Source of the DNA: a virus
Lineage: Duplodnaviria > Heunggongvirae > Uroviricota > Caudoviricetes
DNA: 48,686 bases
Virus record (IMG/VR): IMGVR_UViG_643348546_000001
Reading direction: 5' to 3' (one strand)
The translations under genes and the position numbers were made by a program. The notes under the pieces were generated by a model. It had not been told where the DNA came from. It made no database searches and saw only the letters and a list, made by a program, of their open reading frames with translations. Positions within the stretch are counted from its first letter, which is position 1; each line of letters begins with the position of its first letter. Shown piece after piece: positions 1 through 48,686 of the stretch.

Positions 1-1071
1 TTATTTGATTTCAATTTTGTCCCACTCCCTGCCTCTGTCATCACGATACTGTGATGCCATGGTGTCCGACTTATGCCCGAGAAGATGTTGAGCAAACTTA
101 TCGCTTATCTGCTTCTCATAGAGTCTTGCAGACAAACTGCGCAACTCGTGAAAGGTAGGCGGATCCCCTTCGAAGGAAAGACCTGATGCTTTTCGTGCGC
201 GCATAAAATACCTTGATACTGTGCCGGATGAAAGCGGTTCGCGACGAGTAGATGCAATTATGGTTTCTCCGCCAAGAATCTCTTTGCATTTATCAAGTGT
301 TTCCTTCATTGATATTCCGAGAGCATCAACATGCAATGCTGTTGGGATGGCAATTTTTACGCCTGTTTTGCTTTGCTCGACATAAAGATATCCATCTACG
401 ATATCAGACCACTTCATTTCGCATAAATCACCAACTCGTTGCCCGGTAACAACAGCCAGTTCCATTGCAAGTCTGAGCCAACATGGTAATGATTCTGCTG
501 CTTGATAAATTTTCAGGTATTCGTCAGCCGTAAGTCTTGATCTCCTTACCTCTGATTTTGCTGCGCGAGTGGCAGCGACAGGGTTTGTTGTTATATGGCC
601 TTCAGCTATTGCCTCTCGGAATGCATCGCTCAGTGTTGATCTGATTAACTTGGCTGACGCCGCCTTGCCCTCGTCTATGTATCCATTGAGCATTGCCGCA
701 ATTTCTTTTGTGGTGATGTCTTCAAGTGGAGCATCAGGCAGACCCCTCCTTATTGCTTTAATTTTGCTCATGTAATTTATGAGTGTCTTCTGCTTGATTC
801 CTCTGCTGGCCAGGATTTTTTCGTAGCGATCAAGCCATGAATGTAACGTAACGGAATTATCACTGTTGATTCTCGCTGTCAGAGGCTTGTGTTTGTGTCC
901 TGAAAATAACTCAATGTTGGCCTGTATAGCTTCAGTGATTGCGATTCGCCTGTCTCGGCCTAATCCAAACTCTTTACCCGTCCTTGGGTCCCTGTAGCAG
1001 TAATATCCATTGTTTCTTATATAAAGGTTAGGGGGTAAATCCCGGCGCTCATGACTTCGCCTTCTTCCCAT
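1..1071 (-). CDS. int: Tyrosine site-specific recombinase (integrase), lambda Int type
   Basis: 356-aa ORF; near-identical to remembered lambda Int along the whole length (N-terminal MGRRRSHERRDLPPNLYIRNNGYY, C-terminal HELRSLSARLYEKQ...LLGH...Y catalytic region). Confidence 0.97.
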   Translation of the reverse strand: MGRRRSHERRDLPPNLYIRNNGYYCYRDPRTGKEFGLGRDRRIAITEAIQANIELFSGHKHKPLTARINSDNSVTLHSWLDRYEKILASRGIKQKTLINYMSKIKAIRRGLPDAPLEDITTKEIAAMLNGYIDEGKAASAKLIRSTLSDAFREAIAEGHITTNPVAATRAAKSEVRRSRLTADEYLKIYQAAESLPCWLRLAMELAVVTGQRVGDLCEMKWSDIVDGYLYVEQSKTGVKIAIPTALHVDALGISMKETLDKCKEILGGETIIASTRREPLSSGTVSRYFMRARKASGLSFEGDPPTFHELRSLSARLYEKQISDKFAQHLLGHKSDTMASQYRDDRGREWDKIEIK

Positions 1072-1267
1072 TTCTGATCCTCTTCAAAAGGCTACCTGTT
1101 ACTGGTCGATTTAAGTCAACCTTTACCGCTGATTCGTGGAACAGATATTCTCTTCCATCCTTAACCGGAGGAGGGAATATCCTGCATTCGCGCACCCATC
1201 GACGAACTGTTTCAAGGCTTCTTGGGCGTCGCTGGCGAGCGTTCCACTCCTGAAGTGTCAAGTACAT
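1049..1267 (-). CDS. xis: Excisionase
   Basis: 72-aa ORF overlapping the int start as in lambda; sequence MYLTLQEWNARQRRPRSLETVRRWVRECRIFPPP matches lambda Xis. Confidence 0.95.
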   Translation of the reverse strand: MYLTLQEWNARQRRPRSLETVRRWVRECRIFPPPVKDGREYLFHESAVKVDLNRPVTGSLLKRIRNGKKAKS

Positions 1268-1561
1268 CGCAAAGTCTCCGCAATTACACGCAAGAAAAAA
1301 CCGCCATCAGGCGGCTTGGTGTTCTTTCAGTTCTTCAATTCGAATATTGGTTACGTCTGCATGTGCTATCTGCGCCCACAGCATCCAGTGGTCATAGCAG
1401 TCGCTGATGTTCTCGGCTTCGATAACTCTGTTGAATGGTTCTCCATTCTATTCACCTGTAACTCGGAAGTGCATTTATCATCGCCATAAAACAAAACTCG
1501 CCGTAGCGAGTTCAGATAAAAGAAAACCCGCATGACCTGCCCCCACGATTAGATACAACAC

Positions 1562-2395
1562 TCAGTTAGTAACGTCGGAATCTTCATTCTCAGAATGACC
1601 CTTTCTCCAGCCCGCTGCAAATTCAGACGGTGTCTGATAATTCAGCGTGGAGTGCGGGCGGCATTCGTTATAATCCTGCCGCCAGTCATTAATAATTTTC
1701 CTGGCATGAACGATATCGCTGAACCAGTGCTCATTCAAACATTCATCGCGAAATCGTCCGTTAAAGCTCTCAATAAATCCGTTCTGCGTTGGCTTGCCCG
1801 GCTGGATTAAGCGCAACTCAACACCATGCTCAAAGGCCCATTGATCCAGTGCACGGCAAGTGAACTCCGGCCCCTGGTCAGTTCTTATCGTCGCCGGATA
1901 GCCTCGAAACAGTGCAATGCTGTCCAGAATACGCGTGACCTGAACGCCTGAAATCCCAAAGGCAACAGTGACCGTCAGGCATTCCTTTGTGAAATCATCG
2001 ACGCAGGTAAGACACTTGATCCTGCGACCGGTGGAAAGTGCGTCCATGACGAAATCCATCGACCAGGTCAGATTGGGCGCCGCCGGACGGAGCAGCGGCA
2101 GACGTTCTGTTGCCAGCCCTTTACGACGTCTTCTGCGTTTTACGCCCAGGCCACTGAGGTGATAAAGCCGGTACACGCGCTTATGATTAACATGAAGCCC
2201 TTCACGGCGCAGCAACTGCCAAATACGACGGTAGCCAAAACGCCTGCGCTCCAGTGCCAGCTCAGTGATGCGCCCTGATAAATGCGCATCAGCAGCCGGA
2301 CGGTGAGCCTCATAGCGGCAGGTCGACAGGGATAAACCTGTAAGCCTGCAGGCACGACGTTGCGACAGACCGGTCGCATCACACATCAACATCAC
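1562..2395 (-). CDS. IS3-family transposase OrfB (DDE integrase-like catalytic domain)
   Basis: 277-aa ORF with a non-ATG (GTG) start; its frame is open upstream to about 2455 and overlaps the orfA end in the -1 frame, consistent with programmed frameshifting; DDE-type motifs ([15 protein letters not shown]). Confidence 0.85.
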
Positions 2396-2418
2396 GGCTT
2401 CCCGCTTCTGGTCTGTCG

Positions 2419-2682
2419 TCAGTACTTTCGCCCAAGAGCCACCTGAAGCGCCTCTTTATCCAGCATGGCTTCGGCAAGCAGCTTCTTGAGTCTGGCGTTC
2501 TCTTCCTCAAGCGACTTCAGGCGCTTAACTTCAGGCACCTCCATACCGCCATACTTCTTACGCCAGGTGTAAAACGTGGCATCGGAAATGGCATGCTTGC
2601 GGCAGAGTTCACGGGCGGGTACCCCAGCTTCGGCTTCGCGGAGAATACTGATGATCTGTTCGTCGGAAAAACGCTTCTTCAT
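2419..2682 (-). CDS. IS3-family transposase OrfA (HTH DNA-binding, leucine-zipper-like C-terminus)
   Basis: 87-aa ORF; HTH-like N-terminus and heptad leucines ([20 protein letters not shown]) typical of IS3-family OrfA. Confidence 0.85.
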
Positions 2683-2788
2683 GGGGATGTCCTCATGTGG
2701 CTTATGAAGACATTACTAACATCGGGGTGTACTAATCAACGGGGAGCAGGTCACGCACTCGGCGGGTTCGCATTCGTTCAAATTGCGT

Positions 2789-3070
2789 TTACTTCTTGGC
2801 GTTCTGTTCATCCATATCGATATACCATGGGTTGCTTCCCTTGGGCATGTTTAACGACTGCTCGCGATAGTATCTGATGCGCTCCATGAAATACTCGCGT
2901 GAGTGCTCAGGTTGCTCTCATGATACCTGCTCAGTGATAACAGGTATGTTAAGGCGCTCTCTGTACTCCATGCCTGATGCTGCAAGGTCAACGTTTACCT
3001 TGTTCTGTTTTTCTTTCGATTTCTCGGCGATGTTATGCCTGACATTGTCAACCCGCCTCCTTCTGAACAT
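2789..3070 (-). pseudogene. Small ORF (about 93 codons) interrupted by one in-frame TGA; divergent copy of the element at 15080-15328
   Basis: Translation [92 protein letters not shown]; aligns with the TGA-interrupted ORF at 15080-15328 but the stop lies at a different codon. Confidence 0.45.
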
Positions 3071-3332
3071 AACGGTTATAAATCAGTCCCTGAGGGCCAT
3101 AAGGAAGCGGGATGTGCAACTCCTCTGGTTCAGAAACTATCCATTCCCCGGCCATCTCCGCTGGAGAGGTAATGATAAGTTGTTTGCTAATAAAAGGACC
3201 ACTCCTCTCAACAACAAGCTTACCATCTTCATTAATAAAAGCTTGGATGTCAGGTGTGCTTCCACACTTGGTGATGCAGCGTTTGAACATTTTGTGTCCC
3301 CCCATTTTATGGACGGGGTAATTATAACACAT
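3048..3332 (-). CDS. Hypothetical protein (start uncertain)
   Basis: 94-aa ORF in the sense orientation of the leftward early operon; its C-terminus (NRYVQKEAG) resembles the C-terminus of the 250-aa protein at 14316-15068 (NNVYAPKKE). Confidence 0.3.
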   Translation of the reverse strand: MCYNYPVHKMGGHKMFKRCITKCGSTPDIQAFINEDGKLVVERSGPFISKQLIITSPAEMAGEWIVSEPEELHIPLPYGPQGLIYNRYVQKEAG

Positions 3333-3416
3333 TGAAATATAGTAATATTTGACGTAGATTTCTTTTGATCTATAAGCGATTTTTTAATGCTTTTAAGTTA
3401 TAAATACTTGTTTTCA

Positions 3417-3992
3417 TCACCCATCTTGCTGCGGTGCTACTATTGAAAAGTACTCACACCCTTTAGCCCAAATAGTTTTGATAGTTGTCCAACTGACTGG
3501 AACCTTGATTTCGATTCTTCCGCTGCCGTCACAAGTTTCGCAATCATCATCACCAAAGCATTCCGGGCAGCTTATAAACGTAGTTTCTGAAAATTCACCG
3601 GATAGCACACCCTTAGCGCCGTTCTCAGCGGTTAGTTTCTTCGGCACTATAACCCAACCATCCGGAGTTACCGGAGAGTTGCCATTTATATCGAAGTTTG
3701 GCTCTGCGTCCTGAACCAGGAGGATGTAACCATTCTTGGCAGTATCAAGTTCTAACGCCTCGGTGACGGTACCGAAATAGCGATTACCTAAATCCGCATC
3801 ACAAGTGCTTACATCAATGGAAACCTCCATGCCTTCGATTAATTCTGGCAAGTTGTAAGTTTGGCTTACAGGTTCTGCTCCCAGTGATGCCAGTGCAATT
3901 CGTGCCAGTTCCATTTGTTCGCCACGAGTAAGCCCGTTTTCAAGCGGATTTTTAATGAACAATTCAATACGTTCTTTGGTAATAGTGGTCAT
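3417..3992 (-). CDS. Hypothetical protein with C-terminal CxxC...CxxC zinc-ribbon-like motif
   Basis: 191-aa ORF in the leftward early operon; CPECFGDDDCETCDGSG near the C-terminus; no family recognised. Confidence 0.55.
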   Translation of the reverse strand: MTTITKERIELFIKNPLENGLTRGEQMELARIALASLGAEPVSQTYNLPELIEGMEVSIDVSTCDADLGNRYFGTVTEALELDTAKNGYILLVQDAEPNFDINGNSPVTPDGWVIVPKKLTAENGAKGVLSGEFSETTFISCPECFGDDDCETCDGSGRIEIKVPVSWTTIKTIWAKGCEYFSIVAPQQDG

Positions 3993-4002
3993 TTGTTAGT
4001 CC

Positions 4003-4758
4003 TTAAACTGCTAGTTGCAATTGCATTTCAAAGCGGTCGCGTTGTTCACAATACGCAAGAGAACCAGGGCTATTGTGTGCCTCAATCCGTTCTACCATTA
4101 ATGCTGCGCGTGTCTCTTTACTTGCAGGTGCATAAGCCCCAGACCAGGCTTTATCAATACCGATGTTTCGAGCGACGTTCGTACTATCTGCGCTGGCTAA
4201 GGGTAATTTTGTGAATATCAGCGGATTTAACATGCGCAATCCATGTAGTTTCGTAACCGGCTGACCATGCCCATCAACAATGTGACGAATCAGGTCTTTC
4301 ATTCTGGCTACCGCAAGAGTTGGGCGCTTTACGTCATAGTCGCCACAACTACCGATAGCCACTCGCGGAAACTCATTGCACAAATGAATAAATCGCTCGT
4401 CACTTTCATTCATGTGCCACACTGGAACGCCAGCTAGTTTTCCGTGAGGCCACTCATTCAGAAGCGCATCATTTTCCTCCTCTCCGCCATCAATAACATC
4501 CGGGATAATGGCAAAATCGAATCCTGGGTGATTCTTCCAGCGAGCAACAAAATCGTAGTAATCGCTCCAGTCGATTTTGTTTTTGCCAGCTGCTTTCCAG
4601 GCGGTGAATGCACCGTTGTCCAGCGCGAACGACTGACAGTATTCAGCCGCGAGATTGATCTGGCCTGAATGCGCAAAACTGATAAACGCATGTCGCCCTT
4701 TCCATGCTCTCATTGCGCACGTATCAGGAGTAATAGGCCCACCGTGGTAGTGAATCAT
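4003..4758 (-). CDS. Hypothetical protein (251 aa from the RBS-supported start)
   Basis: ORF 4003-4800; the internal ATG at 4758 is preceded by AAGGAG and sits 1 nt after the upstream gene's stop, so that start is preferred; no family recognised. Confidence 0.55.
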   Translation of the reverse strand: MIHYHGGPITPDTCAMRAWKGRHAFISFAHSGQINLAAEYCQSFALDNGAFTAWKAAGKNKIDWSDYYDFVARWKNHPGFDFAIIPDVIDGGEEENDALLNEWPHGKLAGVPVWHMNESDERFIHLCNEFPRVAIGSCGDYDVKRPTLAVARMKDLIRHIVDGHGQPVTKLHGLRMLNPLIFTKLPLASADSTNVARNIGIDKAWSGAYAPASKETRAALMVERIEAHNSPGSLAYCEQRDRFEMQLQLAV

Positions 4759-4759
4759 C

Positions 4760-5167
4760 TCACTCTCCTTTGATGCGAATGCCAGTAGCGCGGATTGCAT
4801 CGATGACTTCAGAAACTTTGTATGCCATTACCGTTTGGTAATCATCGTGAAAATCTGTTCGATGAAGCATGCTGCTACGTTCCGGGAGCAGTATTTCCCG
4901 CGCTTCCAATTCTGCAATGCGCTTTTTTGCTGCTTCCAGTGCATCCAGTAATTCCAGCACGGTAGCCGGATTAGCCTTGGCAACAAAATCCCGGACTGGC
5001 TTACAATCAATCTCCGCAATGGGTTGATACGATGTGTAGCCATGCTGTCTTGTATAACTACCGTGACGAATAACGAAAAAATCACCATTTATTTTTTTAG
5101 CCTGCCACTTATCTTCACCGGCTTTCTCTGCCGCTTCACGCAGTGCCTGAGAGTTAATTTCGCTCAC
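4760..5167 (-). CDS. Ea22-like protein (C-terminal Ead/Ea22 domain)
   Basis: 135-aa ORF; PATVLELLDALEAAKKRIAELEA and the C-terminal GIRIKGE match the remembered lambda Ea22 C-terminal region. Confidence 0.65.
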   Translation of the reverse strand: MSEINSQALREAAEKAGEDKWQAKKINGDFFVIRHGSYTRQHGYTSYQPIAEIDCKPVRDFVAKANPATVLELLDALEAAKKRIAELEAREILLPERSSMLHRTDFHDDYQTVMAYKVSEVIDAIRATGIRIKGE

Positions 5168-5385
5168 TTCGAACCTCTCTGTTTACTGATAAGCTCCAGA
5201 TCTTGCTGGCAACTGGCACAAGTCCGACAACCCTGAACGGCCAGTCGTCTTCGTTCATCTATCGGATCGCCACACTCACAACAATGAGTGGCAGATATAG
5301 CCTGGTGGTTCAGGCGGCGCATTTTTATTGCTGTGTTGCGCTGTAATTCTTCAATTTCTGATGCTGAATCAATTATGTCTGCCAT
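5164..5385 (-). CDS. DksA/TraR-family C4 zinc-finger protein
   Basis: 73-aa ORF with CCECGDPIDERRRLAVQGCRTCASC (CxxC-N17-CxxC); near-identical to the lambda gene at the same position. Confidence 0.8.
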   Translation of the reverse strand: MADIIDSASEIEELQRNTAIKMRRLNHQAISATHCCECGDPIDERRRLAVQGCRTCASCQQDLELISKQRGSK

Positions 5386-5483
5386 CTTTCATTAATCCCT
5401 GAATTGTTGGTTAATACGCTTGAGGGTGAATGCGAATAATAAAAAAGGAGCCTGTAGCTCCCTGATGATTTTGCTTTTCATGT

Positions 5484-5699
5484 TCACCGTTCCTTAAAGA
5501 CGCCGTTCAACATGCCGATCGCCAGGCTTAAATGAGTCGGTGTGAATCCCATCAGCGTTACCGTTTCGCGGTGCTTCTTTAGTACGCTACGGCAAATGTC
5601 ATCGACGTTTTTATCCGGAAACTGCTGTCTGGCTTTTTTGATTTCAGAATTAGCCTGACGGGCAATGCTGCGAAGGGCGTTTTCTTGCTGAGGTGTCAT
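5484..5699 (-). CDS. Lambda orf61-like small protein
   Basis: 71 aa from the ATG at 5699 (MTPQQENALRSIARQANSEIKKARQQF...); lambda-like position and sequence. Confidence 0.6.
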   Translation of the reverse strand: MTPQQENALRSIARQANSEIKKARQQFPDKNVDDICRSVLKKHRETVTLMGFTPTHLSLAIGMLNGVFKER

Positions 5700-5775
5700 T
5701 GAACAAGCCCCATGTCGGCAAGCATAAGCACACAGAATATGAAGCCCGCTGCCAGAAAAATGCATTCAGTGGTTG

Positions 5776-5967
5776 TCATACCTGGTCTCTCTCATCTGCT
5801 TCTGCTTTCGCCACCATCATTTCCAGCTTTTGTGAAAGGGATGTGGCTAACGTATGAAATTCTTCGTCTGTTTCTACTGGTATTGGCACAAACCTGACTC
5901 CAATTTGAGCAAGGCTATGTGCCATCTCAATACTCGTTCTTAACTCAACAGGAGATGCTTTGTGCAT
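5776..5967 (-). CDS. Lambda orf63-like protein (DUF1391 family)
   Basis: 63-aa [26 protein letters not shown]...; matches the lambda orf63 family. Confidence 0.65.
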   Translation of the reverse strand: MHKASPVELRTSIEMAHSLAQIGVRFVPIPVETDEEFHTLATSLSQKLEMMVAKAEADERDQV

Positions 5968-6128
5968 ACCGTCTCCCGTTTATTATTTATCTTCTCAGCC
6001 AGCCGCTGTGCTTTCAGTGGATTTCTGATAACAGAAAGGCCGGGAAATACCCAGCCTCGCTTCTTAACGGAGTAGACGAAAGTGATCGTGCCTACGCGGA
6101 TATTATCGTGAGGATGTTTCATCGCCAT
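5940..6128 (-). CDS. Lambda orf60a-like small protein
   Basis: 62-aa [34 protein letters not shown]... immediately downstream of exo in the early-left operon. Confidence 0.6.
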
Positions 6129-6799
6129 TGCTCCCCAAATACAAAACCAATTTCAGCCAGTGCCTCGTCCATTTTTTCGATGAACTCCGGCACCATCTCG
6201 TCAAAACTCGCTATATACTTTTCATTCCGCTCAATCACGACATAATGCAGGCCTTCACGCTTCATACGCGGGTCATAGTTGGCAAAGTACCAGGCATCTT
6301 TTCGCGTCACCCACATGCTGTACTGCACCTGGGCCATGTAAGCCGACTTTATGGCCTCGAAACCACCGAGCCGGAATTTCATGAAATCCCGGGAGGTAAA
6401 CGGGCATTTCAGCTCAAGGCCATTGCCGTCACTGCATAAACCATCGGGAGAGCAGGCGGTGCGCATACTTTCGTCGCGATAGATGATCGGGGATTCAATA
6501 ACATTTACGCCGGAAGTGAACTCAAACAGGGTTCTGGCGTCGTTCTCGTACTGTTTTCCCCAGGCCAGCGCTTTAGCGTTAACTTCCGGAGCCACACCGG
6601 TGCAAACCTCAGCTAGCAGGGTGTGGAAGTAGGACATTTTCATGTCAGGCCACTTCTTTCCTGATCGGGGCTTTGCTATCACGTTGTGAACTTCTGAAGC
6701 GGTGATGACGCCGAGCCGTAATTTGTGCCATGCATCATCCCCCTGTTCGACAGCTCTCACGTCGATCCCGGTACGCTGCAGGATAATGTCCGGTGTCAT
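6119..6799 (-). CDS. exo: Lambda exonuclease (Red alpha)
   Basis: 226-aa ORF near-identical to lambda Exo ([40 protein letters not shown]...). Confidence 0.97.
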
Positions 6800-7581
6800 G
6801 CTGCCACCTTCTGCTCAGTGGCTTTCTGTTTCAGGAATCCAAGAGCTTTCACTGCTTCGGCCTGTGTCAGTTCTGACGATGCGCGAATGTCGCGGCGAAA
6901 TATCTGGGAACAGAGCGGCAATAAGTCGTCATCCCATGTTTTATCCAGGGCGATCAGCAGAGTGTTAATCTCCTGCATGGTTTCATCGTTAACCGGAGTG
7001 ATGTCGCGTTCCGGCTGACGTTCTGCAGTGTATGCAGTATTTTCGACAATGCGCTCGGCTTCATCCTTGTCATAGATACCAGCAAATCCGAAGGCCAGAC
7101 GGGCACACTGAATCATGGCTTTATGCCGTAACATCCGTTTGGGATGCGACTGCCACGGTCCGGTGATTTCTCTGCCTTCGCGGGTTTTGAATGGTTCGCG
7201 GCGGCATTCATCCATCCACTCGGTAACGCAGATCGGATGATTGCGGTCTTTGCGGTAAATCCGGCATGTGCAGGATTCGTTGTCCTGTTCAAAGTCCATG
7301 CCGTCAAACTGCTGGTTTTCGTTGATGATGCGGGACCAGCCATCAACGCCCACCACCGGAACGATGCCGTTCTGCTTATCAGGGAAGGCGTAAATTTCTT
7401 TCGTCCACGGATTAAGGCCGTACTGGTTGGCGACGATCAACAATGCGATGAACTGCGCATCGCTGGCATCACCTTTAAATGCTGTCTGGCGAAGAGTGGT
7501 GATCAGTTCCTGTGGGTCGACAGAATCCATGCCGACACGTTCAGCCAGCTTCCCAGCCAGCGTTGCGAGTGCTGTACTCAT
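6796..7581 (-). CDS. bet: Recombination protein Bet (Red beta, single-strand annealing)
   Basis: 261-aa ORF near-identical to lambda Bet; 4-nt overlap with exo. Confidence 0.97.
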
Positions 7582-7586
7582 CCGTT

Positions 7587-7883
7587 TTATACCTCTGAAT
7601 CAATATCAACCTGATGGTGAGCAATGGTTTCAACCATGTACCGGATGTGTTCTGCCATGCGCTCCTGAAACTCAACATCGTCATCAAATGCACGGGTAAT
7701 GGCTTTTTTGCTGGCCCCGCAGCGTTGTAAATGATCGATGCAGAGCGATTCAAACAAATGCTGGGGCAGGCCTTTTTCCATGTCGTCTGCCAGTTCTGCC
7801 TCTTTCTCTTCACGGGCGATCTGCTGGTAGTGACGCGCCCAGCTCTGAGCCTCAAGACGATCCTGAATGTAATAAGCATTCAT
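7587..7883 (-). CDS. gam: Host-nuclease (RecBCD) inhibitor Gam
   Basis: 98-aa ORF matching lambda Gam ([21 protein letters not shown]...VDIDSEV); the lambda upstream extension (MDINTET...) is absent. Confidence 0.95.
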
Positions 7884-7959
7884 GGCTGAACTCCTGAAAA
7901 TGGCTGTGAAAATATCGCCCGCGAAATGCCAGGCTGATTAGGAAAACAGGAAAGGGGGG

Positions 7960-8250
7960 TTAGTGATTCAGGCCGTTACCGCGTCCGTCGAGAAAAACTT
8001 CCACGAGCAAATCACGGGTATAAGTGCGCTCGATGCCGCGATGCAGATAAAGCCGTCCGCGTAAATTAGCTGATGCAGTCCAGGTACCATCTTTGTGTTT
8101 GACCAGCATTCCTGGCATGACCGCACCTCGATTAACGGTCTGCGTTCCGTAATGTTGATGAACCATAAAAACTCCTGCCCGTAAGCTGGGCTGCTGAACA
8201 TATAAAGACTTCTGCGCGTATTCAGGCGGTGGATGGCCGCCGGTTGTCAT
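7960..8250 (-). CDS. Hypothetical protein at the kil/cIII position (start uncertain)
   Basis: ORF 7960-8370 begins with TTG; first ATG at 8250 gives 96 aa (MTTGGHPPPEYAQ...GRGNGLNH); C-terminus differs from lambda Kil (...SKSIH). Confidence 0.35.
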   Translation of the reverse strand: MTTGGHPPPEYAQKSLYVQQPSLRAGVFMVHQHYGTQTVNRGAVMPGMLVKHKDGTWTASANLRGRLYLHRGIERTYTRDLLVEVFLDGRGNGLNH

Positions 8251-8439
8251 AACTAAGCCGCCTCGTTGAAGCGACTGAGGTATGAAGTGTTGAGTTGATT
8301 TCAGCTGGTCACACCGACGTTCACGCGTCCGCTTCACCCCTCGCACTCCCCGGAGCCTGCTGAAATTCAAGCTGCGGATCTAAGCGGTCATCGCAACGGT
8401 GAATCAGGTGATTGCCGTATCGTTGTGTTGTTGCGACAT

Positions 8440-8500
8440 GGTGATAATAGCTATTGCTATTGATGATATCAATACTTATTGCTATTGCTAGATGTGTTTT
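8440..8500 (-). promoter_or_regulatory. Putative PL promoter with operator repeats (OL)
   Basis: On the minus strand: -35 TTGATA, 17-nt spacer TCATCAATAGCAATAGC, -10 TATTAT; spacer and flanks carry the TTGCTATTGCT / TAGC-N4-GCTA motifs also found in the cI-cro intergenic region. Confidence 0.55.
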
Positions 8501-8644
8501 GATATTAAATATTTGATAGCAAAAAGAATTAATTTTGTGACTTGCATCGCATAGCGATAACTGAAGCGGGGTTGTGGTGGTTTTTTGAACGGTGTGTGTG
8601 ATGAGGGGAGGCAAAAGAAAACCCGGCACGGTGGCCGGGACGTT

Positions 8645-9157
8645 TTATTTCAAAGAAAAATTATGACTAGCGTATCTTGGAAGAAATTCATATAGTGTTA
8701 ATGTCTTAACGCCGTGAGAAGCAGCCGCATCCGGGATCATTATTCTTTTTTTAGGTTTGCCACCGGATGGTTTCTCATGGGTAATAATAGTATATCCATG
8801 TGTCATCGCATGGGCTATTAAAAAAGCATCTGCTTTTTCATGGCTTGCAAAATCAAACTTTGCCTTTTCGGTAACATCTAATTTAGTTGACCAATTTATT
8901 AACTTTGCATAATTTTCTATTGAACTATGCTCATCTTCGAAGAATGATGATGGTAACTCTTCTTTAATCCATTTACACAATGGATCATCTTTTGCACATA
9001 GTTCTTTTTTTACAGCATTAATGCTATAAATCAGACCATTAATGTGTAAAGCGAGAAGAAAATCCCAAAATATTTTGCAATAATTGAAGTTATATGCAAA
9101 GTTTTTTGCCTCTATGAAGACATTACTATCAATTAAGAATTTTCCATTATGAATCAT
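8645..9157 (-). CDS. PIN-like nuclease-fold protein (DUF4411-like), predicted toxin/effector
   Basis: 170-aa ORF; N-terminal FLIDSNVFIE and later acidic/Thr positions (ADAFLIAHAMTHGYTIITHEK) fit a PIN-like pattern; overlaps the upstream gene's stop by 4 nt; very AT-rich. Confidence 0.6.
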   Translation of the reverse strand: MIHNGKFLIDSNVFIEAKNFAYNFNYCKIFWDFLLALHINGLIYSINAVKKELCAKDDPLCKWIKEELPSSFFEDEHSSIENYAKLINWSTKLDVTEKAKFDFASHEKADAFLIAHAMTHGYTIITHEKPSGGKPKKRIMIPDAAASHGVKTLTLYEFLPRYASHNFSLK

Positions 9158-10293
9158 AGAGATTCTCGTTTTTTATAAAATTCAACAACTGTATCTGCTT
9201 TTACATTTAGCAGTACGCCTGCTTCCCTTAATGGTAATTGTTGAGACATTGCTTTGGAAATTATTATATTCGTAAGTTTTGGACTGTTACGAACAGGTAA
9301 TGTGTTAAAGAAAGAACCACCATTAGATTCTTTTTTGGGCTTATTGTAAGCTTGATCTTTAATTATCTCCAAAGTGTTTCTTTCTATCAAATCTAATTGT
9401 AACGCTTTGATTGCACAAGCGAAATCACTAACCTTAAATAACTTAGAAACCTCTTTTACTCGATAATAATTATTATCGCTGGATGCATTAAGCCAGAAAG
9501 ATTTGAAGAGATTATCAGGCATTAAGATTTCAGCAGCAACTTTATTACAAAAAGATTCTATGTTTTTTTCTGTGTCCCACCCAGAGACTCCATCGACTCC
9601 AAGCCAAAGATGAGCCACCTCATGAAATAATGTAAATACCTGCGCAGATAACGCGTCCGAGCTATTTACAAAAATGATCGGAGCAACGCTATCAGATATA
9701 CAGAAACCACGAAACTCTCGCGTGTCAAGTTTTCTTTTATTATTATTACCCACAACACCATTCTTGAAAACTAATACGCCAGTGTCTTCTATTAATTTTG
9801 CCACTTTAGAAAAATAGCTCTCAAAAGTGACATTTTTTATCTCTTTTTGTATATCAAAATGTATTGTGTTTGCTATGTCTGTAGCAACAACCTTATAATT
9901 TAATTTTCTATTAAATTTAAATTTACCAATAAAATCGAGTGGATCATCATTACCATTTTCTCTTAAATAGTCTTTGTACCACTCAAGTTTATATTCTATA
10001 TCATAGTAAACATCAAAAAAATCTTTTCCTAACTCACGGCTATTTATAGCTTGCCTTAAGTCAGGGATCTTGGGTTTGGCTGGAGTTGGTGGCGTTTCAA
10101 GAAATAAAAAACCGAAAGGGATTCCTCCAATTTTTGCCAGTTTTTCTGCTGCGGATTTACTTACCACTCCGTTAAGAAATTTATTAATCTTTTTGGGCAT
10201 GACTTGGTCAGCAAGAGTTTCGATAGAAACTCCTTGAGAATTTGCTATCCAATCAATCATCTTCCTAGACAATTGAAATTCAACCGCTGCCAT
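9154..10293 (-). CDS. HTH-domain / ImmA-IrrE-family (COG2856-like) zinc metallopeptidase protein
   Basis: 379-aa ORF; HExxH motif (FHEVAHLWLG) in the middle, HTH-like N-terminal segment; AGGTGA RBS 4 nt before the ATG; very AT-rich. Confidence 0.65.
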   Translation of the reverse strand: MAAVEFQLSRKMIDWIANSQGVSIETLADQVMPKKINKFLNGVVSKSAAEKLAKIGGIPFGFLFLETPPTPAKPKIPDLRQAINSRELGKDFFDVYYDIEYKLEWYKDYLRENGNDDPLDFIGKFKFNRKLNYKVVATDIANTIHFDIQKEIKNVTFESYFSKVAKLIEDTGVLVFKNGVVGNNNKRKLDTREFRGFCISDSVAPIIFVNSSDALSAQVFTLFHEVAHLWLGVDGVSGWDTEKNIESFCNKVAAEILMPDNLFKSFWLNASSDNNYYRVKEVSKLFKVSDFACAIKALQLDLIERNTLEIIKDQAYNKPKKESNGGSFFNTLPVRNSPKLTNIIISKAMSQQLPLREAGVLLNVKADTVVEFYKKRESL

Positions 10294-10422
10294 GTTATCA
10301 CCTAGTTAAAAAAAACTATTATTCAACAATTATTGTTGTGCACCTGATAGCTAACGTCAAGCCTAATTTATTGCCTTACTACAGTAAGCTGAAAAGCGAA
10401 GTGCATAATTTTGTTCTGATTT

Positions 10423-11115
10423 CTACCCATGCTTTCTATATGTCTGCGGCATGCTCCCGATGACTTTCCCGAAGATGAACACGCGGTTCATCTCGTCTTT
10501 CTCGATCGGGTCCCACGGTGAGTAGCTCTTGTTATCAGAGATAACCAGCAGCTTATCCTTCATCATTTGCAGGCGTTTTACATGGGCGGTGTCGTCATAC
10601 AGAAACGCATAGATACCATCACCGTCGAAAGATTTAACCGTGATATCAACGAACAGCAGATCACCTGGTTCGATCGTTCCTGACATGCTGTCACCACGCA
10701 CGTTAATGATGCGGATATTTTCCGCCTTCCTGCCATCGAACATGTGACGAGCATCGTCAAACGAGTATTCAACCGAGCGTAGAACTTCTACAAACTCACG
10801 GTTGATTACACCCGGCCCGGCACTGACTTCTATATCAAGAACGTCAATTTTGAAGTATTTGGAATGGCTGACAGCAGGCTTCCCTGATTGTTGACCGTCA
10901 TTTCTCATCGGGCCTATGCCTGAAGAGAGCCATTCTGTTCGAACACCCAATGCATTAGCTATTTCAACAATTTTTGTTGAGCCGCGCGCGTTGCCGCTTG
11001 TCAGTCTCCAGATTGTGGGTTGAGCTACGCCAGACGCCTTTGCAAGAGCGCCTTGAGACATTCCAGATTGTTCCATCGCTAGATTTAAGCGATCAGCAAG
11101 AGTTTCTTTTTTCAT
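10423..11115 (-). CDS. cI: CI-like prophage repressor (HTH + S24 LexA-like autopeptidase domain)
   Basis: Start assigned to the ATG at 11115 (the longer ORF starts with TTG); N-terminal HTH (LADRLNLAMEQSGMSQGALAKASGVAQPTIWRL), C-terminal Ser/Lys dyad context (RGDSMSGTIEPGDLLFVD ... KRL); not lambda cI by sequence; mRNA appears leaderless from PRM. Confidence 0.85.
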   Translation of the reverse strand: MKKETLADRLNLAMEQSGMSQGALAKASGVAQPTIWRLTSGNARGSTKIVEIANALGVRTEWLSSGIGPMRNDGQQSGKPAVSHSKYFKIDVLDIEVSAGPGVINREFVEVLRSVEYSFDDARHMFDGRKAENIRIINVRGDSMSGTIEPGDLLFVDITVKSFDGDGIYAFLYDDTAHVKRLQMMKDKLLVISDNKSYSPWDPIEKDEMNRVFIFGKVIGSMPQTYRKHG

Positions 11116-11225
11116 AAGTTTTAATTTATACGCTTGCGTATTGATGGTCAAAACACGTTTTGCTATTGCTTGGATTAATACGCATTGCTATTATTCATTC
11201 ATTGCAATACCAATAGGAATTGATA
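11116..11225. promoter_or_regulatory. Divergent PRM/PR promoters with operator repeats (OR)
   Basis: PR (plus strand): -35 TTGCTT 11166-11171, 17-nt spacer, -10 TATTAT 11189-11194. PRM (minus strand): -35 TTGACC (11144-11149), 17-nt spacer, -10 TAAATT (11122-11127), placing the transcript start about at the cI ATG. Palindrome TACGCTTGCGTA 11129-11140 and TTGCTATTGCT-type repeats. Confidence 0.6.
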
Positions 11226-11453
11226 ATGACAAATCAAACCATTCAACTCGCAATCAGTATTACAGGCAGTCAAAAACGACTGGCAGATCTATGCGGTGTA
11301 GCCCAACCCACAGTTTGGCGTTGGCTACACGGTGGCGGAATTGATGCCCGCTATGTAATGAAAATTGTCTCAGCCACTGGTGGAAAGATTAAACCAGCAG
11401 ATATTCGTCCCGACCTCGCACCATTGTTTAACGCGAGTAATTCTGCCGCCTAA
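11226..11453 (+). CDS. cro: Cro/YdaS-like HTH regulator
   Basis: ATG at 11226 after AGGA; HTH-like QKRLADLCGVAQPTVWRWLHGG; first gene of the rightward operon opposite the repressor. Confidence 0.8.
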   Translation: MTNQTIQLAISITGSQKRLADLCGVAQPTVWRWLHGGGIDARYVMKIVSATGGKIKPADIRPDLAPLFNASNSAA

Positions 11454-11477
11454 ACTGCGGCGTTAACTGATAAGGCA

Positions 11478-12023
11478 ATGACTATGCAACCACTTACATA
11501 CCAACAGACTAGCGGATTTAGCCCGACTGCGGTGATAAATCGTTCTCAAACAAAACAGGTGGCAGGCCACGAAAAAATCCGTGATGCCGTCCGCGCCTGG
11601 TCGGCTGTAGATAATCAGGATGTCGTTGCCACACTCATTGTGAATGAGTATCGGGAGCAGGGCGGCGGCACCATCGATTTCCCTGATGATGTCAGCCGTG
11701 CACGCCAGAAGCTGTTCCGCTTCCTCGATAACAAATTCGATTCTGAAAAATACCGAAATAACGTGCGTGAACTGACCCCGGCAATTCTGGCGGTACTACC
11801 GCTGGAATATCGCGGTTACCTGGTTGAGCAGGATAGCTTCATGGCTAGGTTGGCTGAAATGGAAAAGGAACTCAGTGAGGCAAAACAGGCTGTCATTCTC
11901 AACGCACCACGCCACCAGAAACTGAAGGAAATTAGTGAAGGTATTGTATCGATGTTTCGTGTGGACCCAGATCTGGCTGGTCCATTGATGGCGATGGTTA
12001 CTACCATGCTGGGGGCGATATGA
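11478..12023 (+). CDS. YdaT-family protein (CII-position regulator)
   Basis: 181-aa ORF; NEYREQGGG...RELTPAILAVLPLEYR parallels remembered Rac YdaT (EEYLRQGGG...QKLIPAILAILPRELR). Confidence 0.6.
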   Translation: MTMQPLTYQQTSGFSPTAVINRSQTKQVAGHEKIRDAVRAWSAVDNQDVVATLIVNEYREQGGGTIDFPDDVSRARQKLFRFLDNKFDSEKYRNNVRELTPAILAVLPLEYRGYLVEQDSFMARLAEMEKELSEAKQAVILNAPRHQKLKEISEGIVSMFRVDPDLAGPLMAMVTTMLGAI

Positions 12024-12109
12024 CAGGTTCAGAAATGGCGAAAGCCGGTCTGCTGGAACAGAACCGACTTTCAGGTGCAAATCGTAACACACTCATTGCG
12101 GGAGGAATT

Positions 12110-13039
12110 ATGGCAAACACTGCTGAGATATTCAATTTTCCAGTGCCGGATGCGGCACAAAAGGAGCCGCGCGTGGCAGATCTCGATGATGGTTATACGC
12201 GCATTGCAAATGAGTTGCTGGAAGCTGTGATGCTGGCCGGATTAACACAGCACCAGCTTCTGGTCTTCCTGGCTGTCATGCGCAAAACATATGGCTTTAA
12301 TAAAAAACTGGATTGGGTGAGCAACGAGCAACTGTCCGGATTGACCGGGATATTACCGCACAAGTGTTCTGCTGCAAAAAGTGTTCTGGTAAAGCGTGGG
12401 ATTTTGATTCAGAGCGGGCGGAATATCGGTATTAATAATGTGGTCAGTGAATGGTCAACATTACCCGAATCAGGTAAGAAAAATAAAGTTTACCTGAAAG
12501 AGGTAAATTTACCTGAATCAGGTAAGAAAAGTTTACCCAAATCAGGTAAAGGCGTTTACCCGAATCAGGTAAACACAAAAGACAAACTAACAAAAGACAA
12601 TATAAAACCTTTTTCGTCCGAGAATTCTGGCGAATCCTCTGACCAACCAGAAAACGATCTTCCTGTGGTGAAACCAGATGCTGCAATTCAGAGCGGCAGC
12701 AAGTGGGGGACAGCAGAAGACCTGACCGCCGCAGAGTGGATGTTTGACATGGTGAAGACCATCGCACCATCAGCCAGAAAACCGAATTTTGCAGGGTGGG
12801 CTAACGATATCCGCCTGATGCGTGAACGTGACGGACGTAACCACCGCGACATGTGCGTGCTTTTCCGCTGGGCATGCCAGGACAACTTCTGGTCCGGTAA
12901 CGTGCTAAGTCCGGCCAAACTCCGCGACAAGTGGACCCAACTCGAAATCAACCGTAACAAGCAACAGGCAGGCATGATAGCCAGCAAACCAAAACTCGAC
13001 CTGACAAACACTGACTGGATTTACGGGGTGGATTTATGA
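12110..13039 (+). CDS. O: Replication initiator O (chimeric: non-lambda N-terminal origin-binding domain, lambda-like C-terminal P-interaction domain)
   Basis: ATG at 12110 after GGAGGAATT; C-terminal about 130 aa match lambda O (SENSGESSDQPENDL...TNTDWIYGVDL); N-terminal half differs; iterons embedded in the gene. Confidence 0.9.
   Translation: MANTAEIFNFPVPDAAQKEPRVADLDDGYTRIANELLEAVMLAGLTQHQLLVFLAVMRKTYGFNKKLDWVSNEQLSGLTGILPHKCSAAKSVLVKRGILIQSGRNIGINNVVSEWSTLPESGKKNKVYLKEVNLPESGKKSLPKSGKGVYPNQVNTKDKLTKDNIKPFSSENSGESSDQPENDLPVVKPDAAIQSGSKWGTAEDLTAAEWMFDMVKTIAPSARKPNFAGWANDIRLMRERDGRNHRDMCVLFRWACQDNFWSGNVLSPAKLRDKWTQLEINRNKQQAGMIASKPKLDLTNTDWIYGVDL
12461..12615 (+). repeat. Replication origin: five 18-19 bp iterons (TTTACC[C/T]GAA[A/T]CAGGTAA[A/G] type) followed by an AT-rich segment
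   Basis: Iterons at 12461-12477, 12489-12507, 12508-12526, 12532-12550, 12555-12573, each an internal inverted repeat TTACC..GGTAA, then the A-rich tract CACAAAAGACAAACTAACAAAAGACAATATAAAACC. Confidence 0.85.
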
Positions 13040-13737
13040 AAAACATCGCCGCACAGATGGTTAACTTTGACCGTGAGCAGATGCGTCGGATCGCCAACAA
13101 CATGCCGGAACAGTACGACGAAAAGCCACAGGTACAGCAGGTAGCGCAGTTCATCAACGGTGTATTCAGCCAGTTGCTGGCAACTTTCCCGGCGAGCCTG
13201 GCTAACCGTGACCAGAATGAACTGAACGAAATCCGCCGCCAGTGGGTGCTGGCTTTTCGGGAAAACGGGATCACCACAATGGAACAGGTTAACGCTGGAA
13301 TGCGCGTAGCCCGTCGGCAGAATCGACCATTCCTGCCATCACCCGGGCAGTTTGTCGCCTGGTGCCGGGAAGAAGCATCCGTTAACGCCGGGCTGCCAAA
13401 CGCCAGCGAGCTGGTTGATATGGTTTACGAGTATTGCCGGAAGCGTGGCCTTTATCCGGATGCAGAGTCTTATCCATGGAAATCAAACGCGCACTACTGG
13501 TTGGTTACCAACCTGTATCAGAACATGCGGGCCAATGCGCTGACTGATGCGGAATTACGGCGCAAGGCTGCCGATGAACTGACTTGTATGACCGCGCGAA
13601 TTAATCGTGGTGAGGCGATACCTGAACCAGTAAAACAACTTCCTGTCATGGGCGGTAGACCACTTAACCGGGCTCAGGCTCTGGCGAAGATCGCAGAAAT
13701 CAAAGCTAAGTTCGGACTGAAAGGAGCCAGTGTATGA
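13036..13737 (+). CDS. P: Replication protein P (DnaB helicase loader)
   Basis: 233-aa ORF near-identical to lambda P (MKNIAAQMVNFDREQMRRIANNMPEQYDEKPQVQQ...). Confidence 0.96.
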   Translation: MKNIAAQMVNFDREQMRRIANNMPEQYDEKPQVQQVAQFINGVFSQLLATFPASLANRDQNELNEIRRQWVLAFRENGITTMEQVNAGMRVARRQNRPFLPSPGQFVAWCREEASVNAGLPNASELVDMVYEYCRKRGLYPDAESYPWKSNAHYWLVTNLYQNMRANALTDAELRRKAADELTCMTARINRGEAIPEPVKQLPVMGGRPLNRAQALAKIAEIKAKFGLKGASV

Positions 13738-14027
13738 CAGGCAAAGAGGCAATTCTTCACTACCTGAAAACGCACCGGACTTTCTGCGCGCCGGATGTAG
13801 CTGCGGCAACAGGCGTGACTGTAACCAGCATCAATCAGGCAGCAGCCAAAATGGCACGGGCAGGAATCCTGGTCGTTGATCGCAAGGTCTGGCGAACGGT
13901 GTATTACCGGTTCGCTACCAGGGAGGAGCGGGAAGGAAAGGTGAGCACGAACCTGATTTTCAAGGAGTGTCGCCAGAGTGCCGTGATGAAACGGGTATTG
14001 ATGTTTTGGGGGAGGGGAGGGGTATAA
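13734..14027 (+). CDS. ren: Ren exclusion protein
   Basis: 97-aa ORF matching lambda Ren (MTGKEAI.HYL.TH..FCAPDVAA.TG.TVTSINQAAAKMARAG...). Confidence 0.9.
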   Translation: MTGKEAILHYLKTHRTFCAPDVAAATGVTVTSINQAAAKMARAGILVVDRKVWRTVYYRFATREEREGKVSTNLIFKECRQSAVMKRVLMFWGRGGV

Positions 14028-14315
14028 GCGAAACGTTATGAGTGTGTGGGTATTCGTGCCATTGCGATGTGGTAGAGAGTGCTGAGGGCGTCATGGTTGT
14101 GTTGCGAAAACTACGTTGCACTTGAGCAGGATCTTGCAGAATTTGAGCGCGAGTTCCGTGTTGCTGATGCGACTATACCCTCGATGTAGAGGAACTTAAT
14201 TAGCTGATTGTAATTCAATATGCCTACTAAGACCGGTTGGGTATGAACTAGTAAAGGCTGCAAAATCCTATAGAGTGTTAACGCAACCAAAAACGTTAAG
14301 CACGGAGAAAAAAAT

Positions 14316-15068
14316 ATGGATCCTAAATTACTGTATGCCACGTTTAAACGAAATGACGCACCAGCTTGGCGCTGCCCGAACTGTATGAATGAAACACTGG
14401 AGATTGTCGCTGATAGTTTTGTAGAAACTGATTCAAGCGCAACAACTCAGTTTAGAGATGAAGTATGGTTTGATGAGGAAATGTCGGGAGGAGTATTCAG
14501 TTGCGTGCTGCGCTGTACCCGCCAAGCCTGCCAGGAGAAGGTTGCTTTGTCTGGGCAGGTTGTTGCTGTAGAATGCTTCAATGACGAAATGACGGAGCGT
14601 TGGTATGTTTCTGGTTTCCGTCCTAAGTATTTCTATCCACCACTTCCTCTATTCCTGTTTCCTGAAAAGTGCCCTGAAGATATAGCTGATCTCTTGGCGG
14701 AAGTATCAGCTCTGATCCCCTCGCACCCAGCTTCAGCGGTGAACACCATGAGAACCATACTGGAGATGATGCTTGATAGTCTTGATGTACCAAGAGAGAA
14801 AACAGTTAAAGGCAAGATAATACGTCTTTCTACGCATGAAAGAATCACAAATTATTCAGATAAACTGGGACCAAATAAAGATGCATTCATGGCGTTAAAG
14901 TGGTTGGGGAATCACGGCAGTCATGGAGGGATTAAAGTCACAAGGTCCTCTATTAATGATGCCTGCATTCTCATTGGTCATTTGATTGACTTCTTATTCT
15001 TAGAAAGCCCGGATGTAACTATTCATATTGAACGGATAAACAACGTGTATGCACCCAAAAAGGAGTAA
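14316..15068 (+). CDS. Hypothetical protein with N-terminal zinc-ribbon-like CxxC motifs (cargo gene)
   Basis: 250-aa ORF; GGAG RBS before the ATG at 14316; WRCPNCMNE...SCVLRCTRQACQEK cysteine cluster; lies in an insertion between ren and the nin block; inverted repeat TTAACG-N10-CGTTAA just upstream. Confidence 0.7.
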   Translation: MDPKLLYATFKRNDAPAWRCPNCMNETLEIVADSFVETDSSATTQFRDEVWFDEEMSGGVFSCVLRCTRQACQEKVALSGQVVAVECFNDEMTERWYVSGFRPKYFYPPLPLFLFPEKCPEDIADLLAEVSALIPSHPASAVNTMRTILEMMLDSLDVPREKTVKGKIIRLSTHERITNYSDKLGPNKDAFMALKWLGNHGSHGGIKVTRSSINDACILIGHLIDFLFLESPDVTIHIERINNVYAPKKE

Positions 15069-15079
15069 AACGTAACGCC

Positions 15080-15328
15080 ATGTCGAAGCGGAATATTGCC
15101 GCTAAAACACAAGAAGAGCGCGAGAAGGTTAACGTTGACCTTGCTGTCTCCTGAGTTACCTACAAAGAGCGCCTTAATATACCGGTTATTGCCGAAGCGG
15201 TGATGCGTGAGCAGCCTGAGCATTTGCGGGACTATTTTTTGGAGCGGCCACGACATTACCGCGAGCAGAGCATCGCGCTGCCCAAGGCATCCGCTCCTCG
15301 ACATCTTAAGCAGGAAGGTGAAAAATGA
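15080..15328 (+). pseudogene. Small ORF (83 codons) interrupted by one in-frame TGA; its terminal TGA overlaps the ATG of the downstream gene
   Basis: [81 protein letters not shown]; internal TGA at 15152-15154; ATGA overlap with the next gene at 15325-15328. Confidence 0.45.
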
Positions 15329-15807
15329 TAAGTGCAGAAGGACTGCAGCGGTTACTTAATTTATCGGAGCCTCCATCTGATGAACTGATTGATGTTTATC
15401 TTCAATTCTGCATGATTTTTCCTAGGGTCGAGCAAAGTTTTTTTGGTGGCTTTGCTAAGGGGGAAGACAGTTTAAATTATGCGCGAACGTTACTTGACGC
15501 CGGGATAAAGGTGCCCAACGAACTTTTTCACGATTTTAAGCAGAGATACATTTTGAATGGGGATGCGCAGGAAAGACTTGACGCCCTCTGTGTCGGTCGA
15601 GAGAGAGATAGGCGGGGAATAGTTAATGGACTTCAAAATGACGCAGCAACAGATCTAAACACCATGTCTACAGTATTAAAGATAGTTATAAGGATAAGAA
15701 ATAACCTTTTCCACGGAAATAAAGACGCTTATCTTTTTGTTGATTCTCAAGAGCAAGCGCAACTATTGAGGTGGTGCGTGAGATTTCTCCAAGGATTATT
15801 AAATTAA
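15325..15807 (+). CDS. Hypothetical protein with HEPN-like R-x4-H motif (candidate RNase effector)
   Basis: 160-aa ORF; C-terminal region carries [15 protein letters not shown] (R-N-x-x-x-H) as in HEPN-superfamily RNases; start overlaps the upstream small ORF stop. Confidence 0.6.
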
Positions 15808-15996
15808 TCTACCTTTGATTTTCCATAATCAACCAGCAATAATAATGTCACCGGAGCCTGAACAACATCGGTGACTTCTGCGCTAAACGGGGACGTTTAT
15901 GCGCACATACAATCTAAACTCTCTTTTGCTGTCACAGATGCAGAAATGCACCTGCGATTTTTTGCATCCAGCGTTTGACCTCTGCGGAGGTGAATC

Positions 15997-16452
15997 GTGA
16001 ACCTCCTACAAGATGGCATCAAATTGCATCGTGGTAACTTCACCGCTATCGGTCAGCAGATCCAGCCTTATCTGGAGGACGGCAAATGCTTTCGCATGGT
16101 GCTTAAACCGTGGCGCGAGAGACGCAGTCTTTCCCAGAATGCACTCAGCCACATGTGGTACAGCGAAATCAGTGAATACCTCATCAGCAGGGGTAAAACG
16201 TTCGCCACTCCACCTTGGGTAAAAGATGCTCTCAAACACACTTATCTCGGTTATGAAACCAAAGAACTGGTTGATGTCGTAACCGGTGAAATCACCACCA
16301 TTCAGTCATTACGTCATACCTCCGATCTCGATACCGGAGAGATGTATGTCTTCCTGTGTAAGGTTGAAGCCTGGGCGATGAATATTGGCTGCCACCTGAC
16401 TATTCCGCAGAGCTGCGAGTTCCAGCTGCTCCGCGACAAGCAGGAGGCGTAA
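15997..16452 (+). CDS. ybcN: YbcN-like protein of the nin region (DLP12 YbcN family)
   Basis: 151-aa ORF, GTG start after GGAGG; placement and length match DLP12 ybcN preceding ninE-ybcO-rusA. Confidence 0.7.
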
Positions 16453-16622
16453 TGGCTACACCGCTTATTCGTGTCATGAACGGACACATCTACAGAGTAT
16501 CTAATCGTCGTAAGCGTAAGCCTGAGCTGAAGCCATCCGAAATACCAACACTGCTCGGATATACCGCTAGCCTGGTTGATAAAAAATGGTTGCGACTGGC
16601 AGCAAGGAGGAATCATGGCTGA
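16452..16622 (+). CDS. ninE: NinE-like small protein
   Basis: 56-aa ORF not on the supplied track ([56 protein letters not shown]); resembles lambda NinE (RNKRKPIPKE...WLRRRARK); start overlaps the ybcN stop (TAATG). Confidence 0.6.
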   Translation: MATPLIRVMNGHIYRVSNRRKRKPELKPSEIPTLLGYTASLVDKKWLRLAARRNHG

Positions 16623-16905
16623 TTTGAGAAAAGCAGCGCGTGGTCGGGAATGCCAGGTAAGAATCCCTGGCGTATGTAATGGCAATTCTGAGACGTCTGT
16701 ACTGGCACATATCCGGCTGGCTGGATTGTGCGGTACCGGTATCAAACCGCCAGACCTGATTGCCACCATTGCATGTTCTGCCTGCCACGACGAAATCGAC
16801 CGCCGCACGCATTTTGTTGACGCTGGATATGCAAAAGAATGCGCGCTGGAAGGTATGGCGAGAACGCAGGTTATCTGGCTGAAAGAGGGGGTAATTAAGG
16901 CGTGA
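16615..16905 (+). CDS. ybcO: YbcO-like protein (DUF1364; predicted nuclease of the nin region)
   Basis: Start at the ATG at 16615 after AGGAGG; sequence [24 protein letters not shown]...[11 protein letters not shown] matches remembered DLP12 YbcO. Confidence 0.85.
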
Positions 16906-17264
16906 ATACTTACCACATCACACTACCCTGGCCGCCGAGCAATAACCGCTACTACCGCCATAATCGAGGGCGCACGCACATCAGCGCAGAAGGGCAGGCA
17001 TACCGCGATAACGTCGCCCGAATCATTAAAGGCTCAATGCTGGATATCGGTCTGGCTATGCCTGTGAAAATCCGCATTGAGTGCCACATGCCGGATCGCC
17101 GTCGCCGTGACCTGGATAATCTGCAAAAAGCCGCTTTTGACGCACTCACTAAAGCAGGTTTCTGGCTGGATGATGAGCTGGTCGTTGATTACCGCGTTGT
17201 GAAGATGCCTGTTACCAAAGGTGGGAAGCTGGAACTGACCATCACTGAACTGGGAGATGAATGA
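16902..17264 (+). CDS. rusA: Holliday-junction resolvase RusA
   Basis: 120-aa ORF matching remembered DLP12 RusA ([25 protein letters not shown]...). Confidence 0.93.
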
Positions 17265-17401
17265 TGTTTGAGTCTTATATGGCAGAACTTCTTCGCCACC
17301 GCTGGATGCGCCTGCGCTTATATCGTTTCCCCAGTTCTGTTTTGACCGATTACCGAATACTGAGGAATTACGCCAAAACCCTGACAGGAGCAGGAGTATG
17401 A
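17261..17401 (+). CDS. ylcG: YlcG-like small protein
   Basis: 46-aa ORF not on the track ([46 protein letters not shown]); matches remembered DLP12 YlcG; overlaps the rusA stop. Confidence 0.75.
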
Positions 17402-17486
17402 AGTCAGAGATAACAATCAACTAATACTGTTTTATTGATTTTTGCTTGTAATTGGCGTTCTGGTCTGATTTTTGTGGAGTAAGTTG

Positions 17487-17870
17487 ATGCGTGATATTCA
17501 GATGGTTCTTGAGCGTTGGGGAGCGTGGGCGGCTAATAATCATGAAGATGTGACCTGGTCGTCCATTGCCGCCGGTTTTAAGGGATTAATTACTTCAAAA
17601 GTAAAATCTCGCCCGCAATGTTGTGACGATGACGCTATGATCATTTGCGGGTGCATGGCCCGTCTGAAAAAGAACAACAGCGATTTGCACGATTTATTAG
17701 TAGATTATTATGTAGTCGGTATGACATTCATGTCACTGGCAGGTAAGCATTGCTGCTCTGATGGTTATATCGGGAAAAGGTTACAGAAGGCTGAGGGCAT
17801 AATTGAAGGGATGTTAATGGCATTAGATATCCGGTTAGAGATGGATATCGTTGTTAATAACTCTAATTAA
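17487..17870 (+). CDS. Q: Late-gene antiterminator Q (phage 82 / QuuD type)
   Basis: Start at the ATG at 17487; [26 protein letters not shown]... matches remembered DLP12 QuuD; cysteine-rich zinc-binding region. Confidence 0.9.
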
Positions 17871-18059
17871 TATGCCAATTGTTTACTAAAAATTATTAAA
17901 AATGGGGCGTTGAGACGCCCCCAAAAATAAAGGGTAATATATAACAGAAGGTTTATATAGTTAGAAGCAAGGTTGTGCTTCTAAAGGAAGTGGCTTGAGG
18001 GAGCCACTTATATGTTGGGGAGGCAATGCCTCCCGCAACATATCTTTTTCGTAATCAGA
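17871..18059 (+). promoter_or_regulatory. Late promoter / qut / tR' region with several hairpins
   Basis: Directly downstream of Q: hairpin GGGGCGT-TGAG-ACGCCCC (17903-17920), AGAAGCA..TGCTTCT, AGTGGCT..AGCCACT, and GGGAGGCA-A-TGCCTCCC (about 18020-18036) followed by a T-rich run; the first hairpin has a T-run on the minus strand and may also terminate the convergent porin gene. Confidence 0.5.
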
Positions 18060-19157
18060 TTAGAACTGGTAAACCAGACCTACAGCAACGATGTCATCAG
18101 TGCTTACACCGAGTGCTTTAGTGAAGTCATTTTTGTCAAGCAGGTTGATTTTGTAATCAACGAAAGTAGACATATTTTTGTTGAAGTAATAGGTTGCACC
18201 TACATCAACATATTTGACTAAGTCCTGATCGCCCCATACTCCAAGATCCTTACCTTTAGATTGCAGGTAAGCAACGGACGGACGCAGACCGAAATCGAAC
18301 TGATATTGTGCAACAGCTTCGAAGTTTTGGGCTTTATTAGCAACGAAGTGATCAGCAAATACAGTCATATTCTGGGTTTCAGAATAGGTAGTGGCCAGGT
18401 AAATGTTGTTAGCGTCATATTTCAGACCTGCGGCCCAAACTTCTGCATTTTTACCGGAAGCAAATACTTCAGGAAGAACTTTCCCTGCATTAACTTGAGT
18501 GTCGGTACGATCAGATTTTGCATAAGTTGCACCGATACCGAATCCTTCGTATTCATAGGTAGCAGAGAAACCGAAGCCATCACCGTTACCTTCGGTGTAG
18601 TTATCGAAATCGCTACGATCGTTTTTGCCTTGGTACTGAGCAGCAAAGTTCAGACCATCAACCAGGCCAAAGAAGTCGTTGTTACGATAGGTTGCAACAC
18701 CAGTGGTGCGACCAGTCATGAACACATCTGTTTGGGTCCAGGTATCGCCACCGAATTCTGGCAGAACGTCAGTCCACGCACCGATGTCGTATGCTACACC
18801 GTAGTTACGGCCGTAATCGATTGAGCCGTAGTCACCGAATTTCAGGCCTGCAAATGCAAGACGGGTTTTGTCTTTGGAGGAACCTTGAGATTCAGCGCGG
18901 TTGCCTTTGAATTCATATTCCCACTGACCGAAACCAGTCAGTTGATCGTTGATTTGGGTTTCACCTTTGAAGCCAAGACGGGCATAAGTAGTATCACCAT
19001 CATCTGCATCATTAGAGGAGAAGTAGTGCTTAGCATTAACTTTCCCGTACAGATCCAGCTTGTTACTGTCTTTATTATAAATTTCAGCTGCCTGAGCAGA
19101 CATCGCCATCAGTACTGATGCAGCTACAGCAGAAATTGCCACTGTTAATTTTTTCAT
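18060..19157 (-). CDS. nmpC: Outer-membrane general porin (OmpC/PhoE family; nmpC / phage Lc type)
   Basis: 365-aa ORF with signal peptide ([23 protein letters not shown]), AEIYNKD start of the mature protein, C-terminal aromatic VGLVYQF; lies between Q and the lysis genes on the opposite strand with an AT-rich promoter region 19158-19700. Confidence 0.92.
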
Positions 19158-19745
19158 CGTGAGCCCTTTTTTTTGAACTATTATTAAAAAATGATGTCAC
19201 TGCGCGATAAATATTCATCTAATCAATGTGATTATTTCAAGATGTAAGTTTTAGTTTCTCATTTAATTTGTGAAGTAGATCTCTATTTTTATCTGAACTT
19301 TTTCTATCGAAACCTATTTATGGCTCTTATTTGAACAAAAATAAACCTATTAGCTAATTTATATTAATGGCTGTTATTTATGGGGGTTCTATAATTCGGC
19401 AGTTTAATTTAAATCAACTAAAAATAACGTCTGAAATTATTTATTGGTTATTTGTTGAGGTTTTCTTATGTATTTGTGGTGGAGTTTTGAACACTCGGTA
19501 GCATTCTCATAAATATCATTCAGTGGTTTACGTACGTAAAAAATTGGTTATGCTGTTAAGAGTGGTTACTTCGTCACACAGCTTAAACCCGCCGTCGAGC
19601 TGGTTTTTCCATTTTTTGAGTCTCGATATTAGCTGATAACTCAATACCTGAGTTATTCACTGACTCCGAGTCTGTTACGTTTCTGCTTTTTTGCGATACG
19701 TTGTATTCCCTCAATTTACACCCGCTTTGTCTGCGAGGTGGGGTT

Positions 19746-19961
19746 ATGAAATCCATGGATAAGTTAACAACGGGTGTCGCCTATGGCACCTCAGCAGGTA
19801 GTGCCGGTTACTGGTTTTTACAGCTGCTCGATAAAGTCACGCCCTCACAGTGGGCAGCAATAGGTGTGCTGGGTAGCCTGGTATTTGGCCTGCTGACGTA
19901 CCTGACAAACCTTTATTTCAAGATTAAAGAAGATAAGCGCAAGGCTGCGAGAGGTGAATAA
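19746..19961 (+). CDS. S: Holin, phage 21 S (pinholin) type
   Basis: Start at the ATG at 19746 (MKSMDK...); matches remembered S21/EssD ([13 protein letters not shown]...[10 protein letters not shown]...[18 protein letters not shown]). Confidence 0.9.
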
Positions 19962-20458
19962 TGCCTCCATCATTACGAAAAGCCGTTGCTGCTGCTATTG
20001 GTGGCGGAGCAATTGCTATAGCATCAGTGTTAATCACTGGCCCAAGTGGTAACGATGGTCTGGAAGGTGTCAGCTACATACCATACAAAGATATTGTTGG
20101 TGTATGGACTGTATGTCACGGGCATACAGGAAAAGACATCATGCTCGGTAAAACGTATACCAAAGCAGAATGCAAAGCCCTCCTGAATAAAGACCTTGCC
20201 ACGGTCGCCAGACAAATTAACCCGTACATAAAAGTTGATATACCGGAAACAACGCGCGGCGCTCTTTACTTGTTCGTTTACAACGTGGGCGCTGGCAATT
20301 TCAGAACATCGACGCTTCTTCGCAAAATAAACCAGGGCGATATCAAAGGCGCATGTGATCAGCTACGTCGCTGGACATATGCTGGCGGTAAGCAATGGAA
20401 AGGTCTCATGACTCGTCGTGAGATTGAGCGTGAAATCTGTTTGTGGGGTCAGCAATGA
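19961..20458 (+). CDS. R: SAR endolysin (phage 21 R-type lysozyme with N-terminal signal-anchor-release segment)
   Basis: 165-aa ORF; Gly/Ala-rich weakly hydrophobic N-terminus ([20 protein letters not shown]) then a lysozyme domain; adjacent to the holin. Confidence 0.9.
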
Positions 20459-20916
20459 ACAGAGTAACCGCGATTATCTCCGCTCTGGTTATCTGCATCA
20501 TCGTTTGCCTGTCATGGGCTGTTAATCATTACCGTGATAACGCCATTACCTACAAAGCCCAGCGCGACAAAAATGCCAGAGAACTGAAGCTGGCGAACGC
20601 GGCAATTACTGACATGCAGATGCGTCAGCGTGATGTTGCTGCGCTCGATGCAAAATACACGAAGGAGTTAGCTGATGCGAAAGCTGAAAATGATGCTCTG
20701 CGTGATGATGTTGCCGCTGGTCGTCGTCGGTTGCACATCAAAGCAGTCTGTCAGTCAGTGCGTGAAGCCACCACCGCCTCCGGCGTGGATAATGCAGCCT
20801 CCCCCCGACTGGCAGACACCGCTGAACGGGATTATTTCACCCTCAGAGAGAGGCTGATCACTATGCAAAAACAACTGGAAGGAACCCAGAAGTATATTAA
20901 TGAGCAGTGCAGATAG
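20455..20916 (+). CDS. Rz: Spanin inner-membrane subunit Rz
   Basis: Start at the ATG at 20455 ([23 protein letters not shown]...); near-identical to lambda Rz. Confidence 0.92.
20675..20857 (+). CDS. Rz1: Spanin outer-membrane lipoprotein subunit Rz1 (embedded in Rz in the +1 frame)
   Basis: 60-aa ORF wholly inside Rz; lipobox LVVVGC and proline-rich stretch [15 protein letters not shown]; matches lambda Rz1. Confidence 0.9.
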
Positions 20917-20947
20917 AGCTGCCCATATCGATGGGCAACTCATGCAA

Positions 20948-21241
20948 TTATTGTGAGCAATACACACGCGCTTCCAGCGGAGTATAAATGCCTAAAGTAA
21001 TAAAACCGAGAAATCCATTTACGAATGTTTGCTGGGTTTCTGTTTTAACAACATTTTCTGCGCCGCCACAAATTTTGGCTGCATCAACAGTTTTCTCCTG
21101 TCCAATTCCCGAAACGAAGAAGTGATGGGTGATGGTTTCCTTTGGTGTTACTGCTGTCGGTTTGTTTCCAACAGTAAACGTCTGTTGAGCACATCCTGTA
21201 ATAAGCATTGCCAGAGCGGCAGAAAACAACATTTTTTTCAT
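20948..21241 (-). CDS. bor: Bor lipoprotein (serum-resistance, Iss family)
   Basis: Start at MKKMLF (21241); lipobox LITGC; near-identical to lambda Bor. Confidence 0.93.
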   Translation of the reverse strand: MKKMLFSAALAMLITGCAQQTFTVGNKPTAVTPKETITHHFFVSGIGQEKTVDAAKICGGAENVVKTETQQTFVNGFLGFITLGIYTPLEARVYCSQ

Positions 21242-21603
21242 CTTATTATCCTGCATTGTTAAAAACGGCAGAATCCTATGTGACAACAATTAAACGATAG
21301 TTAAATGGATTGATGAAAATTAAAACTATATAGGTGTACGCTCAGACTATTGGAGGAAGTTGGGGACACTCAGAATCCTGTGGAATGAAATAAACCGGTC
21401 TATCCGTCTATTACCCTTTTAGCTGCGCTGTATCGTCGCCGTATTCCCGCATTAACCATGACCGTAGCCCGACGGGGAATTCCTTCTGCGTGAGTGTGCG
21501 GGAATAATCAAAAACGATGCACACCGGGTTTTACTGTGCTGACAGACGCAGGGTTACCCTCATAGTCGCTTTTCCGGTGCGATGGTGGAAGAAACCGGGA
21601 TGT

Positions 21604-21798
21604 TCATCCATCATCACTTTGGATTGATGTATATGCTCTCTTTTCTGACGTTAGTCTCCGACGGCAGGCTTCAATGACCCAGGCTGAGAAATTCCCAGAC
21701 CCTTTTTGCTCAAGAGCGATGTTAATTTGTTCAATCATTTGGTTAGGAAAGCGGATGTTGCGGGTTGTTGTTCTGCGGGTTCTGTTCTTCGTTGACAT
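21604..21798 (-). CDS. YlcI-like small protein (DUF3950 family)
   Basis: 64-aa ORF MSTKNRTRRTTTRNIRFPNQMIEQINIALEQKGSGNFSAWVIEACRRRL...; a homologue sits in the lambda/DLP12 right-end region. Confidence 0.65.
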   Translation of the reverse strand: MSTKNRTRRTTTRNIRFPNQMIEQINIALEQKGSGNFSAWVIEACRRRLTSEKRAYTSIQSDDG

Positions 21799-21997
21799 GA
21801 GGTTGCCCCGTATTCAGTGTCGCTGATTTGTATTGTCTGAAGTTGTTTTTACGTTAAGTTGATGCAGATCAATTAATACGATACCTGCGTCATAATTGAT
21901 TATTTGACGTGGTTTGATGGCGTAGATGCACGTTGTGACATGTAGATGATAATTATTATCATTTTTCGGGTCCTTTCCGGCGATCCGACAGGTTACG

Positions 21998-22009
21998 GGG
22001 CGGCGACCT
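21998..22009 (+). other. cosN cohesive-end site (GGGCGGCGACCT) with lambda-like cosB between it and nu1
   Basis: The 12-nt lambda left cohesive end sequence is present at 21998-22009 and the following about 180 bp match the remembered lambda left end up to the Nu1 start. Confidence 0.9.
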
Positions 22010-22186
22010 CGCGGGTTTTCGCTATTTATGAAAATTTTCCGGTTTAAGGCGTTTCCGTTCTTCTTCGTCGTAACTTAATGTTTTTATTTAAAATACCCTC
22101 TGAAAAGAAAGGAAGCGACAGGTGCTGAAAGCGAGCTTTTTGGCCTCTGTCGTTTCCTTTCTCTGTTTTTGTCCGTGGAATGAACA

Positions 22187-22706
22187 ATGGAAGTCAACAA
22201 AAAGCAGCTGGCTGACATTTTCGGTGCGAGTATCCGTACCATTCAGAACTGGCAGGAACAGGGAATGCCCGTTCTGCGAGGCGGTGGCAAGGGTAATGAG
22301 GTGCTTTATGACTCTGCCGCCGTCATAAAATGGTATGCCGAAAGGGATGCTGAAATTGAGAACGAAAAGCTGCGCCGGGAAGTTGAAGAACTGCGGCAGG
22401 CCAGCGAGACAGATCTCCAGCCAGGGACTATTGAGTACGAACGCCATCGACTTACGCGTGCGCAGGCCGACGCACAGGAGCTGAAAAATGCCAGAGACTC
22501 CGCTGAAGTGGTGGAAACCGCATTCTGTACTTTCGTGCTGTCGCGGATCGCAGGTGAAATTGCCAGTATTCTCGACGGGATCCCCCTGTCGGTGCAGCGG
22601 CGTTTTCCGGAACTGGAAAACCGACATGTTGATTTCCTGAAACGGGATATCATCAAAGCCATGAACAAAGCAGCCGCGCTGGATGAACTGATACCGGGGT
22701 TGCTGA

Positions 22707-22732
<26 letters not shown>
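22187..22732 (+). CDS. nu1: Terminase small subunit Nu1
   Basis: 181-aa ORF near-identical to lambda Nu1 (MEVNKKQLADIFGASIRTIQNWQEQGMPV...). Confidence 0.97.
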
Positions 22733-26413
<3,681 letters not shown>

Positions 26414-26433
<20 letters not shown>

Positions 26434-27733
26434 TCTCCCGCATATTGCCAGCATGGCTTTTAATGAGCCGCTGATGCTTGAACCCGCCTATGCGCGGGTT
26501 TTCTTTTGTGCGCTTGCAGGCCAGCTTGGGATCAGCCGCCTGACGGATGCGGTGTCCGGCGACAGCCTGACTGCCCAGGAGGCACTCGCGACGCTGGCAT
26601 TATCCGGTGATGATGACGGACCACGACAGGCCCGCAGTTATCAGGTCATGAACGGCATCGCCGTGCTGCCGGTGTCCGGCACGCTGGTCAGCCGGACGCG
26701 GGCGCTGCAGCCGTACTCGGGGATGACCGGTTACAACGGCATTATCGCCCGTCTGCAACAGGCTGCCAGCGATCCGATGGTGGACGGCATTCTGCTCGAT
26801 ATGGACACGCCCGGCGGGATGGTGGCGGGGGCATTTGACTGCGCTGACATCATCGCCCGTGTGCGTGACATAAAGCCGGTATGGGCGCTGGCCAATGACA
26901 TGAACTGCAGCGCAGGTCAGCTGCTTGCCAGTGCCGCCTCCCGGCGTCTGGTCACGCAGACCGCCCGGACAGGCTCCATCGGCGTCATGATGGCTCACAG
27001 TAATTACGGCGCTGCACTGGAGAAACAGGGCGTGGAAATCACGCTGATTTACAGCGGCAGCCATAAGGTGGATGGCAACCCCTACAGCCATCTACCGGAT
27101 GATGTCCGGGAAACATTGCAGTCCCGGATGGATGCAACCCGCCGGATGTTTGCACAGAAGGTGTCGGCATATACCGGCCTGTCCGTGCAGGCTGTGCTGG
27201 ATACCGAGGCTGCAGTGTACAGCGGTCAGGAGGCCATTGATGCCGGACTGGCTGATGAACTTGTCAACAGCACCGATGCGATCACCGTTATGCGTGATGC
27301 ACTGGATGCACGTAAATCCCGTCTCTCAGGAGGGCGAATGACCAAAGAGACTCAATCAACAACTGTTTCAGCCACTGCTTCGCAGGCTGACGTTACTGAC
27401 GTGGTGCCAGCGACGGAGGGCGAAAACGCCAGCGCGGCGCAGCCGGACGTGAACGCGCAGATCACCGCTGCGGTTGCGGCAGAAAACAGCCGCATTATGG
27501 GGATCCTCAACTGTGAGGAGGCTCACGGACGCGAAGAACAGGCCCGCGTGCTGGCAGAAACCCCCGGTATGACCGTGGAAACGGCCCGCCGCATTCTGGC
27601 AGCTGCACCACAGAGTGCACAGGCGCGCAGTGACACTGCGCTGGATCGTCTGATGCAGGGGGCACCGGCACCGCTGGCTGCAGGTAACCCGGCATCTGAT
27701 GCCGTTAACGATTTGCTGAACACACCAGTGTAA
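26414..27733 (+). CDS. C: Head maturation protease / scaffold C (ClpP/SppA-like serine protease)
   Basis: GTG start at 26414 after GGAGGAG, overlapping the end of B by 20 nt as in lambda; translation from VTAELRNLPHIASMAF matches lambda gpC. Confidence 0.93.
27128..27733 (+). CDS. nu3: Scaffolding protein Nu3 (in-frame internal start within C)
   Basis: In-frame ATG at 27128 at the position corresponding to lambda nu3; same stop as C. Confidence 0.75.
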   Translation: MDATRRMFAQKVSAYTGLSVQAVLDTEAAVYSGQEAIDAGLADELVNSTDAITVMRDALDARKSRLSGGRMTKETQSTTVSATASQADVTDVVPATEGENASAAQPDVNAQITAAVAAENSRIMGILNCEEAHGREEQARVLAETPGMTVETARRILAAAPQSAQARSDTALDRLMQGAPAPLAAGNPASDAVNDLLNTPV

Positions 27734-27742
27734 GGGATGTTT

Positions 27743-28075
27743 ATGACGAGCAAAGAAACCTTTACCCATTACCAGCCGCTGGGCAACAGTGACCCGGCTC
27801 ATACCGCAACCGCGCCCGGCGGATTGAGTGCGAAAGCGCCTGCAATGACCCCGCTGATGCTGGACACCTCCACCCGTAAGCTGGTTGCGTGGGATGGCAC
27901 CACCGACGGTACTGCCGTTGGCATTCTGGCGGTTGATGCTGACCAGACCAGCACCACGCTGACGTTCTACAAGTCCGGCACGTTCCGTTATGAGGATGTG
28001 CTCTGGCCGGAGGCTGCCAGCGACGAGACGAAAAAACGGACCGCGTTTGCCGGAACGGCAATCAGCATCGTTTAA
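27743..28075 (+). CDS. D: Head decoration protein D
   Basis: Start at MTSKETF (27743); matches lambda gpD. Confidence 0.95.
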
Positions 28076-28130
28076 CTTTACCCTTCATCACTAAAGGCCG
28101 CCTGTGCGGCTTTTTTTACGGGATTTTTTT

Positions 28131-29156
28131 ATGTCGATGTACACAACCGCCCAGCTGCTGGCGGCAAATGAGCAGAAATTTAAGTTTGATCCGCTGTTTC
28201 TGCGTCTCTTTTTCCGTGAGAGCTATCCCTTCACCACGGAGAAAGTCTATCTCTCACAAATTCCGGGACTGGTAAACATGGCGCTGTACGTTTCGCCGAT
28301 TGTTTCCGGTGAGGTTATCCGTTCCCGTGGCGGCTCCACCTCTGAATTTACGCCGGGATATGTCAAACCCAAGCATGAGGTGAATCCGCAGATGACCCTG
28401 CGTCGCCTGCCGGATGAAGATCCGCAGAATCTGGCGGACCCGGCTTACCGCCGCCGTCGCATCATCATGCAGAACATGCGAGACGAAGAGCTGGCCATTG
28501 CTCAGGTCGAAGAGATGCAGGCAGTTTCTGCTGTGCTTAAGGGCAAATACACCATGACCGGTGAAGCCTTCGATCCGGTTGAGGTGGATATGGGCCGCAG
28601 TGCGGCGAACAACATCACACAGTCCGGTGGTACGGAGTGGAGCAAGCGTGACAAGTCCACGTATGACCCGACCGACGATATCGAAGCCTATGCGCTGAAC
28701 GCCAGCGGCGTGGTGAATATCATCGTGTTTGATCCGAAAGGCTGGGCGCTGTTCCGTTCCTTCAAAGCCGTCAAGGAGAAGCTGGATACCCGTCGCGGCT
28801 CTAATTCCGAGCTGGAGACAGCGGTAAAAGACCTGGGCGAAGCGGTGTCCTATAAGGGGATGTATGGCGATACGGCGATCGTCGTGTATTCCGGACAGTA
28901 CGTGGAAAACGACGTCAAAAAGAACTTCCTGCCGGACAACACGATGGTGCTGGGGAACACTCAGGCACGCGGTCTGCGCACCTATGGCTGCATTCAGGAT
29001 GCGGACGCACAGCGCGAAGGTATTAACGCCTCTGCCCGCTACCCGAAAAACTGGGTGACCACCGGCGATCCGGCGCGTGAGTTCACCATGATTCAGTCAG
29101 CACCGCTGATGCTGCTGGCTGATCCTGATGCGTTCGTGTCCGTACAACTGGCGTAA
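28131..29156 (+). CDS. E: Major capsid protein E
   Basis: Start at MSMYTTAQLL (28131); matches lambda gpE. Confidence 0.97.
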   Translation: MSMYTTAQLLAANEQKFKFDPLFLRLFFRESYPFTTEKVYLSQIPGLVNMALYVSPIVSGEVIRSRGGSTSEFTPGYVKPKHEVNPQMTLRRLPDEDPQNLADPAYRRRRIIMQNMRDEELAIAQVEEMQAVSAVLKGKYTMTGEAFDPVEVDMGRSAANNITQSGGTEWSKRDKSTYDPTDDIEAYALNASGVVNIIVFDPKGWALFRSFKAVKEKLDTRRGSNSELETAVKDLGEAVSYKGMYGDTAIVVYSGQYVENDVKKNFLPDNTMVLGNTQARGLRTYGCIQDADAQREGINASARYPKNWVTTGDPAREFTMIQSAPLMLLADPDAFVSVQLA

Positions 29157-29197
29157 TCATGGCCCTTCGGGGCCATTTTCTCTCTGTGGAGGAGTCC

Positions 29198-29593
29198 ATG
29201 ACGAAAGATGAACTGATTGCCCGTCTTCAGGTGCTGGGTGAGCAACTGAACCGTGATGTCAGCCTGACGGGGACGAAAGAAGAACTGGCGCTCCGTGTGG
29301 CAGAGCTGGAAGAGGAGCTTGATGACACGGATGACGCAGCCGGTCAGGACACGTCTGTCAGCCCGGAAAATGCGCTGACCGGACATGAAAATGAGGTGGT
29401 ATCAGCACAGACGGATACCGTGACTGATACGGCTGCTCTGGTCACGGTTGTGGCACTGGTGACGCTGCATACTGATGCACTTCACGCCACGCGGGATGAG
29501 GCTGTGGCATTTGTGCTGCCGGGAACGGCGTTCCGTGTCTCTGCCGGTGTGGCAGCCGAAATGACAGCGCGCGGCCTGGCCAGAATGCAATAA
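29198..29593 (+). CDS. FI: DNA-packaging / head assembly protein FI
   Basis: Start at MTKDELIARL (29198); matches lambda FI. Confidence 0.92.
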   Translation: MTKDELIARLQVLGEQLNRDVSLTGTKEELALRVAELEEELDDTDDAAGQDTSVSPENALTGHENEVVSAQTDTVTDTAALVTVVALVTLHTDALHATRDEAVAFVLPGTAFRVSAGVAAEMTARGLARMQ

Positions 29594-29604
29594 CGGGAGG
29601 CTCT

Positions 29605-29958
29605 GTGGCTGATTTCGATAACCTGTTCGATGCTGCCATTGCCTGCGCCGATGAAACGATACGCGGGTACATGGGAACGTCAGCCACCATGACATCCGGT
29701 GAGCTGTCCGGCGCAGTAATACGTGGTGTTTTTGATGACCCTGAAAATATCAGCTATGCCGGACAGGGCGTGCGCGTTGAAGGCTCCAGCCCGTCCCTGT
29801 TTGTCCGGACTGATGATGTGCGGCAACTGCGGCGTGGAGACACGCTGACCATCGGTGAGGAAAACTTCTGGATAGACCGGGTTTCGCCGGATGATGGTGG
29901 AAGCTGTCATCTCTGGCTTGGGCGGGGCGTACCGCCTGCCGTTAACCGTCGCCGCTGA
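29605..29958 (+). CDS. FII: Head-tail connector protein FII
   Basis: 117-aa ORF (non-ATG start) matching lambda FII. Confidence 0.93.
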   Translation: MADFDNLFDAAIACADETIRGYMGTSATMTSGELSGAVIRGVFDDPENISYAGQGVRVEGSSPSLFVRTDDVRQLRRGDTLTIGEENFWIDRVSPDDGGSCHLWLGRGVPPAVNRRR

Positions 29959-29969
29959 AAGGGGGGTGT

Positions 29970-30548
29970 ATGGCCATAAAAGGTCTTGAGCAGGCCGTTG
30001 AAAACCTCAGCCGTATCAGCAAAACGGCGGTGCCTGGTGCCGCCGCAATGGCCATTAACCGCGTTGCGTCATCCGCGATATCGCAGTCGGTGGCACAGGT
30101 TGCCCGTGAGACAAAGGTACGCCGGAAACTGGTAAAGGAAAGGGCCAGGCTGAAAAGGGCCACGGTCAAAAATCCGCAGGCCAGAATCAGGGTTAACCGG
30201 GGGGATTTGCCCGTAATCAAGCTGGGTAACGCGCGGGTTGTCCTTTCCCGCCGCAGACGTCGTAAAAAGGGGCAGCGTTCATCCCTGAAAGGTGGCGGCA
30301 GCGTGCTTGTGGTGGGAAACCGTCGTATTCCCGGCGCGTTTATTCAGCAACTGAAAAATGGCCGGTGGCATGTCATGCAGCGTGTGGCCGGGAAAAACCG
30401 TTACCCCATTGATGTGGTGAAAATCCCGATGGCGGTGCCGCTTACCACGGCGTTTAAACAGAATATTGAACGGATACGGCGTGAACGTCTTCCGAAAGAG
30501 CTGGGCTATGCGCTGCAGCATCAACTGAGAATGGTAATAAAGCGATGA
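29970..30548 (+). CDS. Z: Tail completion protein Z
   Basis: 192-aa ORF matching lambda gpZ. Confidence 0.95.
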   Translation: MAIKGLEQAVENLSRISKTAVPGAAAMAINRVASSAISQSVAQVARETKVRRKLVKERARLKRATVKNPQARIRVNRGDLPVIKLGNARVVLSRRRRRKKGQRSSLKGGGSVLVVGNRRIPGAFIQQLKNGRWHVMQRVAGKNRYPIDVVKIPMAVPLTTAFKQNIERIRRERLPKELGYALQHQLRMVIKR

Positions 30549-30940
30549 AACATACTGAACTCCGTGCAGCCGTACTGGATGCACTGGAGAAGCATGACAC
30601 CGGGGCGACGCTTTTTGATGGTCGCCCCGCTGTTTTTGATGAGGCGGATTTTCCGGCAATTGCCGTTTATCTCACCGGCGCTGAATACACGGGCGAAGAG
30701 CTGGACAGCGATACCTGGCAGGCGGAGCTGCATATTGAAGTTTTCCTGCCTGCTCAGGTGCCGGATTCAGAGCTGGATTCGTGGATGGAGTCCCGGATTT
30801 ATCCGGTGATGAGCGATATCCCGGCACTGTCAGATTTGATCACCAGTATGGTGGCCAGCGGCTATGACTACCGGCGCGACGATGATGCGGGCCTGTGGAG
30901 TTCAGCCGATCTGACTTATGTCATTACCTATGAAATGTGA
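30545..30940 (+). CDS. U: Tail terminator protein U
   Basis: 131-aa ORF matching lambda gpU. Confidence 0.95.
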
Positions 30941-30947
30941 GGACGCT

Positions 30948-31688
30948 ATGCCTGTACCAAATCCTACAATGCCGGTGAAAGGTGCCGGGACCACCCTGTG
31001 GGTTTATAAGGGGAGCGGTGACCCTTATGCGAATCCGCTTTCAGACGTTGACTGGTCGCGTCTGGCAAAAGTTAAAGACCTGACGCCCGGCGAACTGACC
31101 GCTGAGTCCTATGACGACAGCTATCTCGATGATGAAGATGCAGACTGGACTGCGACCGGGCAGGGGCAGAAATCTGCCGGAGATACCAGCTTCACGCTGG
31201 CGTGGATGCCCGGAGAGCAGGGGCAGCAGGCGCTGCTGGCGTGGTTTAATGAAGGGGATACCCGAGCCTATAAAATCCGCTTCCCGAATGGCACGGTCGA
31301 TGTGTTCCGCGGCTGGGTCAGCAGTATCGGTAAGGCGGTGACGGCGAAGGAAGTGATCACCCGCACGGTGAAGGTCACCAATGTGGGCCGTCCGTCGATG
31401 GCAGAAGATCACAGCACGGTCACAGCGGCAACCGGCATGACCGTGACGCCTGCCAGCACCTCGGTGGTGAAAGGGCAGAGCACCACGCTGACCGTGGCAT
31501 TCCAGCCGGAAGGCGCAACCGACAAGAGCTTCCGTGCGGTGTCAGCGGATAAAACAAAAGCCACCGTGTCGGTCAGTGGTATGACCATCACCGTGAAAGG
31601 TGTTGCTGCAGGCAAGGTCAACATTCCGGTCGTATCCGGTAATGGTGAACTTGCTGCGGTTGCAGAAATCAACGTCACCGCCAGTTAA
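30948..31688 (+). CDS. V: Major tail tube protein V (with C-terminal Ig-like domain)
   Basis: Start at [14 protein letters not shown] (30948); matches lambda gpV. Confidence 0.96.
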
Positions 31689-31703
31689 TCCGGAGAGTCA
31701 GCG

Positions 31704-32126
31704 ATGTTCCTGAAAACCGAATCATTTGAACATAACGGTGTGACCGTCACGCTTTCTGAACTGTCAGCCCTGCAGCGTATTGAGCATCTCGCCCTGATGA
31801 AACGGCAGGCAGAACAGGCGGAGTCAGACAGCAACCGGAAGTTTACTGTGGAAGACGCCATCAGAACCGGTGCTTGTGTGGTGGCGATGTCCCTGTGGCA
31901 TAACCATCCGCAGAAGACAAAGCTGCCTTCCATGAATGAAGCCGTTAAACAGATTGAGCAGGAAGTGCTTACCACCTGGCCTACAGAGGCAATTTCTCAT
32001 GCTGAAAACGTGGTGTACCGGCTGTCCGGTATGTATGAGTTTGTGGTGAATGATGCCCCTGAACAGGCAGAGGATGCCGGGCCTGCAGAGCCTGTTTCTG
32101 CGGGAAAGTGTTCGACGGTGAGCTGA
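31704..32126 (+). CDS. G: Tail assembly chaperone G
   Basis: 140-aa ORF matching lambda gpG. Confidence 0.95.
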   Translation: MFLKTESFEHNGVTVTLSELSALQRIEHLALMKRQAEQAESDSNRKFTVEDAIRTGACVVAMSLWHNHPQKTKLPSMNEAVKQIEQEVLTTWPTEAISHAENVVYRLSGMYEFVVNDAPEQAEDAGPAEPVSAGKCSTVS

Positions 32127-32542
32127 GTTTTGCCCTGAAACTGGCGCGCGAGATGGGGCGACCCGACTGGCGTGCCATGCTTGCCGGGATGTCATCCACG
32201 GAGTATGCCGACTGGCACCGCTTTTACAGTACCCATTATTTTCATGATGTTCTGCTGGATATGCACTTTTCCGGGCTGACGTACACCGTGCTCAGCCTGT
32301 TTTTCAGCGATCCGGATATGCATCCGCTGGATTTCAGTCTGCTGAACCGGCGCGAGGCTGACGAAGAGCCTGAAGATGATGTGCTGATGCAGAAAGCGGC
32401 AGGGCTTGCCGGAGGCGTTCGTTTTGGCCCGGACGGGAATGAAGTTATCCCCGCTTCCCCGGATGTGGCGGACATGACGGAGGATGACGTAATGCTGATG
32501 ACAGTATCAGAAGGGATCGCAGGAGGAGTCCGGTATGGCTGA
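31704..32542 (+). CDS. GT: Tail assembly chaperone G-T fusion made by programmed -1 ribosomal frameshift
   Basis: Slippery heptamer GGGAAAG at 32102-32108 at the 3' end of G; the T frame (32108-32542) continues in -1 and matches the lambda gpT portion. Confidence 0.85.
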
Positions 32543-35114
32543 ACCGGTAGGCGATCTGGTCGTTGATTTAAGTCTGGATGCGGCCAGATTTGACGAGCAG
32601 ATGGCCAGAGTCAGGCGTCATTTTTCCGGTACGGAAACTGATGCGAAAAAAACAGCGGCAGTCGTTGAACAGTCGCTGGGCCGACAGGCGCTGGCTGCAC
32701 AGAAAGCGGGGATTTCCGTCGGGCAGTATAAAGCCGCCATGCGTATGCTGCCTGCACAGTTCACCGACGTGGCCACGCAGCTTGCAGGCGGGCAAAGTCC
32801 GTGGCTGATCCTGCTGCAACAGGGTGGTCAGGTTAAGGACTCCTTCGGCGGGATGATCCCCATGTTCAGGGGGCTTGCCGGTGCGATCACCCTGCCGATG
32901 GTGGGGGCCACCTCGCTGGCGGTGGCGACCGGTGCGCTGGCGTATGCCTGGTATCAGGGCAACTCAACCCTGTCCGATTTCAACAAAACGCTGGTCCTTT
33001 CCGGCAATCAGGCGGGACTGACGGCAGATCGTATTCTGGCCCTGTCCAGAGCCGGGCAGGCGGCAGGGCTGACGTTTAACCAGACCAGCGAGTCACTGAC
33101 GGCGCTGGTGAATGCCGGTGTGCGTGGTGGTGAGCAGTTTGAGGCGATCAGCCAGAGTGTGGCGCGTTTCTCCTCTGCATCCGGCGTGGAGGTGGACAAG
33201 GTCGCTGAAGCCTTCGGGAAGCTGACCACAGACCCGACGTCGGGACTGACAGCGATGGCACGTCAGTTCCATAACGTGACGGCGGAGCAGATTGCGTATG
33301 TTGCTCAGTTGCAGCGTTCCGGAGATGAAGCCGGGGCATTGCAGGCGGCGAACGAGGCCGCAACGAAAGGGTTTGATGACCAGACCCGCCGCCTGAAAGA
33401 GAACATGGGCACGCTGGAGACCTGGGCAGACAGGACAGCACGGGCATTCAAATCCATGTGGGATTCGGTGCTGGATATTGGTCGCCCGGACACTGCCCAG
33501 GGAATGCTGGAGAAAGCAGAAAAGGCTTTTGATGAGGCGGACAAAAAATGGCAGTGGTATCAGAGCCGAAGCCACCGGCGCGGTAAAACCTCAGCATTTC
33601 TTGCCAATCTCCGGGGAGCATGGGAGGACAGAGCGAATGCGCAACTTGGGCTTTCAGCCGCCACGTTGCAGGCCGATCTTGAAAAGGCCAGAGAGATGGC
33701 AGCAAAGGACTGGGCCGAGTCTGAGGCATCACGGCTGAAATATACCGAAGAGGCGCAGAAGGCTTACGAACGCCTGCAGACGCCGCTGGAGAAATATACC
33801 GCCCGTCAGGAAGAACTGAACAAGGCACTGAAAGACGGGAAAATCCTGCAGGCAGATTACAACACGCTGATGGCGGCGGCGAAAAAGGATTATGAAGCGA
33901 CGCTGAAAAAGCCGAAACAGTCCGGCGTGAAAGTGTCTGCGGGCGATCGTCAGGAAGACAGTGCTCATGCTGCCCTGCTGACGCTTCAGGCTGAACTCCG
34001 GACGCTGGAGAAGCATGCCGGAGCAAATGAGAAAATCAGCCAGCAGCGCCGGGATTTGTGGAAGGCGGAGAGTCAGTTCGCGGTACTGGAGGAGGCGGCG
34101 CAACGTCGCCAGCTGTCCGCACAGGAGAAATCCCTGCTGGCGCATAAAGATGAGACGCTGGAGTACAAACGCCAGCTGGCTGCACTTGGCGACAAGGTTA
34201 CGTATCAGGAGCGCCTGAACGCGCTGGCGCAGCAGGCGGATAAGTTCGCACAGCAACAACGGGCAAAACGGGCAGCCATTGAGGCGAAAAACCGGGGGCT
34301 TACTGACCGGCAGGCAGCGCGGGAAGCCACAGAACAGCGCCTGAAGGAACAGTATGGCGATAATTCGCTGGCGCTGAATAACGTCATGTCAGAGCAGAAA
34401 AAGACCTGGGCGGCTGAAGACCAGCTTCGCGGGAGCTGGATGGCAGGCCTCAGGTCCGGCTGGAGTGAGTGGGAAGAGAGCGCCACGGACAGTATGTCGC
34501 AGGTTAAAAGTGCAGCCACGCAGACCTTTGATGGTATTGCGCAGAATATGGCGGCGATGCTGACCGGCAGTGAGCAGAACTGGCGCAGCTTCACCCGTTC
34601 CGTGCTGTCCATGATGACAGAAATTCTGCTTAAGCAGGCAATGGTGGGGATTGTCGGGAGTATCGGTAGCGCCATTGGCGGGGCTGTTGGTGGCGGCGCA
34701 TCCGCATCAGGCGGTACAGCCATTCAGGCAGCTGCGGCGAAATTCCATTTTGCAACCGGAGGATTTACGGGAACCGGCGGCAAATATGAGCCAGCGGGGA
34801 TTGTTCACCGTGGTGAATTTGTCTTCACGAAGGAGGCAACCAGCCGAATTGGTGTCGGCAACCTGTACCGCCTGATGCGCGGCTATGCCACCGGCGGTTA
34901 TGTCGGTACACCGGGCAGCATGGCAGACAGCCGGTCGCAGGCGTCCGGGACGTTTGAGCAGAATAACCATGTGGTGATTAACAACGACGGCACGAACGGG
35001 CAGATAGGTCCGGCTGCTCTGAAGGCGGTGTATGACATGGCCCGCAAGGGTGCCCGTGATGAAATTCAGACACAGATGCGTGATGGTGGCCTGTTCTCCG
35101 GAGGTGGACGATGA
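32535..35114 (+). CDS. H: Tail tape-measure protein H
   Basis: 859-aa ORF in the lambda H position, lambda-like N-terminus and coiled-coil-rich centre. Confidence 0.96.
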   Translation: MAEPVGDLVVDLSLDAARFDEQMARVRRHFSGTETDAKKTAAVVEQSLGRQALAAQKAGISVGQYKAAMRMLPAQFTDVATQLAGGQSPWLILLQQGGQVKDSFGGMIPMFRGLAGAITLPMVGATSLAVATGALAYAWYQGNSTLSDFNKTLVLSGNQAGLTADRILALSRAGQAAGLTFNQTSESLTALVNAGVRGGEQFEAISQSVARFSSASGVEVDKVAEAFGKLTTDPTSGLTAMARQFHNVTAEQIAYVAQLQRSGDEAGALQAANEAATKGFDDQTRRLKENMGTLETWADRTARAFKSMWDSVLDIGRPDTAQGMLEKAEKAFDEADKKWQWYQSRSHRRGKTSAFLANLRGAWEDRANAQLGLSAATLQADLEKAREMAAKDWAESEASRLKYTEEAQKAYERLQTPLEKYTARQEELNKALKDGKILQADYNTLMAAAKKDYEATLKKPKQSGVKVSAGDRQEDSAHAALLTLQAELRTLEKHAGANEKISQQRRDLWKAESQFAVLEEAAQRRQLSAQEKSLLAHKDETLEYKRQLAALGDKVTYQERLNALAQQADKFAQQQRAKRAAIEAKNRGLTDRQAAREATEQRLKEQYGDNSLALNNVMSEQKKTWAAEDQLRGSWMAGLRSGWSEWEESATDSMSQVKSAATQTFDGIAQNMAAMLTGSEQNWRSFTRSVLSMMTEILLKQAMVGIVGSIGSAIGGAVGGGASASGGTAIQAAAAKFHFATGGFTGTGGKYEPAGIVHRGEFVFTKEATSRIGVGNLYRLMRGYATGGYVGTPGSMADSRSQASGTFEQNNHVVINNDGTNGQIGPAALKAVYDMARKGARDEIQTQMRDGGLFSGGGR

Positions 35115-35440
35115 AGACCTTCCGCTGGAAAGTGAAACCCGGTATGGATGTGGCTTCGGTCCCTTCTGTAAGAAAGGTGCGCTTTGGTGATGGCTATTCC
35201 CAGCGAGCGCCTGCCGGGCTGAATGCCAACCTGAAAACGTACAGCGTGACGCTTTCTGTCCCCCGTGAGGAGGCCACGGTACTGGAGTCGTTTCTGGAAG
35301 AGCACGGGGGCTGGAAATCCTTTCTGTGGACGCCGCCTTATGAGTGGCGGCAGATAAAGGTGACCTGCGCAAAATGGTCGTCGCGGGTCAGTATGCTGCG
35401 TGTTGAGTTCAGCGCAGAGTTTGAACAGGTGGTGAACTGA
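35111..35440 (+). CDS. M: Tail tip protein M
   Basis: 109-aa ORF matching lambda gpM. Confidence 0.95.
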   Translation: MKTFRWKVKPGMDVASVPSVRKVRFGDGYSQRAPAGLNANLKTYSVTLSVPREEATVLESFLEEHGGWKSFLWTPPYEWRQIKVTCAKWSSRVSMLRVEFSAEFEQVVN

Positions 35441-36138
35441 TGCAGGATATCCGGCAGGAAACACTGAATGAATGCACCCGTGCGGAGCAGTCGGCCAGCG
35501 TGGTGCTCTGGGAAATCGACCTGACAGAGGTCGGTGGAGAACGTTATTTTTTCTGTAATGAGCAGAACGAAAAAGGTGAGCCGGTCACCTGGCAGGGGCG
35601 ACAGTATCAGCCGTATCCCATTCAGGGGAGCGGTTTTGAACTGAATGGCAAAGGCACCAGTACGCGCCCCACGCTGACGGTTTCTAACCTGTACGGTATG
35701 GTCACCGGGATGGCGGAAGATATGCAGAGTCTGGTCGGCGGAACGGTGGTCCGGCGTAAGGTTTACGCCCGTTTTCTGGATGCGGTGAACTTCGTCAACG
35801 GAAACAGTTACGCCGATCCGGAGCAGGAGGTGATCAGCCGCTGGCGCATTGAGCAGTGCAGCGAACTGAGCGCGGTGAGTGCCTCCTTTGTACTGTCCAC
35901 GCCGACGGAAACGGATGGCGCTGTTTTTCCGGGACGTATCATGCTGGCCAACACCTGCACCTGGACCTATCGCGGTGACGAGTGCGGTTATAGCGGTCCG
36001 GCTGTCGCGGATGAATATGACCAGCCAACGTCCGATATCACGAAGGATAAATGCAGCAAATGCCTGAGCGGTTGTAAGTTCCGCAATAACGTCGGCAACT
36101 TTGGCGGCTTCCTTTCCATTAACAAACTTTCGCAGTAA
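35440..36138 (+). CDS. L: Tail tip protein L
   Basis: 232-aa ORF matching lambda gpL (C-terminal cysteine cluster). Confidence 0.95.
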   Translation: MQDIRQETLNECTRAEQSASVVLWEIDLTEVGGERYFFCNEQNEKGEPVTWQGRQYQPYPIQGSGFELNGKGTSTRPTLTVSNLYGMVTGMAEDMQSLVGGTVVRRKVYARFLDAVNFVNGNSYADPEQEVISRWRIEQCSELSAVSASFVLSTPTETDGAVFPGRIMLANTCTWTYRGDECGYSGPAVADEYDQPTSDITKDKCSKCLSGCKFRNNVGNFGGFLSINKLSQ

Positions 36139-36143
36139 ATCCC

Positions 36144-36887
36144 ATGACACAGACAGAATCAGCGATTCTGGCGCACGCCCGGCGATGTGCGCCAGCGGAG
36201 TCGTGCGGCTTCGTGGTAAGCACGCCGGAGGGGGAAAGATATTTTCCCTGCGTGAATATCTCCGGTGAGCCGGAGGCGTATTTCCGTATGTCGCCGGAAG
36301 ACTGGCTGCAGGCAGAAATGCAGGGTGAGATTGTGGCGCTGGTCCACAGCCACCCCGGTGGTCTGCCCTGGCTGAGTGAGGCCGACCGGCGGCTGCAGGT
36401 GCAGAGTGATTTGCCGTGGTGGCTGGTCTGCCGGGGGACGATTCATAAGTTCCGCTGTGTGCCGCATCTCACCGGGCGGCGCTTTGAGCACGGTGTGACG
36501 GACTGTTACACACTGTTCCGGGATGCTTATCATCTGGCGGGGATTGAGATGCCGGACTTTCATCGTGAGGATGACTGGTGGCGTAACGGCCAGAATCTCT
36601 ATCTGGATAATCTGGAGGCGACGGGGCTGTATCAGGTGCCGTTGTCAGCGGCACAGCCGGGCGATGTGCTGCTGTGCTGTTTTGGTTCATCAGTGCCGAA
36701 TCACGCCGCAATTTACTGCGGCGACGGCGAGCTGCTGCACCATATTCCTGAACAACTGAGCAAACGAGAGAGGTACACCGACAAATGGCAGCGACGCACA
36801 CACTCCCTCTGGCGTCACCGGGCATGGCGCGCATCTGCCTTTACGGGGATTTACAACGATTTGGTCGCCGCATCGACCTTCGTGTGA
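36144..36887 (+). CDS. K: Tail tip assembly protein K (JAB/MPN + NlpC/P60-like domains)
   Basis: 247-aa ORF matching lambda gpK; HSHPGG motif. Confidence 0.94.
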   Translation: MTQTESAILAHARRCAPAESCGFVVSTPEGERYFPCVNISGEPEAYFRMSPEDWLQAEMQGEIVALVHSHPGGLPWLSEADRRLQVQSDLPWWLVCRGTIHKFRCVPHLTGRRFEHGVTDCYTLFRDAYHLAGIEMPDFHREDDWWRNGQNLYLDNLEATGLYQVPLSAAQPGDVLLCCFGSSVPNHAAIYCGDGELLHHIPEQLSKRERYTDKWQRRTHSLWRHRAWRASAFTGIYNDLVAASTFV

Positions 36888-37456
36888 AAACGGGGGCTGA
36901 AGCCATCCGGGCACTGGCCACACAGCTCCCGGCGTTTCGTCAGAAACTGAGCGACGGCTGGTATCAGGTACGGATTGCCGGGCGGGACGTCAGCACGTCC
37001 GGGTTAACGGCGCAGTTACATGAGACTCTGCCTGATGGCGCTGTGATTCATATTGTTCCCAGAGTCGCCGGGGCCAAGTCAGGTGGCGTATTCCAGATTG
37101 TCCTGGGGGCTGCCGCCATTGCCGGATCATTCTTTACCGCCGGAGCCACCCTTGCAGCATGGGGGGCAGCCATTGGGGCCGGTGGTATGACCGGCATCCT
37201 GTTTTCTCTCGGTGCCAGTATGGTGCTCGGTGGTGTGGCGCAGATGCTGGCACCGAAAGCCAGAACTCCCCGTACACAGACAACGGATAACGGTAAGCAG
37301 AACACCTATTTCTCCTCACTGGATAACATGGTTGCCCAGGGCAATGTTCTGCCTGTTCTGTACGGGGAAATGCGCGTGGGGTCACGCGTGGTTTCTCAGG
37401 AGATCAGCACGGCAGACGAAGGGGACGGTGGTCAGGTTGTGGTGATTGGTCGCTGA
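36785..37456 (+). CDS. I: Tail tip assembly protein I
   Basis: 223-aa ORF matching lambda gpI; overlaps the end of K. Confidence 0.94.
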   Translation: MAATHTLPLASPGMARICLYGDLQRFGRRIDLRVKTGAEAIRALATQLPAFRQKLSDGWYQVRIAGRDVSTSGLTAQLHETLPDGAVIHIVPRVAGAKSGGVFQIVLGAAAIAGSFFTAGATLAAWGAAIGAGGMTGILFSLGASMVLGGVAQMLAPKARTPRTQTTDNGKQNTYFSSLDNMVAQGNVLPVLYGEMRVGSRVVSQEISTADEGDGGQVVVIGR

Positions 37457-37516
37457 TGCAAAATGTTTTATGTGAAACCGCCTGCGGGCGGTTTTGTCAT
37501 TTATGGAGCGTGAGGA

Positions 37517-40500
37517 ATGGGTAAAGGAAGCAGTAAGGGGCATACCCCGCGCGAAGCGAAGGACAACCTGAAGTCCACGCAGTTGCTGAGTGTGATCGAT
37601 GCCATCAGCGAAGGGCCGGTTGAAGGTCCGGTGGATGGATTAAAAAGCGTGCTGCTGAACAGTACGCCGGTGCTGGACACTGAGGGGAATACCAACATCT
37701 CCGGTGTCACGGTGGTGTTCCGTGCCGGTGAGCAGGAGCAGACACCGCCGGAGGGGTTTGAATCCTCCGGCTCCGAGACGGTGCTGGGTACGGAAGTGAA
37801 ATATGACACGCCGATCACCCGCACCATTACGTCTGCAAACATCGACCGTCTGCGCTTTACCTTCGGTGTACAGGCACTGGTGGAAACCACCTCAAAGGGT
37901 GACAGGAATCCGTCGGAAGTCCGTCTGCTGGTTCAGATACAACGTAACGGTGGCTGGGTGACGGAAAAAGACATCACCATTAAGGGCAAAACCACCTCGC
38001 AGTATCTGGCCTCGGTGGTGGTGGGTAGCCTGCCGCCGCGCCCGTTTAATATCCGGATGCGCAGGATGACGCCGGACAGCACCACAGACCAGCTGCAGAA
38101 CAAAACGCTCTGGTCGTCATACACCGAAATCATCGATGTGAAACAGTGCTACCCGAACACGGCACTGGTCGGCGTGCAGGTGGACTCGGAGCAGTTCGGC
38201 AGCCAGCAGGTGAGCCGTAATTATCATCTTCGCGGGCGCATTCTGCAGGTGCCGTCGAACTATAACCCGCAGACGCGGCAATACAGCGGTATCTGGGACG
38301 GAACGTTTAAGCCGGCATACAGCAACAACCCGGCCTGGTGTCTGTGGGATATGCTGACCCACCCGCGCTACGGCATGGGGAAACGTCTTGGTGCGGCGGA
38401 TGTGGATAAATGGGCGCTGTATGTCATCGGCCAGTACTGCGACCAGTCAGTGCCGGACGGTTTTGGCGGCACGGAGCCGCGCATCACCTGTAATGCCTAC
38501 CTGACCACGCAGCGTAAGGCGTGGGATGTGCTCAGTGATTTCTGCTCGGCGATGCGCTGTATGCCGGTATGGAACGGGCAGACGCTGACGTTCGTGCAGG
38601 ACCGACCATCAGATAAGGTGTGGACCTATAACCGCAGTAATGTGGTGATGCCGGATGATGGCGCGCCGTTCCGCTACAGCTTCAGCGCCCTGAAGGACCG
38701 CCATAATGCCGTTGAGGTGAACTGGATTGACCCGAACAACGGCTGGGAGACGGCGACAGAGCTTGTTGAAGATACGCAGGCCATTGCCCGTTACGGTCGT
38801 AATGTCACGAAGATGGATGCCTTTGGCTGTACCAGCCGGGGGCAGGCACACCGCGCCGGGCTGTGGCTGATTAAAACGGAACTGCTGGAGACGCAGACCG
38901 TGGATTTCAGCGTGGGTGCTGAAGGGCTTCGCCATGTACCGGGCGATGTCATTGAAATCTGCGATGATGACTATGCCGGTATCAGCACCGGTGGTCGCGT
39001 GCTGGCGGTGAACAGCCAGACCCGGACGCTGACGCTCGACCGTGAAATCACGCTGCCATCCTCCGGTACCACGCTGATAAGCCTGGTTGACGGAAGTGGT
39101 AATCCGGTCAGCGTGGAGGTTCAGCCCGTCACCGACGGACTTAAGGTGAAAGTGAACCGGGTTCCTGATGGCGTTGCAGAATACAGTGTGTGGGGGCTGA
39201 AGTTGCCGACGTTGCGTCAGCGCCTGTTCCGCTGTGTGAGTATCCGTGAGAACGATGACGGCACGTATGCCATCACTGCCGTGCAGCATGTACCGGAAAA
39301 AGAAGCCATCGTGGATAACGGGGCGCACTTTGACGGCGACCAGAGCAGCACGGTGAATGGTGTCACGCCGCCAGCGGTGCAGCACCTGACCGCCGAAGTC
39401 ACCGCAGACAGCGGGGAATATCAGGTGCTGGCGCGCTGGGACACGCCGAAGGTGGTGAAGGGCGTGAGCTTCCTGCTCCGTCTGACCGTAACAGCGGATG
39501 ACAGCAGTGAGCGGCTGGTCAGCACGGCCCGGACGACGGAAACCACATACCGCTTCACGCAACTGGCGCTGGGGAACTACAGGCTGACAGTCCGGGCGGT
39601 AAATGCGTGGGGGCAGCAGGGCGATCCGGCGTCGGTATCGTTCCGGATTGCCGCACCGGCAGCACCGTCGAGGATTGAGCTGACGCCGGGCTATTTTCAG
39701 ATAACCGCCACGCCGCATCTTGCCGTTTATGACCCGACGGTACAGTTTGAGTTCTGGTTCTCGGAAAAGCGGATTACCGATATCAGGCAGGTTGAAACCA
39801 CAGCACGCTATCTTGGCACGGCGCTGTACTGGATAGCCGCCAGTATCAATATCAAACCGGGCCATGATTATTACTTTTATATCCGCAGTGTGAACACCGT
39901 TGGCAAATCGGCATTCGTGGAGGCTGTTGGTCAGCCGAGTGATGATGCATCCGGTTATCTGGATTTTTTCAAAGGCGAGATAGGGAAAACCCATCTGGCT
40001 CAGGAGCTGTGGACGCAGATTGATAACGGTCAGCTTGCGCCTGACCTGGCTGAAATCAGGACGTCCATTACGGATGTCAGCAATGAAATCACGCAGACCG
40101 TCAATAAGAAACTGGAAGACCAGAGTGCGGCAATTCAGCAGATACAGAAGGTTCAGGTTGATACAAATAATAACCTGAACAGCATGTGGGCTGTGAAGCT
40201 GCAGCAGATGCAGGACGGACGCCTTTATATCGCGGGTATTGGTGCCGGTATTGAGAACACCCCTGACGGCATGCAGAGTCAGGTGCTGCTGGCGGCAGAC
40301 AGGATTGCGATGATTAATCCTGCGAATGGCAACACAAAGCCGATGTTTGTTGGGCAGGGCGATCAGATATTCATGAACGAAGTGTTCCTGAAACGCCTGA
40401 CGGCTCCCACCATTACCAGCGGCGGTAATCCTCCGGTATTTTCCCTGACACCGGACGGGCGGCTGACGGCGAAAAATGCCGATATCAGCGGTAACGTGAA

Positions 40501-40996
40501 TGCGAACTCCGGGACGCTCAACAACGTCACGATTAACGAGAACTGTCGGGTTCTGGGAAAACTGTCCGCGAACCAGATTGAAGGCGATCTCGTTAAAACA
40601 GTGGGCAAAGCTTTCCCCCGGGACTCCCGTGCACCGGAGCGGTGGCCATCAGGGACCATTACCGTCAGGGTTTATGACGATCAGCCGTTTGACCGGCAGA
40701 TTGTTATTCCCGCGGTGGCGTTTCGTGGCGCTAAACATGAGCGGGAGAATAACGATATTTATTCGTCATGCCGTCTGATAGTGAAGAAAAACGGTGCTGA
40801 AATTTATAACCGTACCGCGCTGGATAATACGCTGGTTTATACAGGTGTTATTGATATGCCTGCTGGTCGCGGTCACATGACGCTGGAGTTTTCGGTATCA
40901 GCGTGGCTGGTAAATGACTGGTATCCCACAGCCAGTATCAGCGATTTGCTGGTTGTGGTGATGAAGAAATCCACAGCAGGTATCACGATTAGCTGA
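37517..40996 (+). CDS. J: Central tail fibre / host-specificity protein J (divergent C-terminal receptor-binding region)
   Basis: 1159-aa ORF; lambda J-like over most of its length but longer than lambda J (1132 aa), and the last about 150 aa do not match the remembered lambda J C-terminus. Confidence 0.95.
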
Positions 40997-41064
40997 ATTT
41001 TCATAACCCATATGCGGGCGCCATTTCTGGCGCCTTTTTTATTGCAGAAAAGCGAGAGGTAATT

Positions 41065-41664
41065 ATGCGTAAACTTTATGCCGCCATTTTGTCCGCAGCC
41101 ATCTGTCTGGCCGTATCCGGTGCGCCTGCATGGGCGTCTGAACATCAGTCCACGCTGAGCGCGGGCTATCTTCGTGCCCGTACGAACGCTCCCGGCAGCG
41201 ATAATCTGAACGGGATTAACGTGAAATACCGTTATGAGTTTACGGACACGCTGGGGCTGATTACGTCATTCAGTTATGCCAACGCTGAAGATGAGCAAAA
41301 AACGCATTACAGCGATACCCGCTGGCATGAGGATTCCGTGCGTAACCGCTGGTTCAGCGTGATGGCGGGACCGTCTGTGCGCGTGAATGAATGGTTCAGC
41401 GCGTATGCGATGGCGGGTGTGGCTTACAGCCGTGTGTCGACTTTCTCCGGGGATTATCTCCGCGTAACTGACAACAAGGGGAAAACGCATGATGTGCTGA
41501 CCGGAAGTGATGACGGTCACCACAGCAACACGTCTCTGGCGTGGGGAGCTGGCGTGCAGTTTAACCCGACCGAATCGGTGGCCATTGATGTCGCTTATGA
41601 AGGCTCCGGCAGTGGTGACTGGCGCACTGACGGTTTCATCGTGGGTGTCGGTTATAAATTCTGA
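41065..41664 (+). CDS. lom: Outer-membrane protein Lom (Ail/Lom family)
   Basis: 199-aa ORF with signal peptide, near-identical to lambda Lom. Confidence 0.95.
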   Translation: MRKLYAAILSAAICLAVSGAPAWASEHQSTLSAGYLRARTNAPGSDNLNGINVKYRYEFTDTLGLITSFSYANAEDEQKTHYSDTRWHEDSVRNRWFSVMAGPSVRVNEWFSAYAMAGVAYSRVSTFSGDYLRVTDNKGKTHDVLTGSDDGHHSNTSLAWGAGVQFNPTESVAIDVAYEGSGSGDWRTDGFIVGVGYKF

Positions 41665-41722
41665 TTAGCCAGGTAACACAGTGTTATGACAGCCCGCCGG
41701 TTCAGGCGGGCTTTTTTGTGGG

Positions 41723-44700
41723 GTGAATATGGCAGTAAAGATTTCAGGTGTACTGAAAGACGGTGCAGGTAAACCGGTACAGAACTGCACAATCCAGCTG
41801 AAAGCAAAACGTAACAGCACCACGGTGGTGGTGAACACGGTGGCATCTGAAAATCCGGATGAAGCAGGGCGTTACAGCATGGACGTTGAGCACGGCCAGT
41901 ACAGCGTTATTCTGTTGGTGGAGGGATTCCCGCCGTCACATGCCGGGACCATCACCGTGTATGAAGATTCTCAACCGGGTACGCTGAATGATTTTCTCGG
42001 TGCCATGACGGAGGATGATGCCCGTCCTGAGGCACTGCGCCGTTTTGAACTGATGGTGGAAGAGGTGGCGCGTAACGCGTCCGCAGTGGCACAGAACACG
42101 GCAGCCGCGAAGAAGTCAGCCAGCGATGCCGGCACATCAGCACGTGAGGCGGCAACCCATGCGACTGATGCTGCAGGCTCAGCACGCGCAGCCAGCACGT
42201 CAGCCGGACAGGCCGCTTCGTCGGCTCAGTCAGCGTCTTCCAGCGCAGGAACGGCATCAACAAAGGCTACTGAAGCATCAAAAAGTGCTGCCGCTGCAGA
42301 GTCCTCAAAAAGCGCGGCGGCCACCAGTGCCGGTGCGGCGAAAACGTCAGAAACGAATGCTGCAGTGTCACAAAAATCTGCAGCTACTTCTGCATCCACC
42401 GCGACCACGAAAGCGTCAGAAGCTGCCACCTCAGCCCGGGATGCGGCGGCCTCAAAAGAGGTAGCGAAATCATCAGAAACGAACGCATCATCAAGTGCCA
42501 GTAGTGCAGCTTCCTCGGCAACGGCGGCAGGAAATTCCGCGAAGGCCGCAAAAACGTCTGAGACGAATGCGGATAACAGCGCACAGGCGGCAGCAGACTC
42601 ACAAACTGCATCGGCAAACTCCGCGACAGCAGCCAAAAAATCAGAAACCAACGCGAAAAATAGCGAGGCAGCAGCAAAGAGCAGCGAAACCAACGCTAAA
42701 GCCAGCGAAACTAATGCTAAATCCAGTGAAACAAACGCGGCGAAATCTGCGGCGGACGCACTTAATTATCGCAACCAGGCCCAGGGTATTGTTGGTACTA
42801 ACATCGGTTTGGGATCATCACCGCGTGATTGCTCTGACATCTCAGGAAATCCATCAGGTTATATTGGCTTTATGCGCATCATGGCTGATGCAACAGGTTT
42901 CCCGTCTATTGCATCCGGTGAAAGCAGTCTTACGGGGTTTATTAGTCAGGTAGATGGAACTCCAGCGTATACAGGTGTATTTCAGGGATGGACTACTCGC
43001 TCGCTTTATACCTATCGCTGGAGTCCGACAACAGGCCCGCAATGGACACGCCACGCAAGAAAAGATGAGGTTATCCGATTTCAGCGTTCAAGCAACACAA
43101 GAACTGTCATTTTATCTACTGACGTTCAGGCTGACGGCTGTTACTTACAGGTTGATGCTGACGGTCAGTGGGGCGCGTTTAACCCTAAAGCTGGTAGATG
43201 GCAACCGCTCGCAGTTGCACAAGGTGGCACAGGGGCGAATGATGCAAGTACAGCGCGCTCTAAACTTGAAGTCATGTTTGAAGCAAAAACTGGCCTTGAT
43301 GCGAATACGAACTTAAACGATATAAAAGGTACTACAGCCGGTTTTTATTACCAACCAATGTCTGCCAACGCAAAGCCAGAACTAAATTACCCGATACAGC
43401 TTGCGGGTGCACTGATGGTTTTAAAGGACGGGGCTAATGTTGGGTACTCATGTATTCAGATTTATTATGTATACAATAACCCAAGAATCTCATATAGCCG
43501 TACATACAATGGTGGTTCTGACACATGGTCAGACTGGGTGAAAAATGTATCAACTGAAAGGGTTGATGATTGGACTAGCGAAACATGGATATATAACCAT
43601 GATAAATCCATGCGCCTGGGTTTAACCGGATCAACGTGGGGGTGTTACAGCGACACACAAAAAAAATGGATACCGCTTGATGTTTCTCATGGTGGTACTG
43701 GTGCGGCAACTGTTGATGGTGTCAGAACGAATCTTGGCTTAGGTAGGAACAACAGCCCTCAACTTAACAGTCTATTTCTTGATAGATATAGTGATTCGAC
43801 CAATACATACACATCTAGTGGAATTCTCCATACAAGACTGTTAGCAACTGACAGCACTGTGCGTCTTGGTGCTGATATGTATGTTGAAACTTTATCAAAT
43901 GAGCCAGGTCAATTAACAATAAGGTTTACATACGATGGTTCAACTGGTGCTTCAAAATATCTAAACCTTAACTCAGAAGGTAATTTAATTGTAGATAGTG
44001 CGATACTGAAATCAACGGTTGAAAAACCTTTACAAATAAGGAGCGCTAACCCAGCAATAAGATTTAATGAAACAGATCGCCCGGCTAACACGCCTACTTA
44101 TACTCTCATTGCTAATGCTGGCGACTGGTTTATTCAGAAACGCGATTATGATGATGCCGGAAGCGTTAGTAACGCAATTGCATATAATTTCGCAAACGAC
44201 AGAATTGATGTGCAAAATCTTAAAGCGTCTGGGTTAATTACAGCTAACTCAGGAATCGCAACATTAACAGGTCATGACTGGAACGCTCAGCATACTGATA
44301 ACGTCGACAAATTTAGACCAATTGCAGGCAGTACAAACGGCCCGGCAGGCTCTATGGTTCTTGGCGGCATTCATGTTCAATTTAGTAAAAATTATGCTGT
44401 GCAGTTCGGAGGCCGCAATTCCGGTTTTTGGGGAAGAACAATTGAAAATGGAACGACGCAGGAATGGAAGAAATTACTAACAGTAGACGATCTCAATTCA
44501 TCTACCGCTCTTGCTGTCAGGTCATTAACCACATCTAACCCGATAAAATCTGGCGGAGGGCGGATTGATGTCCTTGGAAGCACGTCAGACTATAGCAAAA
44601 TGGATTGCTTTGTACGTGGGTTTGATAGCACCGGTAATTCTCTCGCGTGGGCGTTGGGTTCATCAGTCGGCGTAAGTAAGATGCTGTCGCTAAAAAATTT

Positions 44701-45484
44701 CTTTAGCGGAGCTGAGATACTGCTAAATGGTAATGACGGCGCGGTTCAACTCAAAACAGGTGCTGTTAACGGTGCTAAAGCGCAGGCGCTCACTATCAAC
44801 AAGGATGAGGTTAACTCAACTGTTGATTTAACTCTTACAAAACAAACAGGGACTGGAAATCGTTTTGTTTTACAGAACTTAGGTAATACAGAACTATCAT
44901 TTGCCGCAAAAGTATGGGGATCAAGTGATCGACAAAACGTTTTTGAGGTTGGAACGTCTGCTGCGTATCTGTTTTATGCGCAAAAAACGTCAGCAGGCCA
45001 GTTGTTTGATGTAAATGGCGCTATTAATTGCACAACGCTGAATCAGTCATCAGACCGCGACCTTAAAGACGATATTCTCGTTATCAGCGACGCGACGAAA
45101 GCAATCCGTAAAATGAACGGATACACCTACACGCTCAGGGAAAACGGGATGCCTTATGCTGGCGTTATTGCACAGGAAGTAATGGAGGCGATACCAGAAG
45201 CTGTGGGATCGTTTACTCATTATGGTGAAGAGTTGCAAGGTCCGACCGTTGACGGCAACGAGCTACGCGAAGAAACTCGCTATCTTAATGTTGACTACTC
45301 CGCCGTGACGGGTTTACTTGTTCAGGTCGCCCGTGAAACAGATGATCGCGTTACCGCGCTGGAAGAGGAAAACACAACGCTACGTCAAAATCTGGCAACA
45401 GCAGGCACCCGGATCAGCACTCTGGAAAATCAGGTAAGCGAACTGGTTGCACTTGTCCGGCAGTTAACAGGAAGCGAACATTGA
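41723..45484 (+). CDS. stf: Side tail fibre protein Stf with C-terminal intramolecular-chaperone (peptidase S74-like) domain
   Basis: 1253-aa ORF; N-terminal about 130 aa match lambda Stf (MAVKISGVLKDGAGKPVQNCTIQLKA...); long Ala/Ser/Thr-rich KxSETNA repeat region; C-terminal SDRDLKDDI...GYTYTL...LEEENTTLRQ resembles self-cleaving chaperone domains of endosialidase / L-shaped tail fibres. Confidence 0.88.
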   Translation: MNMAVKISGVLKDGAGKPVQNCTIQLKAKRNSTTVVVNTVASENPDEAGRYSMDVEHGQYSVILLVEGFPPSHAGTITVYEDSQPGTLNDFLGAMTEDDARPEALRRFELMVEEVARNASAVAQNTAAAKKSASDAGTSAREAATHATDAAGSARAASTSAGQAASSAQSASSSAGTASTKATEASKSAAAAESSKSAAATSAGAAKTSETNAAVSQKSAATSASTATTKASEAATSARDAAASKEVAKSSETNASSSASSAASSATAAGNSAKAAKTSETNADNSAQAAADSQTASANSATAAKKSETNAKNSEAAAKSSETNAKASETNAKSSETNAAKSAADALNYRNQAQGIVGTNIGLGSSPRDCSDISGNPSGYIGFMRIMADATGFPSIASGESSLTGFISQVDGTPAYTGVFQGWTTRSLYTYRWSPTTGPQWTRHARKDEVIRFQRSSNTRTVILSTDVQADGCYLQVDADGQWGAFNPKAGRWQPLAVAQGGTGANDASTARSKLEVMFEAKTGLDANTNLNDIKGTTAGFYYQPMSANAKPELNYPIQLAGALMVLKDGANVGYSCIQIYYVYNNPRISYSRTYNGGSDTWSDWVKNVSTERVDDWTSETWIYNHDKSMRLGLTGSTWGCYSDTQKKWIPLDVSHGGTGAATVDGVRTNLGLGRNNSPQLNSLFLDRYSDSTNTYTSSGILHTRLLATDSTVRLGADMYVETLSNEPGQLTIRFTYDGSTGASKYLNLNSEGNLIVDSAILKSTVEKPLQIRSANPAIRFNETDRPANTPTYTLIANAGDWFIQKRDYDDAGSVSNAIAYNFANDRIDVQNLKASGLITANSGIATLTGHDWNAQHTDNVDKFRPIAGSTNGPAGSMVLGGIHVQFSKNYAVQFGGRNSGFWGRTIENGTTQEWKKLLTVDDLNSSTALAVRSLTTSNPIKSGGGRIDVLGSTSDYSKMDCFVRGFDSTGNSLAWALGSSVGVSKMLSLKNFFSGAEILLNGNDGAVQLKTGAVNGAKAQALTINKDEVNSTVDLTLTKQTGTGNRFVLQNLGNTELSFAAKVWGSSDRQNVFEVGTSAAYLFYAQKTSAGQLFDVNGAINCTTLNQSSDRDLKDDILVISDATKAIRKMNGYTYTLRENGMPYAGVIAQEVMEAIPEAVGSFTHYGEELQGPTVDGNELREETRYLNVDYSAVTGLLVQVARETDDRVTALEEENTTLRQNLATAGTRISTLENQVSELVALVRQLTGSEH

Positions 45485-45760
45485 TATCCTTCAAGCCCTG
45501 AAGGAGGCTGTTCCTGGTACGTTCAGACTGTTGCTGAGCTGGAGATCGCAACGGAGGAAGAGACATCGTTACTGACGGCATGGAAGACATATCGGGTGTT
45601 GCTGAACAGTGTTGATACATCAGTAGCACCGGATATTGAATGGCCAGTAGCACCTATAGGGTAAATTCGTAATGATTACCTAAATACGTTATTCTTTTGT
45701 TAAAAAAGTGATTTTGCTATAGGTAGGGAGTATGTTCTTGGATTAAGAATAAAAAATCGC

Positions 45761-45790
45761 CATGAAAGAGCTTCATGGCGAGTACATAAA
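45761..45790 (-). terminator. Putative intrinsic terminator (minus strand)
   Basis: 9-bp stem CGCCATGAA / TTCATGGCG with a 5-nt loop, followed on the minus strand by ATTTTTTATT. Confidence 0.4.
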
Positions 45791-46524
45791 CGTACAAAAT
45801 GTGATGAAAGTAGAGTGGCGTAAGCCACAATATTAAGATATGACAATAGCGAAGAAAAGTAAATAACATTTTATGGACGTTTAATTGTTAATTATAAAAA
45901 CTAGAGTGCCCGATATTGTTTATCTTGCTTTAAAATAATGTACTCAAACCAAATTTTTGAGCTAAAAGCTCAAATAATATAAATGCAATGATAATGTTTA
46001 ATAAGACAATTAGCTTGCTTTGTATTTTCATTTCGGAATACTGTTAAGTAACTTTGATGATCCTAACAATAGATCGGAATTTTCTTAGAGTCAATGGTCA
46101 CTGTTTTTGCTTGCAAAGCAAATGTTTTGGTGGTTATAAGTTGTCTTAATATAGTCACGCATGCAACTTGTTCCATGCGGAGATTAAAGATTGGAATATA
46201 ACGCGAAGATGGAATTAAATTACATTTGCAATAATCAATTTATTATTACTCAATAATTACCGATATTATTATTGTAAATTAATCATTAGAGTGCAAAAAG
46301 AAATGTAACGGCAAAATAAGAGGACGATAGCTGAGAAAAAAGCGTGCTTTCCCAATCTGGGGCAAATCACGTCTGAATGACACCTGAAAACAGGTGGTAG
46401 CCTCAAGAAGGCTTGGAATATTCTTCTTTAATGTTATGTAATTCATTGATTTTTCGTGTACAATTTTAAGACATTTATTCCAAGAGAAATTTTTAACTCT
46501 TTGATTTTTCGACTCTGTATCATC

Positions 46525-46585
46525 GGTCTCGAAAACCGGAGTAGGGGCAACTCTACCGGGGGGTCAAATCCCCCTCTCTCCGCCA
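46525..46585 (+). other. 3' segment (about 61 nt, anticodon stem to CCA-proximal end) of a tRNA-Ser gene, with one T-loop substitution; probable integration-site remnant
   Basis: GGTCTCGAAAACCGGAGTAGGGGCAACTCTACCGGGGGGTCAAATCCCCCTCTCTCCGCCA matches the remembered 3' two-thirds of E. coli serU (CGA anticodon) except GGGGGTTCAAATC to GGGGGGTCAAATC; the 5' acceptor/D-arm is absent. Confidence 0.7.
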
Positions 46586-47169
46586 CTTTATCAATGACTT
46601 ATCTCCCGACTTCCCGCCTTGCTTTTCCTAAACAGAACAATCGTAGAATATTCTTGAAGGGTTAGATCGTCACTGTTTTCTGTTCGATACTGTGACATTC
46701 AGCACTTGATTCGCTATGGATCTGACAGGAAGGTTTTGAGCGAAAATTTGCAGTTATTCAGTCGTTTTCTTATCGGTCACCATTATTCTTTTAGACATTG
46801 ATCCTACAAAGCTGCCGCAAAGTTGGTGGTGGGAACTGAAGTTGCGTAGAGAAGGGGTCAATACCCGGAGGCAAACATGGGCTGGCAAAAGTGTAGCGGT
46901 ATTAGGCGCAGCTATTTAGCCTAGTTATGTTTTATGAAAACTTGATATCATATAAGTGTCTTACTTATTGGCTGTAAATAAGTTTTTCCTAAGGAATTGT
47001 TTCTTGAGTATCATTTGTAACTGTAACGGAATTTATAATCCTTTGCTTTATTGTTACGGTATTTTTTATTACACCCTATTTTTTATGTGGTTTTTTATAC
47101 TGACGTTTGGCAAAGTGAACTTTATATGCATATACTTCATCCTGGTTTCAGTTAAGTTGGGTGGATGAT

Positions 47170-47913
47170 ATGGCAACTACATGTTCAGTTATATTGATTT
47201 TGGAGTCCTTTGATGTTTATTTCGGAAAAGAGAGTGTGTTTCTGGAGAGAGGTTCATCTGTACTTGTCGACTCTAGCTCTAGAGATTTTTTCCTGACATA
47301 TCCTGAAAGAGTGATAGTGGCGGATTTTGGCGCTGAGTTTATTAGTCGCTATTTGAAAGCTAATAACTTAAGGGATATTTCTGATTGTAGGGAATATCCA
47401 TCTTATTTAAAAATAAACTTTGCTGACTTCAGTTTAATTAAAGGATTAATTAGTTGGGCTAATCACTGTGCTGAATACATAGAAATTTTTGATGAGTCTA
47501 TTGCTTTTACATGTCTCTCTGCATTTTCTTCTGAAAAACAATTTGGAGTATTTCTGTTTGAATGTTTGAAAAGCACAGAGGCTAAAGTTAAAACGATTAT
47601 TCATACGGATTTATCTGCACCATGGCGTCTTAAGGATATATCATCAAGATTATATCTCAGCGAAAGTTTACTAAAGAGGAAATTGAAAGAAGAGGGGGTA
47701 TCATTCAGTAAGATCATACTTGATGAAAGGATGCAAATGGCTGAATATTTACTCAGCACTCGTTGTTATCCTATTAGTAAAGTAGCTAAGGTCTGTGGTT
47801 ATGCCAGTGTCTCATACTTTACTTATGTATTTAGACGTTATTTTGGTGTTTCTCCAAGTCAATACTCTCAGAGGAGTTCAGAAAGTAAAATTCTTACTCA
47901 CCAGGGAATCTGA
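47170..47913 (+). CDS. AraC/XylS-family transcriptional regulator (AppY/EnvY-like; AT-rich, horizontally acquired)
   Basis: ORF 47161-47913, ATG at 47170 preferred (GGTGGA RBS); C-terminal double HTH typical of AraC family (SKVAKVCGYASVSYFTYVFRRYFGVSPSQY); AT-rich codon usage. Confidence 0.85.
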   Translation: MATTCSVILILESFDVYFGKESVFLERGSSVLVDSSSRDFFLTYPERVIVADFGAEFISRYLKANNLRDISDCREYPSYLKINFADFSLIKGLISWANHCAEYIEIFDESIAFTCLSAFSSEKQFGVFLFECLKSTEAKVKTIIHTDLSAPWRLKDISSRLYLSESLLKRKLKEEGVSFSKIILDERMQMAEYLLSTRCYPISKVAKVCGYASVSYFTYVFRRYFGVSPSQYSQRSSESKILTHQGI

Positions 47914-47954
47914 TCATTGTTCTTGCCCCCTTATTTCCAGACAGGGGGTGTATC

Positions 47955-48420
47955 TTAAGTTAACGTTACCCGCTGACGTCGATATTCTCGCGGAGAGCGA
48001 TAACCCAACGCACTGTGCGGATGGTTTTCATTGTAATGATCGATCGCCACTGCAAGATTATGCAATGCCGTTCTTACATTCGGTTTCGGCATGAACGCGA
48101 TGTAGTCTTCCTTCATCGTTTTCACGAACCTTTCTGCCATTCCATTACTCTGAGGACTGCTGATTGCCGTTGTGCAGGGCTCCAGATTCAACTCTCTGGC
48201 GAACTGCCATGTTTCATGCGCTCTATACGCTGAACCGTTATCTGTCAGCCACTGGATGGACTGTTCCGGTACTTTATCGCCAAAGCGTTTTTCTATCGCT
48301 CCTAACATGACATCCTGCACTGTCGCTTTATCGTAACCTCCCGTGCTTGCGGCCCAGTCTATGGCTTCACGATCGCAACAGTCCAGGGCGAACGTAACAC
48401 GCAGTTTTGAATCGCCACGG
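47955..48420 (-). pseudogene. 5'-truncated IS3-family (IS2-group-like) transposase OrfB fragment
   Basis: C-terminal DDE-domain segment ([14 protein letters not shown]...[11 protein letters not shown]...[14 protein letters not shown]) resembles remembered IS2 InsD; similarity continues upstream of the first Met to about 48420 with no start codon. Confidence 0.75.
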
Positions 48421-48464
48421 GTTTAACAGACACCTCAGAGTCATTTAAGATGGCTTAAAGAGAG

Positions 48465-48686
48465 GTGCCCATGAGCGGTAAGCGTTATCCCGAAGAGTTT
48501 AAAACTGAAGCAGTCAAACAGGTTGTTGATCGCGGTTATTCTGTTGCCAGCGTTGCAACACGTCTCGATATCACCACCCACAGCCTTTATGCCTGGATAA
48601 AGAAGTACGGTCCGGATTACTCCACTTTTTCATCAAGCCAATCCGCCCACCACTGCATCATTTCTCTGCGCTTATCGAGATACTGA
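48465..48686 (+). pseudogene. IS3-family transposase OrfA, probably disrupted after about 50 codons
   Basis: N-terminal HTH region MSGKRYPEEFKTEAVKQVVDRGYSVASVATRLDITTHSLYAWIKKYGPD is typical of IS3-family OrfA; the remaining about 20 residues are atypical and end at the window edge. Confidence 0.6.

Follow-up and report, generated by a model that had tools for sequence, protein, structure and literature searches.

An 82-codon open reading frame in a lambdoid prophage of Escherichia coli is interrupted by an in-frame TGA, and a homologous copy in the same prophage is interrupted at another codon, which raises the question of whether these are two dead genes, genes read through their stops, or a conserved element that does not code for protein. 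The window analysed here is the whole 48,686-nucleotide stretch of IMG/VR record IMGVR_UViG_643348546_000001. It includes the integrase gene (1-1071, minus strand), replication genes O and P (12020-13737) and ninB/ybcN (15997-16452), followed by rusA, Q, lysis and structural genes, and near-identical prophages adjoin ybhC, at the integrase end, in complete E. coli genomes such as STEC313.

The first copy (copy A; 15080..15328, plus strand) lies in the nin region between ren and ninB/ybcN, its ATG separated by 11 nt from the stop codon of an upstream gene for a 250-aa DUF4145 protein (14316..15068, plus strand; PF13643, E=7.9e-12; phrog_1305). Translation from the ATG at 15080 gave 82 codons plus a stop, codon 25 being the sole in-frame interruption. 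A 160-aa reading frame at 15325-15807 begins with an ATG (15325-15327) that shares nucleotides with the terminal TGA (15326-15328). The second copy (copy B; 2789..3070, minus strand), located at the distal end of the leftward operon near xis and int, comprises 93 codons with a single stop at codon 51. In a pairwise alignment, copy B has Gly (GGC) opposite the TGA of copy A, and its own TGA stands opposite a CGT (Arg) codon of copy A. An IS3-family insertion sequence, containing transposase reading frames and an Rfam IS1222_FSE match at 2335-2452, lies 36 bp downstream of copy B (1540..2753, minus strand, boundaries approximate). Homology to uninterrupted prophages stops at its edge, at about position 2754, and the element is missing from the otherwise near-identical prophages of FORC 064 and STEC313.

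When the premature stops were replaced, both copies matched the Pfam family PF06440 (DNA_pol3_theta), with E=3.5e-29 and 100.8 bits for copy A and E=3.1e-29 and 100.9 bits for copy B, roughly three times the gathering cutoff of 34.6 bits and well above any chance similarity. Repaired copy A also matched the solved structures of the P1 HOT protein (PDB 1se7, E=4e-31, residues 4-80) and E. coli theta (PDB 1du2, E=2e-18, residues 4-69), while in the PHROG collection the match was phrog_1105, 'DNA polymerase III theta subunit' (E=7.7e-32). BLAST of phage genomes found annotated theta or hot genes in P1, HK639 and many phages of Klebsiella, Enterobacter and Salmonella, and intact theta proteins at 70-82% identity number in the hundreds. 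Among these intact relatives dN/dS is about 0.09. The original prediction that the interrupted frames derive from a protein of approximately 80 amino acids is therefore borne out by the Pfam match and by the existence of intact relatives. The theta subunit is not itself an enzyme but a partner of epsilon, the proofreading subunit of DNA polymerase III, which it stabilises; a holE deletion is viable, so that host theta is dispensable, and P1 HOT can replace theta (PMC2528190).

The best solved match to copy A, P1 Hot (PDB 1se7, 2ido), is phage-encoded, of the same length class, and has the motifs KVNVDLAASGVAYKERLN and REQPE in common with the window copies. However, P1 Hot is intact, expressed and binds epsilon, whereas the window copies are interrupted and drifting, and they reside in a lambdoid prophage (one in the nin region, the other near xis and int) rather than in P1. 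The E. coli HolE protein (PDB 1du2, 2ae9, 2axd) belongs to PF06440 like the window copies, but is encoded by a chromosomal host gene of 76 aa, while the window copies are pseudogenes nearer to the phage Hot-like branch of 82-85 aa. Four PHROG families (29833, 20697, 10131 and 27764), with profiles of 48-67 aa, match parts of theta only; they look as if built from fragments of interrupted theta genes, consistent with frequent breakage of this gene in phages.

Judged by their sequences, copies A and B descend from members of the theta/HOT family, yet are not functional members of it: both lack the uninterrupted reading frame of 76-85 codons from the family start, and neither shows purifying selection with retention of the invariant residues. 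The RefSeq/PGAP annotation of 14EC001, FORC 064, STEC313 and other genomes labels these two features, identically placed with respect to the adjoining genes, as 'DNA polymerase III subunit theta', pseudogene with an internal stop; for copy A it does not differ from the description given here.

The lesion of copy A is a GGA to TGA change (15152..15154, plus strand) at codon 25, a position where all 52 distinct intact relatives have Gly. Copies at least 95% identical to copy A (clade A) occur in about 51 of 5,426 complete E. coli genomes. Clade-A instances were drawn from E. coli genomes, IMG/VR, ENA, Logan and JGI contigs, and every one of the more than 40 examined has the TGA at codon 25, including three fetched E. 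coli genomes, nine IMG/VR loci, ten ENA/Logan contigs and four metagenome contigs. The latter four were retrieved by a DNA scan with NNN at codon 25; all four read TGA. The same scan of species-representative genomes returned no matches. A search of 5.8 billion proteins for close intact relatives of copy A yielded a sole match at 99% identity, which is a translation artefact: this protein (P0001) shows W in place of both the codon 25 stop and the terminal TGA, and translating the contigs under the bacterial code does not yield it. Both P0001 and a second entry at 99%, P0121, are clade-A alleles translated with TGA as Trp. The closest truly intact relatives are 80-82% identical to copy A; in comparisons with intact relatives synonymous sites are saturated (dS 1.2-2), leaving dN/dS uninformative about the timing of the loss.

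Variation within clade A amounts to six non-synonymous and three synonymous sites and one indel in 249 bp. The proportion of non-synonymous sites (6/9) departs from the family dN/dS of 0.09 (P=0.007) and fits a dN/dS of 1. One sub-lineage, SCU-484/L137, has an extra 1-nt deletion together with D51G and E55G at invariant residues, and is labelled 'frameshifted; internal stop' by PGAP. Copy A itself departs from the consensus at seven columns that are at least 95% conserved.

Several other features of the copy A locus were recorded. A loss of the theta ribosome-binding site through insertion of the DUF4145 gene was considered; the anti-SD duplex energy of -7.9 kcal/mol, against +0.9 to -12.2 in intact genes, is uninformative on this point. 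A promoter and terminator scan around the locus gave counts at the level of shuffled sequence. One theta remnant, at loci L007 and L160-L162, is chimeric, its 5' part being of a holE-like lineage (VELAAIGVAFKE), joined at AEAVMREQ to the 3' part of the clade-A allele with the 1-nt deletion. This structure suggests recombination inside theta during the exchange of neighbouring modules.

Copy B is a second theta/HOT pseudogene, of an 85-aa sub-lineage, and its segment is present in about 83 genomes. Its premature TGA (2918..2920, minus strand) arose from CGA at the invariant Arg of the A-R-EQPEH motif. The ATG at 3070 is not the ancestral start. The ancestral ATG, preceded by AGGAGG, lies at 3043..3045 (minus strand) and has been put out of frame by the loss of 1 nt at codons 3-4: where the intact relative L126 reads ATGTCTGGTCATAAC, copy B reads ATGTCAGGCAT-AAC and is 1 nt shorter. 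Across the whole copy B lineage this ATG and its AGGAGG are 1 nt out of the theta frame. PGAP therefore starts copy B at an upstream ATG inside the preceding gene, without flagging the out-of-frame ancestral start, and copy B therefore has two lesions.

The TGA of copy B is common to 27 IMG/VR loci, one of which (L122) has acquired a second stop beside it, while two others (L120 and L121) have Y-to-H and P-to-L replacements at conserved residues. Sister alleles in four loci (L123, L125, L128 and L129) retain CGA (Arg); of these, L125 has a 1-nt deletion and L128 and L129 a 2-nt deletion. Stop-free alleles of the lineage are rare, namely L123, P0238 (WP_052509999.1) and P0241. These alleles could be translated from the upstream ATG, and the frameshift near the start then need not be the first lesion. 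The variable sites of the lineage comprise 14 non-synonymous or nonsense and six synonymous changes, plus two indel events, a ratio incompatible with the family dN/dS of 0.09 (P=1e-4) and compatible with a dN/dS of 1. Copy B departs from the consensus at 10 columns that are at least 95% conserved.

The two copies are not recent duplicates: at about 70-76% nucleotide identity, they represent separate theta sub-lineages. Copy B is at least as decayed as copy A and was inactivated independently. The proposal of two separate inactivations at different codons, made when the locus was first described, thus stood up. Uninterrupted homologues, for which a search had been recommended, exist both as the intact theta proteins described above and as the rare stop-free alleles of the copy B lineage.

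The genes on either side of copy B, at 3048-3332 and 1366-1533 (both minus strand), likewise look relaxed. The first, a 94-aa reading frame (phrog_9613), has 15 non-synonymous and 10 synonymous variable sites, one nonsense change and two indels among 33 loci. The second, a 55-aa reading frame separated from copy B by the IS3-family element, is labelled 'internal stop' in STEC313.

Taken together, the two reading frames very probably represent phage-borne genes of the HolE / P1 Hot family, homologous to the theta subunit of DNA polymerase III, that have become pseudogenes and are decaying. In both lineages the changes are mostly non-synonymous and hit invariant residues, which indicates decay rather than readthrough or an RNA element. 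Since inactivation, both copies have drifted neutrally. Translation from 15080 would give a 24-residue peptide incapable of forming the three-helix epsilon-binding domain, so that no functional epsilon-binding protein is expected from copy A. The remnant probably persists because its inactivation is recent, and also because its last 20 or so nucleotides provide the 160-aa gene with a ribosome-binding site and a start codon; that gene would now initiate alone, relying on its own GGAAGGTG site. The loss of theta is presumably tolerated because the host supplies its own theta, which is itself dispensable.

The 3' end of copy A (15305..15328, plus strand) comprises the GGAAGGTG ribosome-binding site and an ATGA overlap in which the next gene starts, and every lineage with the 160-aa gene has kept the junction GAAGGTGAAAAATGATAAGTG. 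Translational coupling of this kind is not peculiar to the window. The intact theta genes of lambdoid and other temperate phages (HK639, Klebsiella phages; phrog_1105) resemble copy A in lying upstream of ninB and in having a stop codon that in most loci runs into or directly adjoins the start (ATGA or GTGA) of a following gene that varies, and differ from the window copies in being uninterrupted and under purifying selection. In the loci compared (L027-L097 and L164-L209) the next gene after intact theta is one of at least 15 unrelated reading frames of 59-216 aa. As the overlap is common across the family, that at 15325 was inherited and does not denote a specific partnership. The last 20-25 theta codons survive beside the start of the next gene in every remnant, even in heavily decayed ones. 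On this comparison, a slot for variable cargo appears to lie upstream of ninB, with the 3' end of theta as its constant left edge.

Directly 5' of many intact theta genes (L050, L052, L054, L068, L080, L081, L088, L093, L095 and L096) there is a GC-rich hairpin followed by a T-run (AATCCCCTC...GAGGGGATTTTTT-ATG). It resembles an intrinsic terminator, and its 3' arm could double as a ribosome-binding site.

The cargo gene of the window (15325..15807, plus strand; phrog_27260) encodes an all-alpha protein of 160 aa, for which sequence searches of Pfam, PADLOC and PDB gave no match. Its relatives number 169 at E<=1e-3 in a profile search of 1.84 billion representatives. Across 50 aligned relatives, with identity down to about 20%, residues E36, R74, R123, R125, N127, H130 and K133 are invariant, so that R125-NNLF-H130 conforms to the Rx4-6H motif of HEPN proteins. 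Two of the 50 relatives matched HEPN_RiboL-PSP weakly (best E=1e-4). The AF2 model (pLDDT 95) is all-alpha, and a Foldseek search with it returned nothing below E=0.8, no solved structure being a clear match. A HEPN-like nature of this protein is plausible but unproven. In five clade-A prophages (L008, L019, L022, L023 and L149) the 160-aa gene is itself truncated to reading frames of 98-132 aa, which shows that the neighbouring cargo is decaying too in some hosts.

Loss of theta is not confined to the window. It has been broken independently in at least 13 lineages, and further independent lesions were found in L006, L146, L147 and L151. In cargo-first samples from IMG/VR theta is broken in 27 of 58 loci, across four downstream gene types, and the lesions differ between lineages. 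In the sampling that began from four genes other than the 160-aa gene, the frequency is 6/10 loci beside a 211-aa gene, 8/15 beside a 159-aa gene, 1/9 beside a 90-aa gene and 0/12 beside a 73-aa gene. Six other E. coli prophage lineages have retained an intact theta.

At close range the 160-aa gene family falls into eight clusters with 74-99% identity, and theta or a theta remnant precedes the gene in every lineage. Theta is intact in K. aerogenes, in Salmonella Braenderup and on metagenome contig L150. It is broken in E. coli clade A and in the sister lineage L147, which has many stops, in the OkiPb01694 type, which combines a TAG with an internal deletion, in Enterobacter mori, where codon 63 is TAA, and in E. 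quasiroggenkampii. Thus theta is broken in 5 of 8 lineages with the 160-aa gene and in 12 of 12 IMG/VR loci, although these 12 loci represent only two lineages. In the two Salmonella Braenderup loci, L144 and L145, the uninterrupted theta beside the 160-aa gene has its otherwise invariant 11-letter core changed to RDQPVEYQQYF; this may be a functionally altered or a silently decaying copy.

That theta loss is tied specifically to the 160-aa gene was initially suggested by the theta-first sample, the best 80 tblastn hits, in which theta was broken in 0 of 71 loci beside other cargo, against 5 of 8 lineages beside the 160-aa gene. The cargo-first control from four other downstream genes showed this difference to be a sampling bias, and the link was rejected. 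In the loci sampled, phage theta loss is therefore recurrent but not bound to the 160-aa gene. A role for the reading frame as the toxin-antitoxin partner of a HEPN toxin was also discarded: it encodes theta rather than MNT or another antitoxin, and theta is coupled to many unrelated genes.

The strongest remaining competitor to neutral decay is that breakage of phage theta has been selected, either because the intact product is harmful in lysogens, for instance as a costly extra epsilon-binding subunit, or because the lesions uncouple translation and so lower the expression of the overlapping downstream gene, which is possibly toxic or defence-related. Its attraction lies in the number of independent disruptions affecting a gene of just 82-85 codons, in the breakage of both copies within one otherwise largely intact prophage, in the uniformly broken IMG/VR loci and majority of broken lineages beside the 160-aa gene, and in the stop/start overlap being the rule in the theta family. 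Two disrupted copies of about 250 bp, with the other early genes mostly intact, exceed what uniform random damage would give, so that a gene-specific cause, either relaxed or negative selection, is needed. However, in K. aerogenes, Salmonella and L150 the 160-aa gene follows a theta that is intact and ends in the same ATGA junction; breakage is about as common beside the unrelated 211-aa and 159-aa genes; the 12 IMG/VR loci reduce to two lineages; and intact theta is kept in the six other E. coli lineages. Moreover, the non-synonymous to synonymous ratios after inactivation fit neutrality, and toxicity of theta or HOT is not reported in PMC2528190. Adaptive loss is thus an unlikely explanation: counter-selection of intact theta may be compatible with the data, but is not required by them. 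The same observations, together with the identity of the reading frame as a homologue of theta and P1 HOT, weigh against the toxin or activator role, tied to the HEPN-like gene, that the original prediction had offered as an example.

Programmed recoding, in which UGA would be read through by insertion of Trp or selenocysteine to give a functional full-length theta, is much less likely still. UGA is the leakiest stop codon in E. coli, and the frame past the TGA is still open in most clade-A copies; to judge from the sequence alone, UGA readthrough at a low level could occur. However, UGA replaces an invariant Gly in copy A and an invariant Arg in copy B, not Cys, and is confined to one clade per copy, other relatives having Gly or Arg at these positions. 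After the TGA, further frameshifts, second stops and radical replacements were added, showing that the downstream frame is not maintained, and the region offers neither an Rfam element nor a distinctive RNA structure: an Rfam scan of the window found no family in the copy A region, its sole match being the IS frameshift element, and the predicted fold of that region is no better than those of shuffled sequences (z = -1.06).

The idea that the conserved unit is a non-coding RNA or regulatory leader rather than a gene remnant is the least credible of all, since its relatives include hundreds of intact reading frames for strongly conserved proteins, its match to solved proteins is full-length, its RNA fold is unremarkable, and the behaviour of a cis element is limited to the short 3' junction, where the 20-25 codons kept in every remnant hold the translation start region of the next gene.

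In public protein sets both pseudogenes appear as 'intact' entries whose TGA is translated as Trp (P0001, P0121, P0239 and P0240). These appear to stem from gene calling on short contigs with a code in which TGA is Trp, and they could mislead homology-based checks for intact alleles, which calls for caution in the use of such databases.

Copies A and B are an ordinary pseudogene pair, a known gene type in a known state that standard annotation had already labelled as such. The feature in the window is by itself of little import, and nothing about it points to recoding, a toxin or a new RNA. Of wider relevance is that a theta/Hot gene immediately before ninB is frequent in temperate phages of Enterobacteriaceae and has been lost repeatedly. 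This comparison is of modest value: the 3' end of theta, which supplies a ribosome-binding site and a start codon to whichever gene follows, would serve as a left border of the cargo slot, useful in annotating the variable cargo genes of the nin region.

Follow-up and report, generated by a model that had tools for sequence, protein, structure and literature searches.

The porin gene and its prophage setting

The window analyzed here (i.e., the whole stretch of DNA, 48.7 kb with an overall GC content of 50%) is a complete lambdoid prophage in integrated gene order. The integrase gene (positions 1-1071) comes first and is followed by early genes, Q, the lysis genes, the terminase, head and tail genes, J, lom, and the side tail fibre gene; the whole is a mosaic of sequenced coliphages (e.g., PhiR70_1, ev099, and Turner). 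The Q antiterminator gene (17487..17870, plus strand) encodes a 127-aa protein of the QuuD type (Pfam PF06530; E = 4e-53). Profile matches place genes for an S21-type holin, a SAR endolysin, and Rz/Rz1 at 19746-20916 on the same strand, with bor also present in this lysis-side neighbourhood after Rz/Rz1. The holin is a pinholin of the S21/EssD type (19746..19961, plus strand; PF04971, E = 3.5e-35), the translation of which opens with MKSMDK and contains a dual start (Met1 at 19746 and Met4 at 19755); an S71 antiholin and an S68 holin are annotated likewise in the phage 434B record. An Rfam scan of the whole window returned a single match, an IS3-family frameshift element at 2335-2452.

Between Q and the holin gene, on the minus strand, lies a porin gene (18060..19157) that starts with ATG and runs for 365 codons. 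An earlier note on this DNA had described a complete OmpC/PhoE-family porin of 365 aa with a signal peptide at this position, intact and free of IS elements, and both points are borne out: re-examination revealed no internal stop or frameshift, and the gene contains no IS element. Residues 29-365 align with positions 1-337 of the 337-position Pfam profile Porin_1 (PF00267; E = 1e-156), and solved OmpC, OmpK36, PhoE, and OmpF chains align with residues 24-365 (E about 1e-135), a starting point that fits the 23-residue signal peptide (residues 1-23) annotated in the record of phage PA-2. The protein ends in YQF and, with its full-length 16-strand domain, N-terminal signal peptide, and C-terminal aromatic residue, belongs to the general porin family. 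In NCBIfam, it passes the OmpC-subfamily cut-off (526.5 bits, cut-off 484) and falls below the equivalog cut-offs for PhoE (500 versus 599 bits) and OmpF (477 versus 583 bits). The full-length structural alignments and the OmpC-subfamily membership place it in the same fold family as chromosomal OmpC, OmpF, and PhoE; unlike these chromosomal general porins, it is phage-borne and accompanied by its own 3' untranslated region (3'UTR) regulator. Many annotation pipelines label this gene as Salmonella OmpD.

The full 2816-bp PA-2 lc record (GenBank J02580, which we take to be the sequence of Blasband, Marcotte, and Schnaitman, 1986) is 97.1% identical at the DNA level to window positions 17833-20648, and lc has the same position and orientation as the window gene. 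This likeness spans the 3'UTR, both annotated CRP sites, the late-promoter block, the holin gene, and the endolysin gene; outside the lc region, the window prophage is a different mosaic from PA-2. The two porins are identical at 363 of 365 residues, the substitutions being R99H and V154F. The module is also that of the DLP12 (qsr') prophage of Escherichia coli K-12, which comprises quuD, ipeX, nmpC, essD, rrrD, rzpD, and borD, but in K-12 an IS5 copy after codon 346 interrupts nmpC; no such interruption occurs in the window gene. When IS5 and the 4-bp duplication are removed, K-12 NmpC is a 365-aa protein that also matches the window porin at 363 of 365 residues. DLP12 is defective, whereas the window contains a full-length prophage with head and tail genes.

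The suggestion in the earlier note that a porin of the PA-2/DLP12 type occupies this site was correct (99.5% identity to both). The window gene is lc/nmpC, an already known gene, as indicated by its near-identity to PA-2 Lc and K-12 NmpC, the founding members, and by its location in a lambdoid prophage, where it is flanked by Q and the lysis genes and oriented against them. The exact window protein is named "outer membrane porin protein LC" in public sources and occurs on at least 1000 contigs, and the 2.6-kb Q-porin-holin module (coverage of at least 80%) is present in 2394 of 5426 complete E. coli genomes (44%) and in 36 phage records. As a lysogenic-conversion porin, the gene has been textbook material since the 1970s-80s. 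The gene itself thus adds nothing new, and the useful outcome of the analysis is a corrected anatomy of the locus.

The IpeX region and the interval between Q and the porin gene

The porin stop codon is followed on the minus strand by a 3'UTR of ~162 nt (17898..18059) with four hairpins and a terminator, which is the equivalent of the IpeX RNA. Region 17860-18065 is identical to the K-12 DLP12 ipeX locus at 205 of 206 positions, the sequence of the gap between Q and the porin gene is 99.5% identical to that of PA-2, and the match to K-12/PA-2 ipeX runs from the porin stop codon to the rho-independent terminator. The minus-strand RNA folds with -63.4 kcal/mol (z = -9.4). The terminator of the porin/IpeX transcript (17898..17921, minus strand) consists of a stem (17921 to 17904) followed by one A and T5 (17903 to 17898); the terminator scan recorded seven pairs here, six of them G-C, ahead of the T-run. 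It is one-directional, the stem being followed by A's on the plus strand, and across eight divergent copies the stem is invariant and three of the four loop positions vary.

A review derives IpeX (167 nt in that source) from the porin transcript and credits it with the control of OmpC (PMC12197685), and other papers count it among the ompC-targeting sRNAs. By its sequence, window region 17898-18059 corresponds to IpeX, and a lowering of OmpC and OmpF would be expected from the literature. Predicted pairing between IpeX and the ompC leader was no better than that of shuffled controls (z = -0.7), and the pairing with the ompF leader (z = -2.9) runs through an implausibly fragmented duplex. In the original IpeX paper, the lc 3'UTR is reported to be required for OmpC inhibition in PA-2 lysogens, to lower OmpF as well, and to do so independently of Hfq. 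With such a 3'UTR present, the protein would not be the sole agent of a porin swap. The earlier note had missed this element, the reported agent of OmpC down-regulation.

The conservation of the IpeX fold is weakly supported by the pattern of substitutions, which favour unpaired positions (6 of 92 paired versus 14 of 82 unpaired; P = 0.03). One A-U to G-U change is compatible only with a minus-strand RNA and one U to C change only with a plus-strand RNA, and no compensatory changes were seen in the hairpins of the compared copies because these are at least 93% identical. No Rfam model matched near the porin gene or IpeX in the whole-window scan, a missing match that is no evidence against IpeX. 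The lambdoid prophage sRNA svsR was considered and set aside as unrelated to the porin locus; it sits at the cI end and targets lamB.

On the other side of the gap, residues 1-120 of the QuuD-type Q protein share 78% identity with the 144-aa Q of Sakai Sp5, after which the two proteins diverge; the window Q also distantly matches the Q21 structures 6JNX/6P18. The DNA homology to Stx-phage Q stops at 17819, and the last ~6 codons of Q and its stop codon come from inserted DNA. The 189-bp gap bears no similarity to the post-Q regions of related Q genes. Its sequence was found only in 36 phage records, all of which carry the porin gene, whereas Q-like DNA was found in 360; this restricted co-occurrence assigns the gap to the porin cassette rather than to the Q module. 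On the plus strand, the gap folds with a z of -5.6 and contains a hairpin followed by CTTTTTCG (18010..18051), which is the complement of IpeX hairpin 1. This structure might act as a terminator for transcripts that run past Q without N modification/antitermination.

The porin upstream region and the probable late promoter

The earlier note had assigned a 540-bp AT-rich upstream region to the porin gene. The AT-richness stands (32% GC over 19158-19700), but only ~370 bp (19158-19525, 28% GC) constitutes the true porin upstream region, and the last ~175 bp of this spacer consists of the late promoter and the holin leader. Within the regulatory region, the proximal CRP site (19266-19286; annotated at 1363-1383 in the PA-2 record) is located 119 nt upstream of the porin ATG and contains TGTGA-N6-TCTCT at 19269-19284, in agreement with the PA-2 annotation. 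Both CRP sites annotated in PA-2 are exactly conserved in the window, and a window-wide scan with the CRP consensus gave 22 matches against 22.9 expected, which is the chance level. Reading of the hexamers suggests a candidate sigma-70 promoter for the porin gene on the minus strand, namely, TTGAAA (19240-19235) and GAATAT (19216-19211) with an 18-nt spacer, relative to which the CRP site is centred at -72.5. This candidate scored below the threshold of the promoter scan, which found no strong consensus promoter in this region. In K-12, an RpoS-holoenzyme SELEX peak lies between insH and essD, at a resolution too coarse to distinguish the porin promoter from the late promoter.

Homologues of the porin gene are expressed. 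In strain LF82, transcription of the NmpC porin gene of the prophage Perceval, a relative of the window prophage, exceeds the local prophage background 10-fold. In CFT073, strong nmpC expression at 37 C is seen in RNA and protein alike, and at this temperature nmpC goes up and ompC goes down. In K-12, nmpC mRNA falls 60-fold at pH 4.4 along with tnaA, mglB, lamB, and treB, and a decrease shared with catabolite-sensitive genes is in keeping with the conserved CRP site of the PA-2 record. These data are consistent with catabolite and temperature control of the homologues. A functional pore in the outer membrane of lysogens is a prediction that the expression of homologues in LF82 and CFT073 supports indirectly, and the proposal that the gene is a candidate for lysogenic conversion is reasonable, although already established.

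Homology to the Stx phages restarts beyond the porin upstream region, at 19526-19608 (76% identity over 83 nt), and the Stx-phage counterpart of this block straddles the Q stop codon. For Sakai, the start of the late promoter pR', mapped by dRNA-seq, and the 3' end of tR', mapped by Term-seq, lie 257 nt apart (Sy et al.; PMC7547250). The absolute coordinates in that paper are offset by 142 nt from the RefSeq version used here, and the assignment of the Sakai start therefore rests on spacing and promoter geometry: in the Sakai sequence L005, the T-run of the single strong terminator ends at 1203, which places the pR' start at 946, 7 nt past a TATCAT -10 hexamer with a TTTACG -35 hexamer at 16-nt spacing. 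In the window, the corresponding plus-strand block (19527..19561) includes -35 TTTACG (19527-19532), a 16-nt spacer, and -10 TATGCT (19549-19554), with a predicted start at ~19561. No other sequence in the window is homologous to a pR' that has been mapped by experiment for a related Q (78% aa identity), and the hexamers of the block occupy matching positions. Judged by this homology to a dRNA-seq-mapped promoter, the late promoter is probably located beyond the porin gene, just upstream of the holin gene, where we infer it to be active and Q dependent in the window phage. The statement in the earlier note that Q-dependent late transcripts "must" cross the porin gene in antisense is thus not supported, given a pR'-homologous block that lies beyond the porin cassette.

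In SfII, PhiR55_1, and cdtI, the same block immediately precedes the late genes, and unrelated minus-strand genes lie between Q and the block (i.e., SfII_49/50, a hypothetical gene in PhiR55_1, and cdtI orf53/54). In an alignment of six phages, the -10 hexamer is followed by an invariant AAGAGTGGTTAC...CAC. The leader of the late transcript (19562..19745, plus strand) comprises an invariant AGTGGTTACTTCGTCACAC, a hairpin with T-runs, and then a structured holin ribosome-binding region, and the dual start of the holin (ATG at 19746 and ATG at 19755) is reached ~185 nt past the predicted transcription start. According to the six-phage alignment and the fold, the hairpin and T-runs at 19586-19617 represent a candidate tR'; they are conserved in all aligned relatives, with one stem mismatch in the window and PA-2, and the mapped 3' end of tR' in Sakai is further downstream, at +258. 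PA-2 carries the same GCTGG allele in this hairpin, and the idea that a G to T change at 19601 represents a leaky-terminator allele was dismissed because the plaque-forming PA-2 has the same base. The PA-2 record labels 19561-19581 as a (distal) CRP site, which overlaps the invariant start of the late transcript; its occurrence in phages lacking the porin gene makes it more likely to be part of the pR' function.

The comparison with the Stx phages (Sakai Sp5/Sp15, 144-aa Q) reveals both a shared and a divergent architecture. Their -35/-10 region is homologous to that of the window, and the initial transcribed AAGAGTGGTTAC and the early hairpin/T-run are alike. In the Stx phages, the pR' block overlaps the end of Q, and tRNAs and stx lie downstream and are transcribed late, whereas in the window Q and the block lie 1.7 kb apart, with minus-strand cargo between them. 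Homology stops at 19608, and the window lacks the 258-nt StxS unit together with the functional 3' part (74 nt) of this unit. A further arrangement occurs in Lambda_2E9, the Q gene of which is closer to quuD (87.5% identity at the nucleotide level), yet which lacks the pR' block; a promoter-like stretch and an StxS-like terminator come straight after its Q, followed by minus-strand blc. Cargo placed before pR' is thus not universal, and a related Q may adjoin a different late-promoter region.

A cassette model and its alternatives

The features described above lead us to consider it likely that window positions 17848-19525 form a self-contained, minus-strand conversion cassette ("moron") of ~1.7 kb located between Q and pR'. 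Relative to the Stx phages, the insertion junctions are at ~17847 and 19526. The segment has its own terminator and a candidate promoter, a GC content of 28-44% against 50%, and a position between two phage functions, and a homologue is expressed in a lysogen, as is characteristic of morons. In this model, the cassette would consist of an AT-rich regulatory region (CRP site and probable sigma-70 promoter), lc/nmpC, the ~162-nt IpeX 3'UTR, and the one-directional terminator, the end of which is about 25 nt away from the stop codon of Q. In the lysogen, it would be transcribed independently; the porin mRNA would yield the trimeric Lc/NmpC porin, and the 3'UTR RNA would lower OmpC post-transcriptionally (and, reportedly, OmpF). 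The predicted physiological outcome in the host is an exchange of the outer-membrane porin set. Late transcription would begin at about 19561, downstream of the cassette, and proceed away from it into the genes for holin, endolysin, and Rz, so that the cassette would be insulated from Q-dependent late transcripts and only early pR-derived transcripts running beyond Q could cross the porin gene in antisense. From the comparison of the Q genes, we conclude that the cassette probably replaces the ancestral C-terminal ~24 codons of Q.

Two other readings of the locus were weighed against this cassette model. In the first, pR' would directly adjoin Q, the arrangement of lambda, 21, and the Stx phages; late transcripts modified by Q would then traverse ipeX and the porin gene in antisense on their way to the holin gene and silence the porin in lytic growth. 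A location directly 3' of Q is the rule in most studied lambdoid phages, and in Lambda_2E9 a QuuD-like Q is apparently followed at once by a promoter and a terminator, and then by minus-strand blc. The gap in the window also contains a weak plus-strand motif, TTGAGA-19 nt-TAATAT, in addition to the hairpin and CTTTTTCG, but the promoter scan found no promoter on the plus strand of the gap. The gap is, moreover, unlike any post-Q region of related Q genes and restricted to records with the porin gene, and a Sakai-type pR' block, with its -35, -10, and invariant initial transcribed sequence, is present at 19527-19581. A late promoter directly after Q therefore seems to us very unlikely.

The alternative that the cassette is largely silent, with H-NS-type silencing of the 28%-GC upstream region and ordinarily little effect on the outer membrane, draws on the strong AT bias of this DNA, on the lack of a strong consensus porin promoter in the scan, and on the titles of cited papers, which call nmpC a "quiescent" porin gene in E. 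coli B. That label suggests that porin expression may vary with strain or condition. General silence is hard to reconcile with transcription of the Perceval gene 10-fold above background in LF82, with strong RNA and protein signals in CFT073 at 37 C, and with an nmpC mRNA in K-12 abundant enough to fall 60-fold at pH 4.4. The porin open reading frame is, in addition, intact in hundreds of genomes and 99.5% conserved across PA-2, K-12, and the window. We regard a largely silent cassette as unlikely, and the cassette model with expression in the lysogen as the preferred reading.

An extension of the cassette model is that the interval between Q and the cognate pR' is a recurrent slot for cargo, filled here by the porin-IpeX cassette, which replaced the last ~24 codons of an ancestral Q, and that this slot keeps late transcription away from cargo expressed in the lysogen, unlike the position of stx downstream of pR'. 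We put this forward only tentatively, as an idea that is somewhat more apt to fail than to hold. A search of the 5426 E. coli genomes for an "empty site," in which the 3' end of quuD is joined to the pR' block, found no place with at least 80% coverage of the chimeric query, and the best joined places had a small unrelated gene between both flanks. If the slot is indeed recurrent, the distal "CRP site" of the 1986 PA-2 annotation would be the invariant start of the late transcript, and the ~50-nt RNA from pR' to the hairpin might be constitutive in lysogens, like StxS in the Stx phages.

The receptor of PA-2 is OmpC, which is the logic behind superinfection exclusion by a porin swap. The J protein of phage 434 also targets OmpC, and the C-terminal receptor-binding domain of the window J protein shares 52% identity with its counterpart in 434 (OmpC) and 55% with that in lambda (LamB). 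At these levels of identity, a receptor call from J similarity was dropped. The same domain is 93-95% identical to J of the long-tailed Stx and PPompW phages, for which no receptor assignment was found. The J receptor domain is thus of another type, and the OmpC dependence of PA-2 is not transferable to the window phage.

For annotation, the corrected anatomy means that the porin gene should be marked together with the IpeX 3'UTR and the terminator and that the late promoter belongs in the interval separating the porin and holin genes, not beside Q. It also affects how prophage porin swaps are modelled (e.g., the phage and antibiotic susceptibility of lysogens) and decides which fragments are suitable for reporter fusions. 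The fragment 19158-19700, for example, would hold two divergent promoters.

The annotated distal CRP site and a putative antisense ORF of the porin locus

The sequence at window positions 19561-19581 exactly matches the distal "CRP binding site" of the 1986 record for the lc porin of phage PA-2. These positions coincide with the opening ~20 nt of the late transcript, which are invariant (AGTGGTTACTTCGTCACACAG), and AGTGGTTACTTCGTCACACAG was also found in phages that carry no porin (i.e., SfII, cdtI, PhiR55_1, and the Stx phages). Because porin-less phages share the sequence, 19561-19581 probably functions in pR'/Q loading or pausing and not in regulation of the porin. A putative 69-aa ORF (18012-18221, + strand) starts inside hairpin 1 of IpeX, the RNA of the porin 3' UTR, and runs antisense into the 3' end of the porin gene. 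The PA-2 record labels it "ORF1", and in 434B it is annotated as a hypothetical pseudogene. This ORF is probably not a gene.

Cargo genes and late-promoter candidates downstream of Q in other lambdoid phages

Unrelated minus-strand genes follow Q in SfII, cdtI, PhiR55_1, and Lambda_2E9. In the first three, Q and the pR' block flank the cargo, which comprises, respectively, genes for two unknown proteins (129-1743 of the extracted stretch L008), a DUF6731 protein and one unknown protein (12-1400 of L004), and an unknown 148-aa protein (1690-2136 of L009). The Lambda_2E9 cargo encodes the lipocalin Blc (3050-3574 of L007). The post-Q region of lambdoid phages appears to be a place where genes expressed in lysogens are repeatedly inserted.

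The Q gene of Lambda_2E9 is QuuD-like (87.5% nt identity), and the pR' block GTGGTTAC was not found in this phage. Directly 3' of Q (L007, 2894-3022) lie a promoter-like stretch and a terminator similar to the tR'/StxS 3' end of Sakai, StxS being the RNA of the Sakai pR'-tR' unit. A second hairpin with a T-run is located 80 nt 5' of the holin gene (~945-975 of L019, another Lambda_2E9 extract). Both the post-Q unit and the pre-holin hairpin are candidate pR'-tR' units.

Other cargo of the prophage

In addition to the porin, the prophage encodes a Bor lipoprotein (20948-21289, -) and a Lom/Ail outer-membrane protein (41065-41664, +), and it thus gives the lysogen at least three envelope proteins. 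Close to its right end it also encodes an AraC-family regulator (47161-47913, +), placed like appY of DLP12. The nin region includes two ORFs with no assigned role, one for a 250-aa DUF4145 protein (14316-15068, +) and one for a 160-aa protein (15325-15807, +) with no match in Pfam or PADLOC.

Two minus-strand genes adjoining the repressor gene (8645-10293) occupy the same position as rexAB of lambda. They encode a 379-aa protein with an M78/IrrE-type peptidase domain, for which PADLOC returned matches to CapP and RmrA, and a 170-aa DUF4411 (PIN-like) protein; the pair is likely a toxin-antitoxin or anti-phage defense module. An IS3-family insertion sequence (~1562-2900, -) lies immediately internal to the integrase end of the prophage. 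Its transposase gene (1562-2395, -) encodes rve and HTH_21 domains, and it carries a ribosomal frameshift element of the IS1222 type (2335-2452; Rfam RF00383, 156.6 bits).

What the first reader, a model, noticed from the sequence alone, without database searches (positions are those of the whole stretch)
40540..40996. Divergent C-terminal receptor-binding region of J
Seen: J is lambda-like through most of its length but is 27 residues longer, and its last about 150 residues (…[22 protein letters not shown]… to …[10 protein letters not shown]) do not match the lambda J C-terminus I recall. Established: the J C-terminus determines receptor choice (LamB for lambda). Inference: this phage probably uses a different outer-membrane receptor.
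Basis: partly seen in the sequence, partly recalled or inferred. Interest (0 to 1): 0.4.

Follow-up and report, generated by a model that had tools for sequence, protein, structure and literature searches.

The report
Common OmpC-type lambda J tail tip
The tail-tip protein J of this lambda-like prophage ends in a very common, already characterised variant of the receptor-binding domain that most likely binds the porin OmpC instead of lambda's LamB, so the finding is real but ordinary.

Summary
J (37517-40996, 1159 aa) is 97.6% identical to lambda J over aa 1-808. Its last 154 aa are only 44% identical, yet they are colinear and have the same fold (Pfam Ig_GpJ_C E 9e-39; Foldseek TM about 0.8 to solved lambda and A8 gpJ tips).

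Two corrections:
- The 27 extra residues are not in the C-terminus. They come from a 28-aa insertion in the alpha-helical shaft (aa 836-866), minus one residue in the tip.
- Divergence starts at aa ~816, not ~1007. The distal third is three swapped modules: shaft, beta-prism and tip.

The tip is about 94% identical to the tail of the engineered chimera gpJ-1A2. That chimera delivers DNA through OmpC in lamB-deleted cells and recognises 20 of 23 natural OmpC variants, but not K-12's. More distant tip classes:
- A8/phi330, 65%: OmpC, with a solved complex (9wcb).
- phi21, 69%: LamB.
- lambda, 44%: LamB.
- 434, 41%: OmpC.

So "a different receptor" is supported, most likely OmpC (about 0.8). This is inferred by homology, not tested on this protein.

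Tip DNA of at least 80% identity occurs in 3496 of 5426 complete E. coli genomes. I rate it already known and of low interest.

The parts
37517..40996 (+). Gene J (tail tip / central tail fibre protein), 1159 aa, intact
   Evidence: ORF list and translation. Pfam FNIII-A_GpJ, Phage-tail_3, Ig_J, Ig_J_second, Phage_Tail_Tip and Ig_GpJ_C in lambda order. 84% identical overall to lambda J.
37517..39940 (+). Lambda-type hub and FNIII part of J (aa 1-808)
   Evidence: 97.6% aa and 97-100% nt identity to lambda J.
39962..40213 (+). Alpha-helical shaft module (aa 816-899) with a 28-aa insertion relative to lambda at aa 836-866 (nt 40022-40114). This insertion is the source of the extra length.
   Evidence: 27% identity to lambda with 28 gap positions. 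Over the whole aa 790-1010 alignment (shaft plus prism) it is 100% identical to vB_EcoS-640R1 and 97% to phi21, while lambda and 434 share the short form. Shaft boundaries in lambda (aa 809-861) are from PMC11101478.
40214..40531 (+). Beta-prism (central straight fibre) module, aa 900-1005
   Evidence: 76% identical to lambda. Over the aa 790-1010 alignment it is phi21/640R1-type (97-100%). Pfam Phage_Tail_Tip aa 872-1000.
40478..40546 (+). Conserved junction [23 protein letters not shown] (aa 988-1010) between prism and tip; likely recombination point
   Evidence: About 60 nt are nearly identical in window, phi21, 640R1 and Stx2a_2499 and well conserved in lambda. Stx2a_2499 differs upstream and matches downstream; phi21 does the reverse. 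It contains the point where the reconstructed 1A2 chimera changes from lambda to donor sequence (after ADISG).
40532..40993 (+).
   Evidence: Pfam PF12421 Ig_GpJ_C aa 1029-1159, E 9.4e-39. Identities: about 94% to 1A2, 94-95% to Stx2a_2499 and 640R1, 69% phi21, 65% A8, 44% lambda, 41% 434. AF2 model pLDDT 80.8. Foldseek TM 0.78-0.82 to 9wca, 9wcb, 8xck and 8xcj.
40721..40759 (+). Variable hairpin 1 of the tip (aa 1069-1081, [13 protein letters not shown])
   Evidence: Most variable stretch among 16 natural tips at least 88% identical. Loop between strands in the model. Aligns with the phi330 hairpin E953-S962 that an AlphaFold3 model predicts to point into the OmpC barrel (PMC12502783). Five of the 10 differences from 1A2 are here.
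40907..40933 (+). Variable hairpin 2 of the tip (aa 1131-1139, LVNDWYPTA)
   Evidence: Second variability hot spot. Loop 127-138 of the model. Aligns with the phi330 hairpin A1015-P1020 predicted to contact the OmpC rim. Carries an indel relative to lambda.
41065..41664 (+). lom (Ail/Lom outer-membrane protein), context gene downstream of J
   Evidence: Pfam Ail_Lom E 5e-125. Only about 60-70% nt identity to lambda lom, so the diverged block continues past J.
41723..45484 (+). Side tail fibre gene (stf), 1253 aa; second host-range determinant
   Evidence: Pfam phage_tail_N E 7e-72 and Peptidase_S74 intramolecular chaperone at aa 1110-1161.

Best explanation
The distal third of J is a recombinant cassette on a lambda-type tail hub. 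It has a long (phi21-type) alpha-helical shaft and beta-prism, followed by an Ig-like receptor-binding tip of the '1A2' class.

As in lambda, three tips at the end of the central fibre dock their bottom loops onto a trimeric porin, and binding triggers opening of the tail. Here the porin is most likely OmpC rather than LamB.

Two hairpins (aa 1069-1081 and 1131-1139) probably set which OmpC alleles are accepted. K-12-type OmpC may not be one of them.

What is shown: the domain architecture, the mosaic boundaries, the fold, and the class membership by sequence. What is inferred: that this exact tip binds OmpC, and which loops make the contacts.
For: 1. The tip is about 94% identical (9-10 differences in 154 aa) to the tail of gpJ-1A2, reconstructed from the published DNA.
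2. 1A2 particles were selected on a lamB-deleted strain. In a lamB ompC double deletion they deliver to more than 75% of cells at the highest MOI tested for 20 of 23 plasmid-borne OmpC variants, including EDL933 OmpC (98%), but about 2% with MG1655 OmpC. They reach only 5% on wild-type MG1655, where wild-type lambda gives 98% (PMC11338833).
3. The next class, A8/phi330 (65%), also uses OmpC. phi330 fails on an ompC deletion and is rescued by complementation. Its tip is A8-type. PDB 9wcb is the A8 gpJ-OmpC complex.
4. The fold and family are those of the lambda tip, so the docking mechanism described for lambda-LamB should carry over.
5. Variation within the class is concentrated in the loops that align with the predicted OmpC-contact hairpins of phi330.
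6. Context: the same prophage carries an intact nmpC-type porin gene. The DNA at its 3' end differs at one base in 211 from K-12 DLP12, where the OmpC-repressing sRNA IpeX is made. This fits a phage that removes its own receptor from lysogens.
Against: - No experiment exists on this exact sequence.
- The 1A2 sequence had to be rebuilt from a machine-read PDF with frameshifting errors, so the count of 9-10 differences is approximate. F1069L in particular is uncertain.
- Six of the differences (aa 1069, 1070, 1076, 1078, 1079, 1134) lie in or next to the two putative contact hairpins.
- In this protein family one to four substitutions can add or change a porin receptor: phi21 goes from LamB to OmpC with one mutation.
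- The phi21 class, 69% identical to this tip and 81% identical to OmpC-using A8, natively uses LamB. Receptor therefore does not track overall similarity at that distance.
- The contact loops come from an AlphaFold3 prediction for phi330, not from inspection of 9wcb.
Confidence: 0.8

Rival explanations
1. The tip still uses LamB, as in lambda and phi21; the divergence reflects drift or adaptation to LamB variants.
For: phi21, whose tip is 69% identical and whose shaft and prism are 97% identical to this J, natively uses LamB. Lambda-family tips can switch among LamB, OmpC and OmpF with few mutations.
Against: The 94%-identical 1A2 tip works in lamB-deleted cells and fails on wild-type MG1655, which carries a LamB that lambda uses efficiently. 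The tip is much closer to 1A2 (94%) than to phi21 (69%).
Confidence: 0.05
2. The tip binds a different or broader set of porins than 1A2, for example OmpF, a phage-type porin, or OmpC plus a second receptor, because its contact hairpins differ from 1A2.
For: Six of about 10 differences from 1A2 are in or beside the two hypervariable hairpins. Gifsy-1 J binds OmpC, OmpX and BtuB. Evolved phi21 uses three porins.
Against: All natural members at least 88% identical keep the same scaffold and loop lengths. Nothing in the data points to a particular non-OmpC target. 1A2 itself already accepts 20 of 23 OmpC alleles.
Confidence: 0.12
3. The J allele is a relic in a defective prophage and has no current receptor function.
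For: An IS3-family element sits in the early-left region and IS fragments at the right end. Many database relatives of the tip are fragments or frameshifted.
Against: J is a full-length open frame with every lambda J domain. The ORF list shows long + strand frames in the lambda tail-gene order (859 aa at 32535-35114, then 35111-37456, J, lom, stf), though only J, lom and stf were scanned against Pfam. The DNA of the gene's last 1.2 kb plus lom is 92-97% identical to that of isolated, plaque-forming phages (640R1, PhiR46_1, PhiR55_1).
Confidence: 0.03

Closest known systems
gpJ-1A2, an engineered lambda gpJ chimera (Brodel et al., Nature 2024, PMC11338833); natural donors of the same class include J of VT1-Sakai, Stx2a_2499 and vB_EcoS-640R1
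   Same: Tip about 94% identical (94-95% for the natural phage J proteins). Same conserved junction motif, and same loop lengths. OmpC is the published receptor for 1A2.
   Different: 9-10 substitutions, most of them in the two variable hairpins. 1A2 sits on lambda's short shaft, whereas this J has the long phi21-type shaft and prism. No direct test on this sequence.
gpJ-A8 / phage phi330 J (OmpC; PDB 9wca, 9wcb; PMC12502783)
   Same: Same Ig-like tip fold (Foldseek TM 0.78-0.79). Same C-terminal strand ...[17 protein letters not shown](S/T)IS. Uses OmpC.
   Different: 65% identical. Hairpin 1 is five residues longer in A8/phi330 and the first loop is four residues shorter. A8 accepts K-12 OmpC, whereas the 1A2 class does not.
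Phage phi21 J (native receptor LamB)
   Same: Shaft and prism 97% identical, including the 28-aa insertion. Total length 1160 against 1159 aa.
   Different: Tip only 69% identical, and the receptor is LamB unless mutated.
Phage lambda J (LamB; PDB 8xcj, 8xck, 8iyk)
   Same: aa 1-808 97.6% identical. Same domain order. Same tip fold (TM 0.80-0.82).
   Different: Shaft 28 aa shorter. Tip 44% identical, with indels in four loops. Receptor is LamB.
Phage 434 J (OmpC)
   Same: Lambda-family J with an Ig-like tip that uses OmpC.
   Different: Tip 41% identical. It is a separate class that reached OmpC with different loops, and it has the short lambda-type shaft.

Membership tests
Lambda gpJ tip attachment protein family | Full domain series: hub domains, two FNIII/Ig domains, helical shaft, beta-prism, C-terminal Ig-like tip | tested here: met
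   Pfam FNIII-A_GpJ, Phage-tail_3, Ig_J, Ig_J_second, Phage_Tail_Tip and Ig_GpJ_C all match above their cut-offs, in order. 84% identity to lambda J.
Lambda gpJ tip attachment protein family | Position in the tail gene cluster: after L, K and I, before lom and stf | tested here: inconclusive
   ORFs of 232, 247 and 223 aa lie upstream (35440-37456), in the positions and close to the sizes of lambda L, K and I, but I did not scan them against any library. Downstream, lom and stf were confirmed by Pfam. The order is the same as in lambda, phi21, 434 and 640R1.
Ig_GpJ_C receptor-binding domain (PF12421) | Sequence match to the family profile over its full length | tested here: met
   E 9.4e-39, 133 bits against a cut-off of 26.2, profile positions 1-135 of 135, aa 1029-1159.
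Ig_GpJ_C receptor-binding domain (PF12421) | Beta-sandwich fold superposable on solved gpJ tips | tested here: met
   AF2 model pLDDT 80.8 with nine strands. Foldseek top four hits are 9wca, 9wcb, 8xck and 8xcj, with TM 0.78-0.82.
1A2-class (OmpC-binding) tips | At least 90% identity to the 1A2 tail with the same loop lengths | tested here: met
   About 94%, no indels. The caveat is that 1A2 was rebuilt from machine-read DNA.
1A2-class (OmpC-binding) tips | Infection or delivery depends on OmpC and not on LamB | not testable with these tools
   Published for 1A2 only. Needs adsorption or plaque assays with this tip.
Lambda-class (LamB-binding) tips | High identity to the lambda tip, including its four bottom loops | tested here: not met
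   44% identity, with indels in four loops.

The most novel reading that the evidence does not exclude
The substitutions that separate this tip from 1A2 sit largely in two hypervariable hairpins. These may encode a different OmpC-allele range, or an extra porin. If so, the hairpins across the thousands of E. coli prophage copies would form a readable specificity code that tracks host OmpC loop variation.
Probability: 0.3. Interest if true: 0.35.

Novelty: already known. Interest (0 to 1): 0.15.

Why it matters
It matters little as a discovery. Swapping of the J tip is the textbook way lambdoid phages change receptor. This allele is among the commonest in E. coli prophages, and its class has already been exploited to retarget lambda particles to OmpC.

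It has practical value for annotation:
- This phage should be expected to need OmpC of a non-K-12 type, so it may not plaque on K-12 indicator strains.
- Its host range will also depend on the long side fibre.
- The conserved ADISG...NENC junction is the natural cut point for tip exchange.

Tried and rejected
- The idea that the 27 extra residues belong to the tip is rejected. They are a 28-aa shaft insertion, minus one tip residue.
- The idea that the C-terminus is unrelated to lambda's is rejected.
- I looked for a paper giving receptors for the PhiR/mEp temperate-phage panel whose genomes resemble this window. I found only its use in a defence study, with no receptor data.
- The receptor-prediction preprint 10.64898/2026.04.02.716166 does not cover lambdoid J tips.
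- Rfam has no IpeX model, and the only Rfam hit in the window is an IS frameshift element. I compared the porin 3' region with K-12 DLP12 directly instead.
- The distal 853 aa of Stf gave no informative match to a solved structure.
- Loci fetched by hit id were not visible to Python, so those comparisons were done with the alignment tools.
- The word-indexed protein search returned mostly fragments, some frameshifted. I used only the members at least 88% identical for the variability map.
- The source-data sheet for Extended Data Fig. 2 of PMC11338833 shows identical numbers in panels B and C. I relied on the Extended Data Fig. 1 sheet instead.

Full report
**What is there**

The ORF at 37517..40996 on the + strand encodes a 1159-aa protein. 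It carries the whole lambda J domain series: FNIII-A_GpJ, Phage-tail_3, two Ig_J domains, Phage_Tail_Tip and Ig_GpJ_C. Three ORFs in the positions and close to the sizes of lambda L, K and I lie upstream (not scanned against Pfam). It is followed by lom (41065-41664) and a 1253-aa side tail fibre gene (41723-45484), both confirmed by Pfam. Lambda J, fetched from NC_001416, has 1132 aa.

**How it differs from lambda**

A full alignment gives 84% identity overall, but the differences are strongly localised:

| J segment | aa | Identity to lambda J (aa) |
|---|---|---|
| Hub and FNIII part | 1-808 | 97.6% (97-100% at nt level) |
| Alpha-helical shaft | 816-899 | 27%, with a 28-aa insertion at aa 836-866 |
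| Beta-prism | 900-1005 | 76% |
| Tip | 1006-1159 | 44% |

Nucleotide identity stays near 60% into lom. By the domain map of the lambda tail-fibre structure paper, the insertion lies in the alpha-helical shaft (lambda residues 809-861) (PMC11101478). The extra length is thus a shaft feature. The last 154 aa are colinear with lambda's and one residue shorter.

**The modules assort independently**

- Over the shaft-plus-prism alignment (aa 790-1010), the window is 100% identical to phage vB_EcoS-640R1 and 97% to phi21. Lambda and 434 share the short form, and Stx2a_2499 has a third allele.
- In the tip the grouping changes. The window, 640R1 and Stx2a_2499 are 94-97% alike, while phi21 falls to 69%.
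- The switch happens at a stretch of about 60 nt encoding [23 protein letters not shown] (40478-40546). This stretch is almost invariant across all these phages.
- It contains the point where the published 1A2 chimera changes from lambda to donor sequence (after ADISG).
- It is therefore a natural recombination joint for exchanging the tip.

**The tip is a genuine member of the lambda tip family**

- It matches Pfam PF12421 over the full profile at E 9.4e-39.
- An AlphaFold2 model (pLDDT 80.8, nine strands) finds four top structural matches at TM 0.78-0.82: the closed and open A8 gpJ tips (9wca, 9wcb) and the closed and open lambda tips (8xck, 8xcj).

**Which receptor**

Receptor data exist for five tip classes:

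| Tip class | Identity to this tip | Receptor | Source |
|---|---|---|---|
| gpJ-1A2 | about 94% | OmpC (not K-12's allele) | |
| phi21 | 69% | LamB natively; one mutation adds OmpC | |
| A8 / phi330 | 65% | OmpC | |
| lambda | 44% | LamB | |
| 434 | 41% | OmpC | |

- *A8 / phi330.* A8 delivers through OmpC in lamB-deleted cells. It has a solved complex with EDL933 OmpC (9wcb). The natural phage phi330, whose tip I found to be A8-type, fails on an ompC deletion and is rescued by complementation.
- *gpJ-1A2.* I rebuilt its C-terminal sequence from the DNA printed in the supplement of PMC11338833. I stitched the reading frames across machine-reading errors. It differs from the window tip at 9-10 of 154 positions, with no indels.
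- *1A2 function.* In a lamB ompC double deletion, 1A2 particles deliver to more than 75% of cells at the highest MOI tested for 20 of 23 OmpC variants. With EDL933 OmpC the figure is 98%. With MG1655 OmpC and two other variants it is about 1-2%. On wild-type MG1655 they reach 5%, where wild-type lambda reaches 98%.

The closest characterised relative therefore uses OmpC, does not use K-12 LamB, and is selective among OmpC alleles. On this basis I put the probability that this J binds OmpC at about 0.8.

**Where specificity probably sits**

Sixteen natural tips are at least 88% identical to the window's. Their variation is concentrated at aa 1069-1081, around 1118-1122, and at 1131-1136. The first and third of these are loops in the model. 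They carry indels between classes. They also align with the two phi330 hairpins that an AlphaFold3 model places in the OmpC barrel and on its rim. Six of the roughly ten differences from 1A2 fall in or beside these hairpins. The OmpC-allele range of this tip may therefore not be identical to that of 1A2. This is inference; I could not inspect the contacts in 9wcb.

**How common it is**

- Tip DNA of at least 80% identity is present in 3496 of 5426 complete E. coli genomes, with a median of two copies. Most best matches fall in the 90-95% band, and there are 62 records at 99% or more.
- Among sequenced phages, 57 of 243 records with a J-type tip are at least 90% identical at the protein level. 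They include Stx1 and Stx2 converting phages.
- The window itself resembles the PhiR/mEp lambdoid phages over its early and head regions. It is laid out in prophage order, starting at a lambda-type integrase.

**Context that fits an OmpC receptor**

- The prophage carries an intact 365-aa porin gene (18060-19157, minus strand). It lies between a quuD-type antiterminator and the lysis genes, the same place as nmpC in K-12 DLP12.
- The 211 nt across its 3' end differ from DLP12 at one base. That is the place from which the sRNA IpeX, a repressor of OmpC synthesis, is reported to be processed.
- A phage that enters through OmpC and replaces OmpC in its lysogens would exclude its own kind. From memory, this is what was described for phage PA-2 and its Lc porin; I did not verify that reference here.

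**Verdict**

The feature is an ordinary and widespread allele of a well-understood modular protein, and its class has already been characterised and engineered. Interest is low.

Noticed in passing
window 17860-19157 (minus strand): Intact 365-aa porin gene (Porin_1 E 1e-156; closest solved relatives are OmpC and OmpK36). It sits between a quuD-type Q gene and the lysis genes, like nmpC in K-12 DLP12. The 211 nt at its 3' end differ from DLP12 at one base; this is where the OmpC-repressing sRNA IpeX is reported to be made. Possible receptor replacement in lysogens.
   Followed up: partly
window 41723-45484 (+): Side tail fibre gene of 1253 aa (lambda's intact Stf is much shorter). It has a phage_tail_N domain, a long Ala/Ser-rich repeat region, and a Peptidase_S74 self-cleaving chaperone at aa 1110-1161. 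GC falls to 0.38-0.43 in the distal half. No informative match to a solved structure for the distal 853 aa.
   Followed up: partly
window 40022-40114 (+): 28-aa insertion in the alpha-helical shaft of J relative to lambda and 434. It is shared with phi21 and 640R1. This shaft is the element that flips and partly refolds on receptor binding in lambda, so a longer shaft may change fibre length or triggering.
   Followed up: partly
window 1562-2452 (minus strand): IS3-family insertion sequence in the early-left region next to int: an rve-domain transposase ORF (1562-2395) and an IS1222-type ribosomal frameshift element (2335-2452, 156.6 bits).
   Followed up: partly
window 45500-48686: The right end is low-GC DNA (31-41%) with an AraC-family regulator ORF (47161-47913). 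It is followed by IS3-family transposase fragments (47955-48320 minus, 48465-48686 plus). This is likely cargo or flanking DNA rather than core phage genes.
   Followed up: partly
window 1-1071 (minus strand): The window begins exactly at the stop codon of a 356-aa lambda-type integrase (Arm-DNA-bind_1 plus Phage_integrase). The window is therefore a prophage in integrated gene order (int ... J-lom-stf), not a cos-to-cos genome.
   Followed up: partly
window 39137-39226 (+): Short dip to 82% nt identity with lambda inside the otherwise 97-100% identical part of J (aa 541-570). It may be a small patch of separate recombination.
   Followed up: no

Follow-up and report, generated by a model that had tools for sequence, protein, structure and literature searches.

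A lambda-like Escherichia coli prophage with a probably complete, self-chaperoning side tail fibre and a remnant of tfa

Introduction

The fibre described here is best set against two known proteins, the side tail fibre Stf of phage lambda and the fibre protein pb1 of phage T5. In lambda Stf, the N-terminal gpStfN comprises residues 1-91, and residues 102-393, which are homologous to the shaft region discussed below, have been modelled as a coiled coil (PMC12617516). T5 pb1 bears the dyad Ser1264/Lys1269, spaced like Ser1108/Lys1113 of the present fibre; its S1264A mutant remains uncleaved, and adsorption is blocked by the cleaved form only (PMC4690869).

Here, we analyse the side tail fibre gene stf within a stretch of 48,686 nucleotides (the window), for which an initial annotation had been made from the sequence alone. 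The interpretation given there is upheld, apart from one correction that concerns the DNA directly after the fibre gene. We consider it likely that stf, which lies at the bio-side end of a lambda-like prophage, specifies a side tail fibre that is complete and chaperones itself. The gene itself is an ordinary one of a known kind, an E. coli prophage fibre that is already on deposit, so that its novelty is low and no new system is involved. The features of the locus are collected in Table 1.

Table 1. Features of the stf locus (positions in the window; residues counted from the ATG at 41729).
Feature	Residues	Position	Strand	Basis or remark
Putative terminator-like hairpin with T-run, between lom and stf		41691..41712	+	consensus scan
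stf, side tail fibre gene		41729..45484	+	1251 codons plus TGA; GTG 41723 is an alternative start
Lambda Stf N-terminal (collar/tail-attachment) domain	1-134	41729..42130	+	PF08400, PDB 9e7m
Proximal coiled-coil shaft, 35 uninterrupted heptads	104-348	42038..42772	+	residue-identity autocorrelation
Left mosaic junction (third 23-nt AKTSETNA copy)		42548..42570	+	BLAST end-points at 42570
21-bp tandem array, 2.7 copies, SETNAK[A/S] units		42682..42738	+	Tandem Repeats Finder
First knob-like module	362-447	42812..43069	+	kept in every relative and in the fibre of FritzHoffmann
Optional 161-aa module, GGTGA-motif connector plus most of knob 2	449-609	43073..43555	+	
Second knob-like module	516-611	43274..43561	+	marginal R2 pyocin match
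Distal shaft with beta-rich tip; presumably the portion that binds the receptor in the mature fibre	about 673-1107	43745..45049	+	
S74 intramolecular chaperone	1108-1251	45050..45481	+	PF13884, 6f45 alignment, conserved dyad, fold
Predicted nucleophile	Ser1108	45050-45052	+	
Predicted catalytic lysine	Lys1113	45065-45067	+	
Long C-terminal chaperone helix, heptad/coiled-coil	1190-1247	45296..45469	+	DSSP helix 291-348 of the model
stf stop-to-tfa fragment junction with orphan AAGGAGG		45485..45520	+	alignment; sequence read directly
tfa remnant, last ~47 codons plus stop, without start codon		45521..45664	+	PF02413, tblastn
AT-rich non-coding spacer, outside the fibre system		45665..47160	.	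ends at an AraC-family regulator gene

The gene and its locus

An uninterrupted plus-strand frame extends over 41723..45484 in the list of open reading frames and yields 1253 aa when read from the GTG, in agreement with the single-chain fibre of that length proposed at first. The ATG at 41729 (MAVKISG...) is the more likely start, since lambda Stf and the NCBI gene calls in relatives start alike, and the protein would then comprise 1251 aa; residue 1 is this methionine throughout. Upstream lie J (37517-40996) and lom (41065-41664; Ail_Lom, E 4.9e-125), an order of J, lom and stf that is common to lambda, mEp460, and Rac. In phage mEp460, a terminator is annotated at the position equal to that of the hairpin found here between lom and stf. 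The exact protein is deposited as ECIAI1_0803 of E. coli IAI1 (WP_000268779.1).

The use of this stf copy for building virions is uncertain, because the early region contains, next to int, an IS3-family element with an IS1222 frameshift signal, and because IS5 or ISSen4 interrupts the fibre gene in close relatives that occupy the same chromosomal site. The same insertions would fit a defective prophage in which stf is an intact-looking but unused relic, conserved through recent acquisition or recombination rather than through function, and under laboratory conditions lambda can do without Stf, as lambda PaPa shows (PMC12617516). Such a relic nevertheless appears rather unlikely to us: the 1251-codon frame is open and its catalytic residues are intact, the window contains a complete complement of lambda-type genes for terminase, portal, capsid, tape measure, and J, and the identical protein is recorded in 14 E. 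coli entries.

Attachment domain and heptad shaft

The lambda Stf-like N-terminus that the initial annotation had recognised is borne out by PF08400 (phage_tail_N), whose model positions 1-134 are matched in full (240.2 bits at a cut-off of 26.6, E 6.9e-72), and by lambda Stf in PDB entry 9e7m, which is near-identical across residues 1-94 (E 5e-51). The following shaft has the heptad consensus x-x-A-x-x-S-A; residue identity within the protein autocorrelates at 0.37-0.44 at lags of 7, 14, 21, 28, 35, and 42, as compared to 0.11-0.21 elsewhere, and a 7-residue periodicity is equally found in lambda Stf and K-12 StfR. Seven SETNA motifs (at residues 207, 249, 277, 305, 319, 326, and 333) are embedded in a stretch with 52-80% Ala, Ser, and Thr, just as an Ala/Ser/Thr-rich region with K(S/T)SETNA units had been described. 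Judging from this periodicity, the "SETNA repeats" represent one variety of the regular heptads in the proximal coiled coil of Stf; the repeats first classed as low-complexity are thus real, but they belong to a regular coiled coil. Their repetition at the DNA level, likewise pointed out before, is present but modest, the strong signal residing in the protein heptads: the 21-bp tandem array has an internal identity of 83% over its 2.7 copies, and a 23-nt repeat encoding AKTSETNA occurs in four dispersed copies (spacings of 126, 84, and 84 nt) with 78-87% identity.

The expectation that this region varies in length is borne out by the copy-number comparison suggested along with it. Relatives carry 3, 2 or 1 of the 21-bp units (one fewer in AR_0077, two fewer in GF47), and all four coiled-coil indels found among five relatives compared, which fall in two genomes, are multiples of 7 aa. 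As far as the alignments go, the heptad array tolerates length changes that preserve the register, and only such changes are seen among relatives. A tandem array that differs in copy number could also mark the SETNA tract as a high-frequency contingency locus, at which slipped-strand mispairing would alter fibre length within a population. This is improbable, given that so few and so diverged tandem copies exist, that the remaining repeats are dispersed and imperfect, and that the variation seen separates distinct lineages, with none within one; moreover, a 21-bp unit always keeps the frame and therefore permits no on/off switching.

Knob-like modules and the distal tip

Distal to the heptads, two knob-like modules follow that align with each other in MAFFT. 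The second is called "pyocin knob domain" by NCBI in relatives, and the best PDB sequence matches of residues 516-611 are to the R2 pyocin fibre (6ct8/6cl6) at a marginal E of 0.012-0.016 (chains to 0.12). The predicted structure reaches a pLDDT of only 37 over residues 355-700. Most of knob 2 and its connector form the optional 161-aa module, which is carried by the present stf, AR_0077, N1286, and GF47 and is missing in mEp460, PCP06235, Res13-Lact-EB12-05, and FritzHoffmann.

Residues 830-1224 share 71% amino acid identity with the lateral tail fibre of the Nonagvirus FritzHoffmann, and on such alignments the distal half is common to lateral fibres of virulent siphophages. The distal part is mostly beta-strand in the predicted model (block pLDDT 50-87), which is that of a monomer only (pTM 0.42), so that the trimeric fold of the tip lies beyond it. 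To look for a "bullet" tip of the T5 pb1 type, residues ~836-1107 were compared with pb1(970-1263), and no similarity of fold or sequence was seen: the pb1 tip (4uw7/4uw8) is absent from the Foldseek matches of the monomer model, which limits this test. By analogy with T5 and small siphophages (PMC8594841, PMC4690869), the fibre probably recognises a glycan of the cell surface, for instance O-antigen, as its receptor.

The S74 chaperone

A chaperone-like C-terminus of the peptidase S74 type, containing SSDRDLKDDI and GYTYTL, had been proposed together with a terminal heptad region, and similarity to intramolecular chaperone domains is readily detected. PF13884 (Peptidase_S74) matches residues 1108-1159 over model positions 1-57 of 58, scoring 46.2 bits at a cut-off of 22 (E 5.5e-12), and the fibre chaperone of phage S16 (6f45) aligns, carrying an equal Ser-x4-Lys motif. 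Within the dyad motif S1108-D-R-D-L-K1113, D1109 and K1113 do not vary among 36 diverse homologues, and conservation of S1108 amounts to at least 90%. In the AlphaFold monomer model, strands 1159-1172 and 1178-1188 form a beta-hairpin (pLDDT 77-93 hereabouts), and the heptad region corresponds to a long helix of 58 residues (pLDDT 87-93) that is kept across the family at variable length. Foldseek returned, with a probability of 1.0, the K1F endosialidase chaperone (3gw6), the MyRF ICA domain (7dc3), and the chaperone of the GA-1 neck appendage (3gud) as best solved matches. In a phmmer search against the PDB, T5 pb1 aligned only at the repeat region and, non-significantly, at the chaperone; by sequence inspection, no Arg alignable with the folding sensor of pb1 (Arg1250/Asp1239), which is placed in the passenger domain immediately before the chaperone, occurs at equivalent spacing.

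By analogy with these domains, the C-terminus is probably self-cleaving, with Ser1107-Ser1108 as the predicted scissile bond. Three fibre chains would associate, and the coiled-coil helix and the beta-hairpin of the chaperone would make them trimerise and bring the beta-rich tip to fold. When the tip has reached its correct fold, Ser1108, with Lys1113 as its activator, would cut the bond between Ser1107 and Ser1108, and the chaperone of 144 residues (~16 kDa) would depart and leave the receptor-binding tip exposed, for which T5 pb1 provides the precedent. It is conceivable that the S74-like domain instead stays uncleaved as a structural cap or as a piece of the receptor-binding tip, all the more so as the relatives P0277, P0285, P0287, and P0291 join the shaft to the chaperone without an intervening tip. 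We consider this very unlikely in light of the Ser-x4-Lys dyad being kept across the 36 diverse sequences, the modelled resemblance of the fold to autoprocessing chaperone domains, and the incapability of uncleaved T5 pb1 to bind its receptor (PMC4690869).

The tfa remnant and a probable cassette replacement

Downstream of stf, no tail fibre assembly gene had been noted, and indeed an intact tfa was found by tblastn with lambda Tfa neither there nor elsewhere in the window. What had been overlooked is a start-less 3' fragment in the reading frame of stf, after the stf stop. Caudo_TAP (PF02413) matches this remnant over model positions 87-130 of 131 (E 5.7e-18), and in tblastn it corresponds to residues 147-192 of the 194 of lambda Tfa, about a quarter of the gene; no plus-strand reading frame of at least 40 aa beginning with ATG, GTG or TTG is listed there. 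In relatives, this stretch is annotated by NCBI as a pseudogene and flagged incomplete, and every S74-type stf prophage examined has kept the junction between the stf stop and the fragment. The ORF-free AT-rich DNA of about 1 kb that was said to follow the fibre is real (GC 0.37-0.42, with no annotated genes in relatives), but begins only after the remnant.

Found where a tfa-like gene might have spoken against a self-sufficient fibre, the start-less fragment, as read from its sequence, rather supports that tfa became dispensable. Alternatively, the fragment might be a deletion accident and the fibre might need Tfa in trans from another prophage of the same genome, where several stf/tfa loci are typical (per E. 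coli genome, the places that match this gene number 2 in the median and 14 at most). Tfa proteins, however, serve another class of fibre tip, and the S74 chaperone takes their part as a self-sufficient module; the combination of chaperone and truncated tfa is stable, its junction occurring in 802 of 5426 complete E. coli genomes; and mEp460, deposited as a complete phage, has the same arrangement without an annotated tfa, the homology to the tfa fragment extending there to locus position 7769, downstream of stf. A need for Tfa in trans is therefore highly improbable.

The self-sufficient fibre probably arose at a classical stf-tfa locus through replacement of the fibre cassette, of which the tfa remnant is the scar. 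The left crossover would lie within the heptad coiled coil, in the SETNA-coding 23-mer near 42570, and the right one in the conserved last ~140 nt of tfa; the first three quarters of tfa, superfluous to the incoming fibre, would have been removed in the process. At the left junction, the gene ceases to be homologous to lambda stf, to K-12 stfR, and to the majority of E. coli stf alleles; of the E. coli matches sampled, most run out at 42567-42570. The Rac locus offers a natural before/after pair: K-12 stfR with an intact tfaR versus the S74-type stf with a tfa fragment in PCP06235, with homology lost at stf nt ~842 and regained in the last 137 nt of tfaR. Beyond the junction, the tfa fragments bear different allelic 3' ends. 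The architecture of S74-type stf plus tfa fragment has already been named by NCBI.

More tentatively, the Ala/Ser heptad array of Stf might be an evolved splice-and-ruler module, that is, a recombination joint as well as a length dial, because an in-register crossover or slippage anywhere in the array yields a functional coiled coil. We hold this to be possible yet doubtful. If true, the array would be the preferred left joint for swaps of receptor-binding cassettes, with SETNA-coding 23-mers as recurrent breakpoints and the tfa 3' fragment as the right joint; the reach of the fibre would shift by ~1 nm per 7-residue quantum and might be matched to the thickness of the host O-antigen or capsule layer.

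The practical value of the analysis is modest. A protein that RefSeq names generically, as "prophage tail fibre N-terminal domain-containing protein", receives a full domain map, and the predicted cleavage site Ser1107|Ser1108 is directly testable. The natural joints located between lambda-type stems and foreign tips help the engineering of chimeric lambda Stf for retargeting phages or delivery particles; with self-chaperoning tips, a cognate tfa is unnecessary, and in-register heptad positions are natural fusion points.

Comparison with known fibres

Lambda Stf and StfR of the K-12 Rac prophage share with the present fibre a near-identical attachment domain, the place after J and lom, and the Ala/Ser-rich heptad shaft, with nucleotide identities of ~87% (lambda) to 95% (Rac) up to residue 281. 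Beyond residue ~281 they are unrelated: in lambda and Rac, the fibre tip resembles T4 gp37 and is folded with a separate Tfa, whereas the present stf has a different, beta-rich tip and a fused S74 chaperone, and its tfa is cut to ~47 codons.

T5 pb1 is likewise a single long siphophage chain with an N-proximal Ala/Ser/Glu-rich region bearing SETNA-like units; it ends in an S74 chaperone that has both a Ser-x4-Lys dyad and a coiled coil at its centre. Its autocleavage unmasks the receptor-binding tip (PMC4690869), and the same is predicted by analogy for the present fibre. In contrast, sequence similarity to pb1 does not go beyond the repeat region and, at a weak level (E 0.0045), the chaperone, the attachment domain is a different one, and the present stf adds one or two knob modules.

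Apart from its distal identity given above, the lateral fibre of FritzHoffmann (Bas20) is 51% identical over residues 318-541, including knob 1, but it belongs to a virulent phage, its N-terminal domain is just 35% identical, and the 161-aa module is not part of it. The side tail fibre of the lambdoid phage mEp460 agrees in gene order, chaperone, and tfa-fragment junction, with 93.5% nucleotide identity over 71% of the gene; it differs in the central shaft and in lacking the 161-aa module of connector plus knob 2. Finally, 3GW6, 3GUD, and 7DC3 belong to the same PF13884 family, and their chaperone-only chains resemble the modelled domain with target-normalised TM scores of 0.55-0.62, yet sequence identity is 10-23% and their passengers (a sialidase beta-helix stalk, a transcription factor) are unrelated to the fibre tip.

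Prophage context and the stf gene

The window comprises a whole lambda-like prophage, the main features of which are collected in the table. To the right of the side tail fibre gene (stf) lie an AraC-family regulator and IS fragments, after which ybhB and bioA come in close relatives; a search for the lambda att core returned chance-level matches only.

Features of the prophage and its side tail fibre locus
Feature	Position	Strand	Remark
lambda-type integrase	1-1071	-	
cI-like repressor; terminase, portal and capsid E genes	within window		
J	37517-40996		ORF list
lom	41065-41664		ORF list; stf is next
Knob-like modules	residues 362-447 and 516-611		each followed by a W..PL..GGTGA..AR.NLG connector
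tfa fragment	45521-45664	+	last ~47 codons and stop of a lambda-type tfa; PF02413 positions 87-130 of 131, E 5.7e-18

Three further observations concern the prophage at large. An IS3-family insertion sequence (1562-2877), within which Rfam placed the IS1222 ribosomal frameshift element (2335-2452, 156.6 bits), lies just inside the prophage beside the integrase gene, where it may have knocked out functions needed for excision. Upstream of the terminase genes, which occupy 22707 onward, the prophage carries in opposite orientation a full-length general porin gene (18060-19157, minus strand; Porin_1, E 1e-156) that looks like prophage-borne outer-membrane cargo. At 9154-11151 (minus strand), an M78 (IrrE-like) peptidase-domain protein adjoins a cI-type repressor with HTH plus S24 peptidase, an unusual pair for a lambda-like immunity region.

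The stf ORF of the initial annotation (41723-45484, plus strand) is real and uninterrupted, but its length of 1253 aa probably has to be revised. It opens with GTG-AAT-ATG in the ORF list, directly downstream of a G-rich stretch, and since translation from the ATG at 41729 yields MAVKISG..., the sequence with which lambda Stf begins (PDB 9e7m), and NCBI uses this start in relatives too, we prefer it and number residues accordingly (1251 aa). The identical protein is public as E. coli IAI1 ECIAI1_0803 (CAQ97668.1) and as WP_000268779.1, the latter with the product name "prophage tail fiber N-terminal domain-containing protein". The full allele was found at ≥99% identity in no complete genome of the collection searched, the best match being AR_0077 (96.6% identity across 97% of the gene).

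Domain organization of the fibre

Residues 1-134 correspond to PF08400 (E 6.9e-72), in agreement with the lambda Stf-like N-terminus proposed initially. The Ala/Ser/Thr-rich tract of residues 104-348 had been described as low-complexity SETNA repeats; seven such units are indeed present, but the tract consists of regular heptads rather than loose low complexity. Identity autocorrelation reaches 0.37-0.44 at lags 7, 14, 21, 28, 35, and 42 and 0.11-0.21 at the remaining lags, and in rows of seven the tract resolves into 35 heptads without a break (x-x-A-x-x-S-A), of which the SETNA units are one variant. The same 7-residue periodicity occurs in lambda Stf and K-12 StfR, and the homologous region was modelled as a proximal coiled coil (residues 102-393) in the Ur-lambda structure paper (PMC12617516). 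The repetition also claimed at the DNA level amounts to a 21-bp array of 2.7 copies and four dispersed 23-mers with spacings that are multiples of 21, and to nothing beyond these.

The second of the two knob-like modules gave R2 pyocin fibre chains as top PDB sequence matches at marginal E values (0.012-0.016); "pyocin knob" is NCBI's label in relatives and, for residues 516-611, putative. As NCBIfam families matched neither the fibre nor the tfa fragment, the NCBI names "S74" and "pyocin knob" must stem from another rule set. An AlphaFold model of residues 355-700, spanning both knobs, was unusable (mean pLDDT 37). An origin of the second knob by internal duplication was rejected, as BLASTP of the two halves matched the short GGTGA connector only (E 2e-6); at best, the two would be distant paralogues. 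Further along, residues 830-1224 are shared at 71% identity by FritzHoffmann, a virulent Nonagvirus, in its lateral tail fibre. A T5 pb1-like tip fold was supported by neither sequence search nor fold search.

The chaperone-like C-terminus suggested by the initial annotation is borne out by several lines of evidence, and its self-cleavage is predicted. PF13884 (Peptidase_S74) matched with 46.2 bits against a cut-off of 22, and the first residues of the domain, S1108-D-R-D-L-K1113, contain the Ser/Lys dyad. Their counterparts in T5 pb1, Ser1264 and Lys1269, autocleave the Thr1263-Ser1264 bond; the S1264A variant stays uncleaved, and adsorption is blocked by the cleaved protein only (PMC4690869). 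A search of 1.84 billion cluster representatives returned 2142 proteins at E ≤ 0.001, and in an alignment of 36 diverse ones, D1109 and K1113 occur without exception, with conservation of S1108 at 90% or higher. The AlphaFold model of residues 900-1251 (mean pLDDT 77), in which residues 1159-1188 form a long beta-hairpin and the terminal helix spans 58 residues, retrieved the solved chaperones 3gw6 (K1F endosialidase), 7dc3 (MyRF ICA domain), and 3gud (GA-1) as top Foldseek PDB matches (probability 1.0 each; target-normalised TM-score 0.55-0.62, chaperone-only chains). Cleavage would accordingly be predicted to release the chaperone as a piece of 144 residues and to leave residues 1-1107 as the mature fibre.

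Two distant homologues, P0127 and P0177, deserve mention: in the chaperone domain of one, the nucleophilic Ser is replaced by Cys (TQTCDRELK), and the C-terminal coiled coil of the other is extended by repeated ENA(S/N)LKA(S/D)V(A/T)AM units, so that the length of the terminal helix is variable as well.

A tfa remnant and the origin of the locus

A tail fibre assembly gene (tfa) had been reported as lacking. While tblastn with lambda Tfa and K-12 TfaR confirmed that the window holds no intact copy, its single match site, immediately 3' of stf, is a tfa fragment. This fragment has no start codon, lies in the frame of stf past the TGA, and is an incomplete pseudogene in the NCBI annotation of every relative fetched.

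Read-through of the stf TGA would append a Tfa tail to the fibre. At 45482-45664, the TGA is followed by 59 in-frame codons without a further stop, which end in the tfa C-terminal fragment. Programmed read-through was nevertheless rejected: the prior for an in-frame arrangement is one in three, no signal in its favour was detected, and the relatives do not provide independent observations because all share one junction, which probably reflects one historical accident.

In the downstream spacer, a tRNA scan found none, and the sole strong RNA-family signal in Rfam was IS009 (RF02111), a family that is listed as a candidate small RNA gene. It lies on the tfa fragment (45424-45624, plus strand; 71.6 bits, below threshold) and, in K-12, inside the coding 3' part of tfaR (220 bits; 6755-6953 of locus L010). 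An independent RNA gene was discarded, as the match re-detects the tfa fragment; given these two locations, IS009 appears to model a conserved protein-coding/recombination segment. Separately, ~46521-46587 (plus strand) resembles the 3' two-thirds of tRNA-Ser(CGA), with anticodon loop, long variable arm, T-arm, and a ...CTCTCCGCCA end, although one T of the T-loop is replaced by G. ARAGORN called no tRNA there; the site may be an ancient attachment-site duplicate that belonged to a different integrative element, located between the AraC-family gene and the prophage.

How the remnant arose is suggested by the Rac locus, where K-12 carries stfR with an intact tfaR and PCP06235 an S74-type stf with a tfa fragment. 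Between the two, homology stops at stf nt ~842, which is residue 281 and closes a SETNA-coding 23-mer, and returns in the last 137 nt of tfaR; comparisons of the window with lambda and with Rac gave the same two joints. For most of the sampled E. coli stf alleles, homology to the window ends at 42567-42570, and for a second class at 42702, within the 21-bp array. The chaperone-to-tfa-fragment junction was present in 802 of 5426 complete genomes. The 36 nt past the stf stop are conserved and the ends of the tfa fragments are different allelic sequences, a pattern that would fit repeated crossovers within the conserved tfa piece. Because of the joints at the SETNA 23-mer and the tfa 3' end, the recurrence of the junction, and the varied tfa ends, we read the stf locus as a cassette replacement that would have rendered tfa dispensable.

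Length and module variation

The repeat region does vary in length, as had been anticipated. Among five relatives, heptad-region indels comprise 7 aa (AR_0077) and 98, 7, and 14 aa (GF47), all of them multiples of seven; in a large-scale check of this rule, the sampled megablast rows were single ungapped pieces, in which breakpoints are visible and indels are not. The window, AR_0077, N1286, and GF47 contain a 161-aa connector-plus-knob module (residues 449-609) that mEp460, PCP06235, Res13-Lact-EB12-05, and FritzHoffmann lack; in some relatives, the shaft is joined straight to the chaperone, without any tip. Among database relatives of the distal half, proteins of 709 aa are numerous, and their start would fall at ~Met544 of the present protein, inside the second knob, which suggests that in other strains the gene is often split or truncated upstream of this point (IS insertions, frameshifts).

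Function and precedents

For the lateral fibres of T5 and small siphophages, O-antigen glycans were reported or proposed as non-essential primary receptor (PMC4690869, PMC8594841), and the side fibres of Ur-lambda confer faster adsorption (PMC12617516). By analogy with these fibres, an accessory, glycan-binding role appears most likely. Summed up, the initial reading of the gene was right overall, and what has been added to it is a scar of tfa, the recognition of the repeats as heptads whose indels keep the register, the recombination joints, a knob module that is optional, and a predicted cleavage site. The architecture itself is common and already carries an NCBI product name ([quoted passage not shown]), and for its mechanism, T5 pb1 and the K1F endosialidase serve as precedents.

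Follow-up and report, generated by a model that had tools for sequence, protein, structure and literature searches.

A serU tRNA-Ser fragment inside a lambda-like Escherichia coli prophage is probably the core of a fossil attR site

Results

The prophage occupies the classical lambda site

The window (the whole 48,686-nt stretch of DNA analysed here) starts with a lambda-type integration module and runs out, at its right edge, in the 3' end of another integrase gene. The features on which the analysis turns are as follows.

1..1267, minus strand: integration module in actual use, with lambda-type int (1-1071, 356 aa) and xis (about 1049-1267).
45522..46523, plus strand: phage-side arm (P-arm side) of a serU-type att site, a 97.1% match to the serU attR of ETEC1732.
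46524..46585, plus strand: putative fossil att core, the 3' 62 nt of serU with T to G at 46563; no functional tRNA.
46586..46863, plus strand: captured bacterial chromosome, 278 bp of the serU-yodB spacer (attR B' side), in contiguous alignment with K-12 (L002 4063-4340).
46863..46864, no strand: novel joint where chromosomal homology stops, ...GGGGTCAATA / CCCGGAGG...
47170..47913, plus strand: AraC-family regulator gene, 247 aa, with the Pfam domains HTH_AraC and HTH_18.
47955-48407, minus strand: C-terminal fragment of an IS3-family orfB, by alignment transfer from the RefSeq annotation of identical STEC313/Res13 DNA.
48471-48617, plus strand: N-terminal fragment of an IS3-family orfA, by the same transfer from STEC313/Res13.
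48613..48686, minus strand: 3' end (C-terminal codons) of an HK620/IntS-type integrase gene, running off the window edge, ~95% identity.

The 356-aa Int carries the Pfam domains Arm-DNA-bind_1 (lambda integrase) and Phage_integrase. STEC313 is 100% identical to the window over positions 1-12000 except for one insertion sequence (IS), and its left side reads ybhC, a perfect lambda core GCTTTTTTATACTAA and the P' arm, with the core 74 bp before window position 1, which is the int stop codon. On the right side, near-identical genomes continue through lambda sib, a diverged P arm, the core ACTTTTTTATACTAA 225 bp past 48686 and the B' arm, and then enter ybhB-bioA-bioB. The whole window thus lies within a prophage that occupies the classical lambda site (ybhC to ybhB/bio), and the tRNA fragment at 46524-46585 sits about 2.3 kb inside it. 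No lambda core had been seen by the original prediction and the window indeed holds none, but this absence is an artefact of the window cut, which leaves one core outside each edge. The prediction also proposed a check for an integrase gene beyond the right edge; there is none, only ybhB, bioA and bioB. The fragment was correctly judged not to be the attR of the prophage with the lambda-type Int: lambda att sites flank the window, and the fragment bears no likeness to the lambda core, as either the attP or the attR of this prophage would.

The only near-match to the lambda core within the window, GGTTTTTTATACTGA at 47089-47103, lies 67 bp upstream of the AraC start codon. We considered it as a secondary lambda att site and rejected it; it has two mismatches and no arm similarity, 4 of 100 shuffled sequences match as well, and it is probably due to chance. 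Three independent IMG/VR prophage contigs (L035, L038 and L045) end exactly at the last base of the window, 225 bp before the attR core. The shared end base looks like a systematic boundary set by a prophage caller that trims off the att sites.

Two further observations concern IS elements in this prophage family. A 1221-bp IS3-family insertion sequence at 1533-2753, with a 4-bp target duplication, is absent from the STEC313 prophage. It contains an Rfam IS1222 frameshift element (2335-2452, minus strand) and lies in an intergenic position downstream of xis, leaving int and xis intact. The prophage of MLI110 at attB-lambda (L001 1-7600) is truncated: an IS5 connects its lysis genes with ompC, elaD and yfbK. 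These three genes lie about 1.5 Mb from attB-lambda on the K-12 map, implying a large prophage- or IS-mediated rearrangement.

A 3' segment of serU without a functional tRNA

The plus strand at 46524-46585 reads CGGTCTCGAAAACCGGAGTAGGGGCAACTCTACCGGGGGGTCAAATCCCCCTCTCTCCGCCA and corresponds to positions 29-90, the 3' 62 nt, of the E. coli serU gene for tRNA-Ser(CGA). It runs from the CGA anticodon loop and the 3' strand of the anticodon stem through the variable and T arms to the 3' acceptor strand and CCA, and it lacks the 5' acceptor strand and the D arm. The original prediction had described just such a partial tRNA-Ser with a CGA anticodon and without the 5' acceptor strand and D arm; the match proves to be 62 nt long and begins one base further left, at 46524. 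The T-loop substitution that it reported is also there: a T to G change at 46563, with GGTCAAATC replacing GTTCAAATC, is the sole mismatch to K-12 serU.

ARAGORN finds no tRNA gene in the whole window. Rfam reports no tRNA in the window at its gathering threshold, and none on 46350-46750 at E<=1. The segment therefore does not form the complete cloverleaf that tRNA finders recognise in a functional tRNA-Ser gene, and the idea that it is an intact tRNA with a misread 5' half is rejected on the results of both programs. The DNA to the left of 46524 is a phage arm and not the 5' half of serU.

The match does not stop at the end of the tRNA. A blastn alignment of 46524-46863 to the K-12 serU locus, from tRNA position 29 to 278 bp downstream of the gene, spans 340 nt at 97.1% identity (E = 2.6e-164), and a query of 46330-46800 is matched by 5404 of 5426 complete E. 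coli genomes, mostly at an annotated tRNA-Ser. A similarity of this length and significance is nothing that chance would produce, and the structure recurs in dozens of independent complete genomes, three phage isolates and 29 viral contigs, which speaks against an assembly artefact. Either reading is refuted, and we give them practically no credence.

The left arm is the right end of a serU prophage

The DNA on the left of the fragment identifies the kind of phage that it came from. The arm at 45522-46523 consists of the 3' remnant of a tail-fibre-assembly (tfa) gene (about 45533-45664), annotated as such at the corresponding locus of Res13-Lact-EB12-05 (L004), followed by ~860 bp of AT-rich non-coding DNA. 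This DNA includes an 18-nt direct repeat at 46439 and 46494 that is a candidate protein-binding site. From 45522 to 46863 the window is collinear with strain ETEC1732 (L003 5193-6534) at 97.1% identity, through tfa, arm, partial tRNA and host flank. ETEC1732 is a genuine serU lysogen in which mtfA is followed by an intact serU, an integrase, ~42 kb of phage, tfa, the arm, the 62-nt partial tRNA and yodB; the integrase is a tyrosine recombinase of 341 aa encoded 52 bp downstream of the intact serU. The same 62-nt pseudo-tRNA-Ser is annotated beside yodB in the GenBank entry of 'phage SerU-LTIIb' (KU052038), and serU is a recognised integration site of lambdoid phages in STEC (PMC7067040).

Comparison of the two ends of the ETEC1732 prophage also places the crossover. 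The tRNA at attL has a phage-type compensatory pair in its variable arm, whereas attR and the window have the host type (AGTAGGGG...CTCTACC). The crossover therefore lies within the anticodon stem-loop, and nearly all of the fragment in the window is consequently host-derived and continuous with the host flank.

The window thus reproduces each part of an attR. Identity to serU begins at tRNA position 29, in the anticodon stem. The fragment's left neighbour is the phage arm that genuine serU lysogens also have (97% to the right end of the ETEC1732 prophage); its right neighbour is chromosomal DNA from downstream of serU, in a match that ends at 46863 after 278 bp. The element's other end, however, has neither an attL or intact serU nor a cognate integrase. 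A tblastn search of the window for serU-type integrases recovered none, the sole match being the lambda Int at 22% identity. With no partner attL and no cognate integrase, the site is to be read as a fossil and not as an active attR.

A piece of chromosome ends at a novel joint

The captured flank is a natural allele. The 340 nt from 46524 to 46863 are 98.8% identical to the native serU locus of strain WB61, and this WB61-like allele points to the background of the donor. For the same reason, the seven flank substitutions that every relic copy shares do not prove that the capture happened once, as they occur in a natural allele at native serU (in strains such as WB61). Some E. coli lineages lack yodB altogether; in WB61 (L050 1763-2433) serU is directly followed by zinT. 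The spacer downstream of serU is therefore polymorphic. We also asked whether the flank carries a regulatory terminator or promoter and rejected this, because on the relevant strand the search found no more than shuffled sequences would give.

Both K-12 and WB61 read on past +278 as ...TCAATA/ATTGAG..., and the window departs from them at 46863/46864. The 32-mer that spans this joint, GAGAAGGGGTCAATACCCGGAGGCAAACATGG, connects bacterial DNA to non-adjacent DNA, the novel joint expected of a transduction-type capture. Every copy of the cassette has this joint, which occurs in about 555 complete E. coli genomes and 29 IMG/VR contigs. A chimeric query found the AraC segment within about 1.4 kb of the remaining serU-yodB spacer or of yodB in none of the 5426 complete E. 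coli genomes; an AraC island farther away than this, or confined to lineages outside the sample, would have escaped the query. The common ancestry of the cassette copies rests on the shared joint, the AraC gene and the IS scar. A 13-nt likeness between the T-loop and the joint-spanning DNA was noticed and treated as chance.

In one strain, GPEC1031 (L009 about 5232-6001), an IS1 replaces the equivalent of window positions 46414-46963; the relic, the flank and the joint are gone and the AraC gene is kept. This loss is consistent with a dispensable relic.

An AraC-family regulator, IS scars and a second integrase remnant

Beyond the joint, the window encodes a regulator that is probably an orthologue of PatE (Z0321) from the O157:H7 prophage CP-933H, a moron that travels as cargo with the relic. 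The window protein falls into one 90% cluster with the AraC protein of the O157:H7 Sp1/CP-933H type. Z0321 is described as 'putative regulator (prophage CP-933H), OI-8' (PMC2907692) and is called patE in a second paper, which describes AraC regulators of the PatE/Psr type as prophage-borne (PMC10877973). We base the identification on locus context and these two papers, as opposed to a direct comparison with the Z0321 sequence.

The two IS3-family fragments follow. The last 74 positions of the window (48613-48686) are ~95% identical to the 3' end of int from phages of the HK620, CUS-3 and IME10 type; the match in HK620 covers positions 47-119, and its int is annotated at 50-1207 on the minus strand. 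This segment is a relic of a further integration module, placed between the IS3 orfA fragment and lambda sib.

Several possible homes of the AraC module were considered and rejected. Among 185,579 species-representative genomes there is no close AraC homologue, only a 37% partial match in Oscillibacter, which argues against a native home in another species. An original position beside the attP of a serU phage (P' side) is contradicted by the attL sides of both serU-phage families, neither of which resembles the DNA right of the joint. An origin of the module at the serU locus itself found no match in the chimeric-query test described above (0/5426).

The cassette is carried by phages and is an orphan in its hosts

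The last 3.2 kb of the window (45500-48686) are 98.7-98.9% identical in the phage genomes PhiR70_1, mEp332 and ev099. Free ev099 phage DNA carries the cassette in the middle of the genome. Rightward from there come sib, the P arm, a perfect GCTTTTTTATACTAA, the P' arm, int and xis, which places an intact lambda attP about 2.3 kb to the right of the cassette. One of these phages, mEp332, forms plaques and has lambda immunity (PMC3442831). Packaged phage DNA of ev099, mEp332 and PhiR70_1 thus holds host DNA contiguous with a hybrid att site, as a transduction-type capture would require. Phage genomes hold the fragment next to an intact lambda attP; it therefore arrived with the phage and did not form at ybhC/ybhB. 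The original prediction had called it the footprint of a tRNA-targeted integration. Such an integration does leave a partial 3' tRNA-Ser, and this part of the claim stands; the footprint was not made at this locus.

Res13-Lact-EB12-05 carries, at 3.089 Mb, a relic identical to that of the window, including the T to G change. The native mtfA-serU-yodB locus of this strain, 1.25 Mb away at 1.840 Mb, is intact and empty and has the opposite orientation, and the two copies differ at 9 of 340 positions. A second tRNA-Ser copy within about 100 kb, on which the idea of a local footprint depended, is therefore not there; in this genome with the identical relic, the intact serU is distant and empty. 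The relic with its flank (L004 6195-6534) and serU (L019 40355-40444) form 340-bp inverted repeats that span the terminus region of Res13-Lact-EB12-05, and recombination between them could invert a large part of the chromosome.

The arm, relic and flank occur together in 829 complete genomes, and only about 96 of these go on into the AraC gene. The cassette has two contexts. In that of the window, a lambda-like tail-fibre arm lies to the left and the lambda attP to the right. In the other, the left arm belongs to an e14-like phage with a contractile tail (pinE, GIY-YIG) and a P4-like integrase element lies to the right; this is the Sp1/CP-933H-Sp2 region of O157:H7, near ykgJ/yagU/pao. From att core to IS scar, window positions 46524-48391 are 99.1% identical to the O157:H7-type locus (L008 8825-10690), where the left junction lies 4 nt deeper in the tRNA (GACC). 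A complete 39.5-kb prophage with this second type of arm resides at native serU in MB15. It holds three hypothetical genes between attL and int (L051 9183-11434), a cargo slot on the P' side. Plasmid carriage of the cassette was rejected, as the matches were unplaced O157 chromosomal contigs with the Sp1/Sp2 region. The relic is unmarked in the annotated records of the lambda-att and O157 contexts that we inspected.

The T-loop of the relic is variable

The substitution at 46563 is lineage-specific and one state of a variable site. Relic copies in STEC313, ev099 and PhiR70_1 have the wild-type T-loop, those of MLI110 and O157:H7 have two T to G changes, and in some copies the G-run is one base shorter. 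All of these states (wild type, one T to G, two T to G and the contraction by one G) are found on both left-arm backgrounds. The variable tract is the G-run on the 5' side of the T-stem at 46558-46564, where GGGGGTT changes to GGGGGGT, GGGGGGG or GGGGTT, recurring on independent backgrounds. This pattern indicates recurrent mutation at the G5-TT boundary in sequence that is free of tRNA constraint. We infer that homopolymer slippage or dislocation by the polymerase caused the changes in the G-run, and the T to G change at 46563 may thus have come about because the T-arm G-run is a mutational hotspot in a drifting relic.

Discussion

A fossil attR and alternative readings

We conclude, with a probability of roughly 0.8, that the fragment, flanked by a phage arm and a bacterial arm, forms the core of a complete attR that phages integrating at serU left as a fossil, and that a lambda-like phage now carries this site as inert cargo. 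The original prediction had placed the fragment at the boundary of the AraC/IS region on its right or of an older island. A partial 3' copy of a tRNA gene is indeed the classical signature of an island boundary, and the AraC/IS segment is AT-rich and foreign-looking. The anatomy speaks otherwise: the parent element lies on the left (45522-46523) and not on the right, 278 bp of serU-flanking chromosome separate the fragment from the AraC segment, and the ybhC/ybhB-bio locus has neither a serU gene nor its 5' half. The same arrangement exists in free phage DNA, and native serU is intact 1.25 Mb away. By these genome comparisons, the reading as attL or attR of a separate local element is refuted, and we consider it very improbable.

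The origin of the AraC module also admits another view, in which a chromosomal islet once lay 278 bp downstream of native serU and the joint is the boundary of its insertion. Prophages at serU would then have gained the 3' end of the gene together with flank, AraC gene and IS through larger aberrant excisions or IS recombination, possibly more than once. Such a history would fit a region that is polymorphic, with WB61 lacking yodB, and has IS3-family scars on the right of the AraC gene, and it would explain without any exchange of arms why two different serU phages share the same flank and AraC gene. Yet the AraC segment is joined to the relic in all contexts examined and never to an intact serU, the 5426 complete E. 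coli genomes hold no case of it within about 1.4 kb of the spacer remainder or yodB, and a close homologue is missing from the 185,579 species-representative genomes. Regulators of the PatE/Psr type are, moreover, prophage-borne (PMC10877973). We regard the islet as improbable.

A different objection concerns the inertness of the site, since the phage arm and core are still 97% like functional attR sites. The relic could be a live recombination site: a phage resident in the same host, or infecting it at the same time, could supply a serU-type Int (alone or with Xis) that passes the cassette between unrelated phages. This would account for an identical cassette (99.1%) behind two left arms, one of a lambda-like siphovirus and one e14-like, that each start at the att core and both derive from genuine serU-integrating phages at native serU; the T-loop changes, too, fall outside the presumed crossover region. 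Homologous recombination in the 62-340 nt shared with a native attR or serU would give the same swap of arms, however. An active shuttle should also scatter the cassette, which is found in just two stable contexts among 29 viral contigs and about 555 genomes, and the cassette has no linked cognate integrase. A live site strikes us as unlikely, though it is the alternative that we would take most seriously. The more specific proposal that integrases of serU phages still act on the fossil attR, and have moved the flank-patE cassette between a lambda-like siphovirus and an e14-like myovirus, is more doubtful still. If true, a captured att site would be a portable docking point through which prophages exchange virulence-regulator cargo.

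How the fossil attR may have arisen

For the origin of the fossil attR we favour, with somewhat better than even odds, a transduction-like capture that was followed by replacement of the integration module. We read the capture from its end product, so the mechanism of excision and the order of events are given here conditionally. An ancestral temperate phage would have integrated into the serU tRNA-Ser gene. In a serU lysogen with a WB61-like flank allele, imprecise excision of the lambda-bio kind, or an equivalent illegitimate recombination, would have linked the host sequence at 278 bp past attR to other DNA and fixed the hybrid attR with its flank in the phage. The capture may at the same time have destroyed or removed the serU-type attP/int. 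Other integration modules would have rescued the lineage, one of the HK620/IntS type first and the lambda-type module now, and IS elements would have taken part in the joints. The relic would now occupy the non-essential 'b-region' of a lambda-like phage, where it has presumably no present tRNA function and drifts.

The tail of an IntS-type int and the IS scars between the cassette and the lambda sib/attP support such a turnover of integration modules. A simple excision of the lambda-bio kind predicts early-left genes after the joint. The DNA past the joint holds the AraC gene, IS scars and a foreign attP instead, and an account of this kind would need no fewer than two additional rearrangements. 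A parent for the DNA beyond the joint was sought, without success, near the spacer in the 5426 E. coli genomes, in the 185,579 species genomes and on the attL sides of serU phages.

Relation to known att sites and transducing phages

Fossil att sites, captured host DNA and module swapping in mosaic lambdoid phages are phenomena of a known kind. The attR of a serU prophage, as in KU052038 and STEC, shares with the window the 62-nt partial tRNA-Ser, the phage arm that follows tfa and the chromosomal sequence to the right. The copy in the window differs in lying away from serU, without attL, intact tRNA or cognate integrase, and its bacterial arm ends after 278 bp inside the genome of another phage. 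An attP with a tRNA 3' segment is also known from Klebsiella and Citrobacter phages, whose genomes likewise contain roughly 60-80 nt of a tRNA-Ser 3' end. In a true attP, phage DNA lies to either side and integration restores the tRNA, whereas the window copy has bacterial chromosome on its right and no adjacent integrase. The chromosome on the right therefore makes it an attR-type site and not an attP.

Specialised transducing phages offer the closest parallel. Lambda bio and lambda gal carry a hybrid att site and adjoining host DNA that ends in a novel joint, in a packageable genome that has lost the original int/att function. The cassette of the window has the build that established lambda genetics ascribes to imprecise excision. 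In contrast to lambda bio and gal, its captured piece is tiny (278 bp, no gene), and it is an ancient structure, widespread in natural phages and known from its end structure, as opposed to a laboratory product. Past its joint come an AraC moron, IS scars and a foreign attP-int in place of the phage's own early-left genes. The patE (Z0321) region of CP-933H/Sp1 (O-island 8) in O157:H7 has the 99.1% similar segment from att core through flank, joint and AraC gene to IS scar. It is unlike the window in its e14-like left arm, the junction 4 nt deeper in the tRNA, the P4-like integrase on the right and the two T to G changes.

Implications

The fossil attR leaves the current view of phage biology unchanged. 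In practical terms, partial tRNA copies in prophages call for a check of both flanks before an island boundary is called, and prophage callers have trimmed this element to a position just inside its true att sites. The cassette is a clear natural case of a hybrid att site with a piece of bacterial chromosome that is kept in viable, circulating lambda-like phages and in O157:H7, and it is the type of scar expected from specialised-transduction-like excision. Within one phage lineage it would record the serial replacement of integration modules, from serU-type through HK620/IntS-type to lambda-type. The regulator gene that travels linked to this scar is probably patE, a regulator of acid resistance and the LEE.

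Follow-up and report, generated by a model that had tools for sequence, protein, structure and literature searches.

A near-identical copy of the acid-resistance regulator gene patE as b-region cargo of a lambda-type prophage

The right end of the 48,686-nucleotide stretch of lambda-type prophage DNA analysed here (the window) carries an intact gene which, judged by its sequence, is an ortholog of patE and a near-identical copy of an already characterised phage-borne acid-resistance switch. We put the probability at close to nine in ten that its product is an activator of the YdeO/GadW/AppY type, carried as independently expressed cargo in the b region of a lambda-type phage inserted at attB-lambda. 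This reading builds on the identity of the protein, its position in the phage genome, a patchy and prophage-bound distribution and the anatomy of the flanking remnants, all of which are shown. For the function of the present copy we rely on published work on the 99%-identical protein of strain EDL933.

Sequence and relatives of the regulator

The gene lies on the plus strand at 47170..47913 (RefSeq WP_000246055.1). Its open reading frame extends from a GTG start (47161-47913), and the RefSeq start is the ATG at 47170, which gives a protein of 247 residues. The original prediction of an AT-rich AraC-family regulator gene between a tRNA-Ser fragment and IS remnants holds in all its elements: the reading frame is intact, the Pfam domains are present and the GC content is 0.348 (GC3 0.271), against 0.509 for the remaining prophage by composition count. 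Both HTH_AraC (E=1.3e-16) and HTH_18 (residues 161-238, E=8.9e-16) scored above the Pfam gathering score, and the closest solved structure is the DNA-binding domain of GadX (3mkl; residues 137-238, E=2.3e-24). Together these matches describe the C-terminal domain of about 100 residues with two helix-turn-helix motifs that characterises AraC/XylS regulators. The full length of the protein also matched PHROG 1450 (E=3.9e-94), a phage protein family listed with 'unknown function'.

The protein had been described as AppY/EnvY-like. Membership of the AraC family stands and AppY aligns over the full length (28.4% identity); however, the protein is closest to YdeO (34.7%) and GadW (33.5%), both over the full length, and the match to EnvY is confined to the C-terminal domain. 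Identification as YdeO itself was rejected, since the score of 148.7 bits against NCBIfam model NF007407 is far under its equivalog cut-off of 348 bits and the identity is 34.7%; the regulator is therefore a paralog of YdeO.

Comparison with the O157:H7 protein (strain 86-24, at the Sp1 position and equivalent to ECs_0287 of Sakai) gave 245 identical residues out of 247, and the two proteins fall in one 90% cluster. The two differences lie in the linker region, where the present protein has E131 and E137 and the O157 protein has glycine at both positions (E131G, E137G). ECs_0287 is the sole AraC-type gene within Sakai Sp1. We equated it with Z0321 of EDL933 from the literature and from the offset between Z and ECs numbering, which is constant at 34 at two points (Z0314/ECs_0280 and Z0321/ECs_0287), Z0314 being a tail fibre gene of CP-933H. 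Z0321 is described as a 'putative regulator (prophage CP-933H)' of O-island 8 that is RpoS-dependent and highly expressed in EDL933 (PMC2907692), and PatE is encoded by z0321 on OI-8 (PMC10877973). At the nucleotide level, the DNA segment holding patE (hereafter the module) is 99.1% identical to Sakai Sp1 over 46523-48391.

Functional statements on PatE are drawn here from reviews and citing papers. In these, PatE (Z0321/ECs_0287) is reported to activate the gadE/hdeAB acid-resistance genes (Bender et al., 2012, via PMC10877973), and in EDL933 it is reported to bind the hdeA promoter, to be expressed in an RpoS-dependent manner (PMC10877973, PMC2907692) and to have phenotypes both as a mutant and on over-expression (PMC10877973). 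A 'PatE homolog' over-expressed in EcN (bioRxiv 10.1101/2025.08.01.668021) may or may not correspond to the present gene. The proposal that regulators of this type are found at prophage ends and control acid-resistance or virulence genes is thus in agreement with the roughly 99% identity to PatE (PMC10877973). A check for target genes to the right of the regulator had also been suggested. There are none, since only about 230 bp of prophage remain beyond the window before the core bio genes; the known targets of PatE (gadE, hdeAB and the LEE) sit elsewhere on the chromosome.

Upstream of patE, an AT-rich region (46864..47169, plus strand, 34% GC), delimited by composition and a promoter scan, is a candidate promoter region. 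It contains a sigma-70-like site, TTGGCA-18-TATACT (47107-47136), which agrees with the consensus at 10 of 12 positions and lies 34 bp 5' of the ATG; this site can be regarded only as a candidate, since the scan of this region showed no enrichment over shuffles. No terminator was called 3' of patE, where an IS end begins 2 bp beyond the stop codon.

Position in the prophage and the remnants around patE

The window opens with a lambda-type int gene (356 residues, 1-1071), and at its other end the gene order is stf, a tfa fragment, the module, sib, the attR core and ybhB. Reading beyond the window in genome L001, the lambda P arm and sib and the attR core TTTTTTATACTAA lie about 230 bp past its end, followed by ybhB-bioA. 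Rather than the edge of an island, the segment lies in the b region of a prophage of lambda type inserted at attB-lambda. The same arrangement is found in phage ev099 (tfa, module, sib, attP, int; 98% identical), and the phage genomes mEp332 and PhiR70_1 also carry the module between tail fibres and attP-int; among 50,697 phage records it occurs in four, two of which are ev099 under two accessions. The module lies within the phage genome, with the tail fibre genes on one side and attP/attR on the other, has a GC content of 0.30-0.35 against 0.51 and is absent from most related phages, all of which are features of a moron. Considering this position, the ev099 order and the IS junctions, the suggestion of prophage right-end cargo altered by IS-mediated rearrangement proved correct.

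To the left of the module, the 3' fragment of a tfa (tail fibre assembly) gene (45533..45664, plus strand) lies directly 3' of the gene for a 1253-residue side tail fibre protein (41723-45484). RefSeq annotates a pseudogene 'missing N-terminus' at the equivalent position in genomes L001 and L002, and the fragment is 83% identical to the tfa fragment in genome L007. A permissive Rfam search gave a sub-threshold IS009 match at 45424-45624, which has no bearing on the regulator. The AT-rich spacer that follows (45665..46328, 29.5% GC) holds no annotated gene and was delimited by composition and by comparison with other E. coli prophages, where its first 580 bp or so are often found 3' of tfa genes.

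The next 535 bp (46329-46863) match the right prophage/chromosome junctions beside yodB/zinT in MLI114 and O111:H8 1074-2, with identities of 98.5% and 96.8%, and are colinear with true serU attR junctions. Within this match, 46329..46523 (plus strand) corresponds to the phage (P) arm found in the attR of lambdoid prophages that integrate at serU. It is followed by the 3' 62 nt of the tRNA-Ser(CGA) gene serU (46524..46585, plus strand), which run from the anticodon stem to CCA, form the att core or identity segment and agree with K-12 serU (anticodon CGA) at 61 of 62 positions. The predicted tRNA-Ser fragment was thus found just to the left of the segment for which it was claimed; it is a fragment only, since ARAGORN finds no intact tRNA in the whole 48.7-kb window. 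A sub-threshold Rfam match to 'plastid psbI-rps4' is this fragment itself. The remaining 278 bp (46586..46863, plus strand) are core E. coli chromosome, namely the serU-yodB intergenic DNA immediately 3' of serU; with the tRNA fragment they (46524-46863) are 96.8% identical to K-12 MG1655 2043190-2043529, a site that holds no prophage in K-12. serU itself occupies a different place on the chromosome. Homology with Sakai Sp1 begins near 46521-46523, at the tRNA fragment, whose end is 585 bp from the start of patE.

To the right of patE, the 3' 492 bp of ISEc48, an IS3-family element, lie on the minus strand (47916..48407; 96.8% identity to annotated ISEc48) and comprise the C-terminal part of a 5'-truncated orfB with rve/rve_3 domains (Pfam). 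The remaining reading frame spans 47955-48320, the RefSeq pseudogene extends to 48407, and the equivalent fragment in Sakai is annotated 'ISEc48 partial'. The truncation was caused by insertion of a second IS3-family element, of which the left 209 bp (48408..48616, plus strand) remain. On plasmid p548a they match the left end of an IS3-family copy at 100% identity, and that copy has a matching inverted repeat at its other end. The terminal inverted repeat of the second element, TGAATCGCCACGG, starts at 48408, inside ISEc48; the element contains an orfA fragment (48471-48616) with an HTH_Tnp_1 domain (Pfam) and is cut at 48616. A single inverted element was rejected as the source of both remnants, because the orfA fragment has no match in ISEc48 and its inverted repeat begins within that element. 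The remnants are on opposite strands and do not form the complete IS3 organisation of orfA and orfB in one orientation between terminal inverted repeats. This is in agreement with the original observation that the truncated minus-strand orfB and the plus-strand orfA cannot belong to one intact element; they derive from two distinct family members, and both are dead remnants, not functional elements.

The last 70 nt of the window (48617..48686, minus strand) are not IS sequence; they come from the 3' end of a tyrosine integrase gene of the IntS type, with the stop codon at 48617-48619. Alignment with strain 673 gave 99.7% identity over 48407-48700 (BLAST), with similarity visible by eye to about 48714. 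In that strain the same sequence is the end of a complete intS adjoining tRNA-Arg, and the junction between the integrase stub and the IS remnant is exactly the same. In the present prophage roughly 15-30 bp more of the intS remnant lie beyond the window, and next come lambda sib, the P arm and the attR core. IS junctions and one IS-adjacent deletion variant are visible in the copies compared.

Proposed function, origin and alternatives

Rather than being a conserved core gene with the same neighbours in all E. coli, patE was found in 653 of 5426 complete E. coli genomes (about 12%), always at prophage right ends, with four contexts among the copies sampled: attB-lambda, thrW (Sp1), argW/intS and a DLP12-like remnant. 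The carriers come from commensal, avian, porcine and environmental sources and are not confined to O157:H7. A scan of GTDB species representatives for a close homolog outside E. coli gave only Paenibacillus AraC proteins at 23-24% identity, so it points to no donor species or native locus.

By extension from published work on EDL933, patE would be expressed in stationary phase, dependent on RpoS, with transcription starting in its own AT-rich upstream region, the C-terminal double helix-turn-helix would bind the hdeA promoter, and expression of gadE, gadBC and hdeAB would rise, from which better survival of the lysogen at low pH is proposed to follow. In LEE-positive hosts, the same work leads us to expect lower expression of type III secretion genes. 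PatE would act in trans, on the core acid fitness island and not on adjoining genes.

Three other accounts of the gene were weighed against this one. The original prediction had allowed for an island edge, in which case the regulator would be cargo of a genomic island integrated at a tRNA-Ser gene. This fits the AT-rich DNA, the flanking IS remnants and the tRNA-Ser 3' fragment 585 bp 5' of the gene. However, what is left of the tRNA is a fossil attR rather than an active integration site: a complete attR junction copied from serU surrounds it, while the real serU is elsewhere, the 48.7-kb window holds no intact tRNA and no island integrase (only the lambda-type int and the 70-nt stub), and the segment lies inside the prophage boundaries and within sequenced phage genomes, so that we give an island edge almost no credence. 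A gene that is silent and decaying, dragged along with IS debris and without present function, might be expected among such truncated neighbours (the tfa fragment, two IS fragments and the integrase stub). AT-rich DNA like that of patE is, moreover, typically silenced by H-NS. Even so, decay is improbable: although the genes around it are decaying, patE has kept an intact reading frame, with 98-100% conservation, across about 650 genomes and in three or more sequenced phage genomes, and in EDL933 the ortholog shows high, RpoS-dependent expression (PMC2907692) and has phenotypes when mutated or over-expressed (PMC10877973). Somewhat less probable still is a regulator that chiefly serves the phage, acting on tail fibres, lysogeny or superinfection control, with the host acid effect as cross-talk. 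The gene always lies beside tail fibre genes, is kept in plaque-forming phages and belongs to a PHROG family of 'unknown function'; but most lambda-like phages do without the module, which is therefore dispensable for the phage, and patE survives in degraded remnants such as Sp1 that have no functional tail genes. The published targets are host genes (PMC10877973), and the paralogs YdeO, GadW, GadX and AppY are all host acid-stress regulators (PMC10057817).

As to origin, the serU attR junction with its 278 bp of core DNA at the start of the module and the IntS stub at its end suggest capture by aberrant excision followed by swaps of integration modules. A lambdoid prophage at serU would have excised aberrantly and carried along its attR junction, 278 bp of the chromosome and, probably, patE and the ISEc48 DNA next to them. 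Recombination would then have moved the module among lambdoid phages that differed in their integration modules; one of the intermediates would have had an IntS/argW-type integrase, the 3' stub of which persists. On its right side the module would have been shortened by insertion of an IS and by deletions adjacent to IS elements. Three integration systems would have left their trail in the 2.4 kb around patE (the serU attR with 278 bp, the IntS/argW stub and lambda sib/attP), the regulator having entered the lambdoid pool through a specialised-transduction-type excision at serU and spread by integration-module swaps, and still being carried by the plaque-forming ev099, mEp332 and PhiR70_1. We give this history an even chance. 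The module starts inside serU in all 523 genomes that carry the upstream region (at least 80% of the query). No genome joins an intact serU to patE, and a synthetic query of K-12 serU plus module found no genome matching anything 5' of tRNA nucleotides 20-29; the joining of patE to the serU flank could therefore postdate the capture and reflect an unrelated illegitimate event at 46863/46864. A search for the DNA left of the Sp1 tRNA fragment as the P arm of a second serU phage returned GIY-YIG gene contexts, none clearly at serU. It is also conceivable, although unlikely, that the embedded serU attR is still a usable site, at which serU-specific integrases or homologous recombination could relocate or rearrange the prophage. 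The P arm (195 bp), core (62 nt, 61/62) and flank (278 bp) are kept at 97-98% identity, and many strains have serU prophages able to supply Int and Xis. An attR alone, however, needs an attL partner and Xis, and in the four sampled contexts the junction is merely carried along, with no rearrangement seen at the site.

PatE itself is already known and the present copy is an ordinary one whose history is legible, which leaves current understanding unchanged. The serU-junction and integration-swap history may be new, as we did not find it described in searchable papers. If true, the trail of three systems would be direct sequence evidence for the entry of an acid-resistance regulator through serU and for swaps of integration modules, and the embedded junction is a tidy natural example of host-adjacent DNA turned into phage cargo. 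PatE-type regulators let a phage reprogramme a core host stress regulon, and a gain in acid survival of the lysogen bears on stomach passage and infectious dose. As patE is present in about 12% of genomes and also in phages propagated on laboratory strains of E. coli (C and K-12), ordinary lysogeny may be able to pass on acid-resistance conversion.

Comparison with known systems

The closest counterpart is the PatE module of CP-933H/Sp1, which shares 1.87 kb comprising the serU fragment, the 278-bp flank, the upstream region, the gene and the ISEc48 3' fragment, and which likewise lies at the right end of a lambdoid prophage directly before attR. Sp1 is, however, a 10.6-kb remnant at thrW, whereas the present copy sits in a complete lambda-type prophage inserted at attB-lambda. 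The two also differ in the DNA to the left of the tRNA fragment, ISEc48 is truncated 22 bp further in in Sakai, and the second IS fragment and the intS stub are found in the present copy only.

PsrA and PsrB (Z1789, Z2104) are likewise prophage-borne AraC-like regulators of O157:H7 near tail fibre or effector loci; according to PMC10877973 they act positively on gadE and hdeA and negatively on type III secretion, and PsrB reportedly binds the same hdeA promoter region as PatE. They are nevertheless separate genes from patE. A blastn search with patE in O157 genomes gave a single 'distant' match, which places psrA and psrB under the nucleotide identity of about 65% detectable by blastn.

Among host regulators, YdeO and GadW/GadX are the best-scoring relatives (GadX by its DNA-binding domain) and share the gadE and hdeAB pathway, but they are core-genome genes whereas patE is phage cargo. 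AppY, from the cryptic prophage DLP12 of K-12, belongs to the same AraC/XylS subfamily, shares the N-terminal M..VCSV motif, lies just 3' of the tfa gene tfaX, towards the right end of its lambdoid prophage, and provides input into acid resistance (PMC10057817). It differs in having only 28% identity, a regulon that includes hya, app, iraM and others, and a location in another prophage at another site, argU.

With regard to architecture, the lambdoid morons are likewise AT-rich cargo genes between the late genes and att, and patE would share their independent transcription. Like the lambda bio and gal specialised transducing phages, the present prophage has host DNA contiguous with an att junction next to the att region of the phage. 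Unlike in the bio and gal phages, the captured junction is that of serU while the phage now uses attB-lambda, and the captured piece is small and the phage still plaque-forming.

The patE gene and its distribution

The sole long open reading frame of the region runs on the plus strand from a GTG at 47161 to 47913, and RefSeq (WP_000246055.1) instead places the start at the ATG at 47170, giving a protein of 247 amino acids (47170-47913) with an AraC-type double helix-turn-helix (Pfam HTH_AraC, E=1.3e-16; HTH_18, E=8.9e-16). The gene has a GC content of 0.348 (GC3 0.271), compared with 0.509 in the preceding 45 kb. Of the protein's 247 residues, 245 are shared with the one that E. coli O157:H7 strain 86-24 encodes at the corresponding position, and the Sakai counterpart, ECs_0287, is the sole AraC-type gene in Sp1, a lambda-like prophage remnant at thrW. 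According to the literature, z0321 on O-island 8 encodes PatE (PMC10877973), and Z0321 is entered as 'putative regulator (prophage CP-933H)' and as a gene whose expression depends on RpoS (PMC2907692). The Z and ECs numberings differ by 34 both for Z0321/ECs_0287 and for the tail fibre genes Z0314 (in CP-933H) and ECs_0280 (in Sp1). Considering the O157:H7 identity, the placement of PatE in the literature and this equal offset, we conclude that the window gene is patE, a regulator already known and characterised, at 99% identity.

The nearest K-12 proteins are YdeO (34.7%) and GadW (33.5%); AppY reaches 28.4% over the full length, and the similarity of GadX and EnvY to PatE is confined to the DNA-binding domain. 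Against the NCBIfam YdeO model the protein reaches 148.7 bits, well under the 348-bit cut-off, which makes PatE a paralog of the K-12 regulators; its length equals theirs, so truncation is not indicated. A full-length match was also obtained to PHROG 1450 (E=3.9e-94), a phage family labelled 'unknown function'.

Among the 5426 complete E. coli genomes, about 653 contain patE at an identity of at least 95%, and 162 have the exact 45500-48686 arrangement. Four contexts were sampled: attB-lambda (many strains), thrW as in Sp1/CP-933H (O157:H7 and strain Ceylon31), a site next to intS and tRNA-Arg (strain 673), and a DLP12-like remnant with iss (strain LR-33), the setting being a prophage right end in all four. 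The gene is accessory and not a conserved core gene, so the result named originally as a refutation, a core-genome gene with syntenic neighbours in all E. coli, did not turn up. Species-representative genomes of other taxa yielded no close homolog.

Position within a lambda-type prophage

At the left edge of the window is the stop codon of the gene for a 356-aa integrase. Complete genomes that share the window's right end (99.9-100% identity) continue with lambda sib, a P arm of lambda type, the core TTTTTTATACTAA (about 230 bp past the window end) and then ybhB-bioA. The region therefore lies wholly inside a lambda-type prophage at attB-lambda, at the place of lambda's b region. This position is confirmed by the phage genome records Lambda_ev099, mEp332 and PhiR70_1, which hold 46329-48410 (hereafter the module) at 99.2-99.6% identity; in ev099, Lom is followed by the tail fibres, tfa, the module, sib, attP (GCTTTTTTATACTAA), int and xis, the int side being 98.6% identical to window 1-1529. 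Of the two settings originally proposed, prophage right-end cargo is borne out by the attB-lambda location and by the same module in these three phages, and an island edge is excluded by the prophage boundaries and the phage records. To the right there are no target genes, only the core bio operon.

Further features were observed to the left of the module. The side tail fibre gene (41723-45484, plus strand, 1253 aa) has a long, repetitive, Ala/Ser/Thr-rich N-terminal part, and its homologue is split by IS5 in strain PCP06101 and occurs as two open reading frames in strain 673. A sub-threshold Rfam IS009 match (RF02111; 45424-45624, plus strand; E=2e-15), with 71.6 bits where the gathering score is 117, covers the full model length and spans the end of this gene and a tfa fragment. 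The spacer at 45665-46328 (29.5% GC, no annotated gene) contains a strongly hydrophobic 33-aa open reading frame (45930-46031, minus strand; MKIQSKLIVLLNIIIAFILFELLAQKFGLSTLF) and a terminator-like hairpin with an 11-bp stem (45757-45781, minus strand); many other prophages also have its first ~580 bp downstream of their tfa genes. Strain MLI110 carries a large chromosomal rearrangement with an endpoint inside the prophage, since ompC directly adjoins the lysis genes (essD) there, with nuo/yfb genes to the left (11355-13226 of its locus, L001).

The serU junction, IS remnants and integrase stub

Positions 46524-46585 are the last 62 nt of serU tRNA-Ser(CGA), identical to K-12 serU at 61 of 62 positions; ARAGORN found no tRNA gene in the whole window. 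An Rfam 'Plastid-psbl-rps4 3'UTR' match at 46531-46582 (minus strand, 36.3 bits against 68) was rejected as an artefact of this fragment. The stretch 46329-46863 is colinear with the right junction of serU-integrated lambdoid prophages (98.5% and 96.8% identity; strains MLI114 and O111:H8 1074-2) and comprises a 195 bp phage arm, the tRNA segment and 278 bp of chromosome, the latter being the ordinary serU-yodB sequence of K-12, which is prophage-free at that spot. The same junction occurs in ev099, mEp332 and PhiR70_1: a lambda-att phage genome holds the complete attR junction of another integration site, host DNA included. Such a junction would be the expected leftover of aberrant excision of a serU prophage. 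Homology to Sakai Sp1 extends from the tRNA segment to 48391. The match to the upstream region starts inside the tRNA in all 523 genomes that have it; the arrangement expected of the postulated chromosomal ancestor, an intact serU running into patE, was seen in none of them. The serU junction travels together with patE.

On its other side patE is followed by an ISEc48 remnant (IS3 family; 47916-48407, minus strand), 96.8% identical to annotated ISEc48, with rve/rve_3 domains and annotated in Sakai as 'ISEc48, IS3 family, partial'. ISEc48 inserted essentially at the end of patE, because the TGA stop codon is only 2 bp from its terminus (47911-47916), a junction shared with Sakai Sp1. From 48408 to 48616 (plus strand) lies the left end of a second IS3-family element, with the terminal repeat TGAATCGCCACGG followed by an orfA fragment (Pfam HTH_Tnp_1); plasmid p548a has a copy whose left end agrees with it at 100% identity and whose other end has the matching inverted repeat. 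In the window this second element is truncated at 48616. Both remnants are dead fragments. The regulator, tRNA-Ser fragment, minus-strand orfB remnant and plus-strand orfA fragment described originally are all present, and the IS pieces do come from two different elements.

The window closes with 70 nt (48617-48686, minus strand) that represent the 3' end of an IntS-type integrase gene, otherwise lost here, the similarity continuing to 48700 by BLAST and ~48714 by eye (roughly 15-30 bp beyond the window), directly before lambda sib/attR (L001 23118-23215). The end of the second IS coincides exactly with the intS stop codon. In strain 673 (10090-11247 of its locus) intS is complete and adjoins tRNA-Arg, and the same IS-remnant junction precedes it.

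The stub and the strain 673 junction suggest an integration-module swap between lambdoid phages. As reconstructed, the second IS inserted into ISEc48 at 48407/48408, an adjacent deletion afterwards removing 47980-48406 in strain 673. In the simplest reading, which we infer from sequence, an IntS/argW-type lambdoid phage would once have carried the module in its b region, and its integrase would later have been replaced by a lambda-type sib-attP-int module. This history, about as likely as not, would be a moderately interesting evolutionary footnote. No description of the embedded serU junction with host DNA or of the integrase stub was found in the searchable literature; they are a modest addition and define no new kind of system.

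Predicted activity and known counterparts

The function of EDL933 PatE is described in published work, cited through PMC10877973, PMC10057817 and PMC11879457. By analogy, the window protein would be expressed in stationary phase under RpoS, would bind the -132 to -45 stretch of the hdeA promoter, and would raise gadE, gadBC and hdeAB expression, leading to greater acid survival, with several LEE genes expressed less. Its probable target is the core acid fitness island, reached in trans. At 47107-47136, ending 34 bp short of the patE ATG, there is a candidate promoter (TTGGCA-18-TATACT); it is only a lead, since the promoter scan overall was not enriched over shuffled sequence.

The location of patE here, that of a lambdoid right-end moron, is the one PatE has in CP-933H, and AppY in DLP12 and PsrA/PsrB share the same type, which is already known.
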